NCBI GenBank assembly: GCA_036351795.1
Contig: JAZBPW010000020.1
Location: forward strand, 1,418-65,417
DNA from: Candidatus Zhuqueibacterota bacterium
GTDB taxonomy: Bacteria; Zhuqueibacterota; Zhuqueibacteria; Thermofontimicrobiales; Thiofontviventaceae
Direction of reading: 5' to 3'
Length of the DNA stretch: 64,000 nucleotides
Positions 1 through 64,000 of the stretch are shown here, piece after piece; the first letter of the stretch is position 1; each line of letters begins with the position of its first letter. The position numbers and the translations under genes were made by a program. The notes below the pieces were generated by a model. The model searched no databases and was not told the DNA's origin. It saw only the letters and a list, made by a program, of their open reading frames with translations.

Positions 1-19
1 AATTTCATTTTTTCATCTC

Positions 20-3000
20 TCAATGAAGGATATTCTTGGTTTTTAATGTTTCGACCACTGCTCTGTACACATACGGATTGACCTGATATCCTGTTTCTTT
101 TTGTACCAGAATTCCCATGTTCAACAATCGGTTGAAAAGCAGCATGCTGTGCTGCGCGTCGCAATGAAACAAGGTACTGTGTTCGTTTGCGCAAAGTGTT
201 TCGTGTTGAAGAAAAATGGCCAATGTGTATAGCTCCTCTTGTGGAATCTGATGCATGAAAGAATAATTAAAATCTATATCCGCGTCGATAAATATTGTAT
301 CTGATTCCATTTTTATGATCGCACTCAACCAATATACCATAGCGGCGGATATATTTCCAGATGCCAGGGCGCCAAGCCTCACAAAGAAATATGTTTTCAG
401 GTAATTTTGCCGGTCATCTTCGGTGTCAAGTTTTTTATATTTCCTGGATTTCTTTATCTCATCACTTGCCTCAAACTGGAGTCTGTATCCGCTTATCCGA
501 TGTCTTTTCAAGATGATGTCTTCAATTTCTTCCGGCCGGAACGCCCCCAATTCAATAGTACCAAACATATATTTGGAAATCTGCATCACCCTGTCCAGAT
601 ATCGCCAGCTATACAACGTGCAGGTAAGTATCCAGTAAATCTTATTTTTGGTACGTGAAACCAGCAGCAGGAATTCTTCGAGTATCCTGAATCCACCAAC
701 CCTGCGGAGGAACATGTTCTGAATATCCTCGACAATGATGAATCTTTTTTGATCCTGGGAAAGGATGTGCTCTTCGAACTCATGAAGATTTTTCCACCCT
801 GAATTTTCAAATGCCTGATTGATTTTTTCGATCAGGATATCTTCAGAATGATGAATCATGCCGGATAATTCTATGCGATGGGCTGTATAACCATGGAATA
901 CATTTTTATGTGCAAAATTGAGAAGAGTGGTTCGTCCACTCCCCTTTTCACCAATAATGGAAATGACACCATACTTCCCTTCGCGCCATGAAACAAACTG
1001 ATCTTTGAGAAATTCCATTTCAACGGTGCGTCCATCAAACAGTCGTTCATCGGTGATTGGTTCTATCTTAAAAAGCCTCTGATACACATATGGCAGCTTT
1101 TCTATGCGCTTTGGAATATCACTGACCAGATTTGACAGCCGAATCTGACCCTCGCTTGTCTTTGATTCAAGTCCCAACCTCTTGATGATACTGCTATAGA
1201 AACCCCTGCCCCTCGAGAGGATCCGGTTACCTGCCTTAAGAACAGCAGGAACAGTCAATTTAAACGCGTTCACGATTTTTTGGGCGTAACTCCGTATTTC
1301 CTCTCTTGCCTTTAACTTTGCAATATGAAGCTTGAGTTCAATTATTTTCTCGTTGTTCGCAAGACCATTCAGGTCATCTATCAGATCCTGAGACATTTCT
1401 ACCAGATTCTCTTCTATCACATTAGAAAGCGCCTCTGTCTTCTTAACGAGATCCTCAATCTGCTTCTGAACCAGATCAAATCCTTGAACAATAACCGATT
1501 TAGCAGAAATCAAAACATTCTCTTCTGTGCGGTCTTCAAAAATATTCAGCGCCGATACCAGATTGTAATCGATGATGTAATCCAGTTCTGATATCTGTCT
1601 CAGAATTTCATCTATACTCTGTTTATTATTCTGGTAAAACGCATCGAAACTTACTTCCAGATCCTCAAGATACTCTTCTTGAACTATATCCTTAAATTCG
1701 ACCCGGGATGTTTTAAATTCAGGGAGTGTTGGACGCAAGTCCAGTTCGTTGAAAATGATGTGTTCATCGGACAAAGCATCGGTGGCAAATTTGATCCGGG
1801 ATAGATAATTTTCCAGAGATTTTTCGATCTGAACCTGCGCGATCCTGTCCATCAGCTCTGGCAGTATCTGCCTCCTGAATTTTCGAAACGTTAAACGGTT
1901 CTCTTGAGCTACAAGATTTTTCAAGGTCTCTTCATCATTCACTTCTTCTGCAAGTATTGTTTCTCTGGCATTCGCGATCATCTTCCCGGGTTCATCAAAA
2001 TAATCGAGGACTACTGTATGAACTCTTTTTCTTAGCGGATTGATCGTCTCATACAATATTTTTGAGATTCGAACCTCCAGAAGTATCAACTCCAAATCTT
2101 TCTGTAAATCTTCTTTTTGGCCTTCGAAGAAATCCTCCCACCGAGTTGCAGCACTTTTTATTTTATCACTGAGTTCCCGATGTTTGCAGGCGATCTTCCG
2201 GCTGGAATACTTACGATTGGATAATACGAACGAACCTGAATGCGCGAAAAGCGACAAAGCCCTATCGTAGATCTCTGACAACGCATCCTCAAAGTCCTGA
2301 TCAGGAAGTGAATTGACTCCAATATCCGCTTCAATGTTCACATTATCAAATATCGTGGAGGACGTATCCAGCTGTGCCGATTTGAATGTCAGACACGCTT
2401 CAAAGAGTTTTCCGAATTCTGCGAATCTTTTTGCCACATTGTTCAACTGAACATTATAAGTTTCGAATAACAGTTGTGACACCGGTATTTGATAGTGATA
2501 GGTCAAGAATGATGTTAACGCAACTTTTCGTCCAGGTGTCTGCAGGGATTGTACAGATTTTCCGAATAATTTATAGATGGATTGTTTCAAGTGATGCAGG
2601 CGTCTGGTTAAACCGCATTCTTTTCGTTTCAACAATTTCCATATCCGCACCCTGAAACCATCATCGTTGTTGCTGTCGAAATAGTCCTCTGCGTATTTGA
2701 CGTGAATACTTCCAGGCAGATCGGCTGTCAACATGTCAAAAGTCTGTTCCCATTCTTTACAACACTCGATCATTTTGACAGGTAATATCTCATCTGTCCA
2801 GGCGATCAATTCTTCAACACTCTTCTCCAAATCAGGAATATCGTTCTGTTGACCGGCTTTTCTTATTTTTCCCGTTTTTTCCTGATAATCCGAGAATATA
2901 TTTTGAAAATGATCTACAACGCTTGAATGTATTGCGACCGCCTGACGTCGTGCGTCATTTTGATATCGATACAGGATATCTGAGATATCGATATTCATAC

Positions 3001-3094
3001 CTTTTGGCTCCCCATCATCATAATTTTCCCACCGATCATGAGAAAACGACCTTATGTTTCGATTCGTCTGATCGAGTTTATAAACTGGAATCAC
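20..3094 (-). CDS. Large coiled-coil protein with a C-terminal P-loop NTPase (AAA/ORC-like) domain. The Walker A is deviant, GEKGSGRTT (Arg where Lys is expected), and the Walker B is FIIVEDIQ. The start codon appears to be GTG.
   Basis: 1024-aa ORF. The N-terminal ~650 aa are E/K/L-rich heptad-like (coiled coil). Residues ~690-900 contain 'IIGEKGSGRTTLL' and 'FIIVEDIQNMF'. The C-terminal ~120 aa look like a winged helix. An in-frame TAA lies just upstream of the GTG at 3092-3094. Confidence 0.6.
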   Translation of the reverse strand: MIPVYKLDQTNRNIRSFSHDRWENYDDGEPKGMNIDISDILYRYQNDARRQAVAIHSSVVDHFQNIFSDYQEKTGKIRKAGQQNDIPDLEKSVEELIAWTDEILPVKMIECCKEWEQTFDMLTADLPGSIHVKYAEDYFDSNNDDGFRVRIWKLLKRKECGLTRRLHHLKQSIYKLFGKSVQSLQTPGRKVALTSFLTYHYQIPVSQLLFETYNVQLNNVAKRFAEFGKLFEACLTFKSAQLDTSSTIFDNVNIEADIGVNSLPDQDFEDALSEIYDRALSLFAHSGSFVLSNRKYSSRKIACKHRELSDKIKSAATRWEDFFEGQKEDLQKDLELILLEVRISKILYETINPLRKRVHTVVLDYFDEPGKMIANARETILAEEVNDEETLKNLVAQENRLTFRKFRRQILPELMDRIAQVQIEKSLENYLSRIKFATDALSDEHIIFNELDLRPTLPEFKTSRVEFKDIVQEEYLEDLEVSFDAFYQNNKQSIDEILRQISELDYIIDYNLVSALNIFEDRTEENVLISAKSVIVQGFDLVQKQIEDLVKKTEALSNVIEENLVEMSQDLIDDLNGLANNEKIIELKLHIAKLKAREEIRSYAQKIVNAFKLTVPAVLKAGNRILSRGRGFYSSIIKRLGLESKTSEGQIRLSNLVSDIPKRIEKLPYVYQRLFKIEPITDERLFDGRTVEMEFLKDQFVSWREGKYGVISIIGEKGSGRTTLLNFAHKNVFHGYTAHRIELSGMIHHSEDILIEKINQAFENSGWKNLHEFEEHILSQDQKRFIIVEDIQNMFLRRVGGFRILEEFLLLVSRTKNKIYWILTCTLYSWRYLDRVMQISKYMFGTIELGAFRPEEIEDIILKRHRISGYRLQFEASDEIKKSRKYKKLDTEDDRQNYLKTYFFVRLGALASGNISAAMVYWLSAIIKMESDTIFIDADIDFNYSFMHQIPQEELYTLAIFLQHETLCANEHSTLFHCDAQHSMLLFNRLLNMGILVQKETGYQVNPYVYRAVVETLKTKNILH

Positions 3095-3245
3095 AAATGG
3101 ATAAAAAATAACCGATTGGTATTAGGCAAAGGGTACGCAATAAGAATACCCTGGCTGCCCAATACCAACCGGAGGAACTTCTTCTGTCATCGACTATCTA
3201 TCCTGCGAAACGAATACTCTCCTCAGCAAAGATACCCGACGTATT

Positions 3246-4709
3246 TTACAGCTTCGGATGAATGATCACATCGATGCGGCGGTTTTTTGCGCGACCCTCT
3301 CTGGTCTCATTATTCGCAATGGGCTTGCTTTCGCCAAAACCGACGGACTGAATTCTGGATCCAACCACGCTCATATTCGCCTGAATATACTGGCTGACCG
3401 CATCTGCGCGCGCCTGTGAAAGCTTCATGTTCTGCTGATCACCACCATGGGAGTCGGTATGACCTTCGATGGTGAGTGTGCATTCGGGAAACATGGCTAT
3501 CGCTTCTTTGAGTTTCGCCAGCAGCTCGAAATTCTCCGCTTCGATAATCGACTTGCCAACAGGAAATGTCAATCCGATGAGGCGAACGATAATATCATCG
3601 CCCTTGCGCAACACATTGGCCTGATCCTTGGTGAACAGCTTCTCCAGATTCATGAATTTTTCACGGATCTTTGCCTGTGCTTCGATCTGTTTCGATAGTT
3701 CCGATTTCTCTTTTTCAATACCACCCAGCTTCTCTTCGAGCTCGGATATACGTGAACTCAGTAGCGTCACCTGCCGGTCTCTTTCCGAAAGATCCTGTTC
3801 CAGTGAAGCTGCCTTCTCCTGCAGCGCTGTTATATTGGAAACGATCTCATCGGTGGTTACGTCAAAACCGGTATCAAATGATCCGACGATATCGAATGTT
3901 TCAGCGATCCTGTTCAGAGGTTTTTCTGTGGAAAGGATGTAGTCCTCCAGCATATCCTCGTCATCTCTGATCTCTTTTATTCGATCCGCCAGATATAGCG
4001 CGTGTTTGGTCTCATACTTCGCCTGACGCGACAGGGATAGTGCGACATCTGTGTCATACCGGTTTTCGTTGAGCTCCTTTTCCGCCTTCGTGACAAGCTC
4101 GTTCGCTTTTTGCAGGGTTTTCGGAGCATATTTCTTTACATTCCTGTCATCAGCCTCTTTCAGCAGAGTCCATGTTTCCTTCAGATAGTTCGCCTTGATC
4201 GCTTCGAGTTCAGCCTGGCGAAACAGTGTTTCGGCCTCTCCTGATTTCTTTTTAGCGTTCTTGGTGTCGCCATCCTCAGACTCGCGCGCGGCATCATTGA
4301 AGATCTCGTCTGCTTTGAGCCACAGCTTTTGAGCGAACTCAGGTGCTCCTGCCTCTTTTGCATCGGTGCGTGCCTTGATCGAATTCGACAATGCCACTGT
4401 GGACAATTTTGTTGCCTCGAGAGCAATTTTAACATGGTTGACGCAACCGTTCAATTTCTTTCGGATGTCTTCAAGATTCTTCCCTTTCTCGAAGTCTTCT
4501 TCCGCGTCACGGTAATAATCGAATGCCTTTGAAAAACTTTTCGGCGCCAGAAGATCGGCATTCGCATCTCTGGCCTCATTCAACGCCTCGCTCGCTTCTT
4601 TGAACAGAGACGTCTTGATATCCTGTTGAGAAGATGCTGCCGTGAACCCACCAATCAGAACAGATATCAACAGACATCCCAGTACCGCAATCGTCTTTCT
4701 TTCTCGCAT
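3246..4709 (-). CDS. OmpA/MotB-family protein: signal peptide, long periplasmic coiled-coil region and a C-terminal OmpA-like peptidoglycan-binding domain.
   Basis: N-terminus 'MRERKTIAVLGCLLISVLIGGFTAASS' (signal peptide). C-terminus '...TIEGHTDSHGGDQQNMKLSQARADAV...NRRIDVII' (OmpA C-terminal motif). Confidence 0.8.
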   Translation of the reverse strand: MRERKTIAVLGCLLISVLIGGFTAASSQQDIKTSLFKEASEALNEARDANADLLAPKSFSKAFDYYRDAEEDFEKGKNLEDIRKKLNGCVNHVKIALEATKLSTVALSNSIKARTDAKEAGAPEFAQKLWLKADEIFNDAARESEDGDTKNAKKKSGEAETLFRQAELEAIKANYLKETWTLLKEADDRNVKKYAPKTLQKANELVTKAEKELNENRYDTDVALSLSRQAKYETKHALYLADRIKEIRDDEDMLEDYILSTEKPLNRIAETFDIVGSFDTGFDVTTDEIVSNITALQEKAASLEQDLSERDRQVTLLSSRISELEEKLGGIEKEKSELSKQIEAQAKIREKFMNLEKLFTKDQANVLRKGDDIIVRLIGLTFPVGKSIIEAENFELLAKLKEAIAMFPECTLTIEGHTDSHGGDQQNMKLSQARADAVSQYIQANMSVVGSRIQSVGFGESKPIANNETREGRAKNRRIDVIIHPKL

Positions 4710-4784
4710 GAAATCCTCCTTGTTTAAGTTCAGAAAAACGGTTTATATAGATTTATTTACGTTCATGCTTCGACCATTTACAGA

Positions 4785-5744
4785 TCAGTGTCGCGCGAAA
4801 ATGAATATCACATACAGGAAATAGATCACAAGGAACACATATCCGTTCCACTTTTCAATCCTGTGCCGCCCACCCAGATAAATAAAACAGAACAGCATGA
4901 TACTCGCCAGAATGACAAAGCCAATATCGAAATTGCTCGATGTGCTGAAAGGCATTGGACGAATCATCGCGCTTGTTCCGAGCACGAGAAATATATTGAA
5001 TATATTTGATCCGACAATCGTTCCCATGGCTATTTCAGGCTTTTTCCGGTAAGCAGCCATTAATGCCGTTACCAGTTCCGGTAACGATGTACCAAAAGCG
5101 ACCACCGAAAGGCCGATATTCGTCTCATTCACACCCAGTTTCATCGCGAGAAATACGGCACCGTCGATGACCCATTTTGCCCCCAGCGTTAATCCGACCA
5201 ATCCCGAAAGTAACAGTAGCATCGATTTAATCAGTCCATAGTCACCGTGAGTGGAATGATCATTAAACCCATTCGCCTTTTTCGCGATCGAAAAATAGTA
5301 ATACATGAAACGCAGAAATGACAGAAACAGGATCATACCATCACTGCGGCTCAATATCGATGCTGGCGCTTTGTCTATCAATGTATCATTGACCAAAATC
5401 CCCAGAATCACAGCGGCAAATACACTGATAGGGATTTCCCTGCGTACGGTACCCGGAGGTATGGTGATGGGAATAATGATCGCCGCGGCACCGAGCACCA
5501 GAAAAATATTGGCAATATTGCTTCCCAGTACCGTACCAAACGCGATTTCGGAACTTCCCTTAATACTGGCCAGCACATTGATGAAGAGTTCAGGTGCAGA
5601 TGTACCGAGCGCAATAATCGTCAATCCAACCACAATTTCCGAGATGTTCAATTTCTGAGCAATGGAGGAGCCGCCTTTTACGACCCAGTCCGCTCCTTTA
5701 AATATGAAGAAAAAGCCGACAAGAAGAAAAATAGTTGTTAGCAT
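4785..5744 (-). CDS. yrbG: CaCA-family cation/Ca2+ antiporter (YrbG-like Na+/Ca2+ exchanger).
   Basis: Two alpha-repeats, 'GTSAPELFINVLA' and 'GTSLPELVTALMAA', in a 319-aa polytopic membrane protein. Confidence 0.85.
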   Translation of the reverse strand: MLTTIFLLVGFFFIFKGADWVVKGGSSIAQKLNISEIVVGLTIIALGTSAPELFINVLASIKGSSEIAFGTVLGSNIANIFLVLGAAAIIIPITIPPGTVRREIPISVFAAVILGILVNDTLIDKAPASILSRSDGMILFLSFLRFMYYYFSIAKKANGFNDHSTHGDYGLIKSMLLLLSGLVGLTLGAKWVIDGAVFLAMKLGVNETNIGLSVVAFGTSLPELVTALMAAYRKKPEIAMGTIVGSNIFNIFLVLGTSAMIRPMPFSTSSNFDIGFVILASIMLFCFIYLGGRHRIEKWNGYVFLVIYFLYVIFIFARH

Positions 5745-5754
5745 GGATGCAATA

Positions 5755-5803
5755 CCTGTGAAGAAAAAAGTGATGCCGCTGTTCGACGTTTTCGAACGGC
5801 GGC
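5755..5803 (-). terminator. Probable intrinsic terminator of the CydA-like/cytochrome c gene.
   Basis: A 12-bp stem with one G-U pair (gccgctgttcga / tcgaacggcggc), followed on the minus strand by 'atcacttttttcttca', 40-90 nt after the stop at 5846. Confidence 0.4.
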
Positions 5804-5845
5804 ATTACTAATTATAGCAAAAATTATGCTAAAATGCAATAATTT

Positions 5846-8500
5846 TCAATGGACAGGATTTCGCATAACACGCATCATATTCTCGTGATGGATTGGATCT
5901 TCCATTTTGATGATATGACATGCCTCGCATTTCATGTTCGCCCCGATCGGATAGGGGTGTCCGGTATATTGAAGGGGCTGGATATTGTCATGCAGCGGAC
6001 TGTACGCATTACTGGCCGGATATTCCGCATGCGTCGACCCGTGACACGCGGGACAGCGTATACCGGCATTGTCCGTGCGAATACGGTACAATTCTTCCGG
6101 ACCCTCTGTCCATTGATTGTATCCCGATGCGCCGGGTTCAGGTTTCTCGAAATCTACGTGACAATTGAGGCAATCCGGCTCCTTGAGCCACGGTATTCTC
6201 GGATTGATCTCATCCACGGATTCCACCTGCTTAGAGGTCAAATTTGCCATCAGCCTCTTCGCCGACGGTTTCGCCTCCTCTCCCCGTAGCAGACCGAGCG
6301 CGTGCTCCTGAAGCGTCCCGTGACAATCGATGCATGTGACATCCACCTTGCTGTGAATACCGCGGGCGCATCTCGTGTTTCCTTTCAGATTGGCGGGATG
6401 GCACATGGCGCAGGCTGCGGCGCCGTCAAACACCATATAGTTTGCGTGCCAGCCATGCATAGCCGCTGAAAAATTCAGCACATCCGGTTTTCCCTCGGCG
6501 CCGACAGCCGGATCCGCATGGCATTCCTGACACAGCCTGGGCTTGCCATCTTCCGCCTGAGCGAGCAGATCGGTTCCATTGATCCTGTCGTGAACTTCCA
6601 GAATACGTATCGCAGTCTCATCGGTCATGCCGGAAACACCTTTCCATCGCCACTCGCCGCCGTGACAATTCCGACATCCGAATTCGGTGGACACAGGCGC
6701 CACCACTCTGGTACTCGCCAGGATCTCTCCGCTTTCCGCATCTTTCGCTTCGATGGTGAATGCGGGGAATGGATTGTATGCACCCTCATCCGGATATGGG
6801 ACGACAGGAATCATCTTTGCGATGAAACCACCCAGATCATCCTCCCAGACCATATCACCGTTCATTCCCAATCCGCCCAGACCGACATTCTCTTCCAGCT
6901 GCACACCGAATGTAAGTTTGCTGTATTTCCAGAAATCGACATGCGCCGAAGGATTCTCAAAGCCCTTTTGCACGGCATAGCTGAGCTGGACTCCATCTGA
7001 CACGATCTCGGGAACCGGTCCGCGCTTGATCAGCTGCGCCTCAATCGTGTTGGCAGGCGGCAGGATCACGAACCATGCATCCGCATCAGAAAGGCAATGC
7101 ATACCCAGATCGTTCCATGCGAGCAGGAGATATTGATCCTTTTTCTTGTTGTACGCCGGAATATCAACATCCTCCCACGGGTGCAGTGCATATGGTTCCG
7201 GCTCTTCTAAAATGGCATTGTCGTTGAGTTCAGTAACAATGTAGGATGCCAGGGCCTTTCTTTCAGCCGCAGTTCCCATAAATGGCGGCATATAAGTCAT
7301 GACTTTTCCCTGGCCGTCCAACAGCGCCATGATTCCCATGTAGGGATATTCCACGGTTCTGGCGACAATATCATTCCGGATGCCGTTGACCGTATGACAG
7401 CTGAGGCACTGTAGATTGAACAGCTCCCTGCCGGCTTCGACTTGATTTTCCGGCGTGATCGCTTTCACGGCTGACCACCTGGCATGGGTCAACACACCCT
7501 CTGTGTCCAATAAGCTGACATCTGACTGTTTGACTGACGTGGAATACATGAACTGATTGATCACATACGGCTTTCGTGCGATTTCACGAAGATATTCAAA
7601 ACCACCCATCCACAGCAATCCAATAATCACGAGTACAAAAGTGACCGCTTTTTGTACAGATGGTCTCGATTTGACCGAAAAATATATACCAGCCAGAAAG
7701 ATCAAAACAGATGCCACGAATAGTATGATGACAAAAGGCCCGGTCTGCGGATTGAGTGAAAAAGCGGTCTGCCGGATATCCGCCGGAACTGCGAAATAGT
7801 ACCAGATTCCGAACAAGACCACTCCAGCCATGGGATATAGAAGCCATTTGCTGCAATATTTTAACATCTGGTCTCTGAAATCTCCGGTTTTCAAAAATAC
7901 GACCGTGACATAGCCGAAAAGTCCGGCGATCATCGCCGCGACACTCGACCGGAAAAACAGTGACGGGAAATAGGTGGGATTGAAAAAACCATCCCAGAAA
8001 TTCTGCGTCTTCAACCACTGTCCGGGGGTAAGCATGAAACTCAGAATACCATTGATGATCACGAGGCTCAGCCACGCGAAGAGGAAGTACAGAAACGCGA
8101 TGAGAAGACGGTTCTTTCGTCCAAGTTTATCAAACTGATAGTGATAAACGAGCAGTGCTGTGATTTCACCAAGAAAGAACACCCACTCAATCGCCCAGCC
8201 GAAGACAAACGCGTGGATCAGGCTGGATGTTGCCGCCGGTTGTACGAGTGCGATGATGAACCAGATACCGACGCCTGTGAGTCCGCCGAATACCATTGTC
8301 AGTAGAAGAAAAAACCAGGTATGCTTGCGTACGTAATCATGAATTGCTGGATTATTATCCCGGAATCCCTTGAGATCAGTCAGCCAGAGAAATGCACCGC
8401 CACCGACAGCGAGGTGTGAGATATAGACGTGCAAAACAGAAATCAGTGCGATCAGGCTGCCGCCCCCGAACGTAGTTATTTCCCAGATTGGATAATTCAT
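5846..8500 (-). CDS. Fusion protein. The N-terminal polytopic domain is homologous to cytochrome bd quinol oxidase subunit I (CydA). The C-terminal ~520 aa is a periplasmic octahaem c-type cytochrome.
   Basis: CydA-like segments: 'AFVFGWAIEWVFFLGE...YHYQFDKLGRKNRLL...WLSLVIINGILSFMLTPGQW' (compare E. coli CydA 'ESTFVGLFFFGWDRLGK...LSALWILVANGWMQNP'). Eight CxxCH motifs: CLSCH, CRNCH, CQECH, CAMCH, CIDCH, CLNCH, CPACH, CEACH. A strong SD (aaggagg) precedes the start, and the ATGA overlaps the upstream gene's stop. Confidence 0.75.
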   Translation of the reverse strand: MNYPIWEITTFGGGSLIALISVLHVYISHLAVGGGAFLWLTDLKGFRDNNPAIHDYVRKHTWFFLLLTMVFGGLTGVGIWFIIALVQPAATSSLIHAFVFGWAIEWVFFLGEITALLVYHYQFDKLGRKNRLLIAFLYFLFAWLSLVIINGILSFMLTPGQWLKTQNFWDGFFNPTYFPSLFFRSSVAAMIAGLFGYVTVVFLKTGDFRDQMLKYCSKWLLYPMAGVVLFGIWYYFAVPADIRQTAFSLNPQTGPFVIILFVASVLIFLAGIYFSVKSRPSVQKAVTFVLVIIGLLWMGGFEYLREIARKPYVINQFMYSTSVKQSDVSLLDTEGVLTHARWSAVKAITPENQVEAGRELFNLQCLSCHTVNGIRNDIVARTVEYPYMGIMALLDGQGKVMTYMPPFMGTAAERKALASYIVTELNDNAILEEPEPYALHPWEDVDIPAYNKKKDQYLLLAWNDLGMHCLSDADAWFVILPPANTIEAQLIKRGPVPEIVSDGVQLSYAVQKGFENPSAHVDFWKYSKLTFGVQLEENVGLGGLGMNGDMVWEDDLGGFIAKMIPVVPYPDEGAYNPFPAFTIEAKDAESGEILASTRVVAPVSTEFGCRNCHGGEWRWKGVSGMTDETAIRILEVHDRINGTDLLAQAEDGKPRLCQECHADPAVGAEGKPDVLNFSAAMHGWHANYMVFDGAAACAMCHPANLKGNTRCARGIHSKVDVTCIDCHGTLQEHALGLLRGEEAKPSAKRLMANLTSKQVESVDEINPRIPWLKEPDCLNCHVDFEKPEPGASGYNQWTEGPEELYRIRTDNAGIRCPACHGSTHAEYPASNAYSPLHDNIQPLQYTGHPYPIGANMKCEACHIIKMEDPIHHENMMRVMRNPVH

Positions 8501-9579
8501 CAGACAGTCCTCCTTTCCGCGACCTGGTTTGCGATTTTAAGCATAATCCACACAGAGACCAGTCCGATGGCGAACACGATAAAGAAGAGTGCCATCACAC
8601 CATATTGAGGCGATAGCTGTAGATCATTGAGACTGAAGACATCGCTCAGATACAATGAGCGAAGGTTGGCTCGCGTGATCACCATTGCGGCGACAACAGC
8701 AACAAGATGAATTACCGAAGGTATCAACTTGCCCAGGAATGCGGAAATGATCGCTCCGATTGCCAGTAAAATACCCGCAAACAGCACAATCGTATAGAAC
8801 AAGTTTCGCCCCATGAATGCCAGGATAAAATCAGAAGGTATCGCCAGAAGAAACCAGAATCCGATGACAACCTGGACACAGGTGGCAATCGCGAATATTT
8901 TTAATCCGCTATTAATCTTGTCCTCCATTCCTTTCGTCCCTCTCCTGTCACGAATGTACCAGACAATTGACATCAGCATTCCTGCCACTGCCACTGATGC
9001 GACGATGAAGTGAAGGTAGCGCGGCAAAAATGTAGCGTCACTTACGTTGAGTATTGTGCCACTTCGGTTGGTAAAATAGGCCGACCACTTTTCCGGCTGT
9101 ACCATCAGCGTCATGTTATTCGTGAATACAAATGCGATGTAGAGCACGATTGCGCTCATTGCGAGGAGCGAGGCCATAGACAGCGTTTTCGATGCGCTGT
9201 ACTTTTTAACATGAATATAAGCAGCGTAATACGCGATAATGAGAAGCGGAATAATCGATATCCAGAACACCGCCATGAAGATAGAACTCGAATAGATGAA
9301 ATGTCCGTATAGAACCTGAACAAACAGCAAAGGAGCCACTCCGAAATTGATGGCGAGAGCGAAAGTGGTTGGAATTTTTCCCGCAATGGTACCATTCATC
9401 GACTGGTCCAAAGTTTCATCTTTTCGGGTCAATCTTGAGAAGAGCATGATCAGGCTGCCGCCAATCACCACATTGACGAACAGAATATGGATCATGAACG
9501 TGAAAATGTTCAACACCTGAAATAGCCAGGCCGGAGCCGGTATCGTATCAGGTGCAGGAATCAGTGATGTTGGGTCCAT
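8500..9579 (-). CDS. Short CydA-like (cytochrome bd subunit I family) membrane protein, translationally coupled to the downstream CydA-octahaem fusion.
   Basis: 'FTFMIHILFVNVVIGGSLIML' aligns with the CydA haem b558 His region 'ALTAMYHFLFVPLTLG'. It is a 359-aa protein with ~8 TM helices. Its stop overlaps the next start (ATGA). Confidence 0.6.
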   Translation of the reverse strand: MDPTSLIPAPDTIPAPAWLFQVLNIFTFMIHILFVNVVIGGSLIMLFSRLTRKDETLDQSMNGTIAGKIPTTFALAINFGVAPLLFVQVLYGHFIYSSSIFMAVFWISIIPLLIIAYYAAYIHVKKYSASKTLSMASLLAMSAIVLYIAFVFTNNMTLMVQPEKWSAYFTNRSGTILNVSDATFLPRYLHFIVASVAVAGMLMSIVWYIRDRRGTKGMEDKINSGLKIFAIATCVQVVIGFWFLLAIPSDFILAFMGRNLFYTIVLFAGILLAIGAIISAFLGKLIPSVIHLVAVVAAMVITRANLRSLYLSDVFSLNDLQLSPQYGVMALFFIVFAIGLVSVWIMLKIANQVAERRTV

Positions 9580-9624
9580 AATGAACTCCTTTTCATGAAT
9601 AAATTGATGAGCTCTTGTTCTGTT

Positions 9625-10098
9625 CTAGTTCGTTTTTTCCGTGACTCGGCTGTACATATCTCTGAATGATGCATGATTTCTCTTCAACAAAATGATTGAA
9701 AGCACGAAAATGAAAATAAGTGCGCCAAGGATTCCGATCTCTATCATGTGATATTTGAATTTATCCAGCATATAGGCGCTCTCGACACTGATGACCAGTA
9801 TTCGTCTCACAGCGGCGATCATGGCAACGACAAGAAATGGCTCTGCACAAAGAGCATGGGATTGAATCGAGACACGTACCGTATAGAGTATCTCGACAAC
9901 CATGATCGTGAGCAGTATCCGGTCGATCACATGCAGCGCAGCCTTGATATAATCTCCGTCTCGGAATTCCATGACCAGAGTCTGCATTGCCGTGAAAAGC
10001 AGGAACAGCCCCGTCAGTATCAGTAAAATACCCACAATGCCGTAAATGACATCTTCACTCGATTTGAATATCTTATCCAGCAATTCCAGAGATTTCAT
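9625..10098 (-). CDS. psiE: PsiE-family (phosphate-starvation-inducible E) membrane protein.
   Basis: 157 aa with 4 TM helices, and overall resemblance to PsiE ('...LHVIDRILLTIMVVEI...'). Confidence 0.65.
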   Translation of the reverse strand: MKSLELLDKIFKSSEDVIYGIVGILLILTGLFLLFTAMQTLVMEFRDGDYIKAALHVIDRILLTIMVVEILYTVRVSIQSHALCAEPFLVVAMIAAVRRILVISVESAYMLDKFKYHMIEIGILGALIFIFVLSIILLKRNHASFRDMYSRVTEKTN

Positions 10099-10143
10099 AA
10101 ATCAAACCTCATGCCTGGGTTCCTAGAAAGTTGTCTGATTCCG

Positions 10144-10968
10144 TTACAATTTCGTACCACAATGCCTGCAAAAGCCGGCATCAGCTTCATGATCCACGGC
10201 CTTGCATTGGGAACACTGCTTCTTGTTCTGTTGCCGCTCAAATGTTCGCGTCATCTCTACGGTGACGAACCCAGTCGGGACGACAATGATACTGTAACCC
10301 AGTATCATGATAATCGCGGCCACTGTTTGTCCGAAATTCGTTTTTGGAGAGAGATCTCCATACCCCACGGTTGTCAATGTGACGATTGCCCAGTAAATGC
10401 TTCTGGGGATACTCGTAAATCCCCGTTCTGGGCCCTCCACCACGTAAAGCACGCTGCCGAGTATGACAACGAGTGTGAAAACGGTCAACAAAAAGACTAC
10501 AATTTTCCGGCGGCTGGCCCGCAATGCAATGCCGAGCATCTTCGCCTCTTTAACGTACTGTTCAAACTCAAATATCTGGAATATTCGCAGCAGTCGCACA
10601 ATGCGGATCACCATGAAAAAGTGACTGCCCGGCAGGAAAAGGCTCAGATATGTTGGGATCACCGCTAGCAGATCCACGACACCGAAAAAGCTCCCGGCAT
10701 ATTTCCTTTGGCTGTTGACACATATCAACCGCAACAGGTACTCAATCGTAAAAAGTATTGTGAACAGCCACTCAAGGATGGACAAAATCCCGCCATACTT
10801 CTGTTGTATCGATCCGACACTGTCGAGCATAACCACAATAACGCTCATCAGTATGACGACCAAAAGCATGATGTCAAACAATTTACCGGCCGATGTGTCT
10901 GCCTCGAATATCACCCGATAAAGTGTTGCCCGCCATCTCGTCTTCGGTTGTTGGCTATCTGAATTCAT
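10144..10968 (-). CDS. Voltage-gated K+ channel (6TM Kv-like) with a C-terminal zinc-ribbon tail.
   Basis: Selectivity filter 'TLTTVGYGD'. S4-like Arg repeats 'VIRIVRLLRIFQIFE'. C-terminal 'CSQC...CRHCGTKL'. Confidence 0.85.
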   Translation of the reverse strand: MNSDSQQPKTRWRATLYRVIFEADTSAGKLFDIMLLVVILMSVIVVMLDSVGSIQQKYGGILSILEWLFTILFTIEYLLRLICVNSQRKYAGSFFGVVDLLAVIPTYLSLFLPGSHFFMVIRIVRLLRIFQIFEFEQYVKEAKMLGIALRASRRKIVVFLLTVFTLVVILGSVLYVVEGPERGFTSIPRSIYWAIVTLTTVGYGDLSPKTNFGQTVAAIIMILGYSIIVVPTGFVTVEMTRTFERQQNKKQCSQCKAVDHEADAGFCRHCGTKL

Positions 10969-10977
10969 TTTTTCTCG

Positions 10978-13104
10978 CTATACCGGTTTTCCAAGCAGCA
11001 GCACAGTGCTCCTCGGATTTACCTGGTAATAATATTTGGGATAGATCGCTGCCTCTTTTCCCCGATCGAGGAAATCTCTGCCGCTCGGCAGGCTCGTATC
11101 AACAACTCTGTGCCATACGTTACGATCATGCCGGGGTACTTCGATCAGATGGGCTGCGTCATCAGAATTGTATATCATGAACAGCAGATAGTCGGAATCA
11201 GTTGACGAAATCTCACTGCCGTCAAGTTGAAAACAGATGAATTTAAGTTTTGCATCGTTCCATGCGGGACTTTTCAGATCATTTGCATACCAGGTGATAT
11301 CCGGTACTCTGTCGCCATTGGTGTCCTTACCCGTGAAAAACCGCTTTCTTCTCACTATCGGATAATCTTTACGGAACCGGATCGCCTTCCTGCAGAATGT
11401 GAACATTTCTCTGTTTTTGTAGAGCAGATTCCAATCGAACCAGCTGATCTCATTGTCCTGACAGTATGCATTATTATTGCCCTGTTGCGTCCTCATGAAT
11501 TCATCGCCACCCAGCATCATCGACGTTCCAGAGGAGAAAAACAACAGGCAAAAGGCGTTTTTCATCATCTGCCTGCGCAAGTGAAGTATATTCTTTAAAG
11601 AGACATCTCCCTCTACACCGCAATTCCACGAATAGTTTTCGTTCGCGCCATCTCTATTATCTTCAAGATTTGCTTCGTTATGCTTGGTATTATAGGAATA
11701 GAGATCGTATAATGTAAATCCGTCATGGGCTGTGATGAAATTGATACTGTTGTAAGGCGATCTGTTATCGTTTCCATAGAGGTCAGACGATCCTGTGATA
11801 CGGTAAGCCACCTGATTGACCTGTCCGTCATCACCCCTGAGGAATTTTCTTGCTGTGTCGCGGAATTTATCATTCCACTCAGACCATGCTTCCGGAAAAT
11901 TTCCGACCTGATACGTAGTCAAATCCCACGGTTCGGCGATTAATTTGATATCTTTGAAAACCGGATCTGATTTGATCATTCTGAAAAACTTCGCATTCCG
12001 GTCGAACTTGTTCCGCAACCGGCCGAGAACCGTGGCCAAATCGAATCTGAATCCATCGACATGCATCTCCTCCACCCAGTAGTGCAATGAATCGATGATC
12101 ATCCTCCTTGCCACCGGATTATCCGCCTTGACGGTATTCCCACATCCGGAGGCGTTATGATAGGGCACAATGGATTGTCCGCCTTTCTTTTCCATCCTGT
12201 AATAGGTCAGATTATCGATCCCCTTGAAACAGATCGACGGCCCCCACTCATTACCCTCACCGGTATGGTTGTAAACGACATCGAGGATCACTTCGATGCC
12301 CGCTTTATGCAATTCCCTGACCAGAGTTTTGAATTCATTGACCTGGCAGCCGGGACAGGAACCGCTGCTGTATGATGACTCCGGCATGAAGAATCCGATC
12401 GTGTTGTAACCCCAGTAGTCTCTCAATCCTTTCGATCGCAGGATATCATTTGTATGTGATTCATGAACAGGCAGCAGCTCCACCGCGTTGATTCCCAACT
12501 GTTTCAGGTGTGGTATTTTTTCAACAAAGCCGGTATATGTTCCAGGATTTTTAACCCCCGAAGACGGATGCGCGGTAAAGCCCTTCACATGGGTTTCATA
12601 AATAATGAGTTCTTCAATCGGTATATGCGGTCTTTGATCATGCTGCCAATCGAAATCATCGGTCATGACAATCGATTTGGGTACAATCATCGAATTGTCT
12701 CTGTTATCTTTTCTGTGTACTTCGCCGTCGTAAGGAGTCAGTAAATTGTCAGTATTGATGAATTTACCGGTCAACGCCTTCGCGTATGGATCCATCAAGA
12801 GTTTGTTTTCATTAAAATACAACCCGTGCCCGGGATCGTATTCGCCACAAAGCCTGTAGCCGTATAACTGACCGGGTCCGATGCCGTGTACAAAGGCATG
12901 CCAGACATGATTGTCCTGATACTTCAATTCGATGATGTCTGACGGAGCATCTTCAGGTGCAGGAAAAAGGAGCAGGAAAACCTGGGTTGCTTTCCTGGAG
13001 TAAATGGCAAAATTCACGCCATCGTCTTGTACGGACGCGCCCAGCGGACAATTCGCTCCACTGGACAAGCGCTTGCTTGTTCGATGCTCGAGCTTAATTT
13101 TCAT
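10978..13104 (-). CDS. glgX: Glycogen debranching enzyme GlgX (GH13 isoamylase-type).
   Basis: 708 aa. N-terminal CBM48-like region ('GASVQDDGVNFAIYSRKAT'), GH13 catalytic motifs ('GFRFDLA', 'EPWD'), and overall GlgX architecture. Confidence 0.9.
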   Translation of the reverse strand: MKIKLEHRTSKRLSSGANCPLGASVQDDGVNFAIYSRKATQVFLLLFPAPEDAPSDIIELKYQDNHVWHAFVHGIGPGQLYGYRLCGEYDPGHGLYFNENKLLMDPYAKALTGKFINTDNLLTPYDGEVHRKDNRDNSMIVPKSIVMTDDFDWQHDQRPHIPIEELIIYETHVKGFTAHPSSGVKNPGTYTGFVEKIPHLKQLGINAVELLPVHESHTNDILRSKGLRDYWGYNTIGFFMPESSYSSGSCPGCQVNEFKTLVRELHKAGIEVILDVVYNHTGEGNEWGPSICFKGIDNLTYYRMEKKGGQSIVPYHNASGCGNTVKADNPVARRMIIDSLHYWVEEMHVDGFRFDLATVLGRLRNKFDRNAKFFRMIKSDPVFKDIKLIAEPWDLTTYQVGNFPEAWSEWNDKFRDTARKFLRGDDGQVNQVAYRITGSSDLYGNDNRSPYNSINFITAHDGFTLYDLYSYNTKHNEANLEDNRDGANENYSWNCGVEGDVSLKNILHLRRQMMKNAFCLLFFSSGTSMMLGGDEFMRTQQGNNNAYCQDNEISWFDWNLLYKNREMFTFCRKAIRFRKDYPIVRRKRFFTGKDTNGDRVPDITWYANDLKSPAWNDAKLKFICFQLDGSEISSTDSDYLLFMIYNSDDAAHLIEVPRHDRNVWHRVVDTSLPSGRDFLDRGKEAAIYPKYYYQVNPRSTVLLLGKPV

Positions 13105-13139
13105 TTGTCACTTGAAAAATCATTAAAAACCTGCAATAT

Positions 13140-13192
13140 CCCCTCATCGCCCATCTTTCACAACGGACCGATGAGGGGAAATTTATGCTTGT
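13140..13192 (-). terminator. Probable intrinsic terminator ending the long minus-strand gene chain after dfx.
   Basis: A 10-bp stem (cccctcatcg / cgatgagggg) directly after the dfx stop, followed on the minus strand by 'atattgcaggtttttaatgattttt'. Confidence 0.4.
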
Positions 13193-13194
13193 AT

Positions 13195-13569
13195 CTATGC
13201 CTTCCACAACCCATGAAGGTTGCAATATTCTCTGGCAGATAGTTTTTCAGCGGTCACTTCGAATGTCGCTTCCGGCGCGTCACCCGGATTCAGGAATTTT
13301 CTGTAAACCGTCCCATCCGCAATGAGTTCAATGAATTCGATATAGTGTTTTTCCTCCATTGGATGAGCCACACTACCCACCTTTACAGTCACGGTAGATC
13401 CCGACTGCTCAATAACCGGCACATGTTTTTCCGTAGCCGCGTCCGTGGTATTTTCATTCAGGAGTGTCATATCCTGACCACAACAGACGAGTGTACCACC
13501 ACCCGCGTGAACCACTTCCACCATGTTCCCGCAGACTTCACATTTATAGATTTGATTAAGTTGTGTCAT
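13195..13569 (-). CDS. dfx: Desulfoferrodoxin (2Fe superoxide reductase).
   Basis: N-terminal desulforedoxin Cys cluster '[22 protein letters not shown]', plus a C-terminal SOR domain with 'HVPV' and 'CNLHGLW'. Confidence 0.9.
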
Positions 13570-13584
13570 TTCAACCTCCTGGAC

Positions 13585-14124
13585 TTAAAATTTCTTGAAT
13601 TTGGTGCTGGGCACGTTGCAGACCGGACAATTTTCCGGGGGATCGCCAATGTGAGTAAATCCGCACACAGGGCAAATATAGACCTCATTTATCTCAATGT
13701 CCTTTCCCTTCACGGCTTCCTTTTTCGCGTTCGCGTACATCTCCGCATGGATCTTTTCCGCCTCAACCGCGTAAAGGATGGACTTTTCTGCGCCCTCCTC
13801 GCCCTGGAGCGTAGCAATCGCGTCATACGCCGGGTACATCTCCTCAACTTCGAATGTTTCACCATCAATACCGGTCTGAAGATTGTCTACCGTTTTCTTG
13901 ATGTAGCCCAGATTCCTCGCATGGTTGGTTGCGTGAACCTGTTCGGCGTAGGCAATCGCCTTCCACAGCCGTGCCAGATTCGGGAAACCCTCTCTCTCGG
14001 CAACATCACTGAAAATAAGATATTTCATATGAGCCTGTGATTCACCGGCAAATGCATCCTGCAAAGCATTCTCTGTCATTTTTCTCATTGTAACTCTCCT
14101 GTGTTTATAATTTTTTAAATACAA
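13585..14124 (-). CDS. rbr: Rubrerythrin.
   Basis: Di-iron ferritin-like domain (ExxH motifs) plus a C-terminal rubredoxin-like 'CPVCGF...CPVC'. Confidence 0.9.
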   Translation of the reverse strand: MYLKNYKHRRVTMRKMTENALQDAFAGESQAHMKYLIFSDVAEREGFPNLARLWKAIAYAEQVHATNHARNLGYIKKTVDNLQTGIDGETFEVEEMYPAYDAIATLQGEEGAEKSILYAVEAEKIHAEMYANAKKEAVKGKDIEINEVYICPVCGFTHIGDPPENCPVCNVPSTKFKKF

Positions 14125-14170
14125 TTGTCCCTGTAAACGTCAATAGCACCACATAGAAAAATATTTATCA

Positions 14171-14683
14171 CTATTCCTCTGACGCTGGAGGAGTGAAACT
14201 GCGCTGAGCCAGCTCTCTGTCGATCATGAGGATGCCATGACCCTTCTCACCAACCATTCGAATCTTCTTGAGGATGGCTAGCATACCTGCCTCCTCTTCA
14301 ACCTGTTCATCGATGTACCAGTGGAGAAAACTCTGTGTGGCGTAGTCATTCTCTTCCTTCGCCAAAGCCATCAGATCATTGATGAGCTTGGTAACTTTCT
14401 GCTCGTGTTTCCAGGCATCATCAAAGACCTCCTCGAGTGACTTGTAGTCGATCTTCGGCTGATCGAGTCCATAAATTTTCACATCATGATTCTGCTCGAC
14501 CAAATAATGATAGAATTTCATCGCATGAAATCTTTCCTCTTGTTCCTGAATGACAAAAAAGTTCGCCATTCCGTCCATGTCGACCGATGAACAATACGCT
14601 GCCATTGCCAGGTACAGATGTCCTGAATACAACTCATTTTTAATTTGCTCGTTAATCATAGCTGCCATTTTGTCAGATATCAT
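14171..14683 (-). CDS. ftn: Ferritin (non-haem, bacterial Ftn).
   Basis: 'INEQIKNELYSGHLYLAMAAYC...EQEERFHAMKFYHY' (ferroxidase centre). Confidence 0.85.
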   Translation of the reverse strand: MISDKMAAMINEQIKNELYSGHLYLAMAAYCSSVDMDGMANFFVIQEQEERFHAMKFYHYLVEQNHDVKIYGLDQPKIDYKSLEEVFDDAWKHEQKVTKLINDLMALAKEENDYATQSFLHWYIDEQVEEEAGMLAILKKIRMVGEKGHGILMIDRELAQRSFTPPASEE

Positions 14684-14710
14684 ATCTACCTCTCTGTAAT
14701 TGTTAATAAT

Positions 14711-15166
14711 TTAATTTATTTTTAAAAATTTCACCAGATCGTCGGGTTCCAGACGAAACCGGTTGCCATGCCCCATAAAAAAACAGTGTGAGCCAATCAG
14801 ATGCACACCCAGTTGCGTGAACGTGATCTCTTGATTCAGTGCTTTGTTGCGGACAACTGCCGTGATCTTGTGATGTAGATTCGGCTCGCCGAAAGGGCAA
14901 GGCAGCATACCGCGAAACCAGTTGACGCGTACCGTGAAGTCACCCAGATCGACATTGCTCTCCAAGCCCTTTTTCCCCTCTTCGATGAAATACTGCATGC
15001 GATCCGCGATGGTCTCCGGCTCAATTCCCAGCTGTGAAAGCGTACGCTTGTCCTCTTCGATAATCTCATGTACATGCCGTGTATCACTGCCGAGGAAGCC
15101 CTCTTTCGTCAGTTTTCCCGGCCTAAAATCTTGATATATTTTTTTTTCTTGCGGCGTCTCTTTCAT
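14711..15166 (-). CDS. Conserved-looking hypothetical protein (Cys/His-containing, 151 aa), placed between nqrF and ferritin.
   Basis: Intact ORF, tightly spaced (27 nt to ftn, 71 nt from nqrF). I recognise no family. Contains 'CPFGEPNLHH' and 'GSHCFFMGHGNRF'. Confidence 0.4.
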   Translation of the reverse strand: MKETPQEKKIYQDFRPGKLTKEGFLGSDTRHVHEIIEEDKRTLSQLGIEPETIADRMQYFIEEGKKGLESNVDLGDFTVRVNWFRGMLPCPFGEPNLHHKITAVVRNKALNQEITFTQLGVHLIGSHCFFMGHGNRFRLEPDDLVKFLKIN

Positions 15167-15237
15167 CTGACATATCCCATGTTTTTGTCACTCTGCGCAC
15201 ACCCGGACTAACGGGTATAACCCGTAGCGGTAAAAAC

Positions 15238-16350
15238 TTAGCCGAACGGATCATAAAAAATCTGATCCATTTTCATTTGATATTTCTTCATGACATTGAT
15301 ACTCGCGTTGATCATCCCCGGGCTACCGCATAAATACCCCTGGCATTTGATCGCATCAATTTTCTGCAGGTACTCTTCCAATGGTTTTGTGATAAGCCCG
15401 GTCTCTCCGTCCCATTCATCTTCAGGTTCGGGTTCTGACAGCGCAGGAACAAAAGTAAAGCCCGGAATCTTCTTTTCGAATTCCGCCATTTCATCCAGGT
15501 AAAAAAGATCCTTTCTAGTCAACGCACCGAAAAAGTATGTGATCTTCCTGTCGATCTTCCGGTGTGCAATATCTTCCAGCAGCGAGACCATTGGCGCCAT
15601 TCCCGAACCACCTGCCACCAGAATCATTTCACTGTCAGATTCTCTGATATAGAAATCTCCCATGGGACCGATAATACGTACGTCATCCCCTTCCTGAAGA
15701 TACTCATGCACCCAGGTTGTGCAGATGCCATCCGGCACCAGACGGATCATCAGATCGACATGAGACTTTTCGAAATTCGGCGAGGACATGGAATACGCCC
15801 TGGAGACACTCTCCTTCACATCAGCGTATGGGTTTGTCTGCAGCTGCACGTATTGTCCTGCCTTGAAATTTATCTCATTCGGCTCGATCAGCGAAAATCG
15901 TACCAACTTAATATCATGCGTAAGATCCCGGATCATTGCCACATTCGTCCGGAACTCATTGATATTAAACAACTCTTCCGGTATTTCTATCTTGATATCC
16001 TGCTTGATTTTGATCTGACAGGATAACCGTATATTCTCCTTCATCTCCTCTGCGGTCAGCAGTGGTTCTTCGGTGGGCAGTATCGGCCCCACACCCTCCA
16101 GAACCTTGCACTTGCAATACCCGCAGGTCCCCCGTCCACCACAGGCCGAAGGAAGAAATATTTTTTGAGAATTGAGCGTCGACAACAAGGTTGCCCCCCC
16201 CTGTGTCCTGAACTCCTCATCATCGTTAATGGTGACATTGCACTCGCCATAGTTCGCGAGATATCTCTCGGCAATCACCAGCAGAATGCTGAGGATTGCA
16301 CTGATAGATGCCATGGAGACGGTCGCAATGATTATCTTATATAACATCAC
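15238..16350 (-). CDS. nqrF: Na+-translocating NADH:quinone oxidoreductase subunit F (TM anchor, 2Fe-2S ferredoxin, FAD and NADH domains).
   Basis: 'SACGGRGTCGYCKCKV' (2Fe-2S), 'RAYSMSS' (FAD), 'GGSGMAPM' (NAD). Full-length alignment to Vibrio NqrF. Confidence 0.9.
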   Translation of the reverse strand: MMLYKIIIATVSMASISAILSILLVIAERYLANYGECNVTINDDEEFRTQGGATLLSTLNSQKIFLPSACGGRGTCGYCKCKVLEGVGPILPTEEPLLTAEEMKENIRLSCQIKIKQDIKIEIPEELFNINEFRTNVAMIRDLTHDIKLVRFSLIEPNEINFKAGQYVQLQTNPYADVKESVSRAYSMSSPNFEKSHVDLMIRLVPDGICTTWVHEYLQEGDDVRIIGPMGDFYIRESDSEMILVAGGSGMAPMVSLLEDIAHRKIDRKITYFFGALTRKDLFYLDEMAEFEKKIPGFTFVPALSEPEPEDEWDGETGLITKPLEEYLQKIDAIKCQGYLCGSPGMINASINVMKKYQMKMDQIFYDPFG

Positions 16351-16358
16351 CCCTCGAA

Positions 16359-16949
16359 TTATTGAATTTGTACAATTCCTGAAAAACCGATGAACGCCAT
16401 CGCCATGATGCCAGTAATAATGAGAACAATGCCGGGTCCTCTCAGGGCCGGCGGAATTTTCTTCTCATTCATGCGCTGGCGGATACCTGCCATCGCCAGG
16501 ATGGCCAACAGCCACCCCAGTCCGCTCCCGGCTCCGAACATGACACTTTGAATGAAATTATACTGCCTGATCACCATGAACAACGACACGCCCAGTATCG
16601 CACAATTGACAGTGATCAAAGGAAGAAAAATGCCCAGATTGATGTACAATACCTCTGAAAATCGTTCGATGACCATCTCCAACAGCTGAACCGCGGAGGC
16701 AATAATAATAATGAATGCAATGAAACGCAAGTACTCCAATCCCAACGGTTCCAGCACATAGAAGAAGACGATGTAGTTCAGCGCCGATGTAACCGTCAAT
16801 ACAAATGTGACTGCCAGCCCCAGACCGAGCGATGTCTTCACCTGTTTGGAAACGGACAGGAATGAACACATCCCCAGAAAATAGACAAGCAGAATATTGC
16901 CTGTGAAGATTGACGCAAAAAATATGACCCAGGGGGAAAGATTTTCCAT
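16359..16949 (-). CDS. nqrE: Na+-NQR subunit E.
   Basis: 196-aa, 6TM NqrE/RnfA-family protein, 'FLGMCSFLSVSK'. Confidence 0.9.
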   Translation of the reverse strand: MENLSPWVIFFASIFTGNILLVYFLGMCSFLSVSKQVKTSLGLGLAVTFVLTVTSALNYIVFFYVLEPLGLEYLRFIAFIIIIASAVQLLEMVIERFSEVLYINLGIFLPLITVNCAILGVSLFMVIRQYNFIQSVMFGAGSGLGWLLAILAMAGIRQRMNEKKIPPALRGPGIVLIITGIMAMAFIGFSGIVQIQ

Positions 16950-16964
16950 CCTGTAAATCTCCTT

Positions 16965-17606
16965 CTATTCAGAATGCGATACTTTCATGGCCGACAGATT
17001 ATTCGCGACCCAGATGAATATCGCCAACATAAAAAAGCCGCCGGGTGCCATGATCATCAATGCCCATTGCACCCATCCCTCTGAGGATCCCATTGCCCGG
17101 AGCAATGGATCCATCACCTGATAGCCGACGATCGTTCCGAATCCCAGCAATTCGCGAAAAAAAGCGATCACCAGAATGACGTACATATACCCGACTCCGG
17201 ACATCACCCCATCCAGAAAAGCCAGCCCCGGCTTGTTCGATGAGGCAAATGCCTCCAGCCGACCCATGATGATGCAGTTGGTGATGATCAGTCCGACGTA
17301 CGGTCCGAGCGCCTTGCTGATATCAGGGACATACGCCTTCAGGACGACATCCACGATCACCACAAAACTCGCAATCACCAGTGTCTGAACCATCATGCGC
17401 ACACGCTGGGGAATGATATCCCTGATGAGCGATATCGTCAGGGAGGAAAAGGCAGTGACAAACGTCAGCCCCAGACCCAGGAATAGCGTATTCATGAATA
17501 TGTTCGTCACTGCGAGTGTCGAACATATTCCGAGAATCTGTACCGTCACAGGATTATTCTTCCACAGATCGTCTTTGATGAGTTCAATTGTTTTGTTATT
17601 CGCCAT
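16965..17606 (-). CDS. nqrD: Na+-NQR subunit D.
   Basis: 213-aa NqrD/RnfE-family protein, 'NPVTVQILGICSTLAVT'. Confidence 0.9.
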   Translation of the reverse strand: MANNKTIELIKDDLWKNNPVTVQILGICSTLAVTNIFMNTLFLGLGLTFVTAFSSLTISLIRDIIPQRVRMMVQTLVIASFVVIVDVVLKAYVPDISKALGPYVGLIITNCIIMGRLEAFASSNKPGLAFLDGVMSGVGYMYVILVIAFFRELLGFGTIVGYQVMDPLLRAMGSSEGWVQWALMIMAPGGFFMLAIFIWVANNLSAMKVSHSE

Positions 17607-17608
17607 AT

Positions 17609-18361
17609 TTATGATTTCACTTTATTGATTGCATTTTCATTCGACTGTATCAGTGCAATATAAAAACGAAGGTCGGTATTCACCATTTTCAGAACGCCAT
17701 CCACTGTTTGCGTCGCTCCCGTGATCGCCTGAAGCTCATTCGTAGACTCTTCCACGTTGCTGCGATTTTTCTGTTTGATCATGATCACCGGTGCCAGCTC
17801 TCTTCCGGATTTAAAAAATCCACTCAGATCGAGATTCCTGAAGAAATATTTGAACTCGGATTCCGTGATCCGGGCTCCCAGTCCGGGTGTCTCCACCTGT
17901 TCCGTGAAATCGATGCCGATCATCCGCTGCAGGTCGGCCGAAATGACACCAAATGCACTGATCGTACCCCACAGTCCTTTTCCACGCATCGGGAAACCGT
18001 ATGATACGATTCCTCCGGTCGAATCTGTTCGCGTGTAAATCGTGATGGAATCACTGACAGACAGAAAACTGCCGGAAAGCAGATCTTTCTGCGCAGCCGT
18101 GACAGGCAAGCGCAGCTCTCTGATTTCAGATTCGATCCGATCGGTAATGAATGATTCAGCATAAGGGATGTTTTCGGTAGTGCTGGCCGGTCCGAGATCG
18201 TGTTCTTCGATATTTGCCGGTAGTATATCAAAGGCATAGAGAATGGATTTGTAGTTGTTCAGCTTCAGGTTTTCGGCGATACGCTCTCTCGACACTTCAT
18301 TGACTGTTGCCAGTGTCGAAATGAACAGGACCGTGACTATCACCATGAATAGGATTGTCAT
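17609..18361 (-). CDS. nqrC: Na+-NQR subunit C (FMN-binding). I moved the start to the internal Met (MTILFMV...), because the 135-codon upstream extension in the ORF track would overlap nqrB.
   Basis: N-terminal TM helix, then an FMN-binding domain with 'ITGATQT' (covalent FMN Thr). The ORF track's extension reads as low-complexity Arg-rich junk. Confidence 0.8.
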   Translation of the reverse strand: MTILFMVIVTVLFISTLATVNEVSRERIAENLKLNNYKSILYAFDILPANIEEHDLGPASTTENIPYAESFITDRIESEIRELRLPVTAAQKDLLSGSFLSVSDSITIYTRTDSTGGIVSYGFPMRGKGLWGTISAFGVISADLQRMIGIDFTEQVETPGLGARITESEFKYFFRNLDLSGFFKSGRELAPVIMIKQKNRSNVEESTNELQAITGATQTVDGVLKMVNTDLRFYIALIQSNENAINKVKS

Positions 18362-18372
18362 CAGACTTTTTT

Positions 18373-19383
18373 TCAAGAGGGCGCCCTCCCTGTCTTGTAT
18401 GCCTTGACAGCGTAGTCGATGATCGGTCCGAACATATTGCCCAGAAGCACGGCAAACGTCAATCCGCCCGAAAAGAGTGCGAAGGATTTGATAATGATCG
18501 TCAATACGGCGATCAATCCGCCGTAAATGTAGCGCGTCAGATCCATCTTTGGTGCGGATACCGGATCGGTGATGATGTAGAAACCACCGTATATCGTCGA
18601 TCCCATCAGCACACCGTAAAATGGATTGGGGACCTTTGCCGGTATGATGAGATGCAGAATGCCGTCGAAAATAAAGTAGGCGACAAAAAAGCTGACGACG
18701 ATCTTCCAGTTGGCCGCTTTCTTGTAGACCAGATAGAGTCCCCCGATCACCAGCAAGAGCGCGCATATCTCTCCCTGAGATCCGGCCCCGATCAAGGTCA
18801 ATTCACCCAGTCTTTCGAACTGCCCGTTGATATTGCCAAGTATCAACTGCAGATAATCCGGCAAGGTGGATGCACCTTCTTTATAAGCGATCTGGGGTGT
18901 GGCCTCGGTAATGGCAGAGAGATAGTCGCTGGTGGAATAAAACTGCCATCTGGCGAATCCAGCCGGGAAATCACTGAAGTTTGCCGCCGGGATCCAGCTG
19001 TTGGTCATGTGGATCGGAAAGGTTATATAGACGAATGCCCTGCCGGTCATCGCCGGATTGAACACATTGAATCCGAATCCACCGAATGCCATCTTGCCGA
19101 ACACAATCCCGAACACGGCACCGATAACGACCATGTACATCGGTAATGTCGGTGGAAGTGAAAGACCGTATAAAAACGCTGTCACCAGGACCGCCTCGGA
19201 AACTTTGCCATTCTGTTTACGCACAAACATCCACTCGGCAATGACGCAACTGACGACAGAGAGCGCCAGCATGGCAAAGCTTCGCCAGCCGAAGAAAAAG
19301 ACTGCCGCAAACACGACCGGAATCAGCGTGTATACGACGGTTCGCATGACTTTCTGTTTTTGAAATTGGATTTTCATCATCAT
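18373..19383 (-). CDS. nqrB: Na+-NQR subunit B (NqrB/RnfD family).
   Basis: 'GGFGFNVFNPAMTGRAF', 'IITDPVSAP'. 336-aa polytopic membrane protein. Confidence 0.85.
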   Translation of the reverse strand: MMMKIQFQKQKVMRTVVYTLIPVVFAAVFFFGWRSFAMLALSVVSCVIAEWMFVRKQNGKVSEAVLVTAFLYGLSLPPTLPMYMVVIGAVFGIVFGKMAFGGFGFNVFNPAMTGRAFVYITFPIHMTNSWIPAANFSDFPAGFARWQFYSTSDYLSAITEATPQIAYKEGASTLPDYLQLILGNINGQFERLGELTLIGAGSQGEICALLLVIGGLYLVYKKAANWKIVVSFFVAYFIFDGILHLIIPAKVPNPFYGVLMGSTIYGGFYIITDPVSAPKMDLTRYIYGGLIAVLTIIIKSFALFSGGLTFAVLLGNMFGPIIDYAVKAYKTGRAPS

Positions 19384-19386
19384 TAT

Positions 19387-19746
19387 CTAGAAAGTTAAGA
19401 TTTCATACCCCTGTTCAATATATCTTCTCGTACTGGGATGGCCGGACATATCATCGCATATCTTCAATCCCTGCTCTTGCGCCGCGGAAAGGGATCCCAT
19501 CTTGGACGCGCATGCCTTGCATACGCAATCGAAAAGCCCGAGATCCTTTACTTTGTGATAGAGATTTGAAAACGGCTTGCTGGTATCCTTCAATTCCGCG
19601 ATCTGTTTGGTCGCAGACCCTTCCATGATGACTTTAACGTCATATCCGTTTTCGTGCAGATCGATGGCATTCAACAGGACATGCACGAAACACATAACTT
19701 CACCATTAAACGCGAATAAAGCGATCTTTTTCGTTTTGTAATCCAC
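19387..19746 (-). CDS. Small DsrE/DsrF-like (sulfur-relay fold) protein, immediately upstream of nqrB with a 3-nt gap.
   Basis: 'KIALFAFNGE...HVLLNAIDL...YDVKVIMEGSA' resembles the DsrE/DsrF family. Conserved Cys pair 'CVCKAC'. Confidence 0.55.
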   Translation of the reverse strand: MDYKTKKIALFAFNGEVMCFVHVLLNAIDLHENGYDVKVIMEGSATKQIAELKDTSKPFSNLYHKVKDLGLFDCVCKACASKMGSLSAAQEQGLKICDDMSGHPSTRRYIEQGYEILTF

Positions 19747-19749
19747 AGA

Positions 19750-21834
19750 TTAATATGTCTCCTTATTGGTAAATTGCAATGTATGATAGAAATGATCAAA
19801 CTCTTCGACAGAGGTGAAGGGCGCTTTACAACTGAAATTTTCACAGACAAACACTTTGACGTCGCCACCCGGCAAAACCTTGCCGTTCACCAGTGGAAAG
19901 AGAATATGTTCTTTCTCGCGAATGCTTCCATCCGCGTACGCCAAAACTTTATTGGGCAGATATTTGATCTGAATGGCTGATTTAAATTCTGTGAATGTCG
20001 CAGCGTCCCGTGGACCACTGAGAACAATCTCTTTTGCGGAATGAGTCAGGAAGTCTAGCGCGCAGAGCAGATGCGAAAATCCGAACGGGTAATTCTCGAT
20101 CTTGCCGGCATACATTCGGAAGGCTTCCGACGCTTTTTCCATTAGAATGTGATCACCCGTAAACCGGCCCAATCGTACCAGGCTGTGCACTGCGGCAGAA
20201 TTCCCGGATGGCACCGGATTGTCATATGGATTTCTTGTGCGCAACAGGATATCTGATTGTTCCATTTCCGTGAAGTAAAAACCTCCTTCTTCCTCATCCC
20301 AAAATTTGGCCAGCATACTGTCATTCAACTCGACAGCTGTGCTGAGATGGCTGAGTTCGAAAGATGTCTCATAAAGATCGAGCAGTGCTTCGATCAATAA
20401 TGCGTAATCCGATAGATAGCCATTAATTTGCGCCCTTCCAGCGCGCCATGTTCTCTTCAGTGATTTATCAATATATAGATTTTGCAATAAAAAATCAACC
20501 GCTTTTTGAGCCGCTTCAAGGTACATTTGCTCACCAAGCACCTGATGCGCCTTGCACAAAGCGGATATCATCATCGCGTTCCATGATGTGAGTATCTTAT
20601 CGTCCGTCCCCGGAGGCACTCGCTGAGATCGCCGGGACAATAGTACCGCTCTCGCATCGGCCATGCGCTGCGACAGATCACTTTCATCGATCGCATACTC
20701 TTTGGCGACAGGCGCATTGGACCTTCTCTGATGCAAAATGTTGACGCCTTCCCAATTACCTCCTCTTGAGACTCCGTAGAAATCCATGAAGAGTTTCGCA
20801 GGCTCTTCTCCCAGAAGGTCCACCACTTCGCTTGCATCCCACACGTAATATTTCCCTTCCTCTCCCTCACTGTCCGCATCCTGGGAAGAATAGAAACCGC
20901 CCTTCGGAGATGTCATCTCATCCAGGACGTATTTCAGTGTCGATCTCGCGATTTCCGTGTAAATTGTCTTTTTTGTGAGTTGAAAAGCCTCAAGATAGGT
21001 GCTGGTCAACAGAGCATTGTCATACAGCATTTTTTCGAAGTGTGGCACCAGCCAGCGCTCGTCAGTAGAGTAGCGATGAAATCCACCACCGAGATGATCG
21101 TATATGCCACCGCGCGCCATTTCGTCAAGTGTTTTTTCTACCATACTCAGCGCGCTACGCTCACCTGTATGAAAATAGTAGCGAAGCAGGAATGCCAATT
21201 CCATCGGCTGGGGAAATTTGGGCGCCTTTCCAAAACCACCATTTCGTTCATCGAATTGACGAACGGCGGTGTCAAAGGCCGGCTTCCATAAATGCATGCC
21301 GATCTCGCCGGCACCTGTACCCGGACTCTCCAGCTGCATCAACTGTTCAGTCAGTTCATCCGCGCTCTTCATCAGTTCGTCATTCCTATCCTTCCAGACA
21401 TCGACAATTTGAAGTAGCATATTTTTAAATCCAGGCCGCCCCCAGCGATCGTCAGGCGGAAAATATGTACCCCCGAAAAAGGGTTTGCGCAGAGGCGTCA
21501 GCCATATGGACAGAGGCCAGCCGCCGCTGCCGGTCATCATCTGTACGGCATTCATATAGATATTGTCGATATCGGGCCGCTCTTCGCGATCCACTTTAAT
21601 GGAGACGAAATGTTCATTGAGAATAGACGCAATCTCTTCGTTTTGGAAGGATTCATGCTCCATCACATGGCACCAATGACAGGCGGAATAGCCGATTGAG
21701 AGGAAGATGGGCTTGTTCAATTCGCGAGCCAGCCTCAATGCGTCATCTCCCCACGGATACCAGTTCACTGGATTGTGGGCGTGTTGCAACAGGTACGGAC
21801 TCGTTTCATTGATCAAATGATTGGTGTATTTCAA
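19750..21834 (-). CDS. yyaL: Thioredoxin-domain protein of the YyaL/DUF255 family (N-terminal thioredoxin fold plus an alpha/alpha-toroid domain).
   Basis: '[51 protein letters not shown]' (the signature CHWCH). Confidence 0.85.
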
Positions 21835-21935
21835 TTTTGTTTGCGACTCCTCACAATCGATTCAGGTATATGCGAAAGTTAATATAGCGATCAGGACAAT
21901 ATAGCCTGATGATTTCATCAATTTACAGGCTGTGA

Positions 21936-22166
21936 TCAGAGCTTTTTTCTGACATATGCCCTGTATTCATCCTTGCTGGTTTCAATTCCCAGAAATTCAT
22001 GTCCTGTCATTTTGCACCAGTTGGGCATATCCTCAACGATCCCCTCGTCATCTGATACCACTTCAAGCGTTTCTCCGACAGCCAGCTCTTTGATCTTTTC
22101 AGCCGTTTTGATAATCGGCATGGGACAATAAAGTCCAAGGCAATCTATTGTCATATCGGTTTTCAT
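21936..22166 (-). CDS. tusA: TusA-like sulfur-carrier protein.
   Basis: 76 aa with 'CLGLYCPMP' (the CPxP motif). Confidence 0.8.
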   Translation of the reverse strand: MKTDMTIDCLGLYCPMPIIKTAEKIKELAVGETLEVVSDDEGIVEDMPNWCKMTGHEFLGIETSKDEYRAYVRKKL

Positions 22167-22188
22167 GAAAAAGTGATCACTCCCTGTC

Positions 22189-22680
22189 CTAGATAAATAG
22201 TGTGGTACTGCTTTCCTGCGAGATTGCTAAAAACGACGCCACTCCGGCGACATTGTCCACTTCCGGGATCAGCGACTCTTTCGGGATCCCCATCACATTC
22301 ATGCTCGTGCTGCAGGCGGTGAAATTTACACCCAGTGATTTGGCTGTCGTCAGCATTTCGGACAAAGACGGCAACTTTGATTTCTTCATGATCTTTTTCA
22401 TCATTGCCGCGCCGGCGCCAGCCATGTTCATCCTGGAAATTGGTCTCTTATCCGGACCGGGTTTCACCATGACATTGAAAAGCCTTCTCAGGAGGTCGTT
22501 CTTCCCGCGCTTCGAGCCCTTTTCCTGCAATAGTTTCAACCCCCAGAACGTAAAAAACATATTCACCCTCATTCCAGAAGCGGCTGCTCCGGTAGCGATG
22601 GTCAGTGCCGCGAAGATCTTGTCCAGATCGCCGCTGAACACGATCAGAGCGATGGAATTCTTGTCGCCGTTATCATTCAT
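22189..22680 (-). CDS. DsrE/DsrF-like family protein.
   Basis: 'SIALIVFSGDLDK...FFTFWGLKLL...FTACSTSMNVMGI'. 163 aa. Overlaps the iscU stop by 8 nt. Confidence 0.6.
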   Translation of the reverse strand: MNDNGDKNSIALIVFSGDLDKIFAALTIATGAAASGMRVNMFFTFWGLKLLQEKGSKRGKNDLLRRLFNVMVKPGPDKRPISRMNMAGAGAAMMKKIMKKSKLPSLSEMLTTAKSLGVNFTACSTSMNVMGIPKESLIPEVDNVAGVASFLAISQESSTTLFI

Positions 22681-23113
22681 CGTGAGCTTCGTCGTGTTCC
22701 ATCTCTTCTTCAGATTTCAGCTTGATGGGCGAAGGGACACCCTTCTTCTTGTAATAGTCATCCAGAGCGCTCTGTAGCGCCTGCTCCGCCAGCACCGAAC
22801 AGTGCCGCTTCACCTTTGGTAGACCACCGAGCTCCTGAGTGACCTGTTCATTGGTGATCTCCAGGGCTTCATCTATTTTCTTTCCCTTGATCAGCTCGGT
22901 TGCCATACTGCTGGTGGCAATTGCCGCACCGCAGCCGAATGTCTTGAATTTGGCGTCGACAATCACATCATCCTTCACCTTGATATACATCTGCATGATA
23001 TCGCCGCACGACGGATTGCCAACCGTACCGATGCCATCGGGATCTTCAATTTCACCGACGTTACGCGGATTCATGAAATGATCCATCACTTTTTCACTGT
23101 ATGGTGTATTCAT
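22673..23113 (-). CDS. iscU: Fe-S cluster scaffold NifU/IscU.
   Basis: 'GNPSCGDIMQMYIKV', 'FKTFGCGAAIATSS', 'KRHCSVLAEQAL' (three conserved Cys). Confidence 0.9.
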   Translation of the reverse strand: MNTPYSEKVMDHFMNPRNVGEIEDPDGIGTVGNPSCGDIMQMYIKVKDDVIVDAKFKTFGCGAAIATSSMATELIKGKKIDEALEITNEQVTQELGGLPKVKRHCSVLAEQALQSALDDYYKKKGVPSPIKLKSEEEMEHDEAHDE

Positions 23114-23133
23114 ATTCGATCCTTTTCTTGATT

Positions 23134-24297
23134 CTATTTTTTATATAATGGAGACATCATCCGCAATCGTTCAACGATCGGCGGCAGTTTCTCTACGAGC
23201 AAATCGATCTCGTTTTTCGTATTGTCAATACCAAGCGTAAACAATATTGTTCCATTGGCAATGGCGTGAGAAACGCCGATCGCAAGAAGAACATGCGACG
23301 CTTTCAAGGCCCGCGATGTACACGCGGAACCACTCGACGCCAGAATATTGAAAGTGCCCAACATCAGGAGAATCGACTCACCCTCGATGTATTCAAATCC
23401 AAAATTGACATTGTTCGGCAGCCGCAACGTGCGGTGGCCATGCAGACTCACATGTTCGATTTTGCTCTCCAGAGACTCGATGAGATGGTCTCGAAGAGAT
23501 GTGACAAAATCGACGCGCATGGTCATATCCCGCGCCGCGATTTCAGCCGCTGTACCCATACCCACGATTCCCGGCACATTCTCCGTCCCGGCGCGACGTC
23601 CGTTTTCCTGCGTTCCTCCATCTATCAATGGATTGATGCGCGACCCTTTCCTGATGTATAGCGCGGCAGACCCTTTGGGTCCATAAAAAGTAGTTCCCGC
23701 AAGACTCATGAAATCCAGATTCATATCCTTTACATCGACAGGAACGCTGCCAACAGTCTGCACGCCATCCGAATGAAAGAGGATATCCCGCGCCTTCACA
23801 ATCCCGGCGATCTCCCGTATGGGTTCAATCGTGCCGATCTCGTGATTCGCATGCATAATGGACACGAGAATCGTGTCATCCCTGAGCGCCTTCTTCACAT
23901 CATCCGGGTCTAACAGGCCATTTGAATCGACCGGGACTTTTGTGATTTCGAATCCCAGTTTTTCGAGCGATCTGGCAGCCTGTAATACTGAAAAATGCTC
24001 GATTTCCGAGACGACGATATGTCTGCCTTTCTTGCCCAGTGCGAAGGCGACGCCCTTCAATGCAAAGTTATTCGATTCACTTCCGCTCGACGTGAAGATA
24101 ATCTCCTCTGGCGAGGCATTGATCAGGGCTGCGACCTGCGCTCTGGCTTTGTCTATCGCATCTTTGATCTTCTGTCCCTCAAGATGCAGACTCGAAGGAT
24201 TTCCGTACAGGTCCCTGATGTAAGGCTGCATGCTCTTCGCGACTTCGTCCAGAGGCCGAGTTGCAGAGGCATGGTCAAAATTTATTATTTCACTCAT
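23134..24297 (-). CDS. NifS/IscS-family cysteine desulfurase homologue with the PLP Schiff-base Lys replaced. 'SGHK(I/L)YGPKG' has become 'AGTTFYGPKG'. The catalytic Cys loop (SSGSACTS) is intact.
   Basis: Full-length alignment to IscS. TSSGSESNN, the His and the Asp are all retained. I read the H-K to T-T change directly from the DNA: the reverse complement of 23677-23706 reads 'agtcttgcgggaactactttttatggaccc'. Confidence 0.85.
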   Translation of the reverse strand: MSEIINFDHASATRPLDEVAKSMQPYIRDLYGNPSSLHLEGQKIKDAIDKARAQVAALINASPEEIIFTSSGSESNNFALKGVAFALGKKGRHIVVSEIEHFSVLQAARSLEKLGFEITKVPVDSNGLLDPDDVKKALRDDTILVSIMHANHEIGTIEPIREIAGIVKARDILFHSDGVQTVGSVPVDVKDMNLDFMSLAGTTFYGPKGSAALYIRKGSRINPLIDGGTQENGRRAGTENVPGIVGMGTAAEIAARDMTMRVDFVTSLRDHLIESLESKIEHVSLHGHRTLRLPNNVNFGFEYIEGESILLMLGTFNILASSGSACTSRALKASHVLLAIGVSHAIANGTILFTLGIDNTKNEIDLLVEKLPPIVERLRMMSPLYKK

Positions 24298-24306
24298 ATA
24301 TTTATC

Positions 24307-25017
24307 TCACTGATTGACTTTATTTTGAATAAAGGTGATGGCCCTCAGGGGACGGCAGTCCTTCGGACATACCTTCACGCAGTTCGCATGCTTATCACAG
24401 TCGAACACACCATTCTCACGGCTGCTCATCTCCTTCCGCGATGCCAGCTCCGCATCCCTCGGGTCAAACACCTGCTTATAGATTTGAATAGAGACTGCCG
24501 GACCTATGAACTCCGGCGAATCATCTACCTTCGGACAATCCGCATAACAGCATCCGCATTTAATGCAATCGGCAGAACGATTCAATTGGTCGAGGTGTAT
24601 TTTATCCAGATGCGCTTCATATGTCAAGCGTTCGTCCGCCAGATCTTTTTCCCGGACAAGCCAGGGCATGGTTTTTTCTATCTCCTGCCACATCGTTCTC
24701 TGATCCACCACCAGATCTTTGATCACATCAAAATGCGTAAGGGGCTCCAGTGTGACGACGTCATTCTCTTTCAGCATATCATTCACCTGGGTCTTGCACG
24801 CCAATCGTGCCTGTCCGTTGATCTTGATCGCACATGTACCGCATATTGCGCCACGGCACGAATAACGGTAAGCCAATGTCGCATCCTGCTCATCATGGAT
24901 CTGATGCAGCAGGTCGAGAACCGACATTCCCGGTTTGAATTGAGCCGTATATTCCACCTGCGCGCCTGTTTTCTCTTTTTCCGGATTGTATCTGTAGATC
25001 TTGACTTTAAATTCCAT
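24307..25017 (-). CDS. sdhB: Succinate dehydrogenase / fumarate reductase iron-sulfur subunit.
   Basis: 2Fe-2S 'CRGAICGTCAIKING', 4Fe-4S 'CIKCGCCYADCP', 3Fe-4S 'CVKVCPKDCRP'. Confidence 0.9.
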   Translation of the reverse strand: MEFKVKIYRYNPEKEKTGAQVEYTAQFKPGMSVLDLLHQIHDEQDATLAYRYSCRGAICGTCAIKINGQARLACKTQVNDMLKENDVVTLEPLTHFDVIKDLVVDQRTMWQEIEKTMPWLVREKDLADERLTYEAHLDKIHLDQLNRSADCIKCGCCYADCPKVDDSPEFIGPAVSIQIYKQVFDPRDAELASRKEMSSRENGVFDCDKHANCVKVCPKDCRPLRAITFIQNKVNQ

Positions 25018-25080
25018 CCTGAAAATCCCTTGTTGTTATTTCACTAAAAGGAAAAAATCAATAATAAATTTTGATTGAAA

Positions 25081-26778
25081 TCAGTACTTGATCTCTTTCA
25101 AAGGTTCGATATTCTCTATCACGACATCCTTGTAGCTGAGCACGGGTTTGCCGTTTTCACCCCGTCTGACAACTGTATGCTTCAGGAATTCCGCGTTATT
25201 CATCTCAGGATAGTCATCGCGATGATGCGCGCCACGACTCTCTCTTCTCGCGATAGCGCCCTGGGCACAGATGTGCGCCAGCTCCAGCATATTGCCCAGC
25301 TCGAGCACGCGGATCAGATCGAGATTGTACACCCTGCCCTTGTCTCCGACGACCACTGACTGATATCGCTTCTTCAATTCTTCGATGCTATCCAGCCCCT
25401 CTTTCATCAGCTTCTCATTGCGAAAAATACCAAAACATTTGATCATCGCTTTTTCCATATCATCACGGATGTGAGCGGCATTTTCACCCTTGCTGCGACC
25501 CATCAATTCCGCCAGTCGCTGCTCCTCCTGCTTCAGCGACGATTCGCTGTAATTCAGGACACTGTTATTTCTCGCGAATTTCAAAGCCTGTACACCGGCA
25601 TGAAAGCCGAAAACAACCGTCTCGAGCAGAGAATTCCCGCCCAGCCGATTCGCGCCATGCACACTGACGCATGCCGCTTCGCCTGCGGCATAGACGCCCG
25701 GTACGTCGCTCTCTGTCCGCACGTTCACATCAATGCCACCCATGGTGTAATGCACAGTCGGCCGGATCGGTATGGGTTCATGCACCGGATCGACACCTGC
25801 GAAATGGATCGCGATCTCGCGGATCTGCGGCAGGCGCGTCTTGATCTTCTCCTCGCCGAGATGACGGAGGTCGAGATGCACATATTCATCGTTCACACCA
25901 CGACCATTCTGTATTTCCAGATGAATGGAACGTGCAACAAAATCGCGGGGTGCGAGCTCCATGAATTTCGGCGCATAATTTTTCATAAAGCGCTCGCCCT
26001 TGTTGTTGATCAAATAGCCACCCTCTCCCCTCGCGCCCTCGGTGATCAAAATCCCGTTGAGCAGGCCGGTGGGATGGATCTGAAAAAATTCAAAATCTTC
26101 GATTGGAAGCCCGGCATTGTACGCAAGCGCCACGCCATCTCCGGTATTGATCAGTGCATTGGAGCTCTGACCGTACACGCGCCCGGCGCCTCCGGTTGCA
26201 ATGACAAGCGCCTTGCTGCGGATGAAATTGAACTCGCCGGTCAGTATGTCGAATGCCGTCAGACCTCTGTATGCACCATCCTCGATGACAAGTGATGTGA
26301 CAAACCACTCCCAATAGATGGTGATCTTGTGCCTCATCGCCTGTTCGTACAGCGTGTGAAGCAGATTATGCCCTGTCTTGTCTGCGACGAAACATGTCCG
26401 GTGGCGACTCTGGCCACCGAAAGCCCGCTGCGCGACAGTGCCATCTTCATTCCGTGTGAACAACGCCCCATATCGATCGAGCCGGGAGATGGCATCCTTG
26501 GCTTCGCTGCATAATACACGCGCGGCATCCTGATCCGCAAGAAACCATGCGCCCTTCACGGTGTCGTACATGTGGCCCTGCCAACTATCATCGAAACGAA
26601 GCGCTGCGTTAATGCCTCCCTGGGCAGCGCCGGAATGAGACCGGACGGGATGCACTTTGGTCACAATCGCAACATCCGCATTCGCATCCTCCTCTTTCGC
26701 CTGTATCGCTGCGCTGAGACCGGCCAATCCGGCTCCCATGATGATAATATCGTGCGTTTTATGCGCTGTCATCTGCAT
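25081..26778 (-). CDS. sdhA: Succinate dehydrogenase / fumarate reductase flavoprotein subunit.
   Basis: 'IIIMGAGLAGLSAA', 'RSHSGAAQGGINAA' (FAD His), and a conserved C-terminal domain. Confidence 0.9.
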   Translation of the reverse strand: MQMTAHKTHDIIIMGAGLAGLSAAIQAKEEDANADVAIVTKVHPVRSHSGAAQGGINAALRFDDSWQGHMYDTVKGAWFLADQDAARVLCSEAKDAISRLDRYGALFTRNEDGTVAQRAFGGQSRHRTCFVADKTGHNLLHTLYEQAMRHKITIYWEWFVTSLVIEDGAYRGLTAFDILTGEFNFIRSKALVIATGGAGRVYGQSSNALINTGDGVALAYNAGLPIEDFEFFQIHPTGLLNGILITEGARGEGGYLINNKGERFMKNYAPKFMELAPRDFVARSIHLEIQNGRGVNDEYVHLDLRHLGEEKIKTRLPQIREIAIHFAGVDPVHEPIPIRPTVHYTMGGIDVNVRTESDVPGVYAAGEAACVSVHGANRLGGNSLLETVVFGFHAGVQALKFARNNSVLNYSESSLKQEEQRLAELMGRSKGENAAHIRDDMEKAMIKCFGIFRNEKLMKEGLDSIEELKKRYQSVVVGDKGRVYNLDLIRVLELGNMLELAHICAQGAIARRESRGAHHRDDYPEMNNAEFLKHTVVRRGENGKPVLSYKDVVIENIEPLKEIKY

Positions 26779-26825
26779 TCAACAATCCCTTTCTTGCAAT
26801 TTGTACTTATTTTCTGTTTGTAATC

Positions 26826-26854
26826 AATATAAATTAAAAACATACCAAAATCAA
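26826..26854 (-). promoter_or_regulatory. Candidate sigma70-type promoter for the sdhA-led minus-strand chain.
   Basis: On the minus strand: TTGATT, 17 nt, TATATT, about 40 nt upstream of the sdhA ATG. An AAGGGA SD lies nearby. Confidence 0.3.
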
Positions 26855-27039
26855 GTGTTTTCCGTAGCCATTCGCGCAATTTTTATATTGCGTATCATCA
26901 GAATCGCTATCGCAATATCAGTGTAAATATTAAGTTAATAAAATTCCGCTCAAAATGCAATTCTTTTATTTAATTCAACGGACACATGATGATTTTCCGC
27001 TTTCACAACGCCATGAGCGACCATGTAAAATGGTGTGCA

Positions 27040-27082
27040 ATGAGAAGGTAAAAATGAAGGTGCATAAATGAATATGCACCGC
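27040..27082 (-). terminator. Intrinsic terminator of the PDZ-protein gene.
   Basis: An 8-bp stem (GGTGCATA / TATGCACC) with a 6-nt loop, followed on the minus strand by 'TTCATTTTTACC'. Confidence 0.45.
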
Positions 27083-27129
27083 CCTAAAACAATGACGGTG
27101 CATATTCACGGAGTTATCTCATGAAACGA

Positions 27130-28059
27130 TCATATGGTACCGCCAGTCCCTCTTCGCTTTTTGATGATCCTGATTTCTTTTTCTTGCATGTCTTCTTCAA
27201 GTTTTTCGATATCTTCATGGATATCGTCATCTATCTCTATCTCGATCTCCTCCATGTCCGGTATCACCATCTTTTTGATGAAGGAATCGTGCCCCAGATA
27301 TGTCCCCTTGTCGAGAACCACATCGATGCTCTTCTTTGATTGCTTGCGCATCACTTCGACAGAGACCTGCTCGCCTTCATCATACTCGGAGAGGATCTCT
27401 CTGATCTCTTTGGATGTCGACACCACCTCATCGTTCAATTTCATGATCACATCGCCGGCTTTGATTCCAGCCTTTTCAGCAGCGCTCTCCTCAAATACCT
27501 CAAGGACGAGCACGCCTTCATCTTTCTTGACGCTGAAATAGTCAGCGAGGTCATCATTGAAATCCATTATTTTCACACCCATCTGCGAACGGGGATGGAT
27601 CATGTAGAAGTCCTTCATCATATCGCCATGCTTGTGATGAGAAACATATTCCTTTTCCCCCAACTCAATTTTCATCGATTTCTTACTCCCGTTCCGGTAA
27701 AGTGTTACATTCACCTTGTCTCCGGGTGCATTCTTTCCTATCAACCTGGACAACGTCGCCGGCTTTCTGACTGCTGTGCCATTGACTTCGGTGATGATAT
27801 CATCTTCCATTATTCCCGCTTTTTCAGCAGGACTGTCATCGCTGACCTCTTTCACAACGACGCCGTATTCCAATTTCAACTGCGTCTTCAGCGTCGATGA
27901 TATGTCGCCGATAACCACCCCCAGATAGCCTTTCCCCTTCTCCCCTGCCAGAGCGCCATGGTTGATCAATCCAGAGACACCCAGTATAAGGACAAGCGTT
28001 AATGCGATCAAACCTGTTTTACACTTCATTGCAAACCTCCCATCATTGTTAATATACAT
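27130..28059 (-). CDS. Secreted tandem-PDZ-domain protein with an acidic C-terminal tail.
   Basis: Signal peptide 'MKCKTGLIALTLVLILGVSG'. Two PDZ cores ('GVVVKEVSDDSPAEKAGIMEDDII', 'GVLVLEVFEESAAEKAGIKAGDVI'). No protease domain. Confidence 0.8.
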   Translation of the reverse strand: MYINNDGRFAMKCKTGLIALTLVLILGVSGLINHGALAGEKGKGYLGVVIGDISSTLKTQLKLEYGVVVKEVSDDSPAEKAGIMEDDIITEVNGTAVRKPATLSRLIGKNAPGDKVNVTLYRNGSKKSMKIELGEKEYVSHHKHGDMMKDFYMIHPRSQMGVKIMDFNDDLADYFSVKKDEGVLVLEVFEESAAEKAGIKAGDVIMKLNDEVVSTSKEIREILSEYDEGEQVSVEVMRKQSKKSIDVVLDKGTYLGHDSFIKKMVIPDMEEIEIEIDDDIHEDIEKLEEDMQEKEIRIIKKRRGTGGTI

Positions 28060-28188
28060 GCCTTACTCAATCCAAATTGTTTTTGCCTTGTATATATGAG
28101 ACGAATCGAAAACCGTAAAAGTTTTAAACGTCCCACACCAACGCATCGCACTGAATTGGATGAACATTAAACCTTTCACTGATATTTT

Positions 28189-28743
28189 GTGATTGATTTT
28201 GTCACATTTTTTTCGCATATTCAGCTGACAGACAGATATTCAGACGACAATTTTTCGGATCATTTCATGACACTTATCATCATACTGGGATTCATTCTGA
28301 TTATATCGGGTGTATTGGGTTGTATTGTACCAGCGCTTCCGGGGCCACCCCTCAATTTTCTTGCTCTCGTATTGCTTCAAATTGCAAAAGATGGCGCTGC
28401 ATTCACCACGAATGAGCTTGTATTCTGGGGCATTGTCACCGTACTGGTGACAGTCATCGACTATGTGGTTCCTATCGCAGGCGCGAAAAAGTATGGCGCT
28501 TCAAAGACCGGCGTATGGGGGTCGGTCATTGGGCTTCTGGTCGGACTGATATTCTTCCCTCCCTTTGGAATGTTCACCGGTGCATTCATCGGAGCGCTTG
28601 CCGGTGAATACATTGTCGGGAAAAAAAGCAGTGATGCCTTCAAGGCGGGCTGGGGCACATTTATCGGCACAATGGTCGGAATTGGTCTCAAACTGGCCGC
28701 ATCTATTGCAATGTCTTATTACTACATCAAGGCCCTGTTCTGA
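28189..28743 (+). CDS. DUF456-family small membrane protein (the true start is probably the internal Met at ~28267).
   Basis: 'IISGVLGCIVPALPGPPLNFLALVL...GAKKYGASKTGVWGSVIGLLVG' is typical of DUF456. Confidence 0.65.
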   Translation: MIDFVTFFSHIQLTDRYSDDNFSDHFMTLIIILGFILIISGVLGCIVPALPGPPLNFLALVLLQIAKDGAAFTTNELVFWGIVTVLVTVIDYVVPIAGAKKYGASKTGVWGSVIGLLVGLIFFPPFGMFTGAFIGALAGEYIVGKKSSDAFKAGWGTFIGTMVGIGLKLAASIAMSYYYIKALF

Positions 28744-28822
28744 GGACATCAACCGATTTAAACCGGGATGAAAAACTGACGGGTATCTTCCGGCTCAGCC
28801 TATTTTTGTTTCAGCCCGAAAA

Positions 28823-29398
28823 TCAGGCGTCCGGTTTTGACTTGCGAAAAAACAGCGTTGCCCCAATGATGATGACGATCACAATAACCGCAATCGCGTA
28901 GGGCAGCCAGTAGAGGTTTGCTCCTTTTCCATCACCATCCTGGATTTCACCCTCTTTCGATCCCGATGAAAGCGCGTCGATCATGGAATCTTCCATCTCG
29001 ATATCCAGTAAATCCTGTTCGACCATGGCATCATTCAGTTTCCCCAGATCGTTCAAGATACGTTCCTGATTCGCGCTCATATCAGCCAGTCTATCCTCCA
29101 GGCGAGTCACCTGCGCTTCCGTCTGTTCCAATGCCTTCGAAAGGTCGTTGATTCTGTCGACCATGCAGTACCATCCGATTGCCATGATAATGACGATGAG
29201 CAGCAGCCCCACGCCCAGGGCTAACGCGGTGAAGTTTCTACTGAGCCAGCCGGGAGCCTTATCCGCTTTTGCCGGCGCCTTTGATTCTTTCACATTTGCA
29301 GCCGCCGTTGTTTTGGGGGCAGCAGCAGATGTTTTTTTCACTGATCTTTTCGGTGCTTTTCCCCGTGGCTCAGATCCCTGCGTCTCCTTTTTGTTCAT
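28823..29398 (-). CDS. Hypothetical bitopic membrane protein with an N-terminal Lys/Ala/Pro-rich (histone H1-like) tail and a coiled coil between two TM segments.
   Basis: 'KAPKRSVKKTSAAAPKTTAAANVKESKAPAKADKAP', then a TM, a coiled coil and a second TM. Confidence 0.5.
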   Translation of the reverse strand: MNKKETQGSEPRGKAPKRSVKKTSAAAPKTTAAANVKESKAPAKADKAPGWLSRNFTALALGVGLLLIVIIMAIGWYCMVDRINDLSKALEQTEAQVTRLEDRLADMSANQERILNDLGKLNDAMVEQDLLDIEMEDSMIDALSSGSKEGEIQDGDGKGANLYWLPYAIAVIVIVIIIGATLFFRKSKPDA

Positions 29399-29446
29399 GA
29401 CGATCCTCCTGTTAATTTACCTGTATCTTTAAGCTAACCAATTTCA

Positions 29447-29475
29447 TTGACATTGTCAAGCGAATTGTATATGTT
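29447..29475 (+). promoter_or_regulatory. Candidate promoter for dsbD. Its -35 lies within a palindrome, TTGACA-T-TGTCAA.
   Basis: TTGACA, 17 nt, TATGTT. The 13-bp perfect palindrome 'ttgacattgtcaa' is at 29447-29459. Confidence 0.3.
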
Positions 29476-29603
29476 ACAACTATTCAGGTGATTCATTCTT
29501 TATTGTTGAAGAAGTTATTCGCACAGACAGAATAATTGAAACATTTAGCGCTTTTATTCATCAAATAGATATTCATTTTCCTGATTTATAAAAAGACAAG
29601 TTA

Positions 29604-31418
29604 ATGGAGGATCAGTCAATGATCAGAAAGAAGGCAGGCGCTGTTTTCGCCATTTTATTCATCCTATCAACAACAGTTGCATTCGGACAGAGTCCTTTTG
29701 AACTGAATGTACTGGAAGTCGAAACCCAAATCTCGTTTGACAAGGTACATCAGGGTTCGAAATTTGATCTCGCAATCATTGTCAATGTGGATGAGGAGTT
29801 TCACATCAATGCGAATCAACCGACCGAGGAATTCCTGATTCCGACAGAGGTCACGTTTGATCCAGTGGACAGACTCTCTTTCGGCAAGGTGATCTATCCC
29901 GACCCCCATCTCGTTAAATTCGCTTTTTCAGACCAGCCACTGGCAGTCTACGAAAAGAAATTCGTCATCTTTGCCGAGGTCTTTCTCGCTGACGATTTCC
30001 CGCGGGGAGAACTGGAACTATCCGGGCAACTGGGATATCAGGCATGTACCGATCAGAACTGCTACGCCCCGAGTGAGGAACCGTTTTCAATAAAGATTGA
30101 CGTCGTAGATGCGGGGGTGGAGATCATCCCCTCGAACAAAGATATCTTCGAGCAGCTCGAGGCGCATTCGCAGGAAGAAGCGCTGGACTTCACATCGGAC
30201 GAGCTGCGGGCAAAGGCTGTTCTCGAGAAAGGTCTTCCATACGCAATCATCGCTTTTTTCCTTTTCGGCCTCGCATTGAACCTGACGCCATGTGTCTATC
30301 CGGTCATTCCAATCACTGTCGGATATTTTGGCTCTCAAAGTGAGAAAAGGAAAGGATCCTCTTTTGTCAGCGCACTCTTTTATGTGATCGGAATAGCCAT
30401 TATCTTCTCGATCCTTGGTTTGATTTCAGGACTCGCAGGCAAGCAGTGGGGCTTTCTCTTTCAGAACCCATGGTTTGTGATCACCATATCTCTCATCATA
30501 CTCGCCATGGCTGCCAGCATGTTCGGGGCATTCGAGATCACCGTGCCTTCCTCGCTGATGAATCGCTTTGGTGGTGCCCGTGAGGGCGTTGTCGGTGCCT
30601 TCATCATGGGGCTCACTGTCGGCGTGGTTATTGCGCCTTGTGCCGCAGGCATCATCATCGGCCTTGTCGGTCTTGTTGCCAAACTGGGAATCGTTGCCAA
30701 AGGGACGCTTCTCTTCTTTATCATGGGGCTTGGACTCGGCGTGCCTTACCTGATTCTGGCGACATTTTCCGGACTCCTCAATAAGATTCCAAAGTCAGGC
30801 ATGTGGATGGTTTGGGTACGTAAATTGTTTGGTGTGCTTCTCATCGGCGTCGCTCTCTATTTTCTGGCACCTCAGATCAAGCGAGTACACGATCTTCAGG
30901 GTTATATGTTTGGAATACTGGCGATTTTCGGCGGACTCTTGCTCGGATTTCTCGATCATGCACCTGGCTATACAAAAAATTTCAAGTTCGGCAGGGCTAT
31001 TTTCGGCATTCTGGTTCTGCTGTTCGGCATCTTCATGACCCACAAAGCGATTCATACCGAACCACCGGCTATCGACTGGATCCATTACCAGAACGAGACA
31101 GTCGAAGATCTCATTGCACAGGACAAACCGGTGATCATGGATTTCTACGCCGACTGGTGCGCACCGTGCAAGCAGATGGACAATGAGACTTTTAAGAATG
31201 ATATGGTTGTCAATAAAACCGATGCATTTACAATGCTCAAAGTGGACTGTACATCACCCAATGAGGATACTAAATCATTGATGAAGGCCTTTGAGGTGAC
31301 CGGCATGCCGACATTCATTTTTCTGAACAGTCAAGGTGAGGAGATCCGGGAACTTCGCGCCGTGGGATATGTGGCTTACGACAGTTTCCTGGATAAAATG
31401 GAAAAAGCGCTGGAGTGA
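29604..31418 (+). CDS. dsbD: Thiol:disulfide interchange protein DsbD (alpha domain, TM core and C-terminal thioredoxin).
   Basis: Signal peptide. The TM core resembles cytochrome c biogenesis CcdA/DsbD. C-terminal 'DFYADWCAPCK'. Confidence 0.85.
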   Translation: MEDQSMIRKKAGAVFAILFILSTTVAFGQSPFELNVLEVETQISFDKVHQGSKFDLAIIVNVDEEFHINANQPTEEFLIPTEVTFDPVDRLSFGKVIYPDPHLVKFAFSDQPLAVYEKKFVIFAEVFLADDFPRGELELSGQLGYQACTDQNCYAPSEEPFSIKIDVVDAGVEIIPSNKDIFEQLEAHSQEEALDFTSDELRAKAVLEKGLPYAIIAFFLFGLALNLTPCVYPVIPITVGYFGSQSEKRKGSSFVSALFYVIGIAIIFSILGLISGLAGKQWGFLFQNPWFVITISLIILAMAASMFGAFEITVPSSLMNRFGGAREGVVGAFIMGLTVGVVIAPCAAGIIIGLVGLVAKLGIVAKGTLLFFIMGLGLGVPYLILATFSGLLNKIPKSGMWMVWVRKLFGVLLIGVALYFLAPQIKRVHDLQGYMFGILAIFGGLLLGFLDHAPGYTKNFKFGRAIFGILVLLFGIFMTHKAIHTEPPAIDWIHYQNETVEDLIAQDKPVIMDFYADWCAPCKQMDNETFKNDMVVNKTDAFTMLKVDCTSPNEDTKSLMKAFEVTGMPTFIFLNSQGEEIRELRAVGYVAYDSFLDKMEKALE

Positions 31419-31460
31419 CCTTAAGAACAGCAATCTGAAAAATCCAATTTATAATCTGAA

Positions 31461-31507
31461 GAATTCAGAACAAAACTGCCATCCCTGTGAAAATCAGTGG
31501 ATGGCAG
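31461..31507 (-). terminator. Intrinsic terminator, mainly for the minus-strand SSF transporter gene and possibly bidirectional for dsbD.
   Basis: A 9-bp stem (ctgccatcc / ggatggcag), followed on the minus strand by 'ttttgttctgaattctt'. Confidence 0.45.
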
Positions 31508-31518
31508 TGATACATGAA

Positions 31519-33141
31519 TTATTTGATAAACCTGTCGATCAGCAGACCTAAACAGACCGATAGAAAACTGCCAATCACGACGTACCAGGGCCATGCGATC
31601 TTCAGAGGCTGGAAATTCAGAATAATCGTGGTGATGATCACGAGCAGCAGCACCAGTATGATCAAATCTTTCCTTCTGTCCGTTTGAAAAAACAACCAGA
31701 GAAACACAACGATATTCAGACCGACAATACTATACAGGAAGACTCCTTCAGCGCCGATGAACCAGGTCATGAAATAGATCGTCGCCCACATGGCATATAG
31801 CGCGCCCTTCTCATTGACATGCTTGAAAAGAACTCCCAGCAGGAACGCCCCCAGGAGCCCACCATAGGTGAATGAAGCGATGCTCAATCCCAGCTCCACC
31901 ACCGGATTGTTTTTATCCTGAAAGATCATGGCGCCGCCGATGAAAATGAGTCCCCACAACGCCGTGAAAGCGCGCGAAATCAGCAAGTCCTTTTCCTCGC
32001 TGTTATCTTTTCCAAATTTGGATTTATAGAGGTCGAGCATGGATGAGGACGCCAGGGAATTCAGGGAGCCGCTCATGGTGGACATTGCCGCGGCAAACAC
32101 GCCCGCGATGATGATGCCCGAAAGTCCCGGCGGAAGCGCTTCGACGATAAATTTCGGAAAAAGCTGATCCGAATCGGTGAGGAAAGCGCTCTCCGGACCG
32201 ATCATTTGTCCCTTGTAGAAGGCGAAGAGCAAGAGTCCCACCAACAGAAAAAGCGCAAACTGAAAAATGACAAGCACACCGCTGCTGATCAGCGCCTTCT
32301 GGCTGTCCCTGAGATTACGACATGTGAGCAGTCGCTGCACGATCAGCTGGTCGGTACCGTGAGACGCCATGGACAGAAATGCGCCACCCACGAGTCCACT
32401 CAGTACTGTGTAGGTGTTCTTGAAAAAGCCACTGAATCCATTTTCGAAGCCGAAATTGAATATCTGAAATTTACTATCTGCTGACGCGTATGCAAGCACA
32501 TCGCTCCAGCCATTGGGCAAATGGTTGATGATGAAAAAGGCCGCAATGATTGCTCCTCCGAGGTAGATAAACATCTGGATCACATCGATCCAGACGACGG
32601 CGCGGATGCCTCCCACGTAGGTGTAGATGACGGTCAATATGCCGATCACGGCGATTGAAACAGGATAGCTCCAGCCGGTGATCACGGATAACGGAATGGC
32701 TGTCGCGAACAAGCGGACACCGTCCGCCAGCAGTCGGGTGATCTGAAAAATCACTGATGCGAATTTACGAATCCCGGGGCCGAAACGCACGCCCAGGAAT
32801 TCATAGGCAGTGAACATCTCCCCTCTGTAGTAAGCCGGAAGGAAGATGAAGCTGATGATCACTCTGCCGATCAGATAACCAATGGTCAGCTGTAGGAAAC
32901 CCAGATTGGTCATATATGCCAATCCCGGAATACTGATGAATGTCAGTGTGCTCGTCTCGGTGGCAACCACGGAAAAGCTCACCGCCGTCCAGGGCAGATT
33001 TCTGTCTCCAAGGAAATAATCCCGCGTGTCCCGCTGCTGTTTACCCAGCCAGCTCCCTAACATGGTCACACCGATCAGGTAGATAATGAGAATCGAAAAA
33101 TCCAGGGGTGTAAAACTCATTGCGCGCTCCATAATTATCAA
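31519..33141 (-). CDS. Sodium:solute symporter family (SSF/SSS) transporter.
   Basis: 540 aa, 13-14 TM helices, N-terminal 'GDRNLPWTAVSFSVVATETSTLTFISIPGLAY'. Confidence 0.85.
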   Translation of the reverse strand: MIIMERAMSFTPLDFSILIIYLIGVTMLGSWLGKQQRDTRDYFLGDRNLPWTAVSFSVVATETSTLTFISIPGLAYMTNLGFLQLTIGYLIGRVIISFIFLPAYYRGEMFTAYEFLGVRFGPGIRKFASVIFQITRLLADGVRLFATAIPLSVITGWSYPVSIAVIGILTVIYTYVGGIRAVVWIDVIQMFIYLGGAIIAAFFIINHLPNGWSDVLAYASADSKFQIFNFGFENGFSGFFKNTYTVLSGLVGGAFLSMASHGTDQLIVQRLLTCRNLRDSQKALISSGVLVIFQFALFLLVGLLLFAFYKGQMIGPESAFLTDSDQLFPKFIVEALPPGLSGIIIAGVFAAAMSTMSGSLNSLASSSMLDLYKSKFGKDNSEEKDLLISRAFTALWGLIFIGGAMIFQDKNNPVVELGLSIASFTYGGLLGAFLLGVLFKHVNEKGALYAMWATIYFMTWFIGAEGVFLYSIVGLNIVVFLWLFFQTDRRKDLIILVLLLVIITTIILNFQPLKIAWPWYVVIGSFLSVCLGLLIDRFIK

Positions 33142-33342
33142 CGGAGGTAAAATAATAATTCAATGATTCAAAGTCAACGTGTATATTCATTTTTTAAAAT
33201 GAAAATCAGTCAGAAGCTCAATGCAATTTGATCCACAGCTGTTTTCTTGCATCACTATTTTTCCCTTGCAATTTGTAATGCATATTATTAAATTTAAAAG
33301 GTTTTACACCAAAATATATGTAGAACTCAAAAAAGGAGAAAT

Positions 33343-33664
33343 TATGTCCAACCACCAGGATAACTCCCAATTTATTCCGCTTGACGAAGCGAAAAGGCTC
33401 ATTAACAATTTTCGTAAAATCTCCGGTGCCGGAGCACAGCCGGGCGGATCCTTCAAAATCGACACAATAAGAGGTATTATCGAGCAGAAAGGCTGCAGCG
33501 GCATCAGATTTTATTACGGCAAGAATGCTATAAACGAGTCTGTCATCGTACTGGTCGGCATCGATGAAGCTGGCAAGGATATGACCGGAGGCAAGATCGC
33601 TGAGAGACAGGACGCAATTCCGAAGAACAGCATCAATGACAGTGCGTTACTGAAAAATGAATGA
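33343..33664 (+). CDS. Small hypothetical protein (106 aa), first gene of the 7TM-sensor kinase unit.
   Basis: Good SD 'aaaaggagaaatt' before the ATG at 33343. Its stop overlaps the next start. Confidence 0.45.
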
Positions 33665-34322
33665 TAGACTGTTCTATGAAATTTTCGCCAGTATTGCCCG
33701 TCTCGGATATGTCGTTTTATCAATATTCGGACTGTTGAATATACGAAAAATGTCCGGCGCTTACAGATTTTTAATATATCTTGTTTTCCTGGCCACAATA
33801 ACAGATGGTACGGTATTATTGTTGCGTTTGAAAGACATCACCAGTCCCTTTCTATACCATTTTTACACGATTTTCGAATACAGTCTGTTGTCCATCGTAC
33901 TATCTTTCTGGCAGCGAAAGCCAGCTATCACCAAAGCGATGCGTGCAAGCATTTTGCCATTTGCCATGATATGGATAATCAGCAAAATTTCGGGACTGGA
34001 GACATTCTCGCATTTCGATGCCTATACTGCGTCTCTGTCGTGCGCATTGCTGACCTTAATGTCAATGTTCACTCTGGTGAATCTCATTAACGACTATTTT
34101 GAGAACATTACCCGACGCCCCGAGTTCTGGATCACTCTGGGTATACTGATCTATACAGCGGGAAACGCTATTAATTTTGCGGTTTCAAAAACGATTTTTT
34201 ATATTACATGGAATATCAATAACTTCTTGACAATCGCAGCTATTCTTTGTTACGCGGGAGGTCTATTATTACAGATTCGATCCAATCGATATGGGCCATC
34301 TTCCTGGCAACGTTCGTCATAA
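33657..34322 (+). CDS. 7TM receptor-like membrane module (7TMR-DISM-like), probably the sensor part of the following kinase.
   Basis: Seven predicted TM helices. Its 3' end overlaps the kinase ORF by 76 nt in another frame. Confidence 0.55.
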   Translation: MNDRLFYEIFASIARLGYVVLSIFGLLNIRKMSGAYRFLIYLVFLATITDGTVLLLRLKDITSPFLYHFYTIFEYSLLSIVLSFWQRKPAITKAMRASILPFAMIWIISKISGLETFSHFDAYTASLSCALLTLMSMFTLVNLINDYFENITRRPEFWITLGILIYTAGNAINFAVSKTIFYITWNINNFLTIAAILCYAGGLLLQIRSNRYGPSSWQRSS

Positions 34323-36277
34323 CAGTTTTGATCATCGGTTTTGTCAGAATTGTCTTTACAACGAATCTCAATCTCCGTCGTCAACGCGATTTCATGTCGA
34401 AAATCCTGGAGACGGCCGGCGCGCTCATCATTGTGATGGACAAGGAAGGTCGTATCGAACAATTCAACAAGGCCTGTGAAAAGCTGACAGGATTTACTAT
34501 TGACGATGTAAAGGGCAAGCGTCTCATAGACCTGCCCTTCATGTCCGAAGCCGCAAAACTGGAATTTTTGAAGCACTGCAGCGACATTGTCGATAATCAG
34601 CCCTACACATGCGAGAACATCTGGAAGTCAGCTGACGGAAAGGACCGAATTATTACCTGGACCAGCTCATACATCCCGAACAAGTCGGGTGACATTCTAT
34701 ACATTATCTGCTCCGGCATCGACATTACGGCGCACAAGGCTACGGAAAGCGCGTTGCTGTCTGAAAAGGAACGTCTTTCGGTGACCCTAAAGAGCATCGG
34801 AGAGGGCGTGATATCTATTGATGCTGGGGGAAAAATCATACTAATGAATGAAGTGGCTGAGGAACTCACGGGCTGGGACCGCGATTCCGCTATCGGGAAA
34901 GCACTGGAAGATGTGTTACAGATCGTCCGGGATGATGACATCTCAACTTCATCATCTGATCAGACAAATGGGCAGCGTACATTTCCCGAGCTGCACAATC
35001 ACCGAAGATTGATGCGCAGGGATGGAACGCAGCTTTTGATCGATTACGGAAGTGCGCCCATATATTCGAACGAAGGTGAAGAAGTGGGTGTTGTCGTTGT
35101 CTTCAGAGACATCTCAGAACGAAAGAGGATCGAGGAAGAGTTGCAGAAAGCAGACAAGTTGAACTCGATCGGTATGCTTGCGGGGGGAATTGCGCATGAT
35201 TTCAATAACATCCTGACGGTGATCATCGGCAATATATCGCTCGTCAAGCTCGCTCTCAACACTGAACATGGCGCACTGACAAAAATCCAGAACATCGAAA
35301 AAGTGTCCATGCAGGCTAAAGAACTCACGCAGCGTCTTCTGACATTTTCGAAAGGAGATACACAGGTACAAAAGATCGTTGCCCTCTCCAATGTGCTTCA
35401 GGAGTCGGTCTCTTTCGGGCTCACCGGCTCCAATGTAAACTGTGATCTCGATGTGTCCGAAGATCTATGGTTCCTGAAAATGGATCCGGGACAGATCGCA
35501 CAGATGTTCAACAATCTCATAATAAACGCAAGCCAGGCAATGCCGGATGGAGGAACCATCCGCATCAGAGCGGAGAATGCCATCATCGAAAAGGGCAGCG
35601 CAATGCCGCTCCCACCAGGTCCCTATGTGAAGGTAAGCGTGACGGATGAGGGGATCGGTATTCCAAATGATTCTCTTTCCAAAATATTCGATCCCTTTTA
35701 CACGACCAAGAAAAAGGGAAGCGGATTGGGCCTGTCGATCTGCCATTCCATTGTGCAGAATCACAGGGGTCATATCAGTGTCGAATCCACGGTGGGAAAA
35801 GGGACCGTCTTTCGGGTTTTGCTGCCGGCGCAGACTGAAACAGATCACTTTCATGAGGATGACAGGGATACGGTGATTGCCGGGAAAGGCAAAATACTGG
35901 TCATGGATGACGAAGAACTCGTGCGCATCGTCGCCGCTGAAATGCTCACCCAGCTTGGCTATGATCCGGGTTTTGCCGGTGACGGCCGGGAAGCCATAGA
36001 AAAATATAAACGCGCCAAAAGAGCAGGAGCTCCGTACGATGCGGTCATACTGGATTTGACTGTCCCGGGCGGAATGGGTGGCAGGGAGACCCTTGTGCAA
36101 TTAATGGAGATCGATCCGGACATCAATGCCATCGTATCGAGCGGCTATGCAGCCGAACCCATCATCGCTGAACTACGGGAACAGGGCTTCATCGATTTTA
36201 TAGAAAAGCCATACGAGATCGGCGATCTCAGCGAGGTCCTGCATCGCACATTGTCCGCGGACGCAAAGCAGGCATAA
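34247..36277 (+). CDS. Hybrid sensor histidine kinase: TM, two PAS domains, HisKA, HATPase_c and a C-terminal receiver domain.
   Basis: 'GIAHDFNNILTVIIGN' (H-box), 'GSGLGLSIC...GKGTVFRVLLP' (G-boxes), receiver 'ILVMDDEELVR...VILDLTVPGGMGG'. Confidence 0.85.
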   Translation: MLRGRSIITDSIQSIWAIFLATFVITVLIIGFVRIVFTTNLNLRRQRDFMSKILETAGALIIVMDKEGRIEQFNKACEKLTGFTIDDVKGKRLIDLPFMSEAAKLEFLKHCSDIVDNQPYTCENIWKSADGKDRIITWTSSYIPNKSGDILYIICSGIDITAHKATESALLSEKERLSVTLKSIGEGVISIDAGGKIILMNEVAEELTGWDRDSAIGKALEDVLQIVRDDDISTSSSDQTNGQRTFPELHNHRRLMRRDGTQLLIDYGSAPIYSNEGEEVGVVVVFRDISERKRIEEELQKADKLNSIGMLAGGIAHDFNNILTVIIGNISLVKLALNTEHGALTKIQNIEKVSMQAKELTQRLLTFSKGDTQVQKIVALSNVLQESVSFGLTGSNVNCDLDVSEDLWFLKMDPGQIAQMFNNLIINASQAMPDGGTIRIRAENAIIEKGSAMPLPPGPYVKVSVTDEGIGIPNDSLSKIFDPFYTTKKKGSGLGLSICHSIVQNHRGHISVESTVGKGTVFRVLLPAQTETDHFHEDDRDTVIAGKGKILVMDDEELVRIVAAEMLTQLGYDPGFAGDGREAIEKYKRAKRAGAPYDAVILDLTVPGGMGGRETLVQLMEIDPDINAIVSSGYAAEPIIAELREQGFIDFIEKPYEIGDLSEVLHRTLSADAKQA

Positions 36278-36289
36278 AGGCATAGGGCA

Positions 36290-36812
36290 TCAGACCAGCG
36301 AAGTGGATCCGAAGCTGTCAGTTTCCGATACAATTATGGCAATGGATTTAGCAGTGATGGCATCCGTGAAATAGTACTTATCCCCGTCAGGCTCGATGCG
36401 GTCATTATTTCTGGTCAGCGTACGGGGAAAAAAATAATTAGCAGCCCCGGTGATGATACCGTAATAGTCATCAAAGCCCCGCTGCATCGGCCAGTTGTGC
36501 TTTGGTTCATCGATATGACGCGTCACATGCCATTTCCCCGACATATAGGCGGCGTACCCGCCGGTCTTCAATGCCTCCGCGATGGTGACGGTGTGCTGGT
36601 TCAAATCGCCAAGATAGCCGTCGATGCCGTCATCCCCCATCATGTGTCCGACATCCGCCTGGTGGGGATGGAGACCTGTGAGCAGAGATGCCCTCGAAGG
36701 CCAGCAGCGGGCTGTGGTGTATGGATTTCTCCGCCATAACAACCGAGATCAGAGTATCCCATGTCGTCATTGAGGATCAATATGATATTAAGTTGAGTCA
36801 TTTCAAGGCCTT
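36290..36812 (-). pseudogene. Sulfatase (arylsulfatase-family) remnant. The N-terminus '[27 protein letters not shown]' (ATG at 36812) is out of frame with the CxPxR-containing segment '[16 protein letters not shown]', and the protein is truncated after ~175 aa.
   Basis: Hand translation of the reverse complement of 36721-36812 gives the canonical sulfatase N-terminus in one frame. The ORF 36290-36742 continues the family sequence in another frame. About 300 C-terminal residues are absent. Confidence 0.7.
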
Positions 36813-36822
36813 TTGTAGTCCC

Positions 36823-37008
36823 TTAATCTTTGGCTTTGCTTGAAAGCAGAGCCGTGATGATCAGTCCCAGGCCCAGTCCCCCAAGAATGCTGCCGACGAA
36901 AGCCAGCGCGTTCGTCGGCAGGAAAAAGAAACCAACGCCGATCCCAAGAAGCACGCCTCCACCGATCGCCCAGGTACTCTTGTCGTCTTTCTTGTCTTTC
37001 TTGGCCAT
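36823..37008 (-). CDS. Small (61 aa) Gly-rich two-TM membrane protein.
   Basis: Strong SD 'ccggagggagg' 5-6 nt before the ATG. GxxxG-rich hydrophobic segments. Confidence 0.45.
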   Translation of the reverse strand: MAKKDKKDDKSTWAIGGGVLLGIGVGFFFLPTNALAFVGSILGGLGLGLIITALLSSKAKD

Positions 37009-37250
37009 GTCGCCTCCCTCCGGTTTTGTGAGTATCGTTTATCAGTAAAGTTTTTATGTATTCAATAGCGCACGATTTCTCGCAAGCTCACCTCTATGCC
37101 AGGAAAGTACACACTCTCCCAAAGCGATAAGTATTCAGGTATCTTCACTACACAAGCCTATGATACCCGGCTGCGAAATTTCAATTACCAGCTACAACAA
37201 TAAAGTAAAAAATATTCCAATAGTCAAATTTATTTTGTTCAAATTTTTTC

Positions 37251-37279
37251 TTGACTTTCTCACAATAATATTCTATATT
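37251..37279 (+). promoter_or_regulatory. Candidate promoter of the marR-oxidase operon.
   Basis: TTGACT, 17 nt, TATATT, 33 nt upstream of the marR ATG. Confidence 0.4.
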
Positions 37280-37311
37280 CATTTGATACTATCAACTATT
37301 TATGATGTAAA

Positions 37312-37809
37312 ATGAATCCAAAAGATCAAAAACACGCGTCGCAACTCGCGGATATTACGTCGCTGCTGTTCACAAATTGCCAGGCCAAAGAGCTTCAACA
37401 CGCCGAGAAATACAAGGTCTCTATCATGCAGTTTCGCTGCCTGCGCATACTGCACAGCTTTAAGACACTCACCGTCAATCAACTGGCGAATGAGATGCAC
37501 CTTACCAGCGGACGAATTACACGAATCGTCGACGGGCTCGTCAAAAAACGACTTGTACACAGAAACATCGATGAACACGACCGTCGCTACTTTCACCTTA
37601 CTCTCACACCTGAAGGAAAGAAGCTGACTTCGGAGATGATCGATGACTATCACAATATCCACAGAGAGATCATTGCCAATGTTCCCGATGAATCCCGGGC
37701 TACGCTCATCGAAATGCTGACCATCCTGAACACAGCGGTGGAGGACTGGTTGTGCCACGGATCTGCAACTGATCTAAGCTACGCGAATGACGATAACTAT
37801 AAAATCTAA
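37312..37809 (+). CDS. MarR-family transcriptional regulator.
   Basis: wHTH 'LTVNQLANEMHLTSGRITRIVDGLVKKRLVHRNIDEHDRR'. Confidence 0.85.
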   Translation: MNPKDQKHASQLADITSLLFTNCQAKELQHAEKYKVSIMQFRCLRILHSFKTLTVNQLANEMHLTSGRITRIVDGLVKKRLVHRNIDEHDRRYFHLTLTPEGKKLTSEMIDDYHNIHREIIANVPDESRATLIEMLTILNTAVEDWLCHGSATDLSYANDDNYKI

Positions 37810-37821
37810 TTGAGGTGATCT

Positions 37822-40800
37822 ATGGGAAAACTATCCAAACGCGATGTACACTGGTTGCAGGAGAAATTTGGTGACCGGGTGACCTTCGACAAGACCGAGC
37901 GCGTGCTTTACGGGCATGATATTGCCGCCATGCCCAGGCTGTTCAAGCCGTTGATCGGCGACACCACCCCCGATGCCGTAGTGCAGCCTATGAACGAAAC
38001 CGAACTGGCCGAGATGGTGCACTGGGCTGCCGAAAAGAACATCCCGCTTACGCCCAGGGGCAAAGCCTCGTCAGGCTATGGCGGTGTGTTACCGACACGC
38101 AACGGGATCGTCGTCGATTTTTACAAGATGAAGGATGTCATCTCAATCGATGAAAAAAACATGACTGTCACCGTTCAGCCAGGAATCACATGGGAGCAGC
38201 TCGATAAAAAGATCGATACCAGCAATCTGGCGCTGCGTTTATACCCGTCCAGCTATCCATCATCTTCGGCAGGTGGCTGGCTGGCACAGGGCGGCGCCGG
38301 CTTCGGATCTTACGAATACGGCTGGTTTTCCGAAAATGTGGAATCCGCGAACATCGTTTTGCCCACCGGAGAGATCAAAAAAATCTCCGGCGATGAACTG
38401 GACATGGTAGCCGATGCCGAGGGAATCACCGGCATCATCAGCGAAGTGACGGTGAAGCTGCAGCCAAAGACTGATCTCGGGATCATCGCCATCGCCTTTC
38501 CGGATTCCGAAAAATTTACCCGTGCCATGAAGGACGTCGTCGACAGTGGCATGCCGGTATGGTCGATCATCTTCATCAATCCCAAGATGGCGGAGATGAA
38601 AAACCGCGCACCGCAGATGCTGCATCACGGTCATCCTGTCGGACACAAACCACTGCTGCCTGCCGCATACATTGCCACGATCGCGTTTCGTGAATCAGAC
38701 AGGTCAGCAGTGCTGGAAAAGCTTCCCGGCATCCTCGACAGCCACGAGGGTGAGATGCTGAGCCAGGAGATCGCGGATCACGAGTGGGAGGAGCGGTTCA
38801 AATTGATGGTCGTCAAGAGACTTGGACCGTCGCTGGTACCGGCGGAAGTGGTTGTGCCCCTGAAGAACTTCGACAAGGTGATGTCTGAAATTGAAAGAAA
38901 GGTAGATCAGCCCGTGGTCAAGGAGGGTGTGCTGATCAGGGATGGCGCTGATGGCGAACCGGAAGTCGTAATCCTGGGCTTCATCCCGAGCGACCAGAGG
39001 AAATTCGCATACAATCTGGTGTTCGGTCTCGTGCTCACCATTCTGAAGATCGCCGAGAAGCATGGCGGCAGGGCCTATTCAACCGGACTCTATTTTTCCA
39101 GCAGGGCAAAAGATATCCTCGGCGCCGAACGCCACGACAGGTTGAAAGCGTACAAGAAACAGGCCGATCCGAAAGGGCTGCTCAATCCGGACAAGGTGAT
39201 CGGCAAGAAGCTCATCGGACGCATACTGGGCATGGCCAATCTGCTGGAGCCGCTCGCCCGGCCGTTCGGAAATCTGTTCATACAGAAAGTGGGTGAACGT
39301 CCTGAAATGAAACAGGTGAGAGACATTCCGGGTGACGTTGCCTGGTACGCCTACGCCTGTTCGCAGTGCGGTTATTGCGTGGATGAATGCGATCAGTTTT
39401 ATGGACGCGGCTGGGAAAGCCAGTCGCCGCGTGGAAAATGGTACTGGTTACGTGAATATATGGAAGGGAAGGCCGACTGGGATCAGAAGATGGTGGATAC
39501 GATGCTCGTCTGCACAACCTGCGAGTTGTGCAATCTTCGCTGCTCCGCCTCGCTCCCCATCGAACAGTCATGGATGAAACTGCGCGGCAAGCTTGTCCAT
39601 GAAAATAAAGAGATGACATTCCCGCCCTTCGAAATGATGGGCGCCGCCCTGAATTCGGAAGGCAATATCTGGGCTGGTTACCGGAGCAACCGCACGGACT
39701 GGTTCCCCAAAGAACTTTGGGAAAAGCATGGACCGAAGCACAAGAGCAAGAACGTCTATTTCGCGGGTTGCACCGCATCCTATGTCGAACACGACATCGG
39801 CGCTGCTTCTGTGACCCTTCTGGATGCGGCTGGGGTCGATTTCACCTATCTCGGCAAGGCGGAGAACTGCTGCGCCACGCCCATGCTCGTTGCCGGTAAA
39901 TGGGATCTCTTCACCAAGGTGATGAAACAGAATATCGAAAACGTAAAGGCCGCCGGCGCGGATACAGTCATTTCATCCTGTCCCGCCTGCGACATGATGT
40001 GGCGACATACGTACAAAGAGTGGGCGGAGAAGCTCGGTATCGAGTACAATATCAAGGCGAAACACTACAGCGAGATCATTGCCGGGAAGATTGATTCCGG
40101 CGAGTTCAAGTACACCAAAGAGATCAAACAGCGCGTCACCTGGCACGATTCATGTCACATCGGCCGTGTCTCAGGTGTCTACGAAGAGCCACGCAAAATG
40201 ATCCAGGCCATTCCGGGCATCGACTTTGTTGAGATGCGGCACAATCGCGACGAAGGGCATTGCTGCGGCAGTGTGCTCACGTTGATCAAGGATCCGCTGG
40301 TCGCGCATGAAGTGGGTAAACACCGGCTCGACGATGCCATCGAGAATGAGTCTGAATCCGTACTCGCGCTCTGTCCCTGCTGTGAATTTCAGCTGCGCGT
40401 GAGTCAGCAGAAGAAAGATATTCCGCTGGAAATTCACGACCTCGCCGCATTCGCCTGCAAGGCGCTTGGAAAAGAGTTCAAAGACCCGAATCCCGAGGTG
40501 GCAAAACAGTGGGCCGTATTCGAGGGCATGATTGCGCTAATGACGCCGAAAGGTTTCGCGGAGCTGATGGACAGCATGTGGCCGGAATTGCTCAGGGCAA
40601 TGCCACTCGGCATGGGCGGTATGATGAAGGCCATCGGCAAGCTGGGCTTTGTCGGCGACGCCATGTTCGCCGCCATGAAGCCCATATTTCCTGTGCTTTT
40701 TCCAAAGCTGTTGCCGGGTATGATGCCGAAGGTGATGCCGACCATGCTGTCCCGCGTGGGCGACAGGATACCCATGCCGGATTACATGGCGGAACAGATG

Positions 40801-40923
40801 CCGGATATGATGCCCCAGATCATGGACAATCTGATGCCGAAGATGCTGCCGGACGTTGTACCGCTGGTCGTCCCGAAGATGATCGACCATCTGCGCGGAC
40901 GCAACGGCACTCATTTACATTAA
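37822..40923 (+). CDS. Fused FAD-linked oxidase (GlcD-like) plus Fe-S/CCG-domain (GlcF/HdrD-like) oxidoreductase of the YdiJ type. The C-terminal ~140 aa form a Met/Pro-rich tail.
   Basis: FAD_binding_4 region (residues 40-230). Ferredoxin-like 'CSQCGYCVDECDQ', 'CTTCELCNLRCSAS'. CCG-like 'CCAT...SSCPAC', 'CCGS...CPCC'. Tail 'LLPGMMPKVMPTMLSRVGDRIPMPDYMAEQMPDMMPQIMDNLMPKMLPDVVPLVVPKMIDHL'. Confidence 0.8.
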   Translation: MGKLSKRDVHWLQEKFGDRVTFDKTERVLYGHDIAAMPRLFKPLIGDTTPDAVVQPMNETELAEMVHWAAEKNIPLTPRGKASSGYGGVLPTRNGIVVDFYKMKDVISIDEKNMTVTVQPGITWEQLDKKIDTSNLALRLYPSSYPSSSAGGWLAQGGAGFGSYEYGWFSENVESANIVLPTGEIKKISGDELDMVADAEGITGIISEVTVKLQPKTDLGIIAIAFPDSEKFTRAMKDVVDSGMPVWSIIFINPKMAEMKNRAPQMLHHGHPVGHKPLLPAAYIATIAFRESDRSAVLEKLPGILDSHEGEMLSQEIADHEWEERFKLMVVKRLGPSLVPAEVVVPLKNFDKVMSEIERKVDQPVVKEGVLIRDGADGEPEVVILGFIPSDQRKFAYNLVFGLVLTILKIAEKHGGRAYSTGLYFSSRAKDILGAERHDRLKAYKKQADPKGLLNPDKVIGKKLIGRILGMANLLEPLARPFGNLFIQKVGERPEMKQVRDIPGDVAWYAYACSQCGYCVDECDQFYGRGWESQSPRGKWYWLREYMEGKADWDQKMVDTMLVCTTCELCNLRCSASLPIEQSWMKLRGKLVHENKEMTFPPFEMMGAALNSEGNIWAGYRSNRTDWFPKELWEKHGPKHKSKNVYFAGCTASYVEHDIGAASVTLLDAAGVDFTYLGKAENCCATPMLVAGKWDLFTKVMKQNIENVKAAGADTVISSCPACDMMWRHTYKEWAEKLGIEYNIKAKHYSEIIAGKIDSGEFKYTKEIKQRVTWHDSCHIGRVSGVYEEPRKMIQAIPGIDFVEMRHNRDEGHCCGSVLTLIKDPLVAHEVGKHRLDDAIENESESVLALCPCCEFQLRVSQQKKDIPLEIHDLAAFACKALGKEFKDPNPEVAKQWAVFEGMIALMTPKGFAELMDSMWPELLRAMPLGMGGMMKAIGKLGFVGDAMFAAMKPIFPVLFPKLLPGMMPKVMPTMLSRVGDRIPMPDYMAEQMPDMMPQIMDNLMPKMLPDVVPLVVPKMIDHLRGRNGTHLH

Positions 40924-40931
40924 AAAAAATA

Positions 40932-40968
40932 GACCCGGCGTCGAACTGCAGGCGCCGGGTCTCTTATT
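40932..40968 (+). terminator. Intrinsic terminator of the marR-oxidase operon.
   Basis: A 9-bp GC-rich stem (gacccggcg / cgccgggtc), followed by 'tcttattc', immediately after the stop. Confidence 0.55.
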
Positions 40969-41092
40969 CAGAGGGCTCAATTTTCTGACTTTCTTCCAGT
41001 CTCTTTCAGTTTCAGTCCAAATTGACAAATCACATGGTTGATTTTTAGGGAAAATATCTTTATCTTAGCCTTTCTATGCAAGTGGAGGCAGG

Positions 41093-41749
41093 ATGTTGGC
41101 ATACAAACCAAAGAGAAGCGCATCGAACACTGTTCTGATGCTGGCAGTGCTTGTGATGGTCATTTTCATCATCTTGTATCTGAATTCACAGAGCAGCCGC
41201 TTATCCAAATACACAGATCTTCTCGAGCAGATCGACGGTAGCGCGCAGGTTGTTGAAAGAACCTATTACAATAAACCGTTGCGTTTTTCAATCACCGTAC
41301 CGGACAGCACCTGGAGATTTCAATATAGTGATGAGATGGATACTACAGGGTTTCAATCACGTTCATCTCTCGATCCGATGCCTCTGCTGCGCATATACGC
41401 GGCAGAGTTGCAGGATACCTCTGTGATATCAGAGATATCTGTTTTCCATAGAGATTCTAACGAATCCCCCGAAAAACTGGCGCAGGATGATCTAGTAAGA
41501 TTGAATCACGAATTGCCGCGAATATCCATCGTCAGAGATGTTACCAGCGCCAGCAGCGCATCCATCATCGGGGCATATTTTGTGGTTGAGGAGACAGGGA
41601 AGTATAAAATCCCCTACCCGGTCCAGGTCCGGATGTTTATCGTGAAGGAACAGTTTGCGTTCAGGATGACATTCCAATGCAAACGGGACAGGTACGAGGC
41701 GTTTCGCACCGATATCGAGCATATCATAAAAAATGTCCGGCTTCTGTGA
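41093..41749 (+). CDS. Hypothetical membrane-anchored protein (N-terminal TM, then ~180 aa).
   Basis: ORF with N-terminal TM 'VLMLAVLVMVIFIILYL'. No recognisable motif. Confidence 0.4.
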   Translation: MLAYKPKRSASNTVLMLAVLVMVIFIILYLNSQSSRLSKYTDLLEQIDGSAQVVERTYYNKPLRFSITVPDSTWRFQYSDEMDTTGFQSRSSLDPMPLLRIYAAELQDTSVISEISVFHRDSNESPEKLAQDDLVRLNHELPRISIVRDVTSASSASIIGAYFVVEETGKYKIPYPVQVRMFIVKEQFAFRMTFQCKRDRYEAFRTDIEHIIKNVRLL

Positions 41750-41925
41750 ATATCCAAGAGCATGTTTCACAGCCGCCGGACAAGTCTCTTGCAGGTGAAG
41801 CTTTATCAGGATTTCCTGCAGCCAGGCAGTGGATATTCCGATGATGACTCCTCAGACATCATTATCCACATTCCACAGGACTTCGCCGTATAGCCCAGCG
41901 ATACAGCCTCAAACGGTTTCTGATC

Positions 41926-43380
41926 CTATTTGTTCACAACTTTCAACAGTGTTCTCGCCGGCAGCATATCATTCAGCTGCATCCCATTCAAAATGGCCAT
42001 GGATTCCAGATCGTTCTGCGGCACACCGAATGTCAGGAACGCCTTCTTGGCTGTCATTCTTGAAGGCACAGTACGGACTCTGAGCACAGCCGGCTTCACA
42101 TTTATCTTGCTTCTGTCGGTCAACTGTTTGAAGTTAGCCATCGTATTATTGAATATCGAAGAATACGTGTCAAAATTGGCCGCTGCTGTATATCCATGAA
42201 ATACGTAGATCGCATTGCTGTACTTGATAAAGTATGACATAATCCTCAGCGCCCCCTGTTCCGTCTGGATATCGCTGATGAGGCGATGCGCCGGCATCCT
42301 GTTGACATTGAGCTGCTCGGATTTCTGCACAGTTGCCTGGGCATTGGTTACAAAGGCATTTGCGGCATCGGTTGGAGAAGTGCCCTGCTCGAGCGCAAAA
42401 ATAACAACCGCGTCTTGACTCTCGTTGAACATCTGAACCTGTTGCGGCGTGTTGTTCAACTGCCACTGCGAGGGGACGGGAAATTGGAATTTGAGTTCCG
42501 GATGATAGAACATGTTTCCGTCGACGTAACCCTGCCGTGGATCTTCGCCATAAGTCATTCCTTCCAGTTTCTTGAGATACTCGTTGCGATTCACCGCGAA
42601 ATTCGTTCCCGTCAGCTTTTGCTGCCATTTTTCCGTATCCCTGAGCACGGCTTGCACGCGGTCCGGCGGATTCGGATGGGTCGAGAACCACGCGGGCAGT
42701 CCTGATTGAGCGGAACTTGGATTCAGCCGCTCCAGGGTCTCGAAGAATTTTGCCATTTCATGCGAATCGTATCCAATCTTGGATGAATATTCGACACCCA
42801 GCGCATCGGCTTCCCGTTCATTATCCCGGCTGAATTTGAGAAAGAGCATACTCACTCCGAAGTTCGCGATGCCGGCATATTTTCGGAATGTCTCGGAAAA
42901 GACCGCACCGAGGCCGATTCCCAGCTGCGCAAGCGTAGCTGTACTATACTGCTTCGCGCTGTGGCGGGCATTCACATGCCCTAATTCGTGCGCCAGAACG
43001 CCTGCCAGCTCAGCTTCATTATTGAAGTAAGCCAGGATACCACGCGTCACGTAAACAAATCCACCCGGCACGGCGAACGCATTGATCACCGGCGTATCCA
43101 GCACCTTGTAATCATAATTGAGATGCGGACGGTGGGTAACCACCCCCATCCGTTCACCCATGGCATCAACATAGGCATCGAGATTCGTGTCCTGATAGAC
43201 GCCATAGGTCTGAATGATCTGGGCATCGGTTTGCTGTCCGAGACCGATCTCATCCGACTCAGTGAGCAGCATGAACTCACGTTTCTTGGTGACCGGATTT
43301 ACGGCGCATGACACCAACCAGGCCATAAACGTAAATACCAAAGCGCTCAAGATCAGCTTGACAAACATTTTCGACTTCAT
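41926..43380 (-). CDS. M48-family Zn metallopeptidase (lipoprotein signal, HExxH and EREAD motifs) with a C-terminal LysM-like segment.
   Basis: 'LAHELGHVNARH', 'NEREADALG', signal peptide with a lipobox 'LVSCAV'. Confidence 0.8.
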   Translation of the reverse strand: MKSKMFVKLILSALVFTFMAWLVSCAVNPVTKKREFMLLTESDEIGLGQQTDAQIIQTYGVYQDTNLDAYVDAMGERMGVVTHRPHLNYDYKVLDTPVINAFAVPGGFVYVTRGILAYFNNEAELAGVLAHELGHVNARHSAKQYSTATLAQLGIGLGAVFSETFRKYAGIANFGVSMLFLKFSRDNEREADALGVEYSSKIGYDSHEMAKFFETLERLNPSSAQSGLPAWFSTHPNPPDRVQAVLRDTEKWQQKLTGTNFAVNRNEYLKKLEGMTYGEDPRQGYVDGNMFYHPELKFQFPVPSQWQLNNTPQQVQMFNESQDAVVIFALEQGTSPTDAANAFVTNAQATVQKSEQLNVNRMPAHRLISDIQTEQGALRIMSYFIKYSNAIYVFHGYTAAANFDTYSSIFNNTMANFKQLTDRSKINVKPAVLRVRTVPSRMTAKKAFLTFGVPQNDLESMAILNGMQLNDMLPARTLLKVVNK

Positions 43381-43762
43381 ACCATCCCTCCATTATACAT
43401 AAAAGATTGAATTCCTGTGTTCTCAGGTTCATGTTCGTTGAAATAACCGGCAAATCTGGTCATCATCAGAATATAGAAAAGAGTGTGTTCCTGCATTTAG
43501 TTGCTCTTCCAAGATCACCTGCATCAGTGTGAATTCGGTTTCTGGAGTGTAGTCAAACCACGTCATCCAACAGCGCAGCAATTCGTCAGGCGGGGTTCTG
43601 AACTCGAATCCTGTAAAAAATATAGTTTAAAATCTTGGAAAAATCAAGTTTTTCTTGTATTATTCCAAATTATTCTTTACATTTCATCATAAATGATCTT
43701 CAATCGGGGACGTGCTTCGAATAGTTGTGTTGATATCGGGTTTCTAAATATTCGGGTCGTTT

Positions 43763-44587
43763 ATGAAATTAGCTATCGTCTCTGATGAGATTTCTTATGA
43801 TTTCAGGGAGGCTATTAACTACGGTAAGAAGTGGGGGCTGCACTATTTCGAATTAAGAAATCTGATTACAGGGCGCGTACCATATATCGCAAGAGATGAA
43901 ATCGATCAGATTTTTGATGTCAAAAGTGAGTTCGGCATCACAATCTCTTCTATTTCTCCGGGTTTGTTTGAAATCTCACTGCAGCAGGAAGAGCAGCTGA
44001 AGAAGGAACTGGAAGAGAAAATCTATGATAGTTTTCGCTTCGCTGCCATGCTGGGAACTCGTGATATCATCATCTCAGGCTTCAAGAGATACGACGGGGA
44101 GCCACAGCACAATTTCAGTCAGATCCTCCATATCCTGCAGCGAATGGCAGTTCTGGCGGAAAAATATGGTTTCAAGCTGCTGATAGAGAATCACGCGGAC
44201 AGCTGGTGTGACACAGCTGAAAATATGACCAAAGTACTCGAATCGATCGATTCAAAAGCCCTCAGAGCGTATTGGAATCCAGGAAATTCATTTGCGGCAG
44301 GCGAGATACCCTATCCTTACGGCTATCTGACTGTAAGGAAACATATTTACAGTTTGCATGTTAAAGATGCGAGACGAATGGATTCAGTCACAAAGTGGGT
44401 GCCGATCGGACAGGGGGAGGTCGATTGGGAAGGTCAGTTTCATGCCATCATGCATGGCGTGGACTTAAAGTATATCACGATACAGGCGCAGAATGGACCG
44501 TTTGTCGAAGCATCGAAATACAATGTGGAGCAGGTCCTTGACTTGCTAAAAGATTATAAATTGAGTGATGAACAGATCATTCGATGA
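43763..44587 (+). CDS. Sugar phosphate isomerase/epimerase (xylose-isomerase-like TIM barrel).
   Basis: 274 aa, 'LLIENHADSW', 'HVKDA'. Confidence 0.7.
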   Translation: MKLAIVSDEISYDFREAINYGKKWGLHYFELRNLITGRVPYIARDEIDQIFDVKSEFGITISSISPGLFEISLQQEEQLKKELEEKIYDSFRFAAMLGTRDIIISGFKRYDGEPQHNFSQILHILQRMAVLAEKYGFKLLIENHADSWCDTAENMTKVLESIDSKALRAYWNPGNSFAAGEIPYPYGYLTVRKHIYSLHVKDARRMDSVTKWVPIGQGEVDWEGQFHAIMHGVDLKYITIQAQNGPFVEASKYNVEQVLDLLKDYKLSDEQIIR

Positions 44588-44630
44588 CTGCTTCATCAGA
44601 AATAGTATATCGTATTAAAAACAGGAGTGT

Positions 44631-45863
44631 TTGATGGCAAAACTCGCAATTCAAGGTGGAGATCCGGTTCGAACGAAACCTTTTCCACAATGGCCGTATC
44701 AGTCGGAAGAAGAGATAAACGGCCTTGTAGAGGTATTGAAAAGTAATAAGTGGGGCTCCTTAAAAGGAAATAAGGTCAAAGATTTTGAAAATCAATATGC
44801 TGCCTTTCATGATGCAAAATACGGAATATGCGTAAACAGCGGCACCACGGCGCTTTATCTGGCGTTGCGTGCAACAGGCATCGGATGCGGCGACGAAGTA
44901 TTGCTGCCCGGATATACATTTATCGCGACCGCCACGGCGATCATCGAGGCCGGCGCGACACCCGTTTTTGTCGACATAGATCCTGAGACGTATAACATCG
45001 ACACATCCCTTCTCGAAAAAAGTATTACCGATAAAACCCGGGCGATCATGCTCGTTCATTTCGGCGGTCGTCCCGTGGATATGGATGCAATCAATGCAGT
45101 GGCGAAAAAGCATAATCTGAAAGTCATTGAGGACGCTGCGCAGGCATGGGGTTCTGAATGGAACGGGGAAAAAGTCGGAAAGCTGGGTGATGCCGGCTGC
45201 TTCAGTTTTCAATCATCTAAAAATATCACGTCCGCAGAGGGCGGTATCATACTGACAAATGACCCGGAAACGGCAAAATACGCGCGTTCATTCTCCAACT
45301 GCGGGCGCGTTGAAGGCGGCGTCTGGTATGAACACTACTACCTCGGCGGTAATTACCGTATGACGGAATTCCAGGGTGCAATCCTGCTGGCACAATTCGG
45401 TCGCTACCCCGAACTCAAGGCGAGAAGAGAGAGAAACGCGCAGATCCTGAACGATCAGCTGTCCTCAATAGACGGTGTTGGAACACTGAAAAAGGATCCA
45501 AGGATCACCAGCAATTCATATCATCTTTATATATGGCGATACGACAAAAGCGCATTCAATAACGTTCCGAAATCAAAATTCATCGAAGCGATGAAGAGCG
45601 AAGGTGTTTTCACCAGCAATGGTTACTCGGTACCGCTTTACTCACAGCCGGTCATGAAGGACAACGCATTCGGACCGATGGGCCGCAAAGTCGATCTTGG
45701 CATTGATTATTCCAGTTATTTCCTGCCGGAGACCGAAAAGGCCTGTTTCGAGGAAGCCATCTGGTTCACACAGAATATACTTCTTGGCGAAGAAGAGGAT
45801 ATGATGGATATCGTTAGTGCGGTTAAAAAAATCCAGGAAAACAGCAAAGAACTTGCCGAATAA
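44631..45863 (+). CDS. DegT/DnrJ/EryC1/StrS-family PLP-dependent sugar aminotransferase.
   Basis: 'IEDAAQAWGSEWNGEKVGKLGDAGCFSFQSSKNITSAEGG' (PLP Lys). Confidence 0.85.
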   Translation: MMAKLAIQGGDPVRTKPFPQWPYQSEEEINGLVEVLKSNKWGSLKGNKVKDFENQYAAFHDAKYGICVNSGTTALYLALRATGIGCGDEVLLPGYTFIATATAIIEAGATPVFVDIDPETYNIDTSLLEKSITDKTRAIMLVHFGGRPVDMDAINAVAKKHNLKVIEDAAQAWGSEWNGEKVGKLGDAGCFSFQSSKNITSAEGGIILTNDPETAKYARSFSNCGRVEGGVWYEHYYLGGNYRMTEFQGAILLAQFGRYPELKARRERNAQILNDQLSSIDGVGTLKKDPRITSNSYHLYIWRYDKSAFNNVPKSKFIEAMKSEGVFTSNGYSVPLYSQPVMKDNAFGPMGRKVDLGIDYSSYFLPETEKACFEEAIWFTQNILLGEEEDMMDIVSAVKKIQENSKELAE

Positions 45864-45878
45864 CCCGGGAGCAGTCTG

Positions 45879-46772
45879 ATGATCACATTGAGAAAAATCC
45901 TCTGCCCGCTTGACTTTTCAAAGTGCTCTGACAATGCACTGAAAAACGCGCTTGTCATCGCGGAGAAGTATGATGCCGAGTTGCATCTTTTTCATGCCAT
46001 TCTGATGTTCGAAGACGAAGCGTATCAAAATGATGACAGGGTGCCTGATTTCAAACAGAGCTACGATATTCTGTCTGAAATATCAGACGCCAAATTGTCG
46101 GCGCTCGTGAAGGAAAAATCGGGAAATATCAGAATGAAGAGCGTCAGCAGGCGTGGTTTTTCAGCGTCAGAGGAAATCCTGGAATATGCGCGTGAGGAGG
46201 ATATCGATCTCATCGTGGTCGGCACGCATGGCAAGAGCACTATCAGACATTTTCTGCTGGGTAGTGTCGCAGAAAAGATACTCCGTCTGGCACAGTGCCC
46301 TGTGATGACCGTCAGAGAAGACACCGAGACTCTCGGAACCCATAATCACATATTGATCCCGATAGATTTTTCGGAATATTCGAACAAAGCGCTGGCATAC
46401 GGACTCGAAGTCGCATCGATGTACGGACTCAGAGTGACCCTGATGCATGTGATTGAACGTGTCAATCACCCCTCTTTTTACGGCGCATCCATTCTTGAGA
46501 TTACTTCCAGGCTCAAGAAACAGAGTCTGGAAGTAATGAGTGAGATTCGTGCAAAAGCCGGATTTGAGGATGTCGAAACGGATTACGTGGTTAAAGAGGG
46601 AAAACCCGCTCATCAGATCGTCGAATATGCCATGGCGAATACTTTCGATCTGTTGGTGATTGCGACACATGGCTTAACCGGTATTGAACATTTTCTCATG
46701 GGAAGTACAACCGAAAAAGTCATACAGAATATCAATGTGCCGGTATTGGTAGTGAAAAAGACGGCGGAATAG
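45879..46772 (+). CDS. Tandem universal stress protein (two UspA domains).
   Basis: 'IDLIVVGTHGKSTIRHFLLGSVAEKI' and 'DLLVIATHGLTGIEHFLMGSTTEKVI'. Confidence 0.8.
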   Translation: MITLRKILCPLDFSKCSDNALKNALVIAEKYDAELHLFHAILMFEDEAYQNDDRVPDFKQSYDILSEISDAKLSALVKEKSGNIRMKSVSRRGFSASEEILEYAREEDIDLIVVGTHGKSTIRHFLLGSVAEKILRLAQCPVMTVREDTETLGTHNHILIPIDFSEYSNKALAYGLEVASMYGLRVTLMHVIERVNHPSFYGASILEITSRLKKQSLEVMSEIRAKAGFEDVETDYVVKEGKPAHQIVEYAMANTFDLLVIATHGLTGIEHFLMGSTTEKVIQNINVPVLVVKKTAE

Positions 46773-46913
46773 CCGGAACCTCTTTTTAAGAAGGTATCCG
46801 GCTATACCCATATCTTCGAACAGTTTATTAACATAACAGCGTTGCGTACGGGACATCTAAGTGGATCGTGATCTACATCCAGAGTGTACGGAACAATGCA
46901 GGATACATGATCT

Positions 46914-47903
46914 ATGCCTGCCAATCTAACGCCTCAATATTACGCTGCAGAAGAGCGATTCAAACAAGCGAAAGATGATAGAGAGCGTCTCAAAGCGCTC
47001 AAAGAGATGCTCGCCGTTATCCCCAAGCATAAAGGCACGGAAAAGCTGCAGGGTGATATCAAGAGGAAAATCGCCCGATTGAAGGAAGATCTTCAGGGAG
47101 ATGGTTCCAAAAAGGGAGCCAGGCGCTTTTCATTCAGTGTTGAAAAAGAGGGGGCAGGACAGATTTCCATTGTCGGACCTCCAAACGCGGGTAAATCAAT
47201 GCTCTGCAACGCGCTGACGAATGCCTCTTTTGAAGTCGCTGATTATCCCTACACAACGCGAATGTTTCAACCGGCAATGATGCCTTTTGAAGATATTCAG
47301 ATTCAACTCGTCGATCTGCCGCCTCTTTCCGAAGAACATCTTGAAAACTGGGTGCCCTCGATCATCAAAGGCTCCGACGCTGCGCTCATGGTTCTGGATC
47401 TCAGCGATGGTTCTATTCTCGACATGCTCGATGTACTCACATCGATTCTCAGCCATCACAGGATCGAACCTGTGGATGAATTTCACGAAGCTCATGAATC
47501 GCCGGTTACACTTCTCAAGTCCATATTTATCGGAAACAAGATCGATGTACCTGCTGCCAAAGATAATTTGTCCGTTGTCGAGGAGTTATACGGTGAGAAA
47601 TACGCGTTCATACCATTCTCAGCCAGGGAGAAGATGAATCTGGAAAGATTGCGCCATGAGATCATCGAACTGCTTGAGATCGTCCGCGTCTATTCGAAAC
47701 GTCCGGGACATCCTGCAGATTCTGAGAATCCGTTCGTATTTCGCAGAGGCGATACACTGATCGATTTCGCCAAGGCAGTCCATAAAGATTTCACTGAAAA
47801 TCTGAAATTCGCCCGTGTATGGAGTGAGGATAAATATGATGGACAACGTATCAACAAAGATTACGTTCTCTGCGACAGAGATGTGATTGAATTGCATATT
47901 TAA
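46914..47903 (+). CDS. OBG-HflX-superfamily GTPase with a C-terminal TGS domain (DRG/Rbg-like) and an N-terminal ~75-aa coiled-coil extension.
   Basis: G1 'GPPNAGKSM', G2 'YTT', G3 'DLPP', TGS 'VWSEDKYDGQRINKDYVLCDRDVIELH'. Confidence 0.75.
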   Translation: MPANLTPQYYAAEERFKQAKDDRERLKALKEMLAVIPKHKGTEKLQGDIKRKIARLKEDLQGDGSKKGARRFSFSVEKEGAGQISIVGPPNAGKSMLCNALTNASFEVADYPYTTRMFQPAMMPFEDIQIQLVDLPPLSEEHLENWVPSIIKGSDAALMVLDLSDGSILDMLDVLTSILSHHRIEPVDEFHEAHESPVTLLKSIFIGNKIDVPAAKDNLSVVEELYGEKYAFIPFSAREKMNLERLRHEIIELLEIVRVYSKRPGHPADSENPFVFRRGDTLIDFAKAVHKDFTENLKFARVWSEDKYDGQRINKDYVLCDRDVIELHI

Positions 47904-48097
47904 CCTTCGGTTGCCATGGCCTCAGCCATGCAAATATACTGCCGGTTGCCTGCTTTTCATAACGGCGCAGTATCCGTGAATCCCTCATAGCCAAAACACC
48001 GCAATGATGAAATCATCAATCTGCATGTCCAATATGCGAGCTTCTGATAAACCGTCAGATCCAATCACGCAAAATAGTCCATGCGTTGAGAATCTTC

Positions 48098-48126
48098 TTG
48101 CAAATCTGGAAAAAAATTGTTATAAT
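48098..48126 (+). promoter_or_regulatory. Near-consensus sigma70 promoter for the kor operon.
   Basis: TTGCAA, 17 nt, TATAAT, 84 nt upstream of the korD ATG. SD 'aaggag'. Confidence 0.55.
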
Positions 48127-48209
48127 ATTTTCTACCTCTGAACTTACTTATGATGTATCATGCATAAATATCGATATTATCACCACATAAATAATGAAGG
48201 AGTTGGAAT

Positions 48210-48461
48210 ATGCCCGAAAAAGTGATTGAGGTGGATGTTCCTGTTCCGTCCCTCAGAGTCGTTGAACACCTATGCAAGGGATGCGGATTATGCGTTGAAC
48301 ACTGCCCGCAAAATTGTATCGAACTGGGCGATAAATTTAATGAACTCGGTTACAAGGCTGCCAGGTATCAGGGTGATGGCTGCACTGGATGCGGCATCTG
48401 CTTTTATTGTTGTCCGGAACCCGGAGCGATCATCGTGTACAAGAAATCAAGGGAGAAATAG
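48210..48461 (+). CDS. korD: 2-oxoacid:ferredoxin oxidoreductase delta subunit (2x[4Fe-4S] ferredoxin).
   Basis: '[12 protein letters not shown]', '[12 protein letters not shown]'. Confidence 0.8.
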
Positions 48462-48464
48462 ATA

Positions 48465-49510
48465 TGCAGCGAGAATTGATCAAAGGTAATGAAGCAGTTG
48501 TCAAAGGCGCTATCATGGCCGGATGTTCTCTCTATTTCGGTTATCCTATTACTCCCGCAAGCGAGATCGCCCAGGCAGCAGCTTTCTATTTCCCGCTTAT
48601 GGGAGGCACTTTCATTCAGGCGGAGAGCGAGGTGGCGGCGATCAACATGGTGTACGGCGCTTCGTCGACAGGTAAACGCGTTATGACAGCCTCTTCAGGT
48701 CCTGGGCTCAGCCTGAAGCAGGAGGGTATCTCCTATTGCGCTGGTGCGGAGTTACCATGCGTGATTGTGGATGTGATGCGCGCCGGTCCCGGTCTCGGCA
48801 ACATCTGGCCGGAGCAAGGCGATTACAACCAGATGGTGAAGGGCGGTGGTCACGGCAACTATCGAAATATCGTCTTCGCACCCAATTCAGCGCAGGAAAT
48901 GTGCGATTTGACAATCCATGCTTTTGAAACGGCTGACAAATACAGAAATCCATGCGTTGTGTTGACAGATGCTTATGTCGGTCAAATGATGGAACCGGTA
49001 AAATTCCCCAAAAAGAGAAAGAGGATACCTGAAAAGGAATGGGCGGTGCACGGGGATGCGATTAGCAAAGAGAATCTCATCACATCAATACTGATGAACA
49101 CGGAATTGCTGGAAAAGCACAATGAAAAATTGGTGAAAAAATACCAGAGCATTGCAAAAAAAGAGGTCATGTACGAATCATTGAACACCGAAGATGCCGA
49201 AATCATCGTCATCGGATACGGCATCGTCTCCCGTTTACTGCTCAATGTCATGGAAAATCTGAGGAACCAGGGGAAAAAGGTGGGACTCATCCGGCCGATC
49301 ACGCTGTTTCCCTTTCCAACAGAGATCATATCTGCCGCCAGTGAGAGCGTCAAAAAATTCCTCGTCGTCGAGCTAAGCAACGGCCAGATGGTGGATGATG
49401 TTCGTCTTGCTGTGAACGGGCGTAGCGAGGTATACTTCTATTCACGCATGGGAGGTGCTGTTCCCTCTGTGAAAGAGCTCACAAAGGTTTTGCAAAAGTA
49501 TATTGATTAG
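48465..49510 (+). CDS. korA: 2-oxoacid:ferredoxin oxidoreductase alpha subunit (start moved to the ATG at 48465).
   Basis: '[35 protein letters not shown]'. The ORF track's earlier in-frame Met lies inside korD. Confidence 0.85.
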
Positions 49511-49533
49511 ACTGATTTATTAAGGAGACTATA

Positions 49534-50961
49534 ATGAAGGCAGCAGTTCTGAGTAAACCGGAAGCCTTTTATGATAAGTTCGAAAGAAAGGGAGGCGCTC
49601 ACCTCGAAACCACCCACTATTGTCCGGGGTGTGGACATGGCAATTTACACAAGATCATTGCCGAAGCATTGACTGATTTTGATGTGGCCGATCGTACGAT
49701 CCTCATTTCGCCGGTTGGATGCTCTGTCTTTGCCTATTATTATTTCGACGTCGGCAATGTGCAGGCTGCTCACGGGCGTGCTCCTGCCGTAGCCACAGGA
49801 CTGAAGCGTGCCAATCCCGAGAGTATCATCATCTCATACCAGGGGGATGGCGACCTTGCGGCAATTGGAGGCGACGAGATCATTCAGGCCGCAAACCGGG
49901 GTGAAAATATCACAGTGATCTTTGTGAATAACGCCATTTACGGGATGACCGGTGGACAGATGGCGCCGACGACGCTCGTCGGACAGAAAACAACGACCAG
50001 TCCGTACGGCAGAAAGATCGAAAATGAGGGATATCCGATAAGAATGGCCGAACTCATATCCACGCTGGAAGCGCCCATCTATGTCGAGCGGACGGCGCTC
50101 ATCGACTTCAAGACGATCAACCGAACGAAGAAAGCGATACGAAAGGCATTGAAAAACCAAATCGAAAACAAGGGTTTTTCCTTCGTGGAAGTTCTTGCTC
50201 CCTGTCCCACGGGATGGAAAATACCACCTGTTGAATCGCAGAAATGGATCCGGGACCACATGATACCCTATTTCCCATTGCACACATTCAAGGACAAGGC
50301 AGATGAGGTCGAGCCATTTGTTTACGACACGAAAGAGTATTCAGACGAGGATATGCTGGACATTCTCGGTCTCACGCGTCTCGGCAAAAAGAAGAAGATC
50401 GATCAGAACTTTGTGGACAATTTCCCGACGCAGTTCATAAAGATTGCCGGATTTGGCGGACAGGGTGTGCTTTCCGCAGGAGTCGTGATCGCCGCCTGTG
50501 CCATGCATGAGAATTTGAATGTGAGCTGGATCCCATCGTATGGTCCGGAAATGAGAGGCGGTACAGCGAATTGCAGCGTGATCCTGTCCAATCAGAGAAT
50601 TGGATCGCCCTTGACTACGGATCCGAATGTGCTGATCGTCATGAACACACCATCACTGGACGCTTTTGAGGATGATGTTGTTAAGGATGGACTGATCATC
50701 GTCAATTCGTCGATCGTCGACAGGAAGGTGAAGCGGAAAGACGTGGATACCATCTACATCCCGCTGACGGAGATTGCATCCAATTTGGGATTGACGGCGG
50801 CAGCGAACATGGTCTGCCTCGGCGCTTACCTGGAGTATACGAAGCTGATGGACAACAAGCTGTTGAGCGATATATTACCGCTCGCTCTCAAGCGCAAGAA
50901 CCTGGTCGATATAAATGTAAAAGCGATAGAAGCAGGTGTGAAGTTCATCCGCGAACAGTGA
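49534..50961 (+). CDS. korB: 2-oxoacid:ferredoxin oxidoreductase beta (TPP-binding) subunit fused to a gamma subunit.
   Basis: Beta: 'YCPGCGHG', 'GDGDLAAIGG'. Gamma-like C-terminal 190 aa: 'IKIAGFGGQGVLSAG'. Confidence 0.85.
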   Translation: MKAAVLSKPEAFYDKFERKGGAHLETTHYCPGCGHGNLHKIIAEALTDFDVADRTILISPVGCSVFAYYYFDVGNVQAAHGRAPAVATGLKRANPESIIISYQGDGDLAAIGGDEIIQAANRGENITVIFVNNAIYGMTGGQMAPTTLVGQKTTTSPYGRKIENEGYPIRMAELISTLEAPIYVERTALIDFKTINRTKKAIRKALKNQIENKGFSFVEVLAPCPTGWKIPPVESQKWIRDHMIPYFPLHTFKDKADEVEPFVYDTKEYSDEDMLDILGLTRLGKKKKIDQNFVDNFPTQFIKIAGFGGQGVLSAGVVIAACAMHENLNVSWIPSYGPEMRGGTANCSVILSNQRIGSPLTTDPNVLIVMNTPSLDAFEDDVVKDGLIIVNSSIVDRKVKRKDVDTIYIPLTEIASNLGLTAAANMVCLGAYLEYTKLMDNKLLSDILPLALKRKNLVDINVKAIEAGVKFIREQ

Positions 50962-51037
50962 AACTTAGTTCATGTTCAGGCGTTAAAGAAGTTTATAAAT
51001 TGAGAGTTATGCACGCCTTTGAGTGTGCTTAATATAA

Positions 51038-53623
51038 ATGAACGATTTTGAAAAAATTTTAACCAATCAAATGTTGCCGCTGGTATCCAAACCGGGACGC
51101 TATGTCGGCAACGAAGTAAATGTAATCCGTAAGGATTGGTCAGAAGTTGATGTAACCTTTGCTTTGGTATTTCCCGACCTTTATGAACTCGGGATGTCAC
51201 ATGTTGGTTTTCAAATCCTGTATCACGTCCTCAACAGCGAATCTTTCGTGTCAGCTGAACGTGTATTCGCTCCCGATGTTGATCTGGAAAGAATTTTAAA
51301 AGAAAGAGAATATTTTCTGTTCTCTCTTGAGAACAAAAGGTTTCTTCATGAATTTGATATTGTCGGTTTCACACTGCAATATGAACTTCATTATACCAAC
51401 ATACTGAACATGATCAATCTGGGTGGAATTCCACTCCACTCGAGCGATCGCCAGGCAAATCATCCAATCGTTCTTGCAGGCGGGCCCTGTGCCTTTAATC
51501 CGGAGCCAATGACCGACTTCATCGACGCCTTTGTAATCGGCGATGGCGAGGAAGTGGTATTGGAAATCACACAAGCGATCCGGCAGGCAAAGAGCAAACA
51601 GAAATCGAGAGTCGATATTCTGAAGGGTCTCGCCAATATATCCGGTGTCTATGTCCCACAATTTTATGGTGCAGAGAGCCCGGACAATGTATCGATCAAA
51701 CCGCTCGAGAAGGACGTTCCTGTCATTGTGAAGGCAAACGTTCTGAGCGCGCTGAAATCGCAGAACTATTCCGAGCGACCTCTTGTCCCGCTCATTGAGA
51801 CCACGCACGACCGTTATTCAATAGAAATCATGCGTGGATGTACAAGAGGTTGTCGATTCTGCAATGCCGGCGTCACCTACCGTCCTGTCAGAGAGAGGCA
51901 TGTCAACGAACTCATCGAGCAGGCGGTTCGTGTGATTGATAACACCGGATATGATGAGTTATCTTTGGTTTCATTATCCACATCCGATTACAGTCAGCTT
52001 CAGGAGCTGCTGAGCAATCTCGGGAGCACATTGAGCAGGAAAAACGTCAATGTTTCTTTTCCATCTTTACGCTCGGAAACATTCACACCCGAGATCGCCA
52101 GATATGCAAAGTCCGTACGAAAGTCCGGCATAACGCTCGCACCCGAAGCCGGGACTGACTATCTCAGAAGTGTGATCAACAAGAACAACACGAACGAAGA
52201 TCTGCTTCGATCGGTCACACTTGCGTACGATGAGGGATGGAATCTTGTAAAGCTCTATTTCATGGTGGGTCAACCTTTTGAACGGGACGAAGATCTGGAG
52301 GGGATTGTCAGTCTCGTGAGGCAGGTCATTTCCATTGCCAAAAAGTACAAGGGGAAAAACATCAATGTATCCATTTCACCGTTTTCTCCGAAACCGTTTA
52401 CACCATTTCAATGGGCCGGCCAAAACAGTATCGAAGAGCTGAATCGCAAGATCAATTTCATCCGGGATCGTCTGAGAAGCAACCGTCTCAAGTTGAGCTG
52501 GAGGAATCCGGAAGTTTCCTTTCTTGAGGCTGTCATCGGAAGAGGTGACCGGCGTCTCAATGCCGTGATCGAAAAGGCCTGGAAGCTCGGCGCGAAATTC
52601 GACGCATGGAGCGATCATTTCAATTTCGAGACCTGGCAGGACGCATTCAGGGAGAATGGCATTGATCCGGCAGAGTATGTCGGACAGCGCGATACAAAAG
52701 ACGCGCTACCCTGGGATCACATTGATAAAGGGGTCACCAAGAGTTTTTTGAAGCGCGAATATCAAAAGGCGCGCAAGGGAGAGGAGACTGACGACTGCAG
52801 ATTAAGCGGATGCAATGCCTGCGGGCTCATGCCCCAGCCGGTTTGTCAGGACATTATTCACGACAAAGTGAAAAAACCGGTGGCACACGCTTCGAAGAAC
52901 ATCTATGGACGCACGAAGAAAATGGTTCCAACCAGGCAAGATCCTGTGGCCAGTCAGTTTCGATTGAAATACCGCAAAGGAGACGAGATCCGTTACACAT
53001 CGCATCTCGACATGATCCGCATTTTTGAGAGAGCACTCAGAAGGGCGGATATAAAACTCGTTTATACCCAGGGTTTTCACCCGCATCCCAAAATATCCTA
53101 CGGACCATCGCTGGGAGTGGGTTTCACGAGCGAAGCGGAATATCTTGATATTCATATCTACCATGACCTGGATGCAGATATCGTCCGCAGATTGAACGAG
53201 TCTTTACCCGAAGGTATTGAAGTCACTGAAGCCAAACGACTCATCGGCAAGTACGAATCGCTGGTCTCTGTCATAAACAGGGCCGTACACAGAGTAACAC
53301 TCAACAAACTTTTTGACCAATCCTATCTTAAAGAACAGATCGCTGCGCTTTGGGATCGAGACGATTTATGGGTTGAAAGGATCAGAAAAGGATCTCTTCA
53401 GAATGTGGATATTAAACCGTACATCATGGATATCGAAGTCAATGGAAAACCGGATGTACTGCGGATCACCACCCATATGTCCCAGGGGAGCACCGCACGT
53501 ATCGGAGAAATTCTGAAAAGCGTGCTCGCATTATCGGAAGAAGATATCGCGTTATCGAACAAGACGCGGATGGAGCTCTTGATAGCGAATGATTCAGCGG
53601 TCGTAACACCCATGGAAATCTAA
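51038..53623 (+). CDS. Radical SAM protein of the TIGR03960 type, fused to a DUF2344 (TIGR03936) C-terminal domain.
   Basis: rSAM 'CTRGCRFCNAG'. C-terminal 'RYTSHLDMIRIFERALRRADIKLVYTQGFHPHPKISYGPSLGVG'. Confidence 0.8.
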   Translation: MNDFEKILTNQMLPLVSKPGRYVGNEVNVIRKDWSEVDVTFALVFPDLYELGMSHVGFQILYHVLNSESFVSAERVFAPDVDLERILKEREYFLFSLENKRFLHEFDIVGFTLQYELHYTNILNMINLGGIPLHSSDRQANHPIVLAGGPCAFNPEPMTDFIDAFVIGDGEEVVLEITQAIRQAKSKQKSRVDILKGLANISGVYVPQFYGAESPDNVSIKPLEKDVPVIVKANVLSALKSQNYSERPLVPLIETTHDRYSIEIMRGCTRGCRFCNAGVTYRPVRERHVNELIEQAVRVIDNTGYDELSLVSLSTSDYSQLQELLSNLGSTLSRKNVNVSFPSLRSETFTPEIARYAKSVRKSGITLAPEAGTDYLRSVINKNNTNEDLLRSVTLAYDEGWNLVKLYFMVGQPFERDEDLEGIVSLVRQVISIAKKYKGKNINVSISPFSPKPFTPFQWAGQNSIEELNRKINFIRDRLRSNRLKLSWRNPEVSFLEAVIGRGDRRLNAVIEKAWKLGAKFDAWSDHFNFETWQDAFRENGIDPAEYVGQRDTKDALPWDHIDKGVTKSFLKREYQKARKGEETDDCRLSGCNACGLMPQPVCQDIIHDKVKKPVAHASKNIYGRTKKMVPTRQDPVASQFRLKYRKGDEIRYTSHLDMIRIFERALRRADIKLVYTQGFHPHPKISYGPSLGVGFTSEAEYLDIHIYHDLDADIVRRLNESLPEGIEVTEAKRLIGKYESLVSVINRAVHRVTLNKLFDQSYLKEQIAALWDRDDLWVERIRKGSLQNVDIKPYIMDIEVNGKPDVLRITTHMSQGSTARIGEILKSVLALSEEDIALSNKTRMELLIANDSAVVTPMEI

Positions 53624-53641
53624 CTATGAAGATAGGATATT

Positions 53642-55159
53642 ATGCGAAAAGACATCATTATTAATTCCGGAATCAGCGAAACACGTATCGCTATTCTCGA
53701 ATCCAATCGGCTTGCTGAAATTTTCCTCGAAAGACCGGAGAATGAAAGAACAGTAGGCGACATCTATCTCGGCAAAGTTGTCAACGTGGTCAAAGGGATG
53801 CGGGCAGCTTTTGTCGATATTGGTCAGAAACAGGATGCCTTTCTCCACTTTTCTGACGTCGGCGAGACATTTTCGACGGTCAGCGCACTCATCGATACAT
53901 CGGATAACGGAGATGAGGTGGAGAACATCCCTGTCGGACAGATTAAAGTCGGACAGGAAATTCTCGTTCAGATCATCAAAGAACCAATCAGTACCAAAGG
54001 CTCACGAATCACCACCCAGATCTCCATTCCCGGCCGGTTCTGTGTTCTCGTACCCAATTCGAGAATGGTCGGTATTTCCAGAAAAATCGACAGCGTCAGG
54101 GAACGACGGAGGCTTAAGAAGACGGCGCGATCCTTGAAGCCAAAGGGATGTGGACTAATCGTGCGCACCGTTGCAGAGGGGAAAAGCGCCCAGATTCTGA
54201 AAGCCGATATCGATTCGCTGGTGAAGACCTGGGACAAGCTGCAGAAAAAACTGGTGAAGATGAAACCACCCAGTCTGGCTTACAAGGACATGGGAATGAC
54301 CTCCAGCGTGATCCGGGATCTTTTCACCAAGGACGTGAACAGGCTCGTCGTCGATTCCAGGAAACTCTTCCGGGAGATCACCACATATTTGAAGGATGTG
54401 GCGCCAAATCTGGTGAACAAGATCGAACTGTACAATAAAAAATATCCCATATTCGACGCTTTCAAGATCGAGACTGAGATTGAAAAGAGTCTGGCCAGGA
54501 AAGTGTGGATGAAGAGCGGCGGATATATCATATTTGATCATACGGAGGCACTCGTCGCCATTGATGTGAACAGCGGCAAATTCATGGGCAGAAAGACCCA
54601 TGAAGACAACTCCCTGAAGATCAATCTTGAGGCAGCGATAGAAATCGCCAGACAATTAAGACTGCGCGACATCGGAGGCATCATCGTCATAGACTTCATA
54701 GACATGCTGGACGAAGCGAACAAGAGGAAACTTTACAATTCGTTTAAGCGCGAATTGAAAAATGACCGCGCCCAGGCAAATATCACACCTTTGAGCGAAT
54801 TCGGCCTCATCGAGATGACAAGAGAACGGATCCGTCCAAGTTTGCTGTTCAGGTTCAGTGAAATCTGTCCCACATGCCACGGCATCGGCCGGGTGACATC
54901 CAAGAGCACTATCCTTTCACAAATCGAGAGATGGCTGAAAAAGTTCAAGTCTTCCAGCAAAGAGAAATCACTGCGGCTGAAGGCTCATCCGGAAATCCAT
55001 AAATACCTTACAGAGGGTATACGCAGCAGGATAAGGCGCATTATGTGGAAATACTGGCTGAGAATAGACGTCATTAGCGATGAATCGCTCGAAGTCGATG
55101 AATTCAAAGTGTTTTCAAAAAGAAAGAATACTGAGTTGACAAATCAATTTAAATCTTGA
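53642..55159 (+). CDS. rng: Ribonuclease G/E family (Rng; S1 domain plus catalytic domain).
   Basis: 'YLGKVVNVVKGMRAAFVDIG', 'IVIDFIDM', 'CPTCHGIGRV'. Confidence 0.85.
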   Translation: MRKDIIINSGISETRIAILESNRLAEIFLERPENERTVGDIYLGKVVNVVKGMRAAFVDIGQKQDAFLHFSDVGETFSTVSALIDTSDNGDEVENIPVGQIKVGQEILVQIIKEPISTKGSRITTQISIPGRFCVLVPNSRMVGISRKIDSVRERRRLKKTARSLKPKGCGLIVRTVAEGKSAQILKADIDSLVKTWDKLQKKLVKMKPPSLAYKDMGMTSSVIRDLFTKDVNRLVVDSRKLFREITTYLKDVAPNLVNKIELYNKKYPIFDAFKIETEIEKSLARKVWMKSGGYIIFDHTEALVAIDVNSGKFMGRKTHEDNSLKINLEAAIEIARQLRLRDIGGIIVIDFIDMLDEANKRKLYNSFKRELKNDRAQANITPLSEFGLIEMTRERIRPSLLFRFSEICPTCHGIGRVTSKSTILSQIERWLKKFKSSSKEKSLRLKAHPEIHKYLTEGIRSRIRRIMWKYWLRIDVISDESLEVDEFKVFSKRKNTELTNQFKS

Positions 55160-55234
55160 CAATTAACATAAAATTAATTATATTTTAAATTCTTAACTGT
55201 TATCAGTTTATAATATTCTAAAAGGAATCATTGA

Positions 55235-55570
55235 ATGTACGCAGTCGTTGAAATAGCAGGTCAACAATTCAAAGTTGAAAAGGGTGACAACATCCTCGCA
55301 CCCAAACTGGTGGGAAAAGCCGGGGAAAAGGTTGAATTCGATCGCGTTTTCCTGACATCCGAGAGCGAAGATGTCAATGTCGGCGCCCCGCTGGTGAAAG
55401 GCGCCACGGTGAAAGCCACCATCCTGGAACATGAAAGAGGTGACAAGGTTACCATCTTTAAAATGAAGAGACGCAAAGGCTACAGATTGAAAAAAGGTCA
55501 TCGGCAAGACTACACCCGTCTGCAGATCGATGACATCGTCGTGTCAGGAGGTAAGAAAAATGGCTCATAA
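55235..55570 (+). CDS. rplU: Ribosomal protein L21.
   Basis: '[18 protein letters not shown]'. Confidence 0.9.
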
Positions 55571-55808
55571 AAAAGGTGTTGGTAGTACAAAGAACGGTCG
55601 CGACAGCAATGCACAGATGCTGGGCGTGAAGCGATTTGCCGGGCAGAAAGTGACCGCAGGTAGCATACTCGTGCGTCAACGTGGCACGCGTATTCATCCT
55701 GGAACAAATGTCGGCATTGGAAAAGATGATACATTGTTTGCAAAAATTGATGGCGTTGTCGAATACAAGAGCAAAGGCCGGTCTAAAAAGATCGTAAGTG
55801 TGCTGTAA
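55560..55808 (+). CDS. rpmA: Ribosomal protein L27 (start at the internal ATG, MAHKKG...).
   Basis: '[29 protein letters not shown]'. Confidence 0.9.
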
Positions 55809-55884
55809 CGAATAGATCAGTTTCATCCTCAGCATGAAATAAAACCACGTTACTAACATATCATTTAAACTGAAGGAGAACGCT

Positions 55885-56820
55885 ATGGCAAGAAAGAAAA
55901 TCGCCCTGATTGGTGGAGGTCAAATCGGCGGTATTTTAGCGCTGCTTGTAGCTCAGAAAGAATTAGGTGATGCAGTGGTGGTCGAAATTCCAGAGAAAGA
56001 GGGTGTTGCGAAGGGTAAAACACTGGACATCATGGAGGCATCTCCATTGATGGGAGTGGATAGTAACCTGAGCGGTACAGCAAATTTTGATGATATCAAA
56101 GGTGCCGATGTAGTGATCATCACCGCAGGACTCCCACGGAAACCGGGTATGTCGCGGGAAGATCTCCTCGACGTAAATATAAAAATAATTTCCGGCGTCG
56201 CCAACCAGGTAAAGGAAAAATGTCCGAATGCTTTCTGTATTATCGTTACAAATCCCCTGGATGCCATGGTTTACTCTTTTAAAAAGATCACCGGTTTTCC
56301 CAAGCAAAAAGTTGTCGGTATGGCCGGAGTTCTCGATACAGGACGCTTCAATTCTTTCGTTGCCATGGAACTCGGCGTTTCAGTCAGAGACGTATCGGCG
56401 ACGGTTCTCGGCGGTCACGGACCCACCATGGTCCCGCTGCCCAGATTATGTACTGTCGGCGGCGTACCCCTGACAGAGCTGATGGATGAGGACAAAATCG
56501 AGGCTATCGTAGACCGGACGCGCAAAGCCGGAACTGAGATCGTTGGACTTCTCGGAAATGGCAGCGCATTCTTCAGCCCTGCTGTGAGTGCGATCGAGAT
56601 GGCGGAAGCATACCTGAAAGACAAAAAACGCATACTTCCTGCAGCCGCACTGCTTGAAGGCGAATATGGCATCGATGGGTATTACATCGGTGTTCCCGCA
56701 CTGATAGGCAGCGATGGTGTTGAAAAGATTATCGAGATCAAACTGCTGGATGAGGAAAAAAATGCATTGATGAACTCACTCGAGGCAGTGAAAAAAGCCG
56801 TGGCCGAAACAAAGCTTTGA
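55885..56820 (+). CDS. mdh: Malate dehydrogenase (LDH-like MDH).
   Basis: 'KIALIGGGQIGG', 'IVTNPLDAMV'. Confidence 0.9.
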   Translation: MARKKIALIGGGQIGGILALLVAQKELGDAVVVEIPEKEGVAKGKTLDIMEASPLMGVDSNLSGTANFDDIKGADVVIITAGLPRKPGMSREDLLDVNIKIISGVANQVKEKCPNAFCIIVTNPLDAMVYSFKKITGFPKQKVVGMAGVLDTGRFNSFVAMELGVSVRDVSATVLGGHGPTMVPLPRLCTVGGVPLTELMDEDKIEAIVDRTRKAGTEIVGLLGNGSAFFSPAVSAIEMAEAYLKDKKRILPAAALLEGEYGIDGYYIGVPALIGSDGVEKIIEIKLLDEEKNALMNSLEAVKKAVAETKL

Positions 56821-56847
56821 TACATTGAATCCAAAAGCATAAATAGA

Positions 56848-56888
56848 ACCTCCCATATAGATTGCGCATTATGGGAGGTTTTTTTATT
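56848..56888 (+). terminator. Intrinsic terminator after mdh.
   Basis: A 9-bp stem (acctcccat / atgggaggt), followed by 'ttttttatt'. Confidence 0.6.
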
Positions 56889-56946
56889 CATCTGCATCGT
56901 CTGGCCGTAATGTTAAAATAATAATGAATCGTAAAAGGAGTGCATT

Positions 56947-58122
56947 TTGATCAAGGAAAAAATCGATCAAGCGATCGAGATACTGAACGAAAAAAAGATC
57001 GACCTGTGGCTCATATTTGTGCGTGAAAGCCACTCTCTGCCCGACCCCAGCCTGGAACTCATCCTTGGCTCTCACTGTACATGGCAGTCCGCTCTGTTCA
57101 TCCCTGCAAAGGGAGAGACAACGGCCATCGTTGGCAATCTCGATGCCGAAGCGATCAAAGACACCCCCTATCAGAATGTCATCGCTTATACTGCATCCAT
57201 ACGCAAACCGCTTTTGGAAACGATGGAAAAAATCAATCCATCAAAGATCGCGATCAACTTTTCGCTCAACGACTATATGTCCGATGGCTTGACGCATGGT
57301 ATGTACATGCTTTTGCGGAATTATTTCAAGGACACGCCCTATATCGACCGTTTTGTATCTTCAGAATCGATCATATCAGCTGTCAGAGGTAGAAAATCGA
57401 GCACAGAAATCGAGCGGATGAAAGAGGCCATCGATGTGACGCTCAACATTTTCGACAAAGTGACCGGCCACGCGAAACCCGGAATGTCTGAAAAAAATGT
57501 TGCAGATTTCATCCGTGGAGAGGTCGAAAAGCATAAAATCAGCGTATCCTGGGATCCGTCGACATGTCCTTCCGTATTCACAGGGCCGGATACAGCAGGC
57601 GCTCACTACGGCCCCACGGGTCGCCTCATCAAGCCGGGCCATATCATGAACATTGATTTCGGAGTAAAAGTGAAGGAATACTGTTCGGATCTTCAGAGAA
57701 CCTGGTATTTCCTGAAACCGGGCGAAACCGATGCGCCACCGGAAGTCCACAAGGCATTCAATACGGTTCGCGATGCCATCCAGCTCGCAGCCGACTTCCT
57801 GAAACCCGGCGTACAGGGATGGGAAGTGGATGATGTCGCTCGAAAATATATCGTTTCGCAGGGATATGAAGAGTATCCGCATGCTCTGGGGCATCAGATT
57901 GGACGGGCCGCGCATGATGGGGCCGGTATATTGTGCCCGATTTGGGAAAGATATGGCGACCTGCCCTACCTGAAAGTTGAAGAGGGACAGGTCTACACCA
58001 TCGAGCCGCGTGTCACCTGCGACGGTTACGGTGTTGCAACCATCGAGGAAGAGGTGGTGGTTACGGAAAACGGATGCGAATTTATCTCGAATCCTCAAAA
58101 AGAGTTATTTCTTATTGGCTAA
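56947..58122 (+). CDS. M24-family Xaa-Pro aminopeptidase/dipeptidase.
   Basis: Creatinase/prolidase N-terminal domain plus a pita-bread fold with 'HALGHQIGRAAHDG', 'IEP'. Confidence 0.75.
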   Translation: MIKEKIDQAIEILNEKKIDLWLIFVRESHSLPDPSLELILGSHCTWQSALFIPAKGETTAIVGNLDAEAIKDTPYQNVIAYTASIRKPLLETMEKINPSKIAINFSLNDYMSDGLTHGMYMLLRNYFKDTPYIDRFVSSESIISAVRGRKSSTEIERMKEAIDVTLNIFDKVTGHAKPGMSEKNVADFIRGEVEKHKISVSWDPSTCPSVFTGPDTAGAHYGPTGRLIKPGHIMNIDFGVKVKEYCSDLQRTWYFLKPGETDAPPEVHKAFNTVRDAIQLAADFLKPGVQGWEVDDVARKYIVSQGYEEYPHALGHQIGRAAHDGAGILCPIWERYGDLPYLKVEEGQVYTIEPRVTCDGYGVATIEEEVVVTENGCEFISNPQKELFLIG

Positions 58123-58137
58123 TAACAGGACATCACA

Positions 58138-59814
58138 ATGGAAATATTAGTTGAATGCGTTCCCAATTTCAGTGAAGGAAGAGACCGGAAGATCATCGAT
58201 GCCATTGCAAAGGAGATTACGGATACTGACAACGTCAAACTGCTCGACGTCGATCCAGGCTCTGACACCAACCGCACAGTGGTCACCTTTATCGGTACTC
58301 CGGATGGTGTGGAGACAGCTGCTTTCAAGGCAATAAAAAAGGCGGCAGAGCTCATTGACATGCAACAACACTCAGGCGCGCACGCCCGTATGGGAGCGAC
58401 GGATGTCTGTCCGTTTGTTCCAGTTTCCGGCATTTCTGTCGATGAGTGCATCGACATGGCCAATCGACTGGGCGAGCGTGTGGCAGAGGAGCTTGAGATT
58501 CCTGTTTATCTTTACGAAGAGGCGGCAAAAACACCGGACAGGAAAAATCTTGCCGACGTACGAAGAGGCGAATACGAGGGATTGCCGGAAAAACTGAAAG
58601 ATCCCATATGGAAACCGGATTTCGGGGAGGCCACATTTAACAGTAAATCAGGCGCAACCGTGATTGGCGTCAGGGAGTTTCTCATTGCCTATAATATCAA
58701 TCTGAACACACGTGATAGAAAACTGGCAACAGACATCGCGCTGACAATACGTGAAAAAGGACGACTCAAACGCGATGTTAACGGCGTCGTGCTGAGGGAT
58801 GGAAGCGGGAAAGCGCTTCGTCAGCCGGGTTTGTTGAAAGAGTGCAAGGCAGTCGGCTGGTACATCGATGAATACGAGCAGGCACAAATCTCCATGAATC
58901 TCGTGAACTATAAGGTCACACCGCCGCACATTGCCTTTGATACGGTCTGCTCCGAGGCTGAAAAGCGCGGACTGCGCGTCACTGGCAGTGAGCTGGTGGG
59001 ACTGATACCGCTATCAGCCATACTCGAGGCTGGGAAACATTATTTGCGAAAGCAGGGCAAATCGACCGGCGTATCTGAAGAGGAGTTGATACACACGGCA
59101 GCGACATCTCTCGGACTCAAAGACGTCGCTGATTTCGATCCGGCAAAAAAGATCATCGAGTACCAGGTGAGAGAAACAAAGGGCCCGCTTGTGCGAAAAG
59201 ACATGCGCGAGTTCGCCAATGAGCTCGCATCGGAATCGCCGGCGCCGGGTGGTGGGAGTGTTTCCGCGCTGGCCGGGGCACTCGCCTCCGGTCTGGTCTC
59301 GATGGTGGCAAATTTGACGCATGGTAAGAAGGAATATTCAGAGTCATGGCAGGAGATGGAGGATATTGCTTCCAGGGCACAGTCCCTGAAAGACGATTTA
59401 CTGCGATCGATCGATCAGGATACGGAAGCATTTAACGCGCTGATGTCATGCTTCGGCATGCCGAAGAAGACAGATGAACAAAAGGCCCTGAGAAACGTCG
59501 CCATTCAAAAGGCGACACAGAATGCCTGTGAGGTTCCGCTCTCCGTTATGAAAATGGCGATTGAGGTATTGAAACTATCCAAAATTGTGGCAGTAAAAGG
59601 AAATGAAAATGCGCTGAGTGACGCGGGAGTTTCCGCCCTGATGGGGCTTGCCGCGATTAAAGGAGCTGGCTACAATGTGAGCATCAATCTGGGTTCAATT
59701 GAGGACAGCGATTACGTTCGTGATCAGCGCACCGCTATCAAGGCCCTGAAGGATAAAGCGGAGGATTTGGCTGATTCCATTGAAAAAGAGGTATCGAATA
59801 GGCTTGAGGGCTGA
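58138..59814 (+). CDS. ftcD: Bifunctional glutamate formimidoyltransferase / formimino-THF cyclodeaminase (FtcD-like).
   Basis: N-terminal 'ILVECVPNFSEGRD' (formiminotransferase). A cyclodeaminase domain in the C-terminal ~200 aa. Confidence 0.8.
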   Translation: MEILVECVPNFSEGRDRKIIDAIAKEITDTDNVKLLDVDPGSDTNRTVVTFIGTPDGVETAAFKAIKKAAELIDMQQHSGAHARMGATDVCPFVPVSGISVDECIDMANRLGERVAEELEIPVYLYEEAAKTPDRKNLADVRRGEYEGLPEKLKDPIWKPDFGEATFNSKSGATVIGVREFLIAYNINLNTRDRKLATDIALTIREKGRLKRDVNGVVLRDGSGKALRQPGLLKECKAVGWYIDEYEQAQISMNLVNYKVTPPHIAFDTVCSEAEKRGLRVTGSELVGLIPLSAILEAGKHYLRKQGKSTGVSEEELIHTAATSLGLKDVADFDPAKKIIEYQVRETKGPLVRKDMREFANELASESPAPGGGSVSALAGALASGLVSMVANLTHGKKEYSESWQEMEDIASRAQSLKDDLLRSIDQDTEAFNALMSCFGMPKKTDEQKALRNVAIQKATQNACEVPLSVMKMAIEVLKLSKIVAVKGNENALSDAGVSALMGLAAIKGAGYNVSINLGSIEDSDYVRDQRTAIKALKDKAEDLADSIEKEVSNRLEG

Positions 59815-59817
59815 TTC

Positions 59818-60729
59818 TTGTTCGATTGCGTAGGCCTGGGAATATGCGCTGTGGATTTCATCTGCCTTCTTTCAGAATATCCCGGTCTTGATGAAAAGAT
59901 CGATGCGGAAACATTTTCATTGCAGGGTGGCGGACCAGTTCCCACGGCGTTGGTCACGATGGCACATTTTGGTGCGAAAACATCCTATATTGGTGTCGTT
60001 GGCGATGATGAAGACGGCAAATTTCTCCTGTATGAATTCAGTCATGCCGGCGTGGATACATCGGCAACGATAATCGATAAAAATGGCATCACGAACCGGG
60101 CATTCATCTGGGTGGACAAGAAGAGCGGTAAAAAGTCCATTGTTCTGACTCAAGATCGTTCATCCTCACCGCTGATTGCCGATGAAGTGTCCAGGCGGCA
60201 TCTGATGTCGACTAAATATATGCATATTGACGGAAGGGAGACACAGGCGGTTTTTCCGGCGGTTGAGTTTGCGAGGGAGAATGGTGTCGAGGTGATTCTG
60301 GACGCCGGTTCCCCGAGGGACAGGATGGATGAACTGCTCGGGCTCGTCGATTACCCTGTCGTTTCCGAGGCATTCTGCCGGAATTATTTTGGAAAAGGCT
60401 CATATCAGAATTATCTGGGCATCCTGAAGGATCGAGGTGCCAGATACGCCGTCATCACCTGTGGAGAGCGCGGTTCGTATGCGATTGATGACGGAGAGAT
60501 CTATCACCAGCCCGCTTTCAATGTCAGTGTTATGGACACGACAGGAGCCGGAGATGTGTTTCATGGCGCATTCATCTATGGACTGATACAGGGCTGGCAA
60601 CTCAAGGAGATTATGCGATTTTCGGCAGCAGCAGCTGCCCTAAAATGTACGAAAATTGGTGGCCGGTCCGGAATACCGGACCTGACAATGGTCAATAAAC
60701 TGTTATCTCAGAAGGAGAAAAATGAATGA
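59818..60729 (+). CDS. PfkB-family carbohydrate kinase.
   Basis: 'DTTGAGDVFHGAFIYGL' with GG motifs. Confidence 0.8.
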   Translation: MFDCVGLGICAVDFICLLSEYPGLDEKIDAETFSLQGGGPVPTALVTMAHFGAKTSYIGVVGDDEDGKFLLYEFSHAGVDTSATIIDKNGITNRAFIWVDKKSGKKSIVLTQDRSSSPLIADEVSRRHLMSTKYMHIDGRETQAVFPAVEFARENGVEVILDAGSPRDRMDELLGLVDYPVVSEAFCRNYFGKGSYQNYLGILKDRGARYAVITCGERGSYAIDDGEIYHQPAFNVSVMDTTGAGDVFHGAFIYGLIQGWQLKEIMRFSAAAAALKCTKIGGRSGIPDLTMVNKLLSQKEKNE

Positions 60730-61265
60730 GAATCATCAAGTCTATTTTGTTCGTATTGCTACTGTTACAGGTGAGTGGACTCAACGCACAGGACACATTT
60801 AACCAGGGAGATATCGTTTACGTTAAAGAGATAGAGGAAAATCTGCGATTAACACCCAACGGAACAGTGATCACTCAACTTCCTCAAGCCTCGAAGGTCA
60901 TGGTGCTTGGAGTCGAAGGAAACTGGGTGGCCGTCCAGGTTGCCGGCTGGATCTGGAAACCGTCCCTCGTGTCATCTAAGTTGGATATCAAAGGGCTATA
61001 CATGAAAGCGCTTCATATTATGGTCGAAACCGAATCAGAAGCGAATGAGATTAAATCTCTCCTGGATAAAGGAAGTGATTTTTCTGCACTCGCCAAGGAG
61101 AGATCAAAAGGACCAAACGCGCAAAAAGGCGGGGATCTGGGCGTTGTCAATAAAGGAGATTTGCTACCGGAGCTCGATAATGCGCTGCGCAGCCTGAAAA
61201 CCGGAGAGATCAGCAAAGTGGTGAAATCGCCGATTGGATATCACATCTTCAAACGCACTGAGTGA
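60726..61265 (+). CDS. Secreted SH3b-domain plus parvulin-type (PpiC) peptidyl-prolyl isomerase.
   Basis: Signal peptide. 'GDLGVVNKGDLLPELDNAL...SPIGYHIF'. Confidence 0.75.
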   Translation: MRIIKSILFVLLLLQVSGLNAQDTFNQGDIVYVKEIEENLRLTPNGTVITQLPQASKVMVLGVEGNWVAVQVAGWIWKPSLVSSKLDIKGLYMKALHIMVETESEANEIKSLLDKGSDFSALAKERSKGPNAQKGGDLGVVNKGDLLPELDNALRSLKTGEISKVVKSPIGYHIFKRTE

Positions 61266-62186
61266 TCAGAACCCGTTCGAATCCAGTTTTTCTATGGCAA
61301 TTCGCATTGCATGAACAAGCCTGGCATATGACTTGAAATTGAGCGTTTCTATCGTGTCATTGGGACGGTGATAGTAGGGATTTCTGTAGAATGCGGTATC
61401 TGTGATCATCACGGCTTTGTACCCCATTTTCCAGAATGACGAATGATCCGACAGATCAATTCCCGGAACACCGGCGTACGTCACGATCGATTCGACTGGA
61501 ACGCCTTTATCCTGTTTCATATTTTCTGCCAGGCTTTCAACCATGGCCCGCGACTGGTTATTGCCGACAATGCCAATGAAGTTTCCGACATCCGGATAGA
61601 TCTCCTCCAGTGCGGGCAGTGGATATTTCTGGCTTTTGCGCTTGTCGGTGAAATACGCGAGCATTTCAAGCGCGATCATGCCGATGATGTTTTCCTTCTT
61701 TTTCTTGCATCTCTTCGCATAAACATAGCTGCCCATGTGATTTGTACCAAAATAGGGAGGTTCTTCCTGCGCAACCGCCACGAATCGCAGCGTCCTGTTG
61801 CTCGAATACGAATCCAGCAATCTGGCGAACTCGAGCAATGCGGCGACACCGGACGTATTATCATCTGCTCCCGGAGAATTGATCACTGTATCGTAATGCG
61901 CACCAATGACAATGATCTCTTCAGGCTTCTGATCTCCCCGCTTTTCCGCGACGATATTGTGAAACGTTATTTTTTCATGTGAAAAGTCCAAATCATCGAC
62001 AGAAAATGAAAACCGCTGCAATTCATTCAGGATATATTCATATGTTTTCTCGAGATTATAGTAGCTGACATGATTTCTTTCGCCTATCTGATTCGAAATA
62101 TGATCGACATGGCGATAAAGATTGCGCTGTATCTCGTTGAGCTCTGTATCCTTGAACTTGCCCAGCAGCGATTTTAAAAGATTCAA
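61266..62186 (-). CDS. M28-family zinc aminopeptidase.
   Basis: 'GAHYDTV', 'GADDNTSGVAALLE', 'EEPPYFG' metal-ligand motifs. Confidence 0.8.
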   Translation of the reverse strand: MNLLKSLLGKFKDTELNEIQRNLYRHVDHISNQIGERNHVSYYNLEKTYEYILNELQRFSFSVDDLDFSHEKITFHNIVAEKRGDQKPEEIIVIGAHYDTVINSPGADDNTSGVAALLEFARLLDSYSSNRTLRFVAVAQEEPPYFGTNHMGSYVYAKRCKKKKENIIGMIALEMLAYFTDKRKSQKYPLPALEEIYPDVGNFIGIVGNNQSRAMVESLAENMKQDKGVPVESIVTYAGVPGIDLSDHSSFWKMGYKAVMITDTAFYRNPYYHRPNDTIETLNFKSYARLVHAMRIAIEKLDSNGF

Positions 62187-62219
62187 ACGTTTTTCTCCGC
62201 TATATTCACCATGATAAAA

Positions 62220-63437
62220 TCAGGCGCCAAATTTCTGCAATCTGTTTGCATTCGCCAGGATGATCGGCATCAGTTGCATACTGGGCATGCGACTGAGACC
62301 ACCCTGAATACAGGAAATTTCATCAAAACGCGTGACAAGATCCGGACGGCAGATATCAGATCTCAAAAGCACCGGTACCGGATGCCAGCTGTGTCCTGAC
62401 ATCGCTGCTGGCGTGGAGTGATCCGCTGTGACAACCATTACATCTGGATTCAGTCCAGTCAGTGCAGGCAGAATCGCATCCACCTCTTCGATCACTTTCA
62501 CTTTGGCATCGAAGTCACCGTCCTCACCCCTGGCATCGGTCGCCTTTACGTGCACAAAGAAATAATCATATTCATCATATTTCTCTTTCACTGCCTGAAA
62601 CTCTGAAGCAGTGTCCGTGGTGACGGGATGCAAATCCATATTCAACAAAAATGCGACGCCTCTGTACATCGGATAATTGGCGATTGCGAGTGATTTGAGT
62701 TTATATCTCTCATACATTGAACGATATGGTTTGTGTTTTGCAAAGCCTCGCAGCAACACGGTGTTGGCATTGGGTTCATCCGCGATCGCCTTGTGCGCCT
62801 GATCCAGAAACTTTTTCACCAGAGCGACCGTCTTTTCGCTCCCGGGTGTGTTTGCCACGGGTTCGAGCGGTGGCACACCGAGTTTTTGAGGATCGGTGTC
62901 GTCGATATCCCCACCGAGATCATCGCCCCGTATCAACAGCGCCGCACGATGCTCTTTCACTGTTTCGAGAATAATTTCGGCATCTGGTTTCAGCGATACA
63001 TTTCGTCTTATTTTCTCACATACGCGTCGATTGATCTCTGTGGCAATACGGCCTGCTCGTCTGTCTGTGATATTTCCCTGCGCATCCCTGGTCGCAAAAT
63101 TGATTCGAATGGCCACATCCCTGTCGGTCAATGGCACGTTAATCCCGGCAGCCTCCAGCACACCACGCCCGATATTGGCCTCCACCGGATCATATCCGAA
63201 AAGCGCGAAATGCGCCGGGCCGCTGCCCGGCGTAACACCGGGTAGAATCGGATCCATCAGACCGCACACAGATTCCGCTGCCAGGGAATCGAGATTGGGC
63301 GTACGGGCAACCTGCAGTTCGGTTCCTTCCTTCCCTTTCACGGGCAATCCGCCCAACCCGTCCAGAACCAGAAAAACGATTTTTGTATTATTTTCAATTG
63401 CTAATTCATCTACAAAATGACTCATTTTCACTCCCAT
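62220..63437 (-). CDS. apgM: Cofactor-independent phosphoglycerate mutase, archaeal-type (ApgM).
   Basis: 'IVFLVLDGLGG', 'VTADHSTP', 405 aa. Confidence 0.85.
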   Translation of the reverse strand: MGVKMSHFVDELAIENNTKIVFLVLDGLGGLPVKGKEGTELQVARTPNLDSLAAESVCGLMDPILPGVTPGSGPAHFALFGYDPVEANIGRGVLEAAGINVPLTDRDVAIRINFATRDAQGNITDRRAGRIATEINRRVCEKIRRNVSLKPDAEIILETVKEHRAALLIRGDDLGGDIDDTDPQKLGVPPLEPVANTPGSEKTVALVKKFLDQAHKAIADEPNANTVLLRGFAKHKPYRSMYERYKLKSLAIANYPMYRGVAFLLNMDLHPVTTDTASEFQAVKEKYDEYDYFFVHVKATDARGEDGDFDAKVKVIEEVDAILPALTGLNPDVMVVTADHSTPAAMSGHSWHPVPVLLRSDICRPDLVTRFDEISCIQGGLSRMPSMQLMPIILANANRLQKFGA

Positions 63438-63440
63438 GCA

Positions 63441-64000
63441 TTATTTGATTCTTGTAAATTCTATTCGACGATTCGCAGCCCGGTTGACATCCGATGTATT
63501 TGGAGCAATCGGATCACGCTCGCCCATGCCTGTTGCTGTTAATCTTTCTCCATCAATACCCCGACTTATCAGATATTCTTTCACCGCGGTTGCCCGATTT
63601 TGAGAAATTCTTTCATTGACACCCCAATTACCCTTACTGTCGGTGTACCCCCGAATCTCTATCTCCATATCAGGAAATTTCAGCAGTGCATCAACGAGCT
63701 CCTCCAGCCGGCTGTACGAATCTATTGTCAGTTCAGCGACATTTTCTTCGAAACGGACATTCCGAAGCACGACCCTCTCCCCCACTTTATAAGGCGGCAC
63801 TTCAGGCTTCTGATCCGGGCAGCCATCCTCATCCTGAAAACCATTGAAATCCTCCGGCCAGTTTGGACAGGAATCGACGCTGTCGGGTATCGAATCGTTG
63901 TCATTGTCTACATCCGGACACCCATCCTCATCTTCAAATCCATCCAAATCCTCTTTTTCAAAATCACATTTGTCAAACTGATCTGCTATAGTATCGCCGT
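63441..64000 (-). CDS. OmpA-family protein with thrombospondin type-3 (Ca-binding DxDxDG) repeats. The N-terminus lies beyond the window end (partial).
   Basis: 'DEDGCPDVDNDNDSIPDSVDSCPN...DEDGCPD', then an OmpA C-terminal domain 'EIRGYTDSKG...NRRIEFT'. The repeats continue to nt 64000. Confidence 0.75.
   Translation of the reverse strand, partial: GDTIADQFDKCDFEKEDLDGFEDEDGCPDVDNDNDSIPDSVDSCPNWPEDFNGFQDEDGCPDQKPEVPPYKVGERVVLRNVRFEENVAELTIDSYSRLEELVDALLKFPDMEIEIRGYTDSKGNWGVNERISQNRATAVKEYLISRGIDGERLTATGMGERDPIAPNTSDVNRAANRRIEFTRIK

Follow-up and report, generated by a model that had tools for sequence, protein, structure and literature searches.

The window analysed here, a stretch of 64,000 nucleotides, carries on its minus strand a gene for a NifS/IscS-like protein that is preceded by sdhA-sdhB and followed by genes for an IscU-type scaffold, a DsrE-family sulfur carrier, a TusA sulfur carrier, a DUF255/YyaL-type protein and a small DsrE-like protein (Table 1). 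The spacing is tight: sdhB ends 9 nt upstream of the NifS-like gene and IscU starts 20 nt downstream, which are the neighbours and gaps described in the first-pass annotation of this DNA; the DsrE-family gene overlaps IscU by 8 nt, and a 22-nt gap separates it from TusA. The window IscU contains Cys36, Asp38, Cys61, His104 and Cys105, the ligand residues being invariant in 81 orthologues, and the DsrE-family carrier has a single conserved cysteine, Cys123, invariant in 13 orthologues. Part of the arrangement is found in KSB1-type loci only. This is the case for sdhA-sdhB directly upstream of the NifS-like gene (same order in L002, L004, L007 and L094), for the clustered DUF255 gene (same position in L003, L004, L005, L007 and L094) and for the small DsrE-like gene, which is conserved beside DUF255. 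Within the 64-kb window we found no second desulfurase (canonical NifS/IscS included), SufBC or rhodanese and no sHdr or Dsr genes, and HscA, HscB, IscA and Fdx do not figure among its annotated ORFs. A promoter and terminator scan of positions 19000-27400 returned counts no different from those of shuffled sequences, and it says nothing on the limits of the operon.

Table 1. Features of the NifS-like gene and of its neighbours in the window (Ec, E. coli IscS numbering).
Feature	Position	Strand	Evidence
Lys-less, Arg-less type-I NifS/IscS (MisS-like) protein, 387 aa	23134..24297	-	ORF, profile matches, AF2 model, dN/dS
Thr202-Thr203 (ACT ACT) replacing Ec His205-Lys206	codons 202-203, 23689..23694	-	DNA read and E. 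coli IscS alignment
Leu replacing substrate-binding Arg354	codon 352, TTG, 23242..23244	-	alignment to E. coli IscS
Mobile-loop Cys (Ec Cys328)	codon 326, TGT, 23320..23322	-	C in 121/121 homologues; loop SSGSAC conserved
IscU/NifU-type scaffold (MisU-like)	22673..23113	-	PF01592 6e-51; TIGR03419 NifU_clost 206.6 bits, cutoff 187.9 passed
DsrE-family sulfur carrier, DsrE3-like	22189..22680	-	PF13686 1e-45; below DsrE2 equivalog cutoff
TusA sulfur carrier, CPMP cysteine motif	21936..22166	-	PF01206 9e-27
DUF255/YyaL-type thioredoxin-domain protein, CHWCH motif	19750..21834	-	PF03190 6e-79
Small DsrE-like protein, 119 aa	19387..19746	-	PF02635 8e-5
sdhA	25081-26778	-	TIGR01812 750 bits
sdhB	24307-25017	-	TIGR00384 213 bits

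The reading frame of the NifS-like gene is intact, as had been claimed, and its product is a full-length type-I NifS/IscS-fold protein. It matches Pfam PF00266 (Aminotran_5) at 1.1e-73 over residues 5-367 of 387, and it reaches 501.4 bits with NCBIfam TIGR03402 (NifS), below the curated cutoff of 530.75. The AF2 model (pLDDT 88) has the class-V aminotransferase fold of the type-I IscS/NifS superfamily, including the long mobile Cys loop, whose low pLDDT (<50) is expected of a mobile loop. Foldseek comparisons of the model with NFS1, A. fulgidus IscS and E. coli IscS give TM values of 0.92-0.96, and superposition onto A. fulgidus IscS (4HVK) gives an rmsd of 1.6 A; the fold is thus that of A. 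fulgidus IscS.

The departure from canonical desulfurases lies in the active site. Plus-strand bases 23689-23694 read AGTAGT, hence ACT ACT on the coding strand, in the context DFMSLAG-TT-FYGPKG, and T202/T203 align without gaps exactly to H205/K206 of E. coli IscS; the HK to TT replacement first read from the DNA is therefore real. Ec Lys206 is the Schiff-base and general-base lysine of the PLP site. The accompanying statement that every other conserved element is kept holds for the TSSGSESNN loop, His101 (Ec H104), Asp177 (Ec D180) and the Cys326 loop SSGSACTS, but it fails for Arg354, which binds the carboxylate of the substrate cysteine and is here Leu352, as well as for Ec Asn155 (His152) and Ec Ser203 (Ala200), two positions that, like His205, are relaxed. 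Thus, with regard to what a competent cysteine desulfurase needs, the loop Cys328 is present while Lys206 and Arg354 are absent. A search by indel-adjusted alignment for another Lys shifted into the PLP site found none, the alignment being ungapped over Ec 145-215, and the GPKG Lys is no replacement candidate, being also present in canonical enzymes. Because both the Schiff-base/general-base Lys and the carboxylate-binding Arg are gone, the protein would make no persulfide from cysteine, and desulfurase activity from cysteine is not expected of it. The broader assertion that all class-V desulfurases carry the lysine does not hold, since A. fulgidus IscS2 (4EB5) reads SS-ND-IYGPKG at the PLP site, with ND for HK, and has Leu for Arg354.

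The same losses extend to the relatives of the window protein. None of the 120 best database matches (96-59% identity) has Lys at the PLP site, so that no close relative restores HK. The residue pair that stands in place of HK is free to change (NQ, NT, QT, PT, QN and other pairs, drawing on Pro, Thr, Asn, Gln and Ala; Pro-Thr in the 96%-identical orthologue), and the flanking FYGPKG is conserved. Position Ec 354 is L or M in all 121 sequences when the window protein is included. At the level of species-representative genomic loci, 77 of 80 are Lys-less, all 77 with L or V at Ec 354, and R is kept in the only two HK loci. The states of K206 and R354 co-vary further afield too: among distant representatives, K and R occur together in 127 of 150, and R is absent from nearly all Lys-less ones. 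The Lys-less clade is large and spread over many bacterial phyla. The gene is under purifying selection, with a dN/dS of 0.048 against the 96%-identical orthologue, which is on a level with sdhA (0.045) and sdhB (0.042). Judged from these alignments, the loss of Lys is clade-wide and specific, not a lesion. Neither an error of sequencing or assembly nor decay of the gene through an inactivating mutation private to this strain has anything in its favour beyond the unusual residues themselves. Both are refuted for practical purposes by the recurrence of the Lys-less state in the nearest homologues and in loci from independent assemblies, by the low dN/dS and by the intact frame, in agreement with the first-pass annotation, which had argued against decay and had thought a sequencing error unlikely.

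When 111 canonical relatives were compared with 112 members of the Lys-less clade, only eight columns at least 90% conserved in the former were relaxed in the latter, namely T12, N155, Q183, H205, K206, G214, N290 and R354. Textbook PLP and substrate contacts are found among these eight. Residues H104, D180, T243, G325, A327 and C328 are invariant across the Lys-less clade, and the IscU-docking positions (Ec 309-316 and 376-389), together with the Cys loop, are more conserved there than in canonical relatives. Within the clade, Ec 334 is Lys in 99% and Ec 331 is Arg or Lys in 95% of sequences, and just one lysine, Lys332 of the mobile loop, has newly become invariant.

Some of this conservation may be read differently. 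His104, Asp180 and Thr243, which provide the ring-stacking, pyridine N and phosphate contacts of the cofactor, are invariant, and this could mean that the protein still binds a cofactor and puts it to use. It would then remain an enzyme, with the pyridoxal cofactor either non-covalently bound or attached to a different Lys, for example Lys332, and would catalyse another reaction or desulfurate slowly. The basic residues at Ec 334 and 331 are compatible with such a role, and so is A. fulgidus IscS, which PMC8918507 describes as holding PMP or PLP non-covalently. We nevertheless regard a surviving enzyme as very unlikely, given that the protein has neither the general-base Lys nor the substrate Arg, that free variation at the former HK positions argues against catalytic constraint there, that no indel could reposition a Lys, and that Ec 334 is occupied by Gln in A. 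fulgidus IscS. Moreover, PMC7585200 and PMC8918507 present A. fulgidus IscS2 as an inactive paralogue with no desulfurase activity and with non-covalent PMP, and its D199K variant likewise holds PMP and forms no PLP-Lys aldimine (PMC8918507). We infer the inactivity of the window protein from its sequence and from this one archaeal homologue, which usually falls outside the window clade in NJ trees.

Genomic context ties the Lys-less gene to Fe-S assembly. Across 65 informative Lys-less loci, IscU lies directly downstream in 61, with all cluster ligands invariant. TusA is found within 3 kb in 55 of these loci, as against one of six independent Lys-containing contexts, a small control (Fisher p = 0.001, kinship uncorrected), and the CPxP motif is present in 58 of the 62 linked TusA genes. 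DsrE occurs in 12 loci only, and about 10, most of them carrying the label Desulfomonile or Deltaproteobacteria, are without a nearby TusA. Rrf2/IscR-type regulators (27), Nfu-type NifU domains (24), NadA (13) and FeS_assembly_P (11) recur among the 124 flanking ORFs. The conserved order is Lys-less NifS, IscU, sometimes DsrE, and TusA, often accompanied by IscR-type and Nfu genes. TusA also adjoins the Lys-less genes of A. fulgidus type and of Archaeoglobaceae, in a different gene order. This linkage suggests that the sulfur may arrive through a persulfide relay or in the form of sulfide.

Another reading is that of a regulatory or decoy paralogue. By tying up IscU or TusA, or by sensing the status of sulfur or iron, such a protein would tune the activity of a canonical desulfurase whose gene lies at another place. 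A Lys-less gene can indeed stand beside a real enzyme: in the A. fulgidus-type locus L093, an intact type-II desulfurase gene comes after the Lys-less gene and NifU. IscU and TusA also compete for IscS in E. coli. In most loci, however, the Lys-less gene is the sole NifS/IscS gene in an operon of the IscR-NifS-IscU type, the 64-kb window holds no canonical copy, and the conserved Cys loop and entire IscU surface fit a working partner better, so that we find a decoy function improbable. The first-pass annotation had proposed a maintained pseudo-enzyme or a sulfur-binding or regulatory paralogue; the maintained and non-catalytic part of this proposal stands, the regulatory part has no specific support, the term paralogue would presuppose a canonical copy elsewhere in the genome, and the extent of the active-site loss had been underestimated.

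Altogether, these findings lead to a model, which we consider probable, in which a non-catalytic NifS/IscS-fold protein serves as the obligate partner of the adjoining IscU in a minimal, two-gene Fe-S assembly system of the MIS type. The Lys-less protein would have retained the ability to dimerise, to dock IscU and to offer the mobile-loop Cys326 at the IscU assembly site, where this residue would ligate the cluster, form the end point of a sulfur relay, or do both. The precedent for this role is A. fulgidus IscS2. Since no persulfide would be made from cysteine, the sulfur would have to come from outside, either as free sulfide or as sulfane sulfur passed from the DsrE-family carrier to TusA, two proteins of the same operon, and on to Cys326. 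The complex with IscU, the ligand role of Cys326 and the route of sulfur are all predicted from conservation and context.

We tentatively extend the relay branch of this model to KSB1, Nitrospirota, Aminicenantes, Chloroflexota, WOR-3, Brocadiales and others. In these lineages, an IscR-controlled housekeeping Fe-S assembly might operate without PLP chemistry, a dead NifS/IscS adaptor docking IscU and its loop Cys taking sulfane sulfur from TusA, with or without DsrE. In E. coli, sulfur runs from IscS to TusA, and the proposed relay would reverse this textbook direction. Such a relay cannot be universal, because TusA is missing from about 10 of the 65 loci and DsrE is present in only 12. IscS has a structurally defined TusA docking site; the E. 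coli IscS-TusA and IscS-IscU complexes are PDB 3LVJ and 3LVL. The corresponding E. coli footprint (W45, E49, D52, R55, R220 and R237) is poorly conserved in Lys-less and canonical proteins alike, so that TusA docking has no sequence support. Newly conserved Arg residues at Ec 225 and 239 were considered as a TusA site and rejected, as they belong to the CyaY/IscX/ThiI patch (Shi et al. 2010).

It is also possible, though by no means assured, that the protein plays the same scaffold-partner role with free sulfide from an anoxic, sulfidic habitat, while TusA and DsrE serve other thiolation reactions (tRNA s2U, Moco) or sulfur detoxification instead of supplying IscU. Loci without TusA, the scarcity of DsrE and the unconserved TusA footprint are consistent with this alternative. 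Sulfide is, besides, the source proposed for A. fulgidus IscS-IscU (PMC8918507), and accounts of the MIS and SMS systems describe both as able to use sulfide. On the other hand, the TusA linkage is strong and all but missing in the small sample of Lys-containing contexts, TusA sits inside operons otherwise made up of IscR-type, Nfu-type and IscU genes, and its presence in another order beside the archaeal Lys-less genes suggests a functional rather than accidental association.

The non-catalytic partner model bears on annotation as well as on mechanism. Public records name Lys-less proteins "cysteine desulfurase", "IscS subfamily cysteine desulfurase" or "PLP-dependent enzyme", and as a result reconstructions of metabolism in uncultured anaerobes, KSB1, Nitrospirota and Aminicenantes among them, probably credit these organisms with a cysteine-dependent sulfur mobilisation that the sequences do not support. 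A 2022 review lists [2Fe-2S] assembly on A. fulgidus IscS-IscU without desulfurase activity as an open question (PMC8918507). The operon partners offer candidate sulfur donors, namely TusA, the DsrE-family carrier in some lineages and the type-II desulfurase in one A. fulgidus-type locus, and a PLP-free, TusA-fed assembly, if true, would answer how A. fulgidus IscS-type systems obtain their sulfur. A strongly selected clade that crosses phyla indicates that the non-catalytic state is stable and widespread, and no archaeal curiosity. By its sequence features and by analogy, this clade points to Fe-S cluster assembly that does not draw sulfur from cysteine, and it is relevant to the question of whether the ancestral minimal (MIS) system drew on cysteine or on sulfur from the environment.

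Several known systems share part of these features. DsrE3-type proteins associated with sHdr or rDsr in sulfur oxidisers donate sulfane sulfur one way to TusA, and the window likewise pairs a single-conserved-Cys DsrE-family gene with TusA; however, the DsrE3-TusA relay feeds dissimilatory sulfur oxidation, whereas the window pair lies inside an Fe-S biogenesis operon. The E. coli IscS hub brings together the same IscS-like, IscU and TusA families, known to interact physically, and E. coli IscS is 42% identical to the window protein. It is, however, catalytic and gives sulfur to TusA, whereas in the window the flow would have to be reversed, and the TusA footprint residues are not conserved in the window protein.

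The MIS system (MisS-MisU, the TIGR03402/TIGR03419 pair of anaerobes) is closer in layout. As in the window, it consists of a NifS-like protein and a single-domain IscU-like protein, encoded by adjacent genes with no HscAB, A-type carrier (IscA) or Fdx in the operon, and the window IscU passes TIGR03419. MisS differs in being described as a cysteine desulfurase in the accounts of the system, while in the window protein the catalytic Lys and Arg are missing and the score is just under the TIGR03402 cutoff. IscS1 of Methanosarcina acetivorans is reported to lack the catalytic Lys and has been suggested to be A. fulgidus IscS-like (PMC7585200). Compared by description, it shares this reported absence with the window protein, but it is archaeal and is one of three IscSU copies, beside active ones.

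The closest counterpart is A. fulgidus IscS2 (AF0564; PDB 4EB5, 4EB7 and 4HVK, with 4R5F for the D199K variant), a type-I protein of 45-47% identity to the window protein. Both lack Lys206 (ND against TT) and have Leu for Arg354, both keep His104, Asp180 and the Cys loop, and both are encoded beside IscU, with TusA adjacent in the A. fulgidus-type and Archaeoglobaceae relatives. By these traits the window gene fits the A. fulgidus IscS-type functional class of inactive paralogues. In the (IscS-IscU)2 complex of A. fulgidus, the IscS2 Cys ligates the [2Fe-2S] cluster on IscU (PMC7585200, PMC8918507), and the IscU-docking positions are conserved in the window protein. The differences are that the window protein is bacterial and part of a large clade, that its HK replacements are unconstrained and not Asn-Asp, that its Cys loop carries extra basic residues (Ec 331 and 334), and that the order TusA-IscS-IscU contrasts with NifS-IscU-(DsrE)-TusA in the window. 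When the diagnostic columns were masked, the NJ tree placed A. fulgidus IscS2 apart, in a Lys-less clade of six leaves. Over 60 NJ bootstraps, the number of canonical leaves under the most recent common ancestor of IscS2 and the window protein has a median of 82 and ranges from 0 to 109; the two clades thus appear to separate usually, though not always. This kind of protein is therefore already known from A. fulgidus IscS2, and what is new is a large, multi-phylum bacterial clade with a conserved gene order.

The DNA read gives an intact open reading frame of 387 aa for the NifS-like protein, in which codons 202-203 are ACT ACT (AGTAGT on the plus strand) and place Thr-Thr within the stretch DFMSLAG-TT-FYGPKG. 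In the alignment to E. coli IscS (reference sequence from NC_000913), whose numbering is used below for alignment columns, T202 and T203 fall on His205 and Lys206 with no gaps over positions 145-215, and the first-pass annotation was thus right in reporting this replacement in an intact frame. It had also held that every other conserved element is kept, which is incorrect: the substrate-carboxylate residue Arg354 is Leu352, Asn155 is His152, and Ser203 is Ala200. Pfam Aminotran_5 covers the protein end to end (1e-73), and the NifS equivalog model TIGR03402 scores it at 501 bits, slightly below the 530.75 cutoff.

Loss of the Schiff-base Lys could be read as a lesion, i.e., an error or decay. 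The first-pass annotation had instead regarded the gene as maintained, and had proposed that orthologues be searched for the same change. Lys is indeed missing from all 120 top-ranking database homologues (96-59% identity), many of which carry the label candidate division KSB1, and from 77 of 80 loci scanned with one genome per species. Among the best homologues, the dipeptide varies freely (NQ 24, NT 20, QT 17, PT 14, QN 11, and others), while the adjoining FYGPKG is conserved. The Arg354 position is Leu or Val in all 77 Lys-less loci; Arg is kept in the sole two HK loci, and L080, the third Lys-containing locus, has YK and Gln at the respective positions. Comparison with the 96%-identical orthologue at locus L094 gives 87.5 synonymous and 17.5 non-synonymous differences and a dN/dS of 0.048, the same as for sdhA (0.045) and sdhB (0.042); one of the 16 amino-acid differences lies at residue 202 (Thr vs Pro). 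Strong purifying selection thus acts on the gene, even as its former catalytic dipeptide drifts. Taken with the absence of Lys across homologues and loci, this ratio rules out a lesion, and error or decay ranks last among the rival explanations.

After masking of the diagnostic columns, a neighbour-joining tree places the window protein in a 113-leaf clade in which 112 leaves are Lys-less, with labels including KSB1, WOR-3, Nitrospirota, Chloroflexota, Aminicenantes, Deltaproteobacteria/Desulfomonile, Brocadia and Archaeoglobaceae. The sole exception, P0122 (a homologue encoded at L083), has HK and Leu at 354; it and the L080 protein are possible intermediates or reversions inside the clade. 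Archaeoglobus fulgidus IscS2 groups elsewhere, in a Lys-less clade of six leaves, and the whole tree needs a minimum of 10 changes by parsimony. In 60 bootstrap replicates the large clade is stable (median 118 leaves at >=97% Lys-less), and its separation from A. fulgidus IscS2 is usual, not constant, the common ancestor of the two proteins holding a median of 82 canonical leaves (range 0-109).

Among the best 150 matches to 50%-identity cluster representatives, 127 retain both Lys and Arg and about 23 lack Lys, the two losses going together. When 111 canonical relatives are compared with 112 Lys-less clade members, only eight columns conserved at >=90% in the former are relaxed in the latter (T12, N155, Q183, H205, K206, G214, N290 and R354), among them those that contact cofactor O3', phosphate, Schiff base and substrate in the textbook account of IscS. 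H104, D180, T243, G325, A327 and C328 are invariant in both sets; invariance of the first three would fit a cofactor still bound there non-covalently, the state reported for A. fulgidus IscS. Residual or different catalysis, weighed on these retained residues and on the joint loss of Lys and Arg, is less likely than the readings set out below. Conservation within the Lys-less clade exceeds that among canonical relatives at the IscU-docking helix (309-316), the C-terminal helix (376-389) and the Cys loop. It speaks for a functioning partner more than for a decoy or regulatory role, which is less likely still. The loop itself gains basic residues, Arg/Lys at 331 (95%) and Lys at 334 (99%), in place of canonical Gly and Glu; anion or persulfide handling and partner docking are possibilities. 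An AlphaFold2 model of the protein (pLDDT 88, pTM 0.88), confident except for two loops, the mobile Cys loop and that at 225-237, superposes on human NFS1, E. coli IscS and A. fulgidus IscS (4HVK: rmsd 1.6 A, TM 0.96).

The sdhB, iscU, dsrE and tusA neighbours named by the first-pass annotation are present (see table). In the 65 Lys-less loci whose downstream sequence extends for 1.5 kb or more, IscU follows directly in 61, TusA lies within 3 kb in 55, and a DsrE-family gene with a single invariant Cys stands between them in 12. All of 81 IscU sequences share Cys36, Asp38, Cys61, His104 and Cys105, and 58 of 62 linked TusA carry the CPxP cysteine motif. TusA occurs in one of six independent Lys-containing contexts, that of L080, itself nested inside the Lys-less clade (Fisher p = 0.001, with a small control set and phylogeny uncorrected). 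In Archaeoglobaceae and one A. fulgidus-type representative, TusA is directly upstream instead. Among 124 flanking same-strand ORFs, the prevailing types are Rrf2/IscR-type regulators (27), Nfu-type NifU domains (24), NadA (13) and FeS_assembly_P (11), and the loci are therefore Fe-S biogenesis operons. Linkage to sdhAB, DUF255 and small DsrE is confined to KSB1-type loci; that of sdhAB, seen only in L002, L004, L007 and L094, might link a client protein with three Fe-S clusters to the genes for their assembly. No second desulfurase-type class-V aminotransferase, SufBC or rhodanese was found within the 64-kb window. At the A. fulgidus-type locus L093, pseudo-enzyme and scaffold are accompanied by a genuine sulfur-mobilising enzyme.

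Features of the window and of three homologous loci
Feature	Coordinates	Strand	Remarks
Cytochrome protein, 884 aa	5846-8500	-	N-terminal cytochrome bd subunit-I-like membrane region; multihaem c-type (c3, c7, MtrC-like) and cbb3-type cytochrome c domains
Ferritin	14171-14683	-	just downstream of NQR-like operon; same strand as Fe-S assembly cluster
NQR/RNF-like operon	15238-19746 (with small DsrE)	-	also FMN_bind protein, two Rnf-Nqr membrane subunits; no NqrA/RnfC-like gene at head, where DUF255 and small DsrE stand; order identical in L094
NqrF-like Fer2-FAD-NAD protein	15238-16350	-	in NQR/RNF-like operon
RnfD/NqrB-like	18373-19383	-	in NQR/RNF-like operon
Small DsrE-like	19387-19746	-	ends 4 nt before NQR/RNF-like operon
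DsrE-family (PF13686), TusA, DUF255 thioredoxin-like, small DsrE-like			downstream of IscU, in this order
IscU			directly downstream of NifS-like gene, 20-nt gap; TIGR03419 NifU_clost, above cutoff
NifS-like	23134-24297	-	
Cys loop	23320-23340	-	Arg329 (331) and Lys332 (334) flank loop cysteine
Codons 202-203	23689-23694	-	
sdhA + sdhB	24307-26778	-	upstream of NifS-like gene, 9-nt gap; no adjoining membrane-anchor gene (sdhC/D or sdhE/F)
150-aa ORF	36290-36742	-	matches sulfatase profile positions 43-158 of 301 only; possibly gene remnant
1033-aa fusion	37822-40923	+	FAD_binding_4, FAD-oxidase_C, 4Fe-4S dicluster, two CCG domains; GlcD/GlcF- or HdrD-like lactate/glycolate-type oxidoreductase; MarR regulator precedes
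P0122	L083:491-1675		Ile at Thr243
L080 homologue	L080:344-1486		IscU and TusA still present
L093 genes	L093:3897-6635		Lys-less IscS (Ser-Asp at HK site, Gln at Arg354), NifU_N, then intact type-II SufS/CsdA-like desulfurase (HK, Arg, Cys)

The best-supported reading, and a probable one, is that a non-catalytic NifS/IscS body serves as IscU partner, as in A. fulgidus IscS; functional statements on the window protein draw on sequence, context and one characterised archaeal homologue. The protein would dimerise, dock IscU, and offer Cys326 (E. coli Cys328) at the assembly site, where it would act as a ligand and/or the last stop for sulfur. Sulfane sulfur, e.g., that of polysulfide, is loaded by DsrE3-type proteins onto one Cys and handed on to TusA, in that direction only, and a structurally defined TusA site exists on IscS; the operon therefore suggests a path DsrE to TusA to Cys326 to IscU, which we propose only tentatively. 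Against such a relay, the Lys-less clade does not conserve the TusA footprint of E. coli IscS, TusA is missing nearby in some Lys-less lineages, and the known direction in E. coli is from IscS to TusA. The main alternative is free sulfide, which has been proposed as the sulfur source for A. fulgidus IscS-IscU (open reviews).

In the literature searched, no description was found of how large the Lys-less/Arg-less clade is and how widely it extends across bacteria, or of conserved TusA linkage (with or without DsrE) inside IscR/Nfu-type operons, although prior mention is possible. For the single gene, the finding adds one more case to a phenomenon already known. A. fulgidus IscS is devoid of desulfurase activity and binds PMP non-covalently, its engineered D199K variant (4R5F) carrying PMP too, and the IscS loop cysteine supplies the fourth ligand to a [2Fe-2S] cluster in the crystal of IscS-IscU(D35A) (open reviews); the route of cluster assembly on this complex has been called an open question (PMC8918507). 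Methanosarcina acetivorans IscS1 likewise lacks the Lys (PMC7585200), and an inactive cysteine-desulfurase paralogue partnering IscU is therefore of a kind already known. The closest solved structures are PDB 9WEP and six sequence variants (9WER, 9WEW, 9WF8, 9WFB, 9WFE and 9WFY; E about 1e-121), 406-aa 'cysteine desulfurase' chains that retain HK and Arg, adjoin the Lys-less clade in the tree and would offer a natural catalytic comparator. Next among solved families comes A. fulgidus IscS2, whose PDB chain reads DMLTISS-ND-IYGPKG where the window protein has TT, both without Lys, and in the full alignment Arg354 is Leu in both (GTLLLTLG in A. fulgidus IscS2, GTILFTLG in the window protein).

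Follow-up and report, generated by a model that had tools for sequence, protein, structure and literature searches.

The locus analyzed here raises the question of what a methionine- and proline-rich tail at the C-terminus of a flavo-iron-sulfur oxidoreductase is, and what it may be for. The gene lies in a stretch of 64,000 nucleotides (the window) from a Candidatus Zhuqueibacterota bacterium (GCA_036351795.1, JAZBPW010000020.1:1418-65417). An earlier note on this DNA had pointed to positions 40500-40923, which correspond to residues ~893-1033 plus the stop codon, as an unusual tail on a YdiJ-like oxidase under MarR control. The gene and its flanking features are the following:

37251..37279, + strand: sigma-70-like site TTGACT-17-TATATT, matching at 10/12 positions, upstream of the MarR gene
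37312..37809, + strand: MarR-family regulator, 165 aa (Pfam MarR, E 9e-13)
37822..40923, + strand: oxidoreductase ORF, 1033 aa, with FAD, 2x[4Fe-4S] and 2xCCG domains and the Met/Pro C-terminal domain
40931..40962, + strand: GC-rich 12-bp hairpin, 8 nt past the stop codon (dG -25.6 kcal/mol, z -4.3)

As only 12 nt separate the stop codon of the MarR gene from the ATG of the oxidoreductase gene, both genes are probably co-transcribed. The MarR protein finds its nearest NCBIfam models in HpaR, BilQ and FabT, every score being below cutoff, and its Cys residues in the motifs LF[ST]NC and FRC are conserved. The transcription signals had been described as clean. A promoter-like site and a hairpin are indeed present, but the site is weak evidence, because five such sites were found when 3.8 are expected by chance. 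The hairpin has A8 on its 5' side and CUUAUUC on its 3' side; the U-tract past it is poor, and a consensus/pattern scan did not call a terminator; we consider it a likely terminator, which may work bidirectionally. With respect to regulation, the proposed control by MarR holds for the KSB1-like lineage, the MarR gene occupying the same position at nine KSB1-like loci, but not for other phyla, where the upstream regulator is of the ArsR/SmtB type (at least 12 loci) or none is found. The ArsR-like proteins lack canonical metal sites, and their Cys residues are not invariant within the ArsR group. A MarR regulator here and ArsR-type ones elsewhere imply that the inducing signal is a small molecule or a redox change; the enzyme gene would be expressed either stand-alone or linked to its regulator.

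The catalytic body of the enzyme is composed of five domains:

37969..38385, + strand: FAD_binding_4 domain, aa 50-188 (E 2.8e-38, above gathering score)
38485..39198, + strand: FAD-oxidase_C cap domain, aa 222-459 (E 1.1e-7, above gathering score)
39355..39555, + strand: Fer4_17 dicluster domain, aa 512-578, with two CxxCxxCxxxC motifs (E 4e-9)
39751..40002, + strand: CCG domain 1, aa ~644-727, with C650, C683, C684, C720 and C723 (boundaries set by inspecting the Cys motif)
40135..40398, + strand: CCG domain 2, aa 772-859, with C778, C814, C815, C851, C853 and C854 (best CCG stretch)

By domains and fold, the flavin half belongs to the VAO/PCMH-type FAD-linked oxidoreductases (GlcD/D-lactate dehydrogenase clade), the FAD module matching D-lactate dehydrogenase 8jdv in a Foldseek search (E 2e-24, target-normalised TM-score 0.85). 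The second half is an iron-sulfur module of the Dld-II/HdrD type, that is, a dicluster ferredoxin followed by two CXnCCGXmCXXC motifs with all of their Cys. Pfam CCG is matched in two stretches (E 4e-28), and every motif Cys of Fer4_17 and of both CCG domains is invariant across an alignment of 70 sequences. The full-length AlphaFold2 model has a pLDDT of 90.6 and a pTM of 0.89. No hydrophobic or twin-arginine signal was seen upon inspection of the N-terminus, which is polar. An integral membrane protein was rejected: the maximal Kyte-Doolittle mean over 19 residues is 1.41 (aa 941-959), and no segment reaches transmembrane hydrophobicity. Longer variants of the family add low-complexity ends only.

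The order of domains on one polypeptide is shared with the Dld-II types (Shewanella oneidensis Dld-II; Desulfovibrio DVU3071 and DVU0253; split in DVU3027-28), in which FAD_binding_4, FAD-oxidase_C, a 4Fe-4S dicluster and two CCG domains follow each other (PMC4481167). D-lactate and D-2-hydroxyacid dehydrogenases are defined by a GEHG motif with an essential lactate-binding His and by a His/His/Glu metal triad (PMC4481167). Dld-II has these elements, whereas the cap domain of the present family lacks them and carries GGRxYSTGLYF and GADGEPE instead. In an alignment to mouse LDHD, GDGNFH stands opposite GADGEPE and GEHGIG opposite GRAYSTGL; G416, Y419 and G422 do not vary across the 70-sequence alignment. 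Membership of the D-lactate/D-2-hydroxyacid dehydrogenases (LDHD, D2HGDH, Dld-II) was therefore rejected and, since the two family-invariant motifs replace those for lactate and metal, the substrate is probably not D-lactate. The Met/Pro domain of about 135 aa is a further difference, being absent from the Dld-II domain set given in PMC4481167.

Nor is the enzyme YdiJ-like, as had been supposed, in the sense of orthology. Escherichia coli YdiJ is of similar size (1018 aa) and has N-terminal FAD_binding_4 and FAD-oxidase_C domains and an iron-sulfur region, but BLASTP aligns the FAD domain only (29% identity over 140 aa), and YdiJ has neither a Pfam CCG match nor a Met/Pro tail. Against the equivalog model (NCBIfam NF049975, D-2-hydroxyglutarate dehydrogenase) the protein scores 52 bits for a cutoff of 1350, over residues 48-215 only. 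Its C-terminal half is of the HdrD/GlpC/TfrB type with two CCG domains: residues 513-875 match the models of HdrD, GlpC, GlcF, TfrB, LdhH and SdhE with E values from 1e-17 to 1e-42. None of these models extends past the second CCG domain (the match to LdhH ends at position 702 of 706), and the tail is absent from GlcD, GlcF, GlpC, LdhH and YdiJ. The scores against the equivalog models remain far below their cutoffs: 144 bits vs 800 for LdhH, 138 vs 385 for TfrB, 107 vs 278 for GlpC, 62 vs 333 for GlcF and 50 vs 400 for DsrK.

The tail follows directly upon the second CCG domain and comprises three parts:

40489..40638, + strand: N-terminal part, aa 890-939, with four short helices (890-906, 909-917, 920-926 and 928-939)
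40648..40767, + strand: long helix A, aa 943-982, with tetrads FPVL FPKL LPGM MPKV MPTM
40780..40893, + strand: long helix B, aa 987-1024, with tetrads MPDM MPQI MDNL MPKM LPDV VPLV VPKM

The unusual composition that had been reported is real. The last 140 residues include 23 Met (16.4%) and 17 Pro (12.1%), compared with 3.4% Met and 5.1% Pro in residues 1-880 (binomial P 5e-10 and 9e-4, respectively), and the quoted motifs are found at residues 967-973 (MMPKVMP), 993-1001 (MPDMMPQIM) and 1004-1010 (LMPKMLP). W897 and F900 are invariant in the N-terminal part, which also includes the Gly/Met motif GMGGMMKAIGK, and M985 is invariant in the turn between the long helices. These run antiparallel and bear opposite net charges, +3 in helix A and -4 in helix B. 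In the full-length AlphaFold2 model the tail has a pLDDT of 83-91; when modelled alone, it reaches a pLDDT of 89.9 and a pTM of 0.80 with the same helix boundaries. The models thus give good support to residues ~890-1024 being an autonomously folding, all-alpha domain, in which four short helices are predicted to pack on a hairpin of two helices of about 40 residues.

The repeat unit of the long helices is a tandem [M/L]-P-x-[M/L/V], helix A being built of Phi-P-x-Phi tetrads. Pro-Pro spacings of 4, 8 and 12 occur 477, 437 and 365 times, compared with about 150, 143 and 134 in shuffled sequences. As a consequence of the four-residue repeats, the Met residues line up in unbroken stripes whose period is exactly 4.0, with a stripe of Pro and one of polar residues alongside. 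The hydrophobic moment over the long helices has its maximum at 90 degrees per residue (0.45), compared with 0.04-0.16 at 100 degrees. The amphipathic helical hairpin that had been anticipated is therefore predicted as to the hairpin, but its period is not the classical one of 3.6 residues. The tail is also more hydrophobic (GRAVY +0.35; 53% apolar residues plus 12% Pro) than the catalytic domains (GRAVY -0.2 to -0.4; 39-41% apolar), and its net charge is about -1. Mean-field DCA, with an effective number of only about 71-76 sequences, places 6 hairpin pairs among the top 40 (P 0.018), as well as 8 pairs between short helices 909-927 and the end of helix B, 1008-1024 (P 8e-5); the hairpin pairs include 980-990, 967-997, 956-1004 and 946-1025. 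Residue covariation thus lends modest support to the hairpin and clearer support to the packing of the bundle. Four body-tail pairs, 863-894, 862-890, 605-983 and 618/620-952, are in the top 65 of all pairs.

We then asked how widespread the tail is. Homologues of the tail number 332 at 64-88% identity, and at least 546 confirmed stretches were found in a one-genome-per-species collection. The tail is present at the C-terminus of every family member of ~1000-1050 aa examined, across many anaerobic phyla, and in 70/70 diverse full-length homologues with identities down to 36%. When 1.84 billion protein representatives were searched exhaustively with a profile, 251 matches were obtained, the best 150 of which are all proteins of ~1000-1030 aa with the tail at the C-terminus, or shorter pieces; among these 150 the tail turned up in no other setting, and ten matches inspected are all of the same enzyme family or N-terminally truncated parts of it. 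The tail is conserved to about the same degree as the FAD domain: mean pairwise identity is 48% in the tail and 47% in the FAD domain. dN/dS is about 0.05. We looked for orthologues without the tail and for neutrally evolving tails, and found none except one truncated remnant. Columns occupied by Met in the tail retain Met in 80% and Leu, Ile, Val or Phe in 15% of cases, compared with 41% and 41% for Met columns of the body, and the Met content is 14.5% or more in 434 of 436 distinct tails; the two natural variants with only 7-10% Met keep the fold signature. From these substitution patterns, it is Met itself that is specifically selected in the tail.

When searched alone, the tail gave no family in Pfam-A or NCBIfam at E values up to 1; in the PDB, the best sequence match had an E value of 1.5 and the best Foldseek match one of 4.7. 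Hence no described domain was recovered from any of these sources, and of the possibility that the tail is a known conserved domain of the family only the conservation holds, the domain itself being previously undescribed. That it might be a low-complexity, frameshift or annotation artefact has a practically negligible probability and is refuted by the results. Many database matches are indeed short "proteins" of 130-250 aa, but those checked on long contigs result from independent single frameshifts, and several on contigs of ~1 kb look like contig-end fragments, as they start inside the CCG domain. The tail frame is continuous with the CCG domain and is kept in hundreds of homologues, those not cut short by a contig end or a frameshift carry the tail in frame, dN/dS is low and the fold is predicted with confidence. 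Of the other two forward frames over the tail, one contains many stops and the other is open with an unrelated sequence rich in Arg, Gly, Asp and His. One genome retains the tail alone as an intact ORF of 179 aa with low dN/dS. It is therefore well supported that the tail is a real, strongly conserved and hitherto undescribed domain of a widespread, uncharacterised flavo-iron-sulfur family.

With respect to the genomic context, no conserved partner or membrane-subunit gene adjoins the enzyme gene in about 85 loci. An o-succinylbenzoate-synthase-type gene (TIGR01928, 340 bits for a cutoff of 200.65) is located upstream in 23/81 loci; those read are of the Aminicenantes type, and the MenC-like neighbour counts as a single evolutionary event, since it is confined to one phylum. 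TIGR01928 also includes N-succinylamino-acid racemases. In the closest KSB1-type homologue a multihaem/cytochrome-b gene adjoins the enzyme gene, and a UbiE-type methyltransferase is encoded near the Methanoperedens copy. The MenC-like, cytochrome-b and UbiE-type neighbours hint weakly at a link to menaquinone.

What may such a domain do? The reading that we prefer, tentatively and with something short of even confidence, is that the tail constitutes a putative plastic hydrophobic platform, lined with Met and placed next to the CCG clusters, on which a lipophilic acceptor such as membrane menaquinone would dock. In relatives, the iron-sulfur clusters of the CCG domains are the catalytic or terminal ones. 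The CCG/ferredoxin wire of EtfD leads to heme b and menaquinone, its CCG clusters being shielded (PMC13083937), and the CCG subunits SdhE, GlpC and GlcF are regarded as monotopic anchors feeding electrons into the quinone pool (PMC2754724). Placed directly after the CCG domains, the tail would dock on the CCG module, as is suggested by the body-tail coevolution pairs and the full-length pTM. The deformable platform would then let a soluble, subunit-free enzyme meet its lipophilic acceptor, for which menaquinone on the cytoplasmic side of the membrane is the most plausible candidate. In relatives this contact is provided by a distinct cytochrome b or membrane-anchor subunit (HdrE, DsrM, the membrane domain of EtfD) or by amphipathic helices (SdhE, GlpC). 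The hydrophobic character of the tail and the want of a conserved membrane-subunit gene nearby would favour the platform, too. By functional analogy only, NDH-2 and sulfide:quinone oxidoreductase (SQR) likewise bear a C-terminal helix pair, more hydrophobic than the catalytic body, on a flavoenzyme without a membrane subunit. The tail differs from these anchors in being far longer (135 aa), in its period of 4.0 rather than 3.6 with Pro every fourth residue, and in being Met-rich rather than rich in Phe, Leu, Trp and Lys, and no sequence or fold similarity to them was found. As an amphipathic anchor of the NDH-2/SQR type it was rejected on its moment at 100 degrees and its net charge; this lowers the probability of such an anchor, but not that of docking on a hydrophobic phase. 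Against the platform itself stand the complementary charges of helices A and B, the period of 4.0 and the use, at least in part, of the hydrophobic stripes for packing within the domain that coevolution shows. The tail could thus be a soluble bundle that is closed around a core rich in Met, and its net charge provides no electrostatic attraction to anionic lipid. The family occurs moreover in Dehalococcoidales and Bipolaricaulota MAGs, and many members of these groups lack quinone biosynthesis.

The Met-rich bundle might rather be a recognition surface, plastic as in calmodulin or in the SRP54 M domain, that dimerises the enzyme or binds a partner, which we regard as unlikely. Long antiparallel helical hairpins are frequent dimerisation modules, the preference for Met rather than Leu, Ile or Val is also seen where hydrophobic surfaces bind promiscuously, and the tail, predicted to fold alone, exists in one genome as a separate ORF; but no partner gene is conserved in the loci compared. 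A partner could be encoded elsewhere, e.g., an electron carrier or a thiol-carrier protein. The M domain of SRP54/Ffh is likewise cytoplasmic, helical and Met-rich, and the tail motif GMGxMMRxMGKxPG resembles the Ffh finger loop (GMGGMMKAIGKL vs NMGGMASLMGKL). The M domain lacks the Pro tetrad repeat, however, hhalign gives a probability of 4.3% over a local match of 18 columns and Foldseek recovers no related fold, so that the relation to SRP54 raised in the earlier note is unlikely to be one of homology. Less probable still, and distinctly unlikely, is a lid that caps the noncubane-cluster site of the CCG domains and forms a Met-lined pocket for a soluble acceptor or donor. The candidates would be an organic disulfide, a persulfide or a hydrophobic thiol cofactor, and the tail might also shield the clusters from solvent. 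Fusion straight to the second CCG domain, coevolution with residues 602-620 and with the last CCG helix, and the thiol-rich MarR or ArsR/BigR-like regulators upstream would all fit this reading, as would the CCG clusters of Hdr, which are the catalytic disulfide-reducing site, and the shielding of those of EtfD (PMC13083937). Nevertheless, some 135 residues with helices 60 angstroms long far exceed the size of a lid, and the regulator Cys residues vary within the ArsR group.

Two further readings take Met for its chemistry. Scavenging of oxidants by surface or core Met residues through oxidation to Met sulfoxide, which would protect or reversibly inactivate an O2-labile enzyme, has a low probability. 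The hosts are read as anaerobes from the 2-oxoacid:ferredoxin oxidoreductase of the window and from the MAG taxa, oxidant sensing is a frequent role of MarR-type regulators that have conserved Cys, and selection acts on Met rather than on hydrophobicity in general. Scavenging needs no fixed fold, however, a structural role is suggested by how strictly positions are conserved and by the register of the tetrads, and no msrA or msrB is linked in the loci examined. Lower yet is the probability that Met thioethers bind a soft metal such as Cu(I) or Ag(I), in the manner of the "Mets" motifs known from CusF, PcoC, CueO and Ctr1. It is true that Met pairs at i/i+3 and i/i+4 are numerous, that Met is conserved, that ArsR/SmtB-family regulators lie upstream in at least 12 loci and that genes for an HMA P-type ATPase and a YHS-domain protein follow downstream in one Zixibacteria locus. 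But known "Mets" motifs function outside the cytoplasm in oxidising surroundings, mostly as disordered stretches with much His and Gly, whereas this protein is cytoplasmic, with FAD and iron-sulfur cofactors and no signal by inspection, and its tail has no invariant His or Cys. The Met-poor natural variants, the regulators without metal sites and the restriction of the ATPase to a single locus weigh in the same direction, and the Cu(I) relation raised at the outset is regarded as unlikely.

Returning to the docking platform, a bolder form of it, which we consider doubtful, would be a "methionine zipper", a new class of cofactor-free domain whose helices, with Pro every fourth residue and Met stripes of period 4.0, would open or deform so as to enter the membrane surface or grip an isoprenoid quinone. 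If this were true, the intact stand-alone tail ORF would represent a free-living version of the module, and a single-polypeptide flavo-iron-sulfur dehydrogenase would feed the quinone pool of anaerobes without any membrane subunit.

The tail lies at the end of a single long ORF encoding a 1033-aa FAD/Fe-S oxidoreductase, and nucleotides 40500–40923 correspond to its last ~140 codons.

Features of the oxidoreductase gene, its flanks and the Pfam domains of its product
37251–37279, + strand: sigma-70-like site
37312–37809, + strand: MarR gene, its stop 12 nt before the oxidoreductase ATG
37822–40923, + strand: oxidoreductase ORF, 1033 aa
aa 50–188: FAD_binding_4
aa 222–459: FAD-oxidase_C
aa 512–578: dicluster ferredoxin domain
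aa 772–859: second of two CCG domains
40931–40962, + strand: 12-bp GC hairpin 3′ of the stop codon (dG -25.6 kcal/mol, z -4.3)

The last ~140 residues contain 23 Met (16% vs 3.4% in residues 1–880; binomial P 5e-10 for the Met count) and 17 Pro (12% vs 5.1%). These counts, along with the presence in the translation of the Met/Pro motifs quoted in the earlier note, confirm its description of a Met/Pro-rich tail. One of the other two forward frames across the tail is stop-riddled; the second is open and gives an unrelated product rich in Arg, Gly, Asp and His. The tail domain proper is ~135 residues long and keeps a strict four-residue register, with Met at about 18% and Pro at about 13%. Pfam gave no match in the last ~150 residues of the protein, nor did NCBIfam match the tail; the best E values were 1.5 against PDB sequences and 4.7 with Foldseek against PDB, and a literature search found no description of such a tail. 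It is a real, unusual and previously undescribed domain.

The enzyme preceding the tail had been labeled YdiJ-like, which is a loose description at most. The NCBIfam model of YdiJ matches residues 48–215 only, with 52 bits vs a cutoff of 1350, and E. coli YdiJ itself aligns only along the FAD domain (29% identity over 140 aa) and has neither a CCG match nor a comparable tail; orthology with YdiJ is ruled out by both results. In NCBIfam, the N-terminal half matches GlcD and the C-terminal half LdhH, TfrB, GlpC, GlcF and DsrK-type modules, all with scores far under the equivalog cutoffs; the latter models stop at the second CCG domain, whereas the focal protein extends past it into the tail. In domain architecture the protein matches the monomeric FAD/Fe-S D-lactate dehydrogenases known as the Dld-II family (PMC4481167). 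Foldseek aligns the modeled FAD module with mouse D-lactate dehydrogenase (E 2e-24, target-normalized TM-score 0.85), and in the alignment to that enzyme GDGNFH becomes GADGEPE and GEHGIG becomes GRAYSTGL. Thus, within nucleotides 38935–39100 (aa ~372–426), GADGEPE and GGRxYSTGLYF stand in place of the His/His/Glu metal triad and the GEHG motif seen in D-lactate and D-2-hydroxyacid dehydrogenases, GGRxYSTGLYF being invariant in the tail-bearing family. As residues binding the metal and lactate are replaced, the substrate is probably not D-lactate, and the catalytic chemistry of the FAD module probably differs from that of Dld-II or LDHD. With the triad lost, D-2-hydroxyacids would be expected to be poor substrates, and the Tyr-rich motif, along with the HpaR-like character of the MarR regulator, makes phenolic or benzylic alcohols candidates. 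The tail-bearing family is a widespread uncharacterized variant of the Dld-II/HdrD-type flavo-iron-sulfur dehydrogenases.

Used alone as the query, the tail retrieved 332 proteins (64–88% identity), in which the Met and Pro positions are invariant. Full-length homologues of 1024–1036 aa with 69–97% identity come from KSB1, Aminicenantes, Acidobacteriota and Desulfobacterota-type MAGs, to which tail-only matches and genome loci add Zixibacteria; homologues at 36–55% identity were found in Dehalococcoidia, Chloroflexota, Clostridia (including the isolate Thermanaeromonas toyohensis), Bipolaricaulota and the archaeon Methanoperedens. When 1.84 billion cluster representatives were searched exhaustively with a tail profile, only 251 matched; among the best 150 of these, the full-length ones have 1002–1030 aa with the tail at residues ~870–1025, and the shorter ones individually examined are the same protein, N-terminally truncated. 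At least 546 confirmed stretches occur in a one-genome-per-species collection, distributed over KSB1, Aminicenantes, Zixibacteria, Acidobacteriota, Chloroflexota/Dehalococcoidia, Clostridia, Bipolaricaulota and Methanoperedens. The tail is present in all 70 aligned family members (median Met 17.6%), and Met reaches at least 14.5% in 434 of 436 distinct tails. Conservation is extreme, with 60–80% identity between phyla; mean pairwise identity is 48% in the tail vs 47% in the FAD domain, and dN/dS of the tail is about 0.05. Tail Met columns carry Met in 80% of sequences and L/I/V/F in 15%, vs 41% and 41% in the rest of the protein, so that methionine itself, and not hydrophobicity alone, is selected. 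Two tails depart from this composition, those of P0367 (a protein of Dehalogenimonas sp.; 6.7% Met) and of the homologue P0271 (9.5% Met). In both, Met is replaced by Ile, Leu or Val while the Pro tetrad register is kept, and these proteins are natural controls in which the fold is separable from Met-richness.

Frameshifting or truncation accounts for many of the short proteins in databases. In three MAG copies on long contigs, apparent stand-alone tail proteins result from independent single frameshifts at different positions (L090:~4471–4571, L091:~4483–4493 and L093:~4385–4390), which create spurious tail proteins of 150–200 aa and explain many short matches of the tail search; a stand-alone protein is ruled out in these three cases. 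The locus L033, in an Aminicenantes-like MAG, is truly truncated: the last ~166 codons are kept as an intact ORF of 179 aa (L033:2951–3490, contig CAYULB010000017.1; protein P0014, reported on 5 contigs). The region upstream of it gave no match to residues 1–862, and dN/dS of the ORF against its nearest full-length relatives is 0.04–0.11. Two readings fit this ORF: a recent truncation, or a tail protein that stands alone.

A full-length AlphaFold2 model built on a 70-sequence alignment (pLDDT 90.6, pTM 0.89) predicts an all-helical tail, with helices at residues 890–906, 909–917, 920–926, 928–939, 943–982 (helix A) and 987–1024 (helix B). The same helices are obtained when the tail is modeled alone (pLDDT 89.9, pTM 0.80), which predicts an autonomous domain. 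Mean-field direct-coupling analysis (DCA) of 434 tails, equivalent to about 71 effective sequences, yielded the antiparallel hairpin pairs 980–990, 967–997, 956–1004 and 946–1025 (6 of the top 40, P 0.018), so that the helical hairpin guessed in the earlier note agrees both with the two long helices of the model and with coevolution. A further cluster, linking helices 909–927 with 1008–1024 (8 of the top 40 pairs, P 8e-5), supports a closed bundle. When the CCG module was included, the body–tail pairs 863–894, 862–890, 605–983 and 618/620–952 were among the top 65; taken together with the high pTM, they suggest that the tail docks on the HdrD-like CCG module. From prediction and coevolution, the tail would be helical and self-folding, and it probably contacts that module.

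Helices A and B consist of tandem tetrads with Met (51%) or Leu at position 1, Pro (69%) at position 2, a polar residue at position 3 and Met, Leu or Val at position 4. Pro–Pro spacings of 4, 8 and 12 occur at ~3x the shuffled expectation, the remaining spacings being depleted save 11, and the hydrophobic moment peaks sharply (0.45) at 90 degrees per residue vs 0.04–0.16 at the canonical 100 degrees. A tandem repeat at the DNA level was discarded as origin of the motifs: only a weak 12-nt, 2.8-copy signal was detected (40773–40805), and the periodicity is thus maintained at the protein level rather than being a recent DNA expansion. Taken as a whole, the sequence statistics show a conserved, family-specific domain with a period-4 repeat and selected Met. 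Homology to the SRP54 M domain was also considered. The motif GMGGMMKAIGKL at 40606–40641 (aa 929–940; family consensus GMGxMMRxMGKxPG) resembles the finger loop NMGGMASLMGKLPGM of E. coli Ffh, this short Gly/Met motif being the sole shared feature; as the hhalign probability of the tail against Ffh is only 4.3%, homology is ruled out and the likeness is compositional or convergent.

Across the loci the gene mostly stands alone. ORF clustering in about 81 loci, plus the context of five further loci, revealed no conserved membrane or partner subunit; apart from wHTH regulators, synteny is lineage-specific only (a MenC-like gene, DUF4097, sigma/anti-sigma and NifU/IscS genes). The regulator directly upstream varies by lineage (L004–L083, L088, L090 and L093; window 37312–37809). 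A MarR gene occurs in about 9 loci, all KSB1-type, and an ArsR/SmtB-type (HTH_5) regulator in at least 12 others, labeled Zixibacteria, Anaerolineae, Dehalococcoidia, Aminicenantes and others; the MarR control proposed from the window does not hold as a general trait. In the MarR proteins, the Cys residues of 'LF[ST]NC' and 'FRC' are retained. In the window, the sigma-70-like site is weak evidence of a promoter, as it is one of 5 such sites vs 3.8 expected, and no operator-like inverted repeat was found near it. An A8 run precedes the post-stop hairpin (40921–40962) and reads as T8 after it on the minus strand; as an intrinsic terminator, the hairpin therefore looks better suited to leftward transcription than to the oxidoreductase gene, and it may act bidirectionally. 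Farther upstream, a 150-aa ORF (36290–36742, − strand) shows by inspection a sulfatase-type CxPSR motif very near its start; far below sulfatase length, it may be a gene fragment or pseudogene.

In Aminicenantes-type loci the co-oriented gene directly upstream is of the o-succinylbenzoate-synthase type (TIGR01928; 340 bits vs a cutoff of 200.65; L001:4685–5797, L025:4141–5253 and ~20 further loci). Members of this gene family occur up to three genes upstream in 23 of 81 loci, and the Aminicenantes loci examined individually have one instead of a regulator. E. coli ydiJ overlaps menI by 4 nt (L084:2223–2633). Such adjacency may reflect a recurring association of FAD/Fe-S dehydrogenases with menaquinone genes, or lineage synteny. 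In T. toyohensis (L085:3766–6816), the gene upstream encodes a putative selenate reductase subunit, a YgfK-type protein of full length (TIGR03315, 1589 bits), and downstream there is an HSP20 gene on the other strand.

In HdrDE and EtfD, the CCG/ferredoxin wire terminates at a membrane cytochrome b and quinone (PMC13083937), and in SdhE, GlpC and GlcF the CCG subunit itself is thought to be a monotopic anchor (PMC2754724). In contrast to these relatives, the tail family has no such membrane partner, and within the focal protein only the tail is markedly hydrophobic (GRAVY +0.35 vs -0.2 to -0.4 in the body). It includes no transmembrane-grade segment, and the longer family variants carry low-complexity extensions only, with no added transmembrane or cytochrome domains. 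From these elements, the function we consider most likely is to offer a lipophilic acceptor, most plausibly membrane menaquinone, a deformable hydrophobic platform lined with Met. Several points argue against it: the period is 4.0 and not 3.6, helices A (basic, +3) and B (acidic, -4) carry complementary charges, the tail has a net charge of about -1, coevolution shows intradomain packing that fits a closed soluble bundle equally well, and the family occurs in lineages that are often devoid of quinones, as the genomes concerned may be.

The tail might otherwise serve for docking of a partner or dimer, act as a lid over the CCG active site, or provide a Met antioxidant or redox switch. Soft-metal binding is the least likely role. 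A heavy-metal-type neighborhood was seen at a single locus, L091 of a Zixibacteria MAG, where FMN_red/flavodoxin-like, LPG_synthase_C, HMA-domain P-type ATPase and YHS-domain genes (L091:5136–9410) follow the frameshifted copy, and a search for metal-site motifs in the upstream ArsR-like regulators found no invariant Cys pair and no conserved canonical metal site. Against metal binding, the focal protein is cytoplasmic, its tail has no invariant His or Cys, and Met falls to 7–10% in the two natural variants, which retain the Pro register.

Although widespread and extremely conserved, the family has been assigned neither substrate nor acceptor nor name, and its tail combines sequence and structure in an unusual way that no described relative shares. 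Should the tail be a closed structural bundle, it would be a test case for periodic Pro in helices and for Met-specific selection in a protein core. If it does serve as a platform, its profile would be usable as a handle for annotating the family, and contact with a lipophilic acceptor would represent a new route linking soluble redox enzymes of anaerobes to the membrane.
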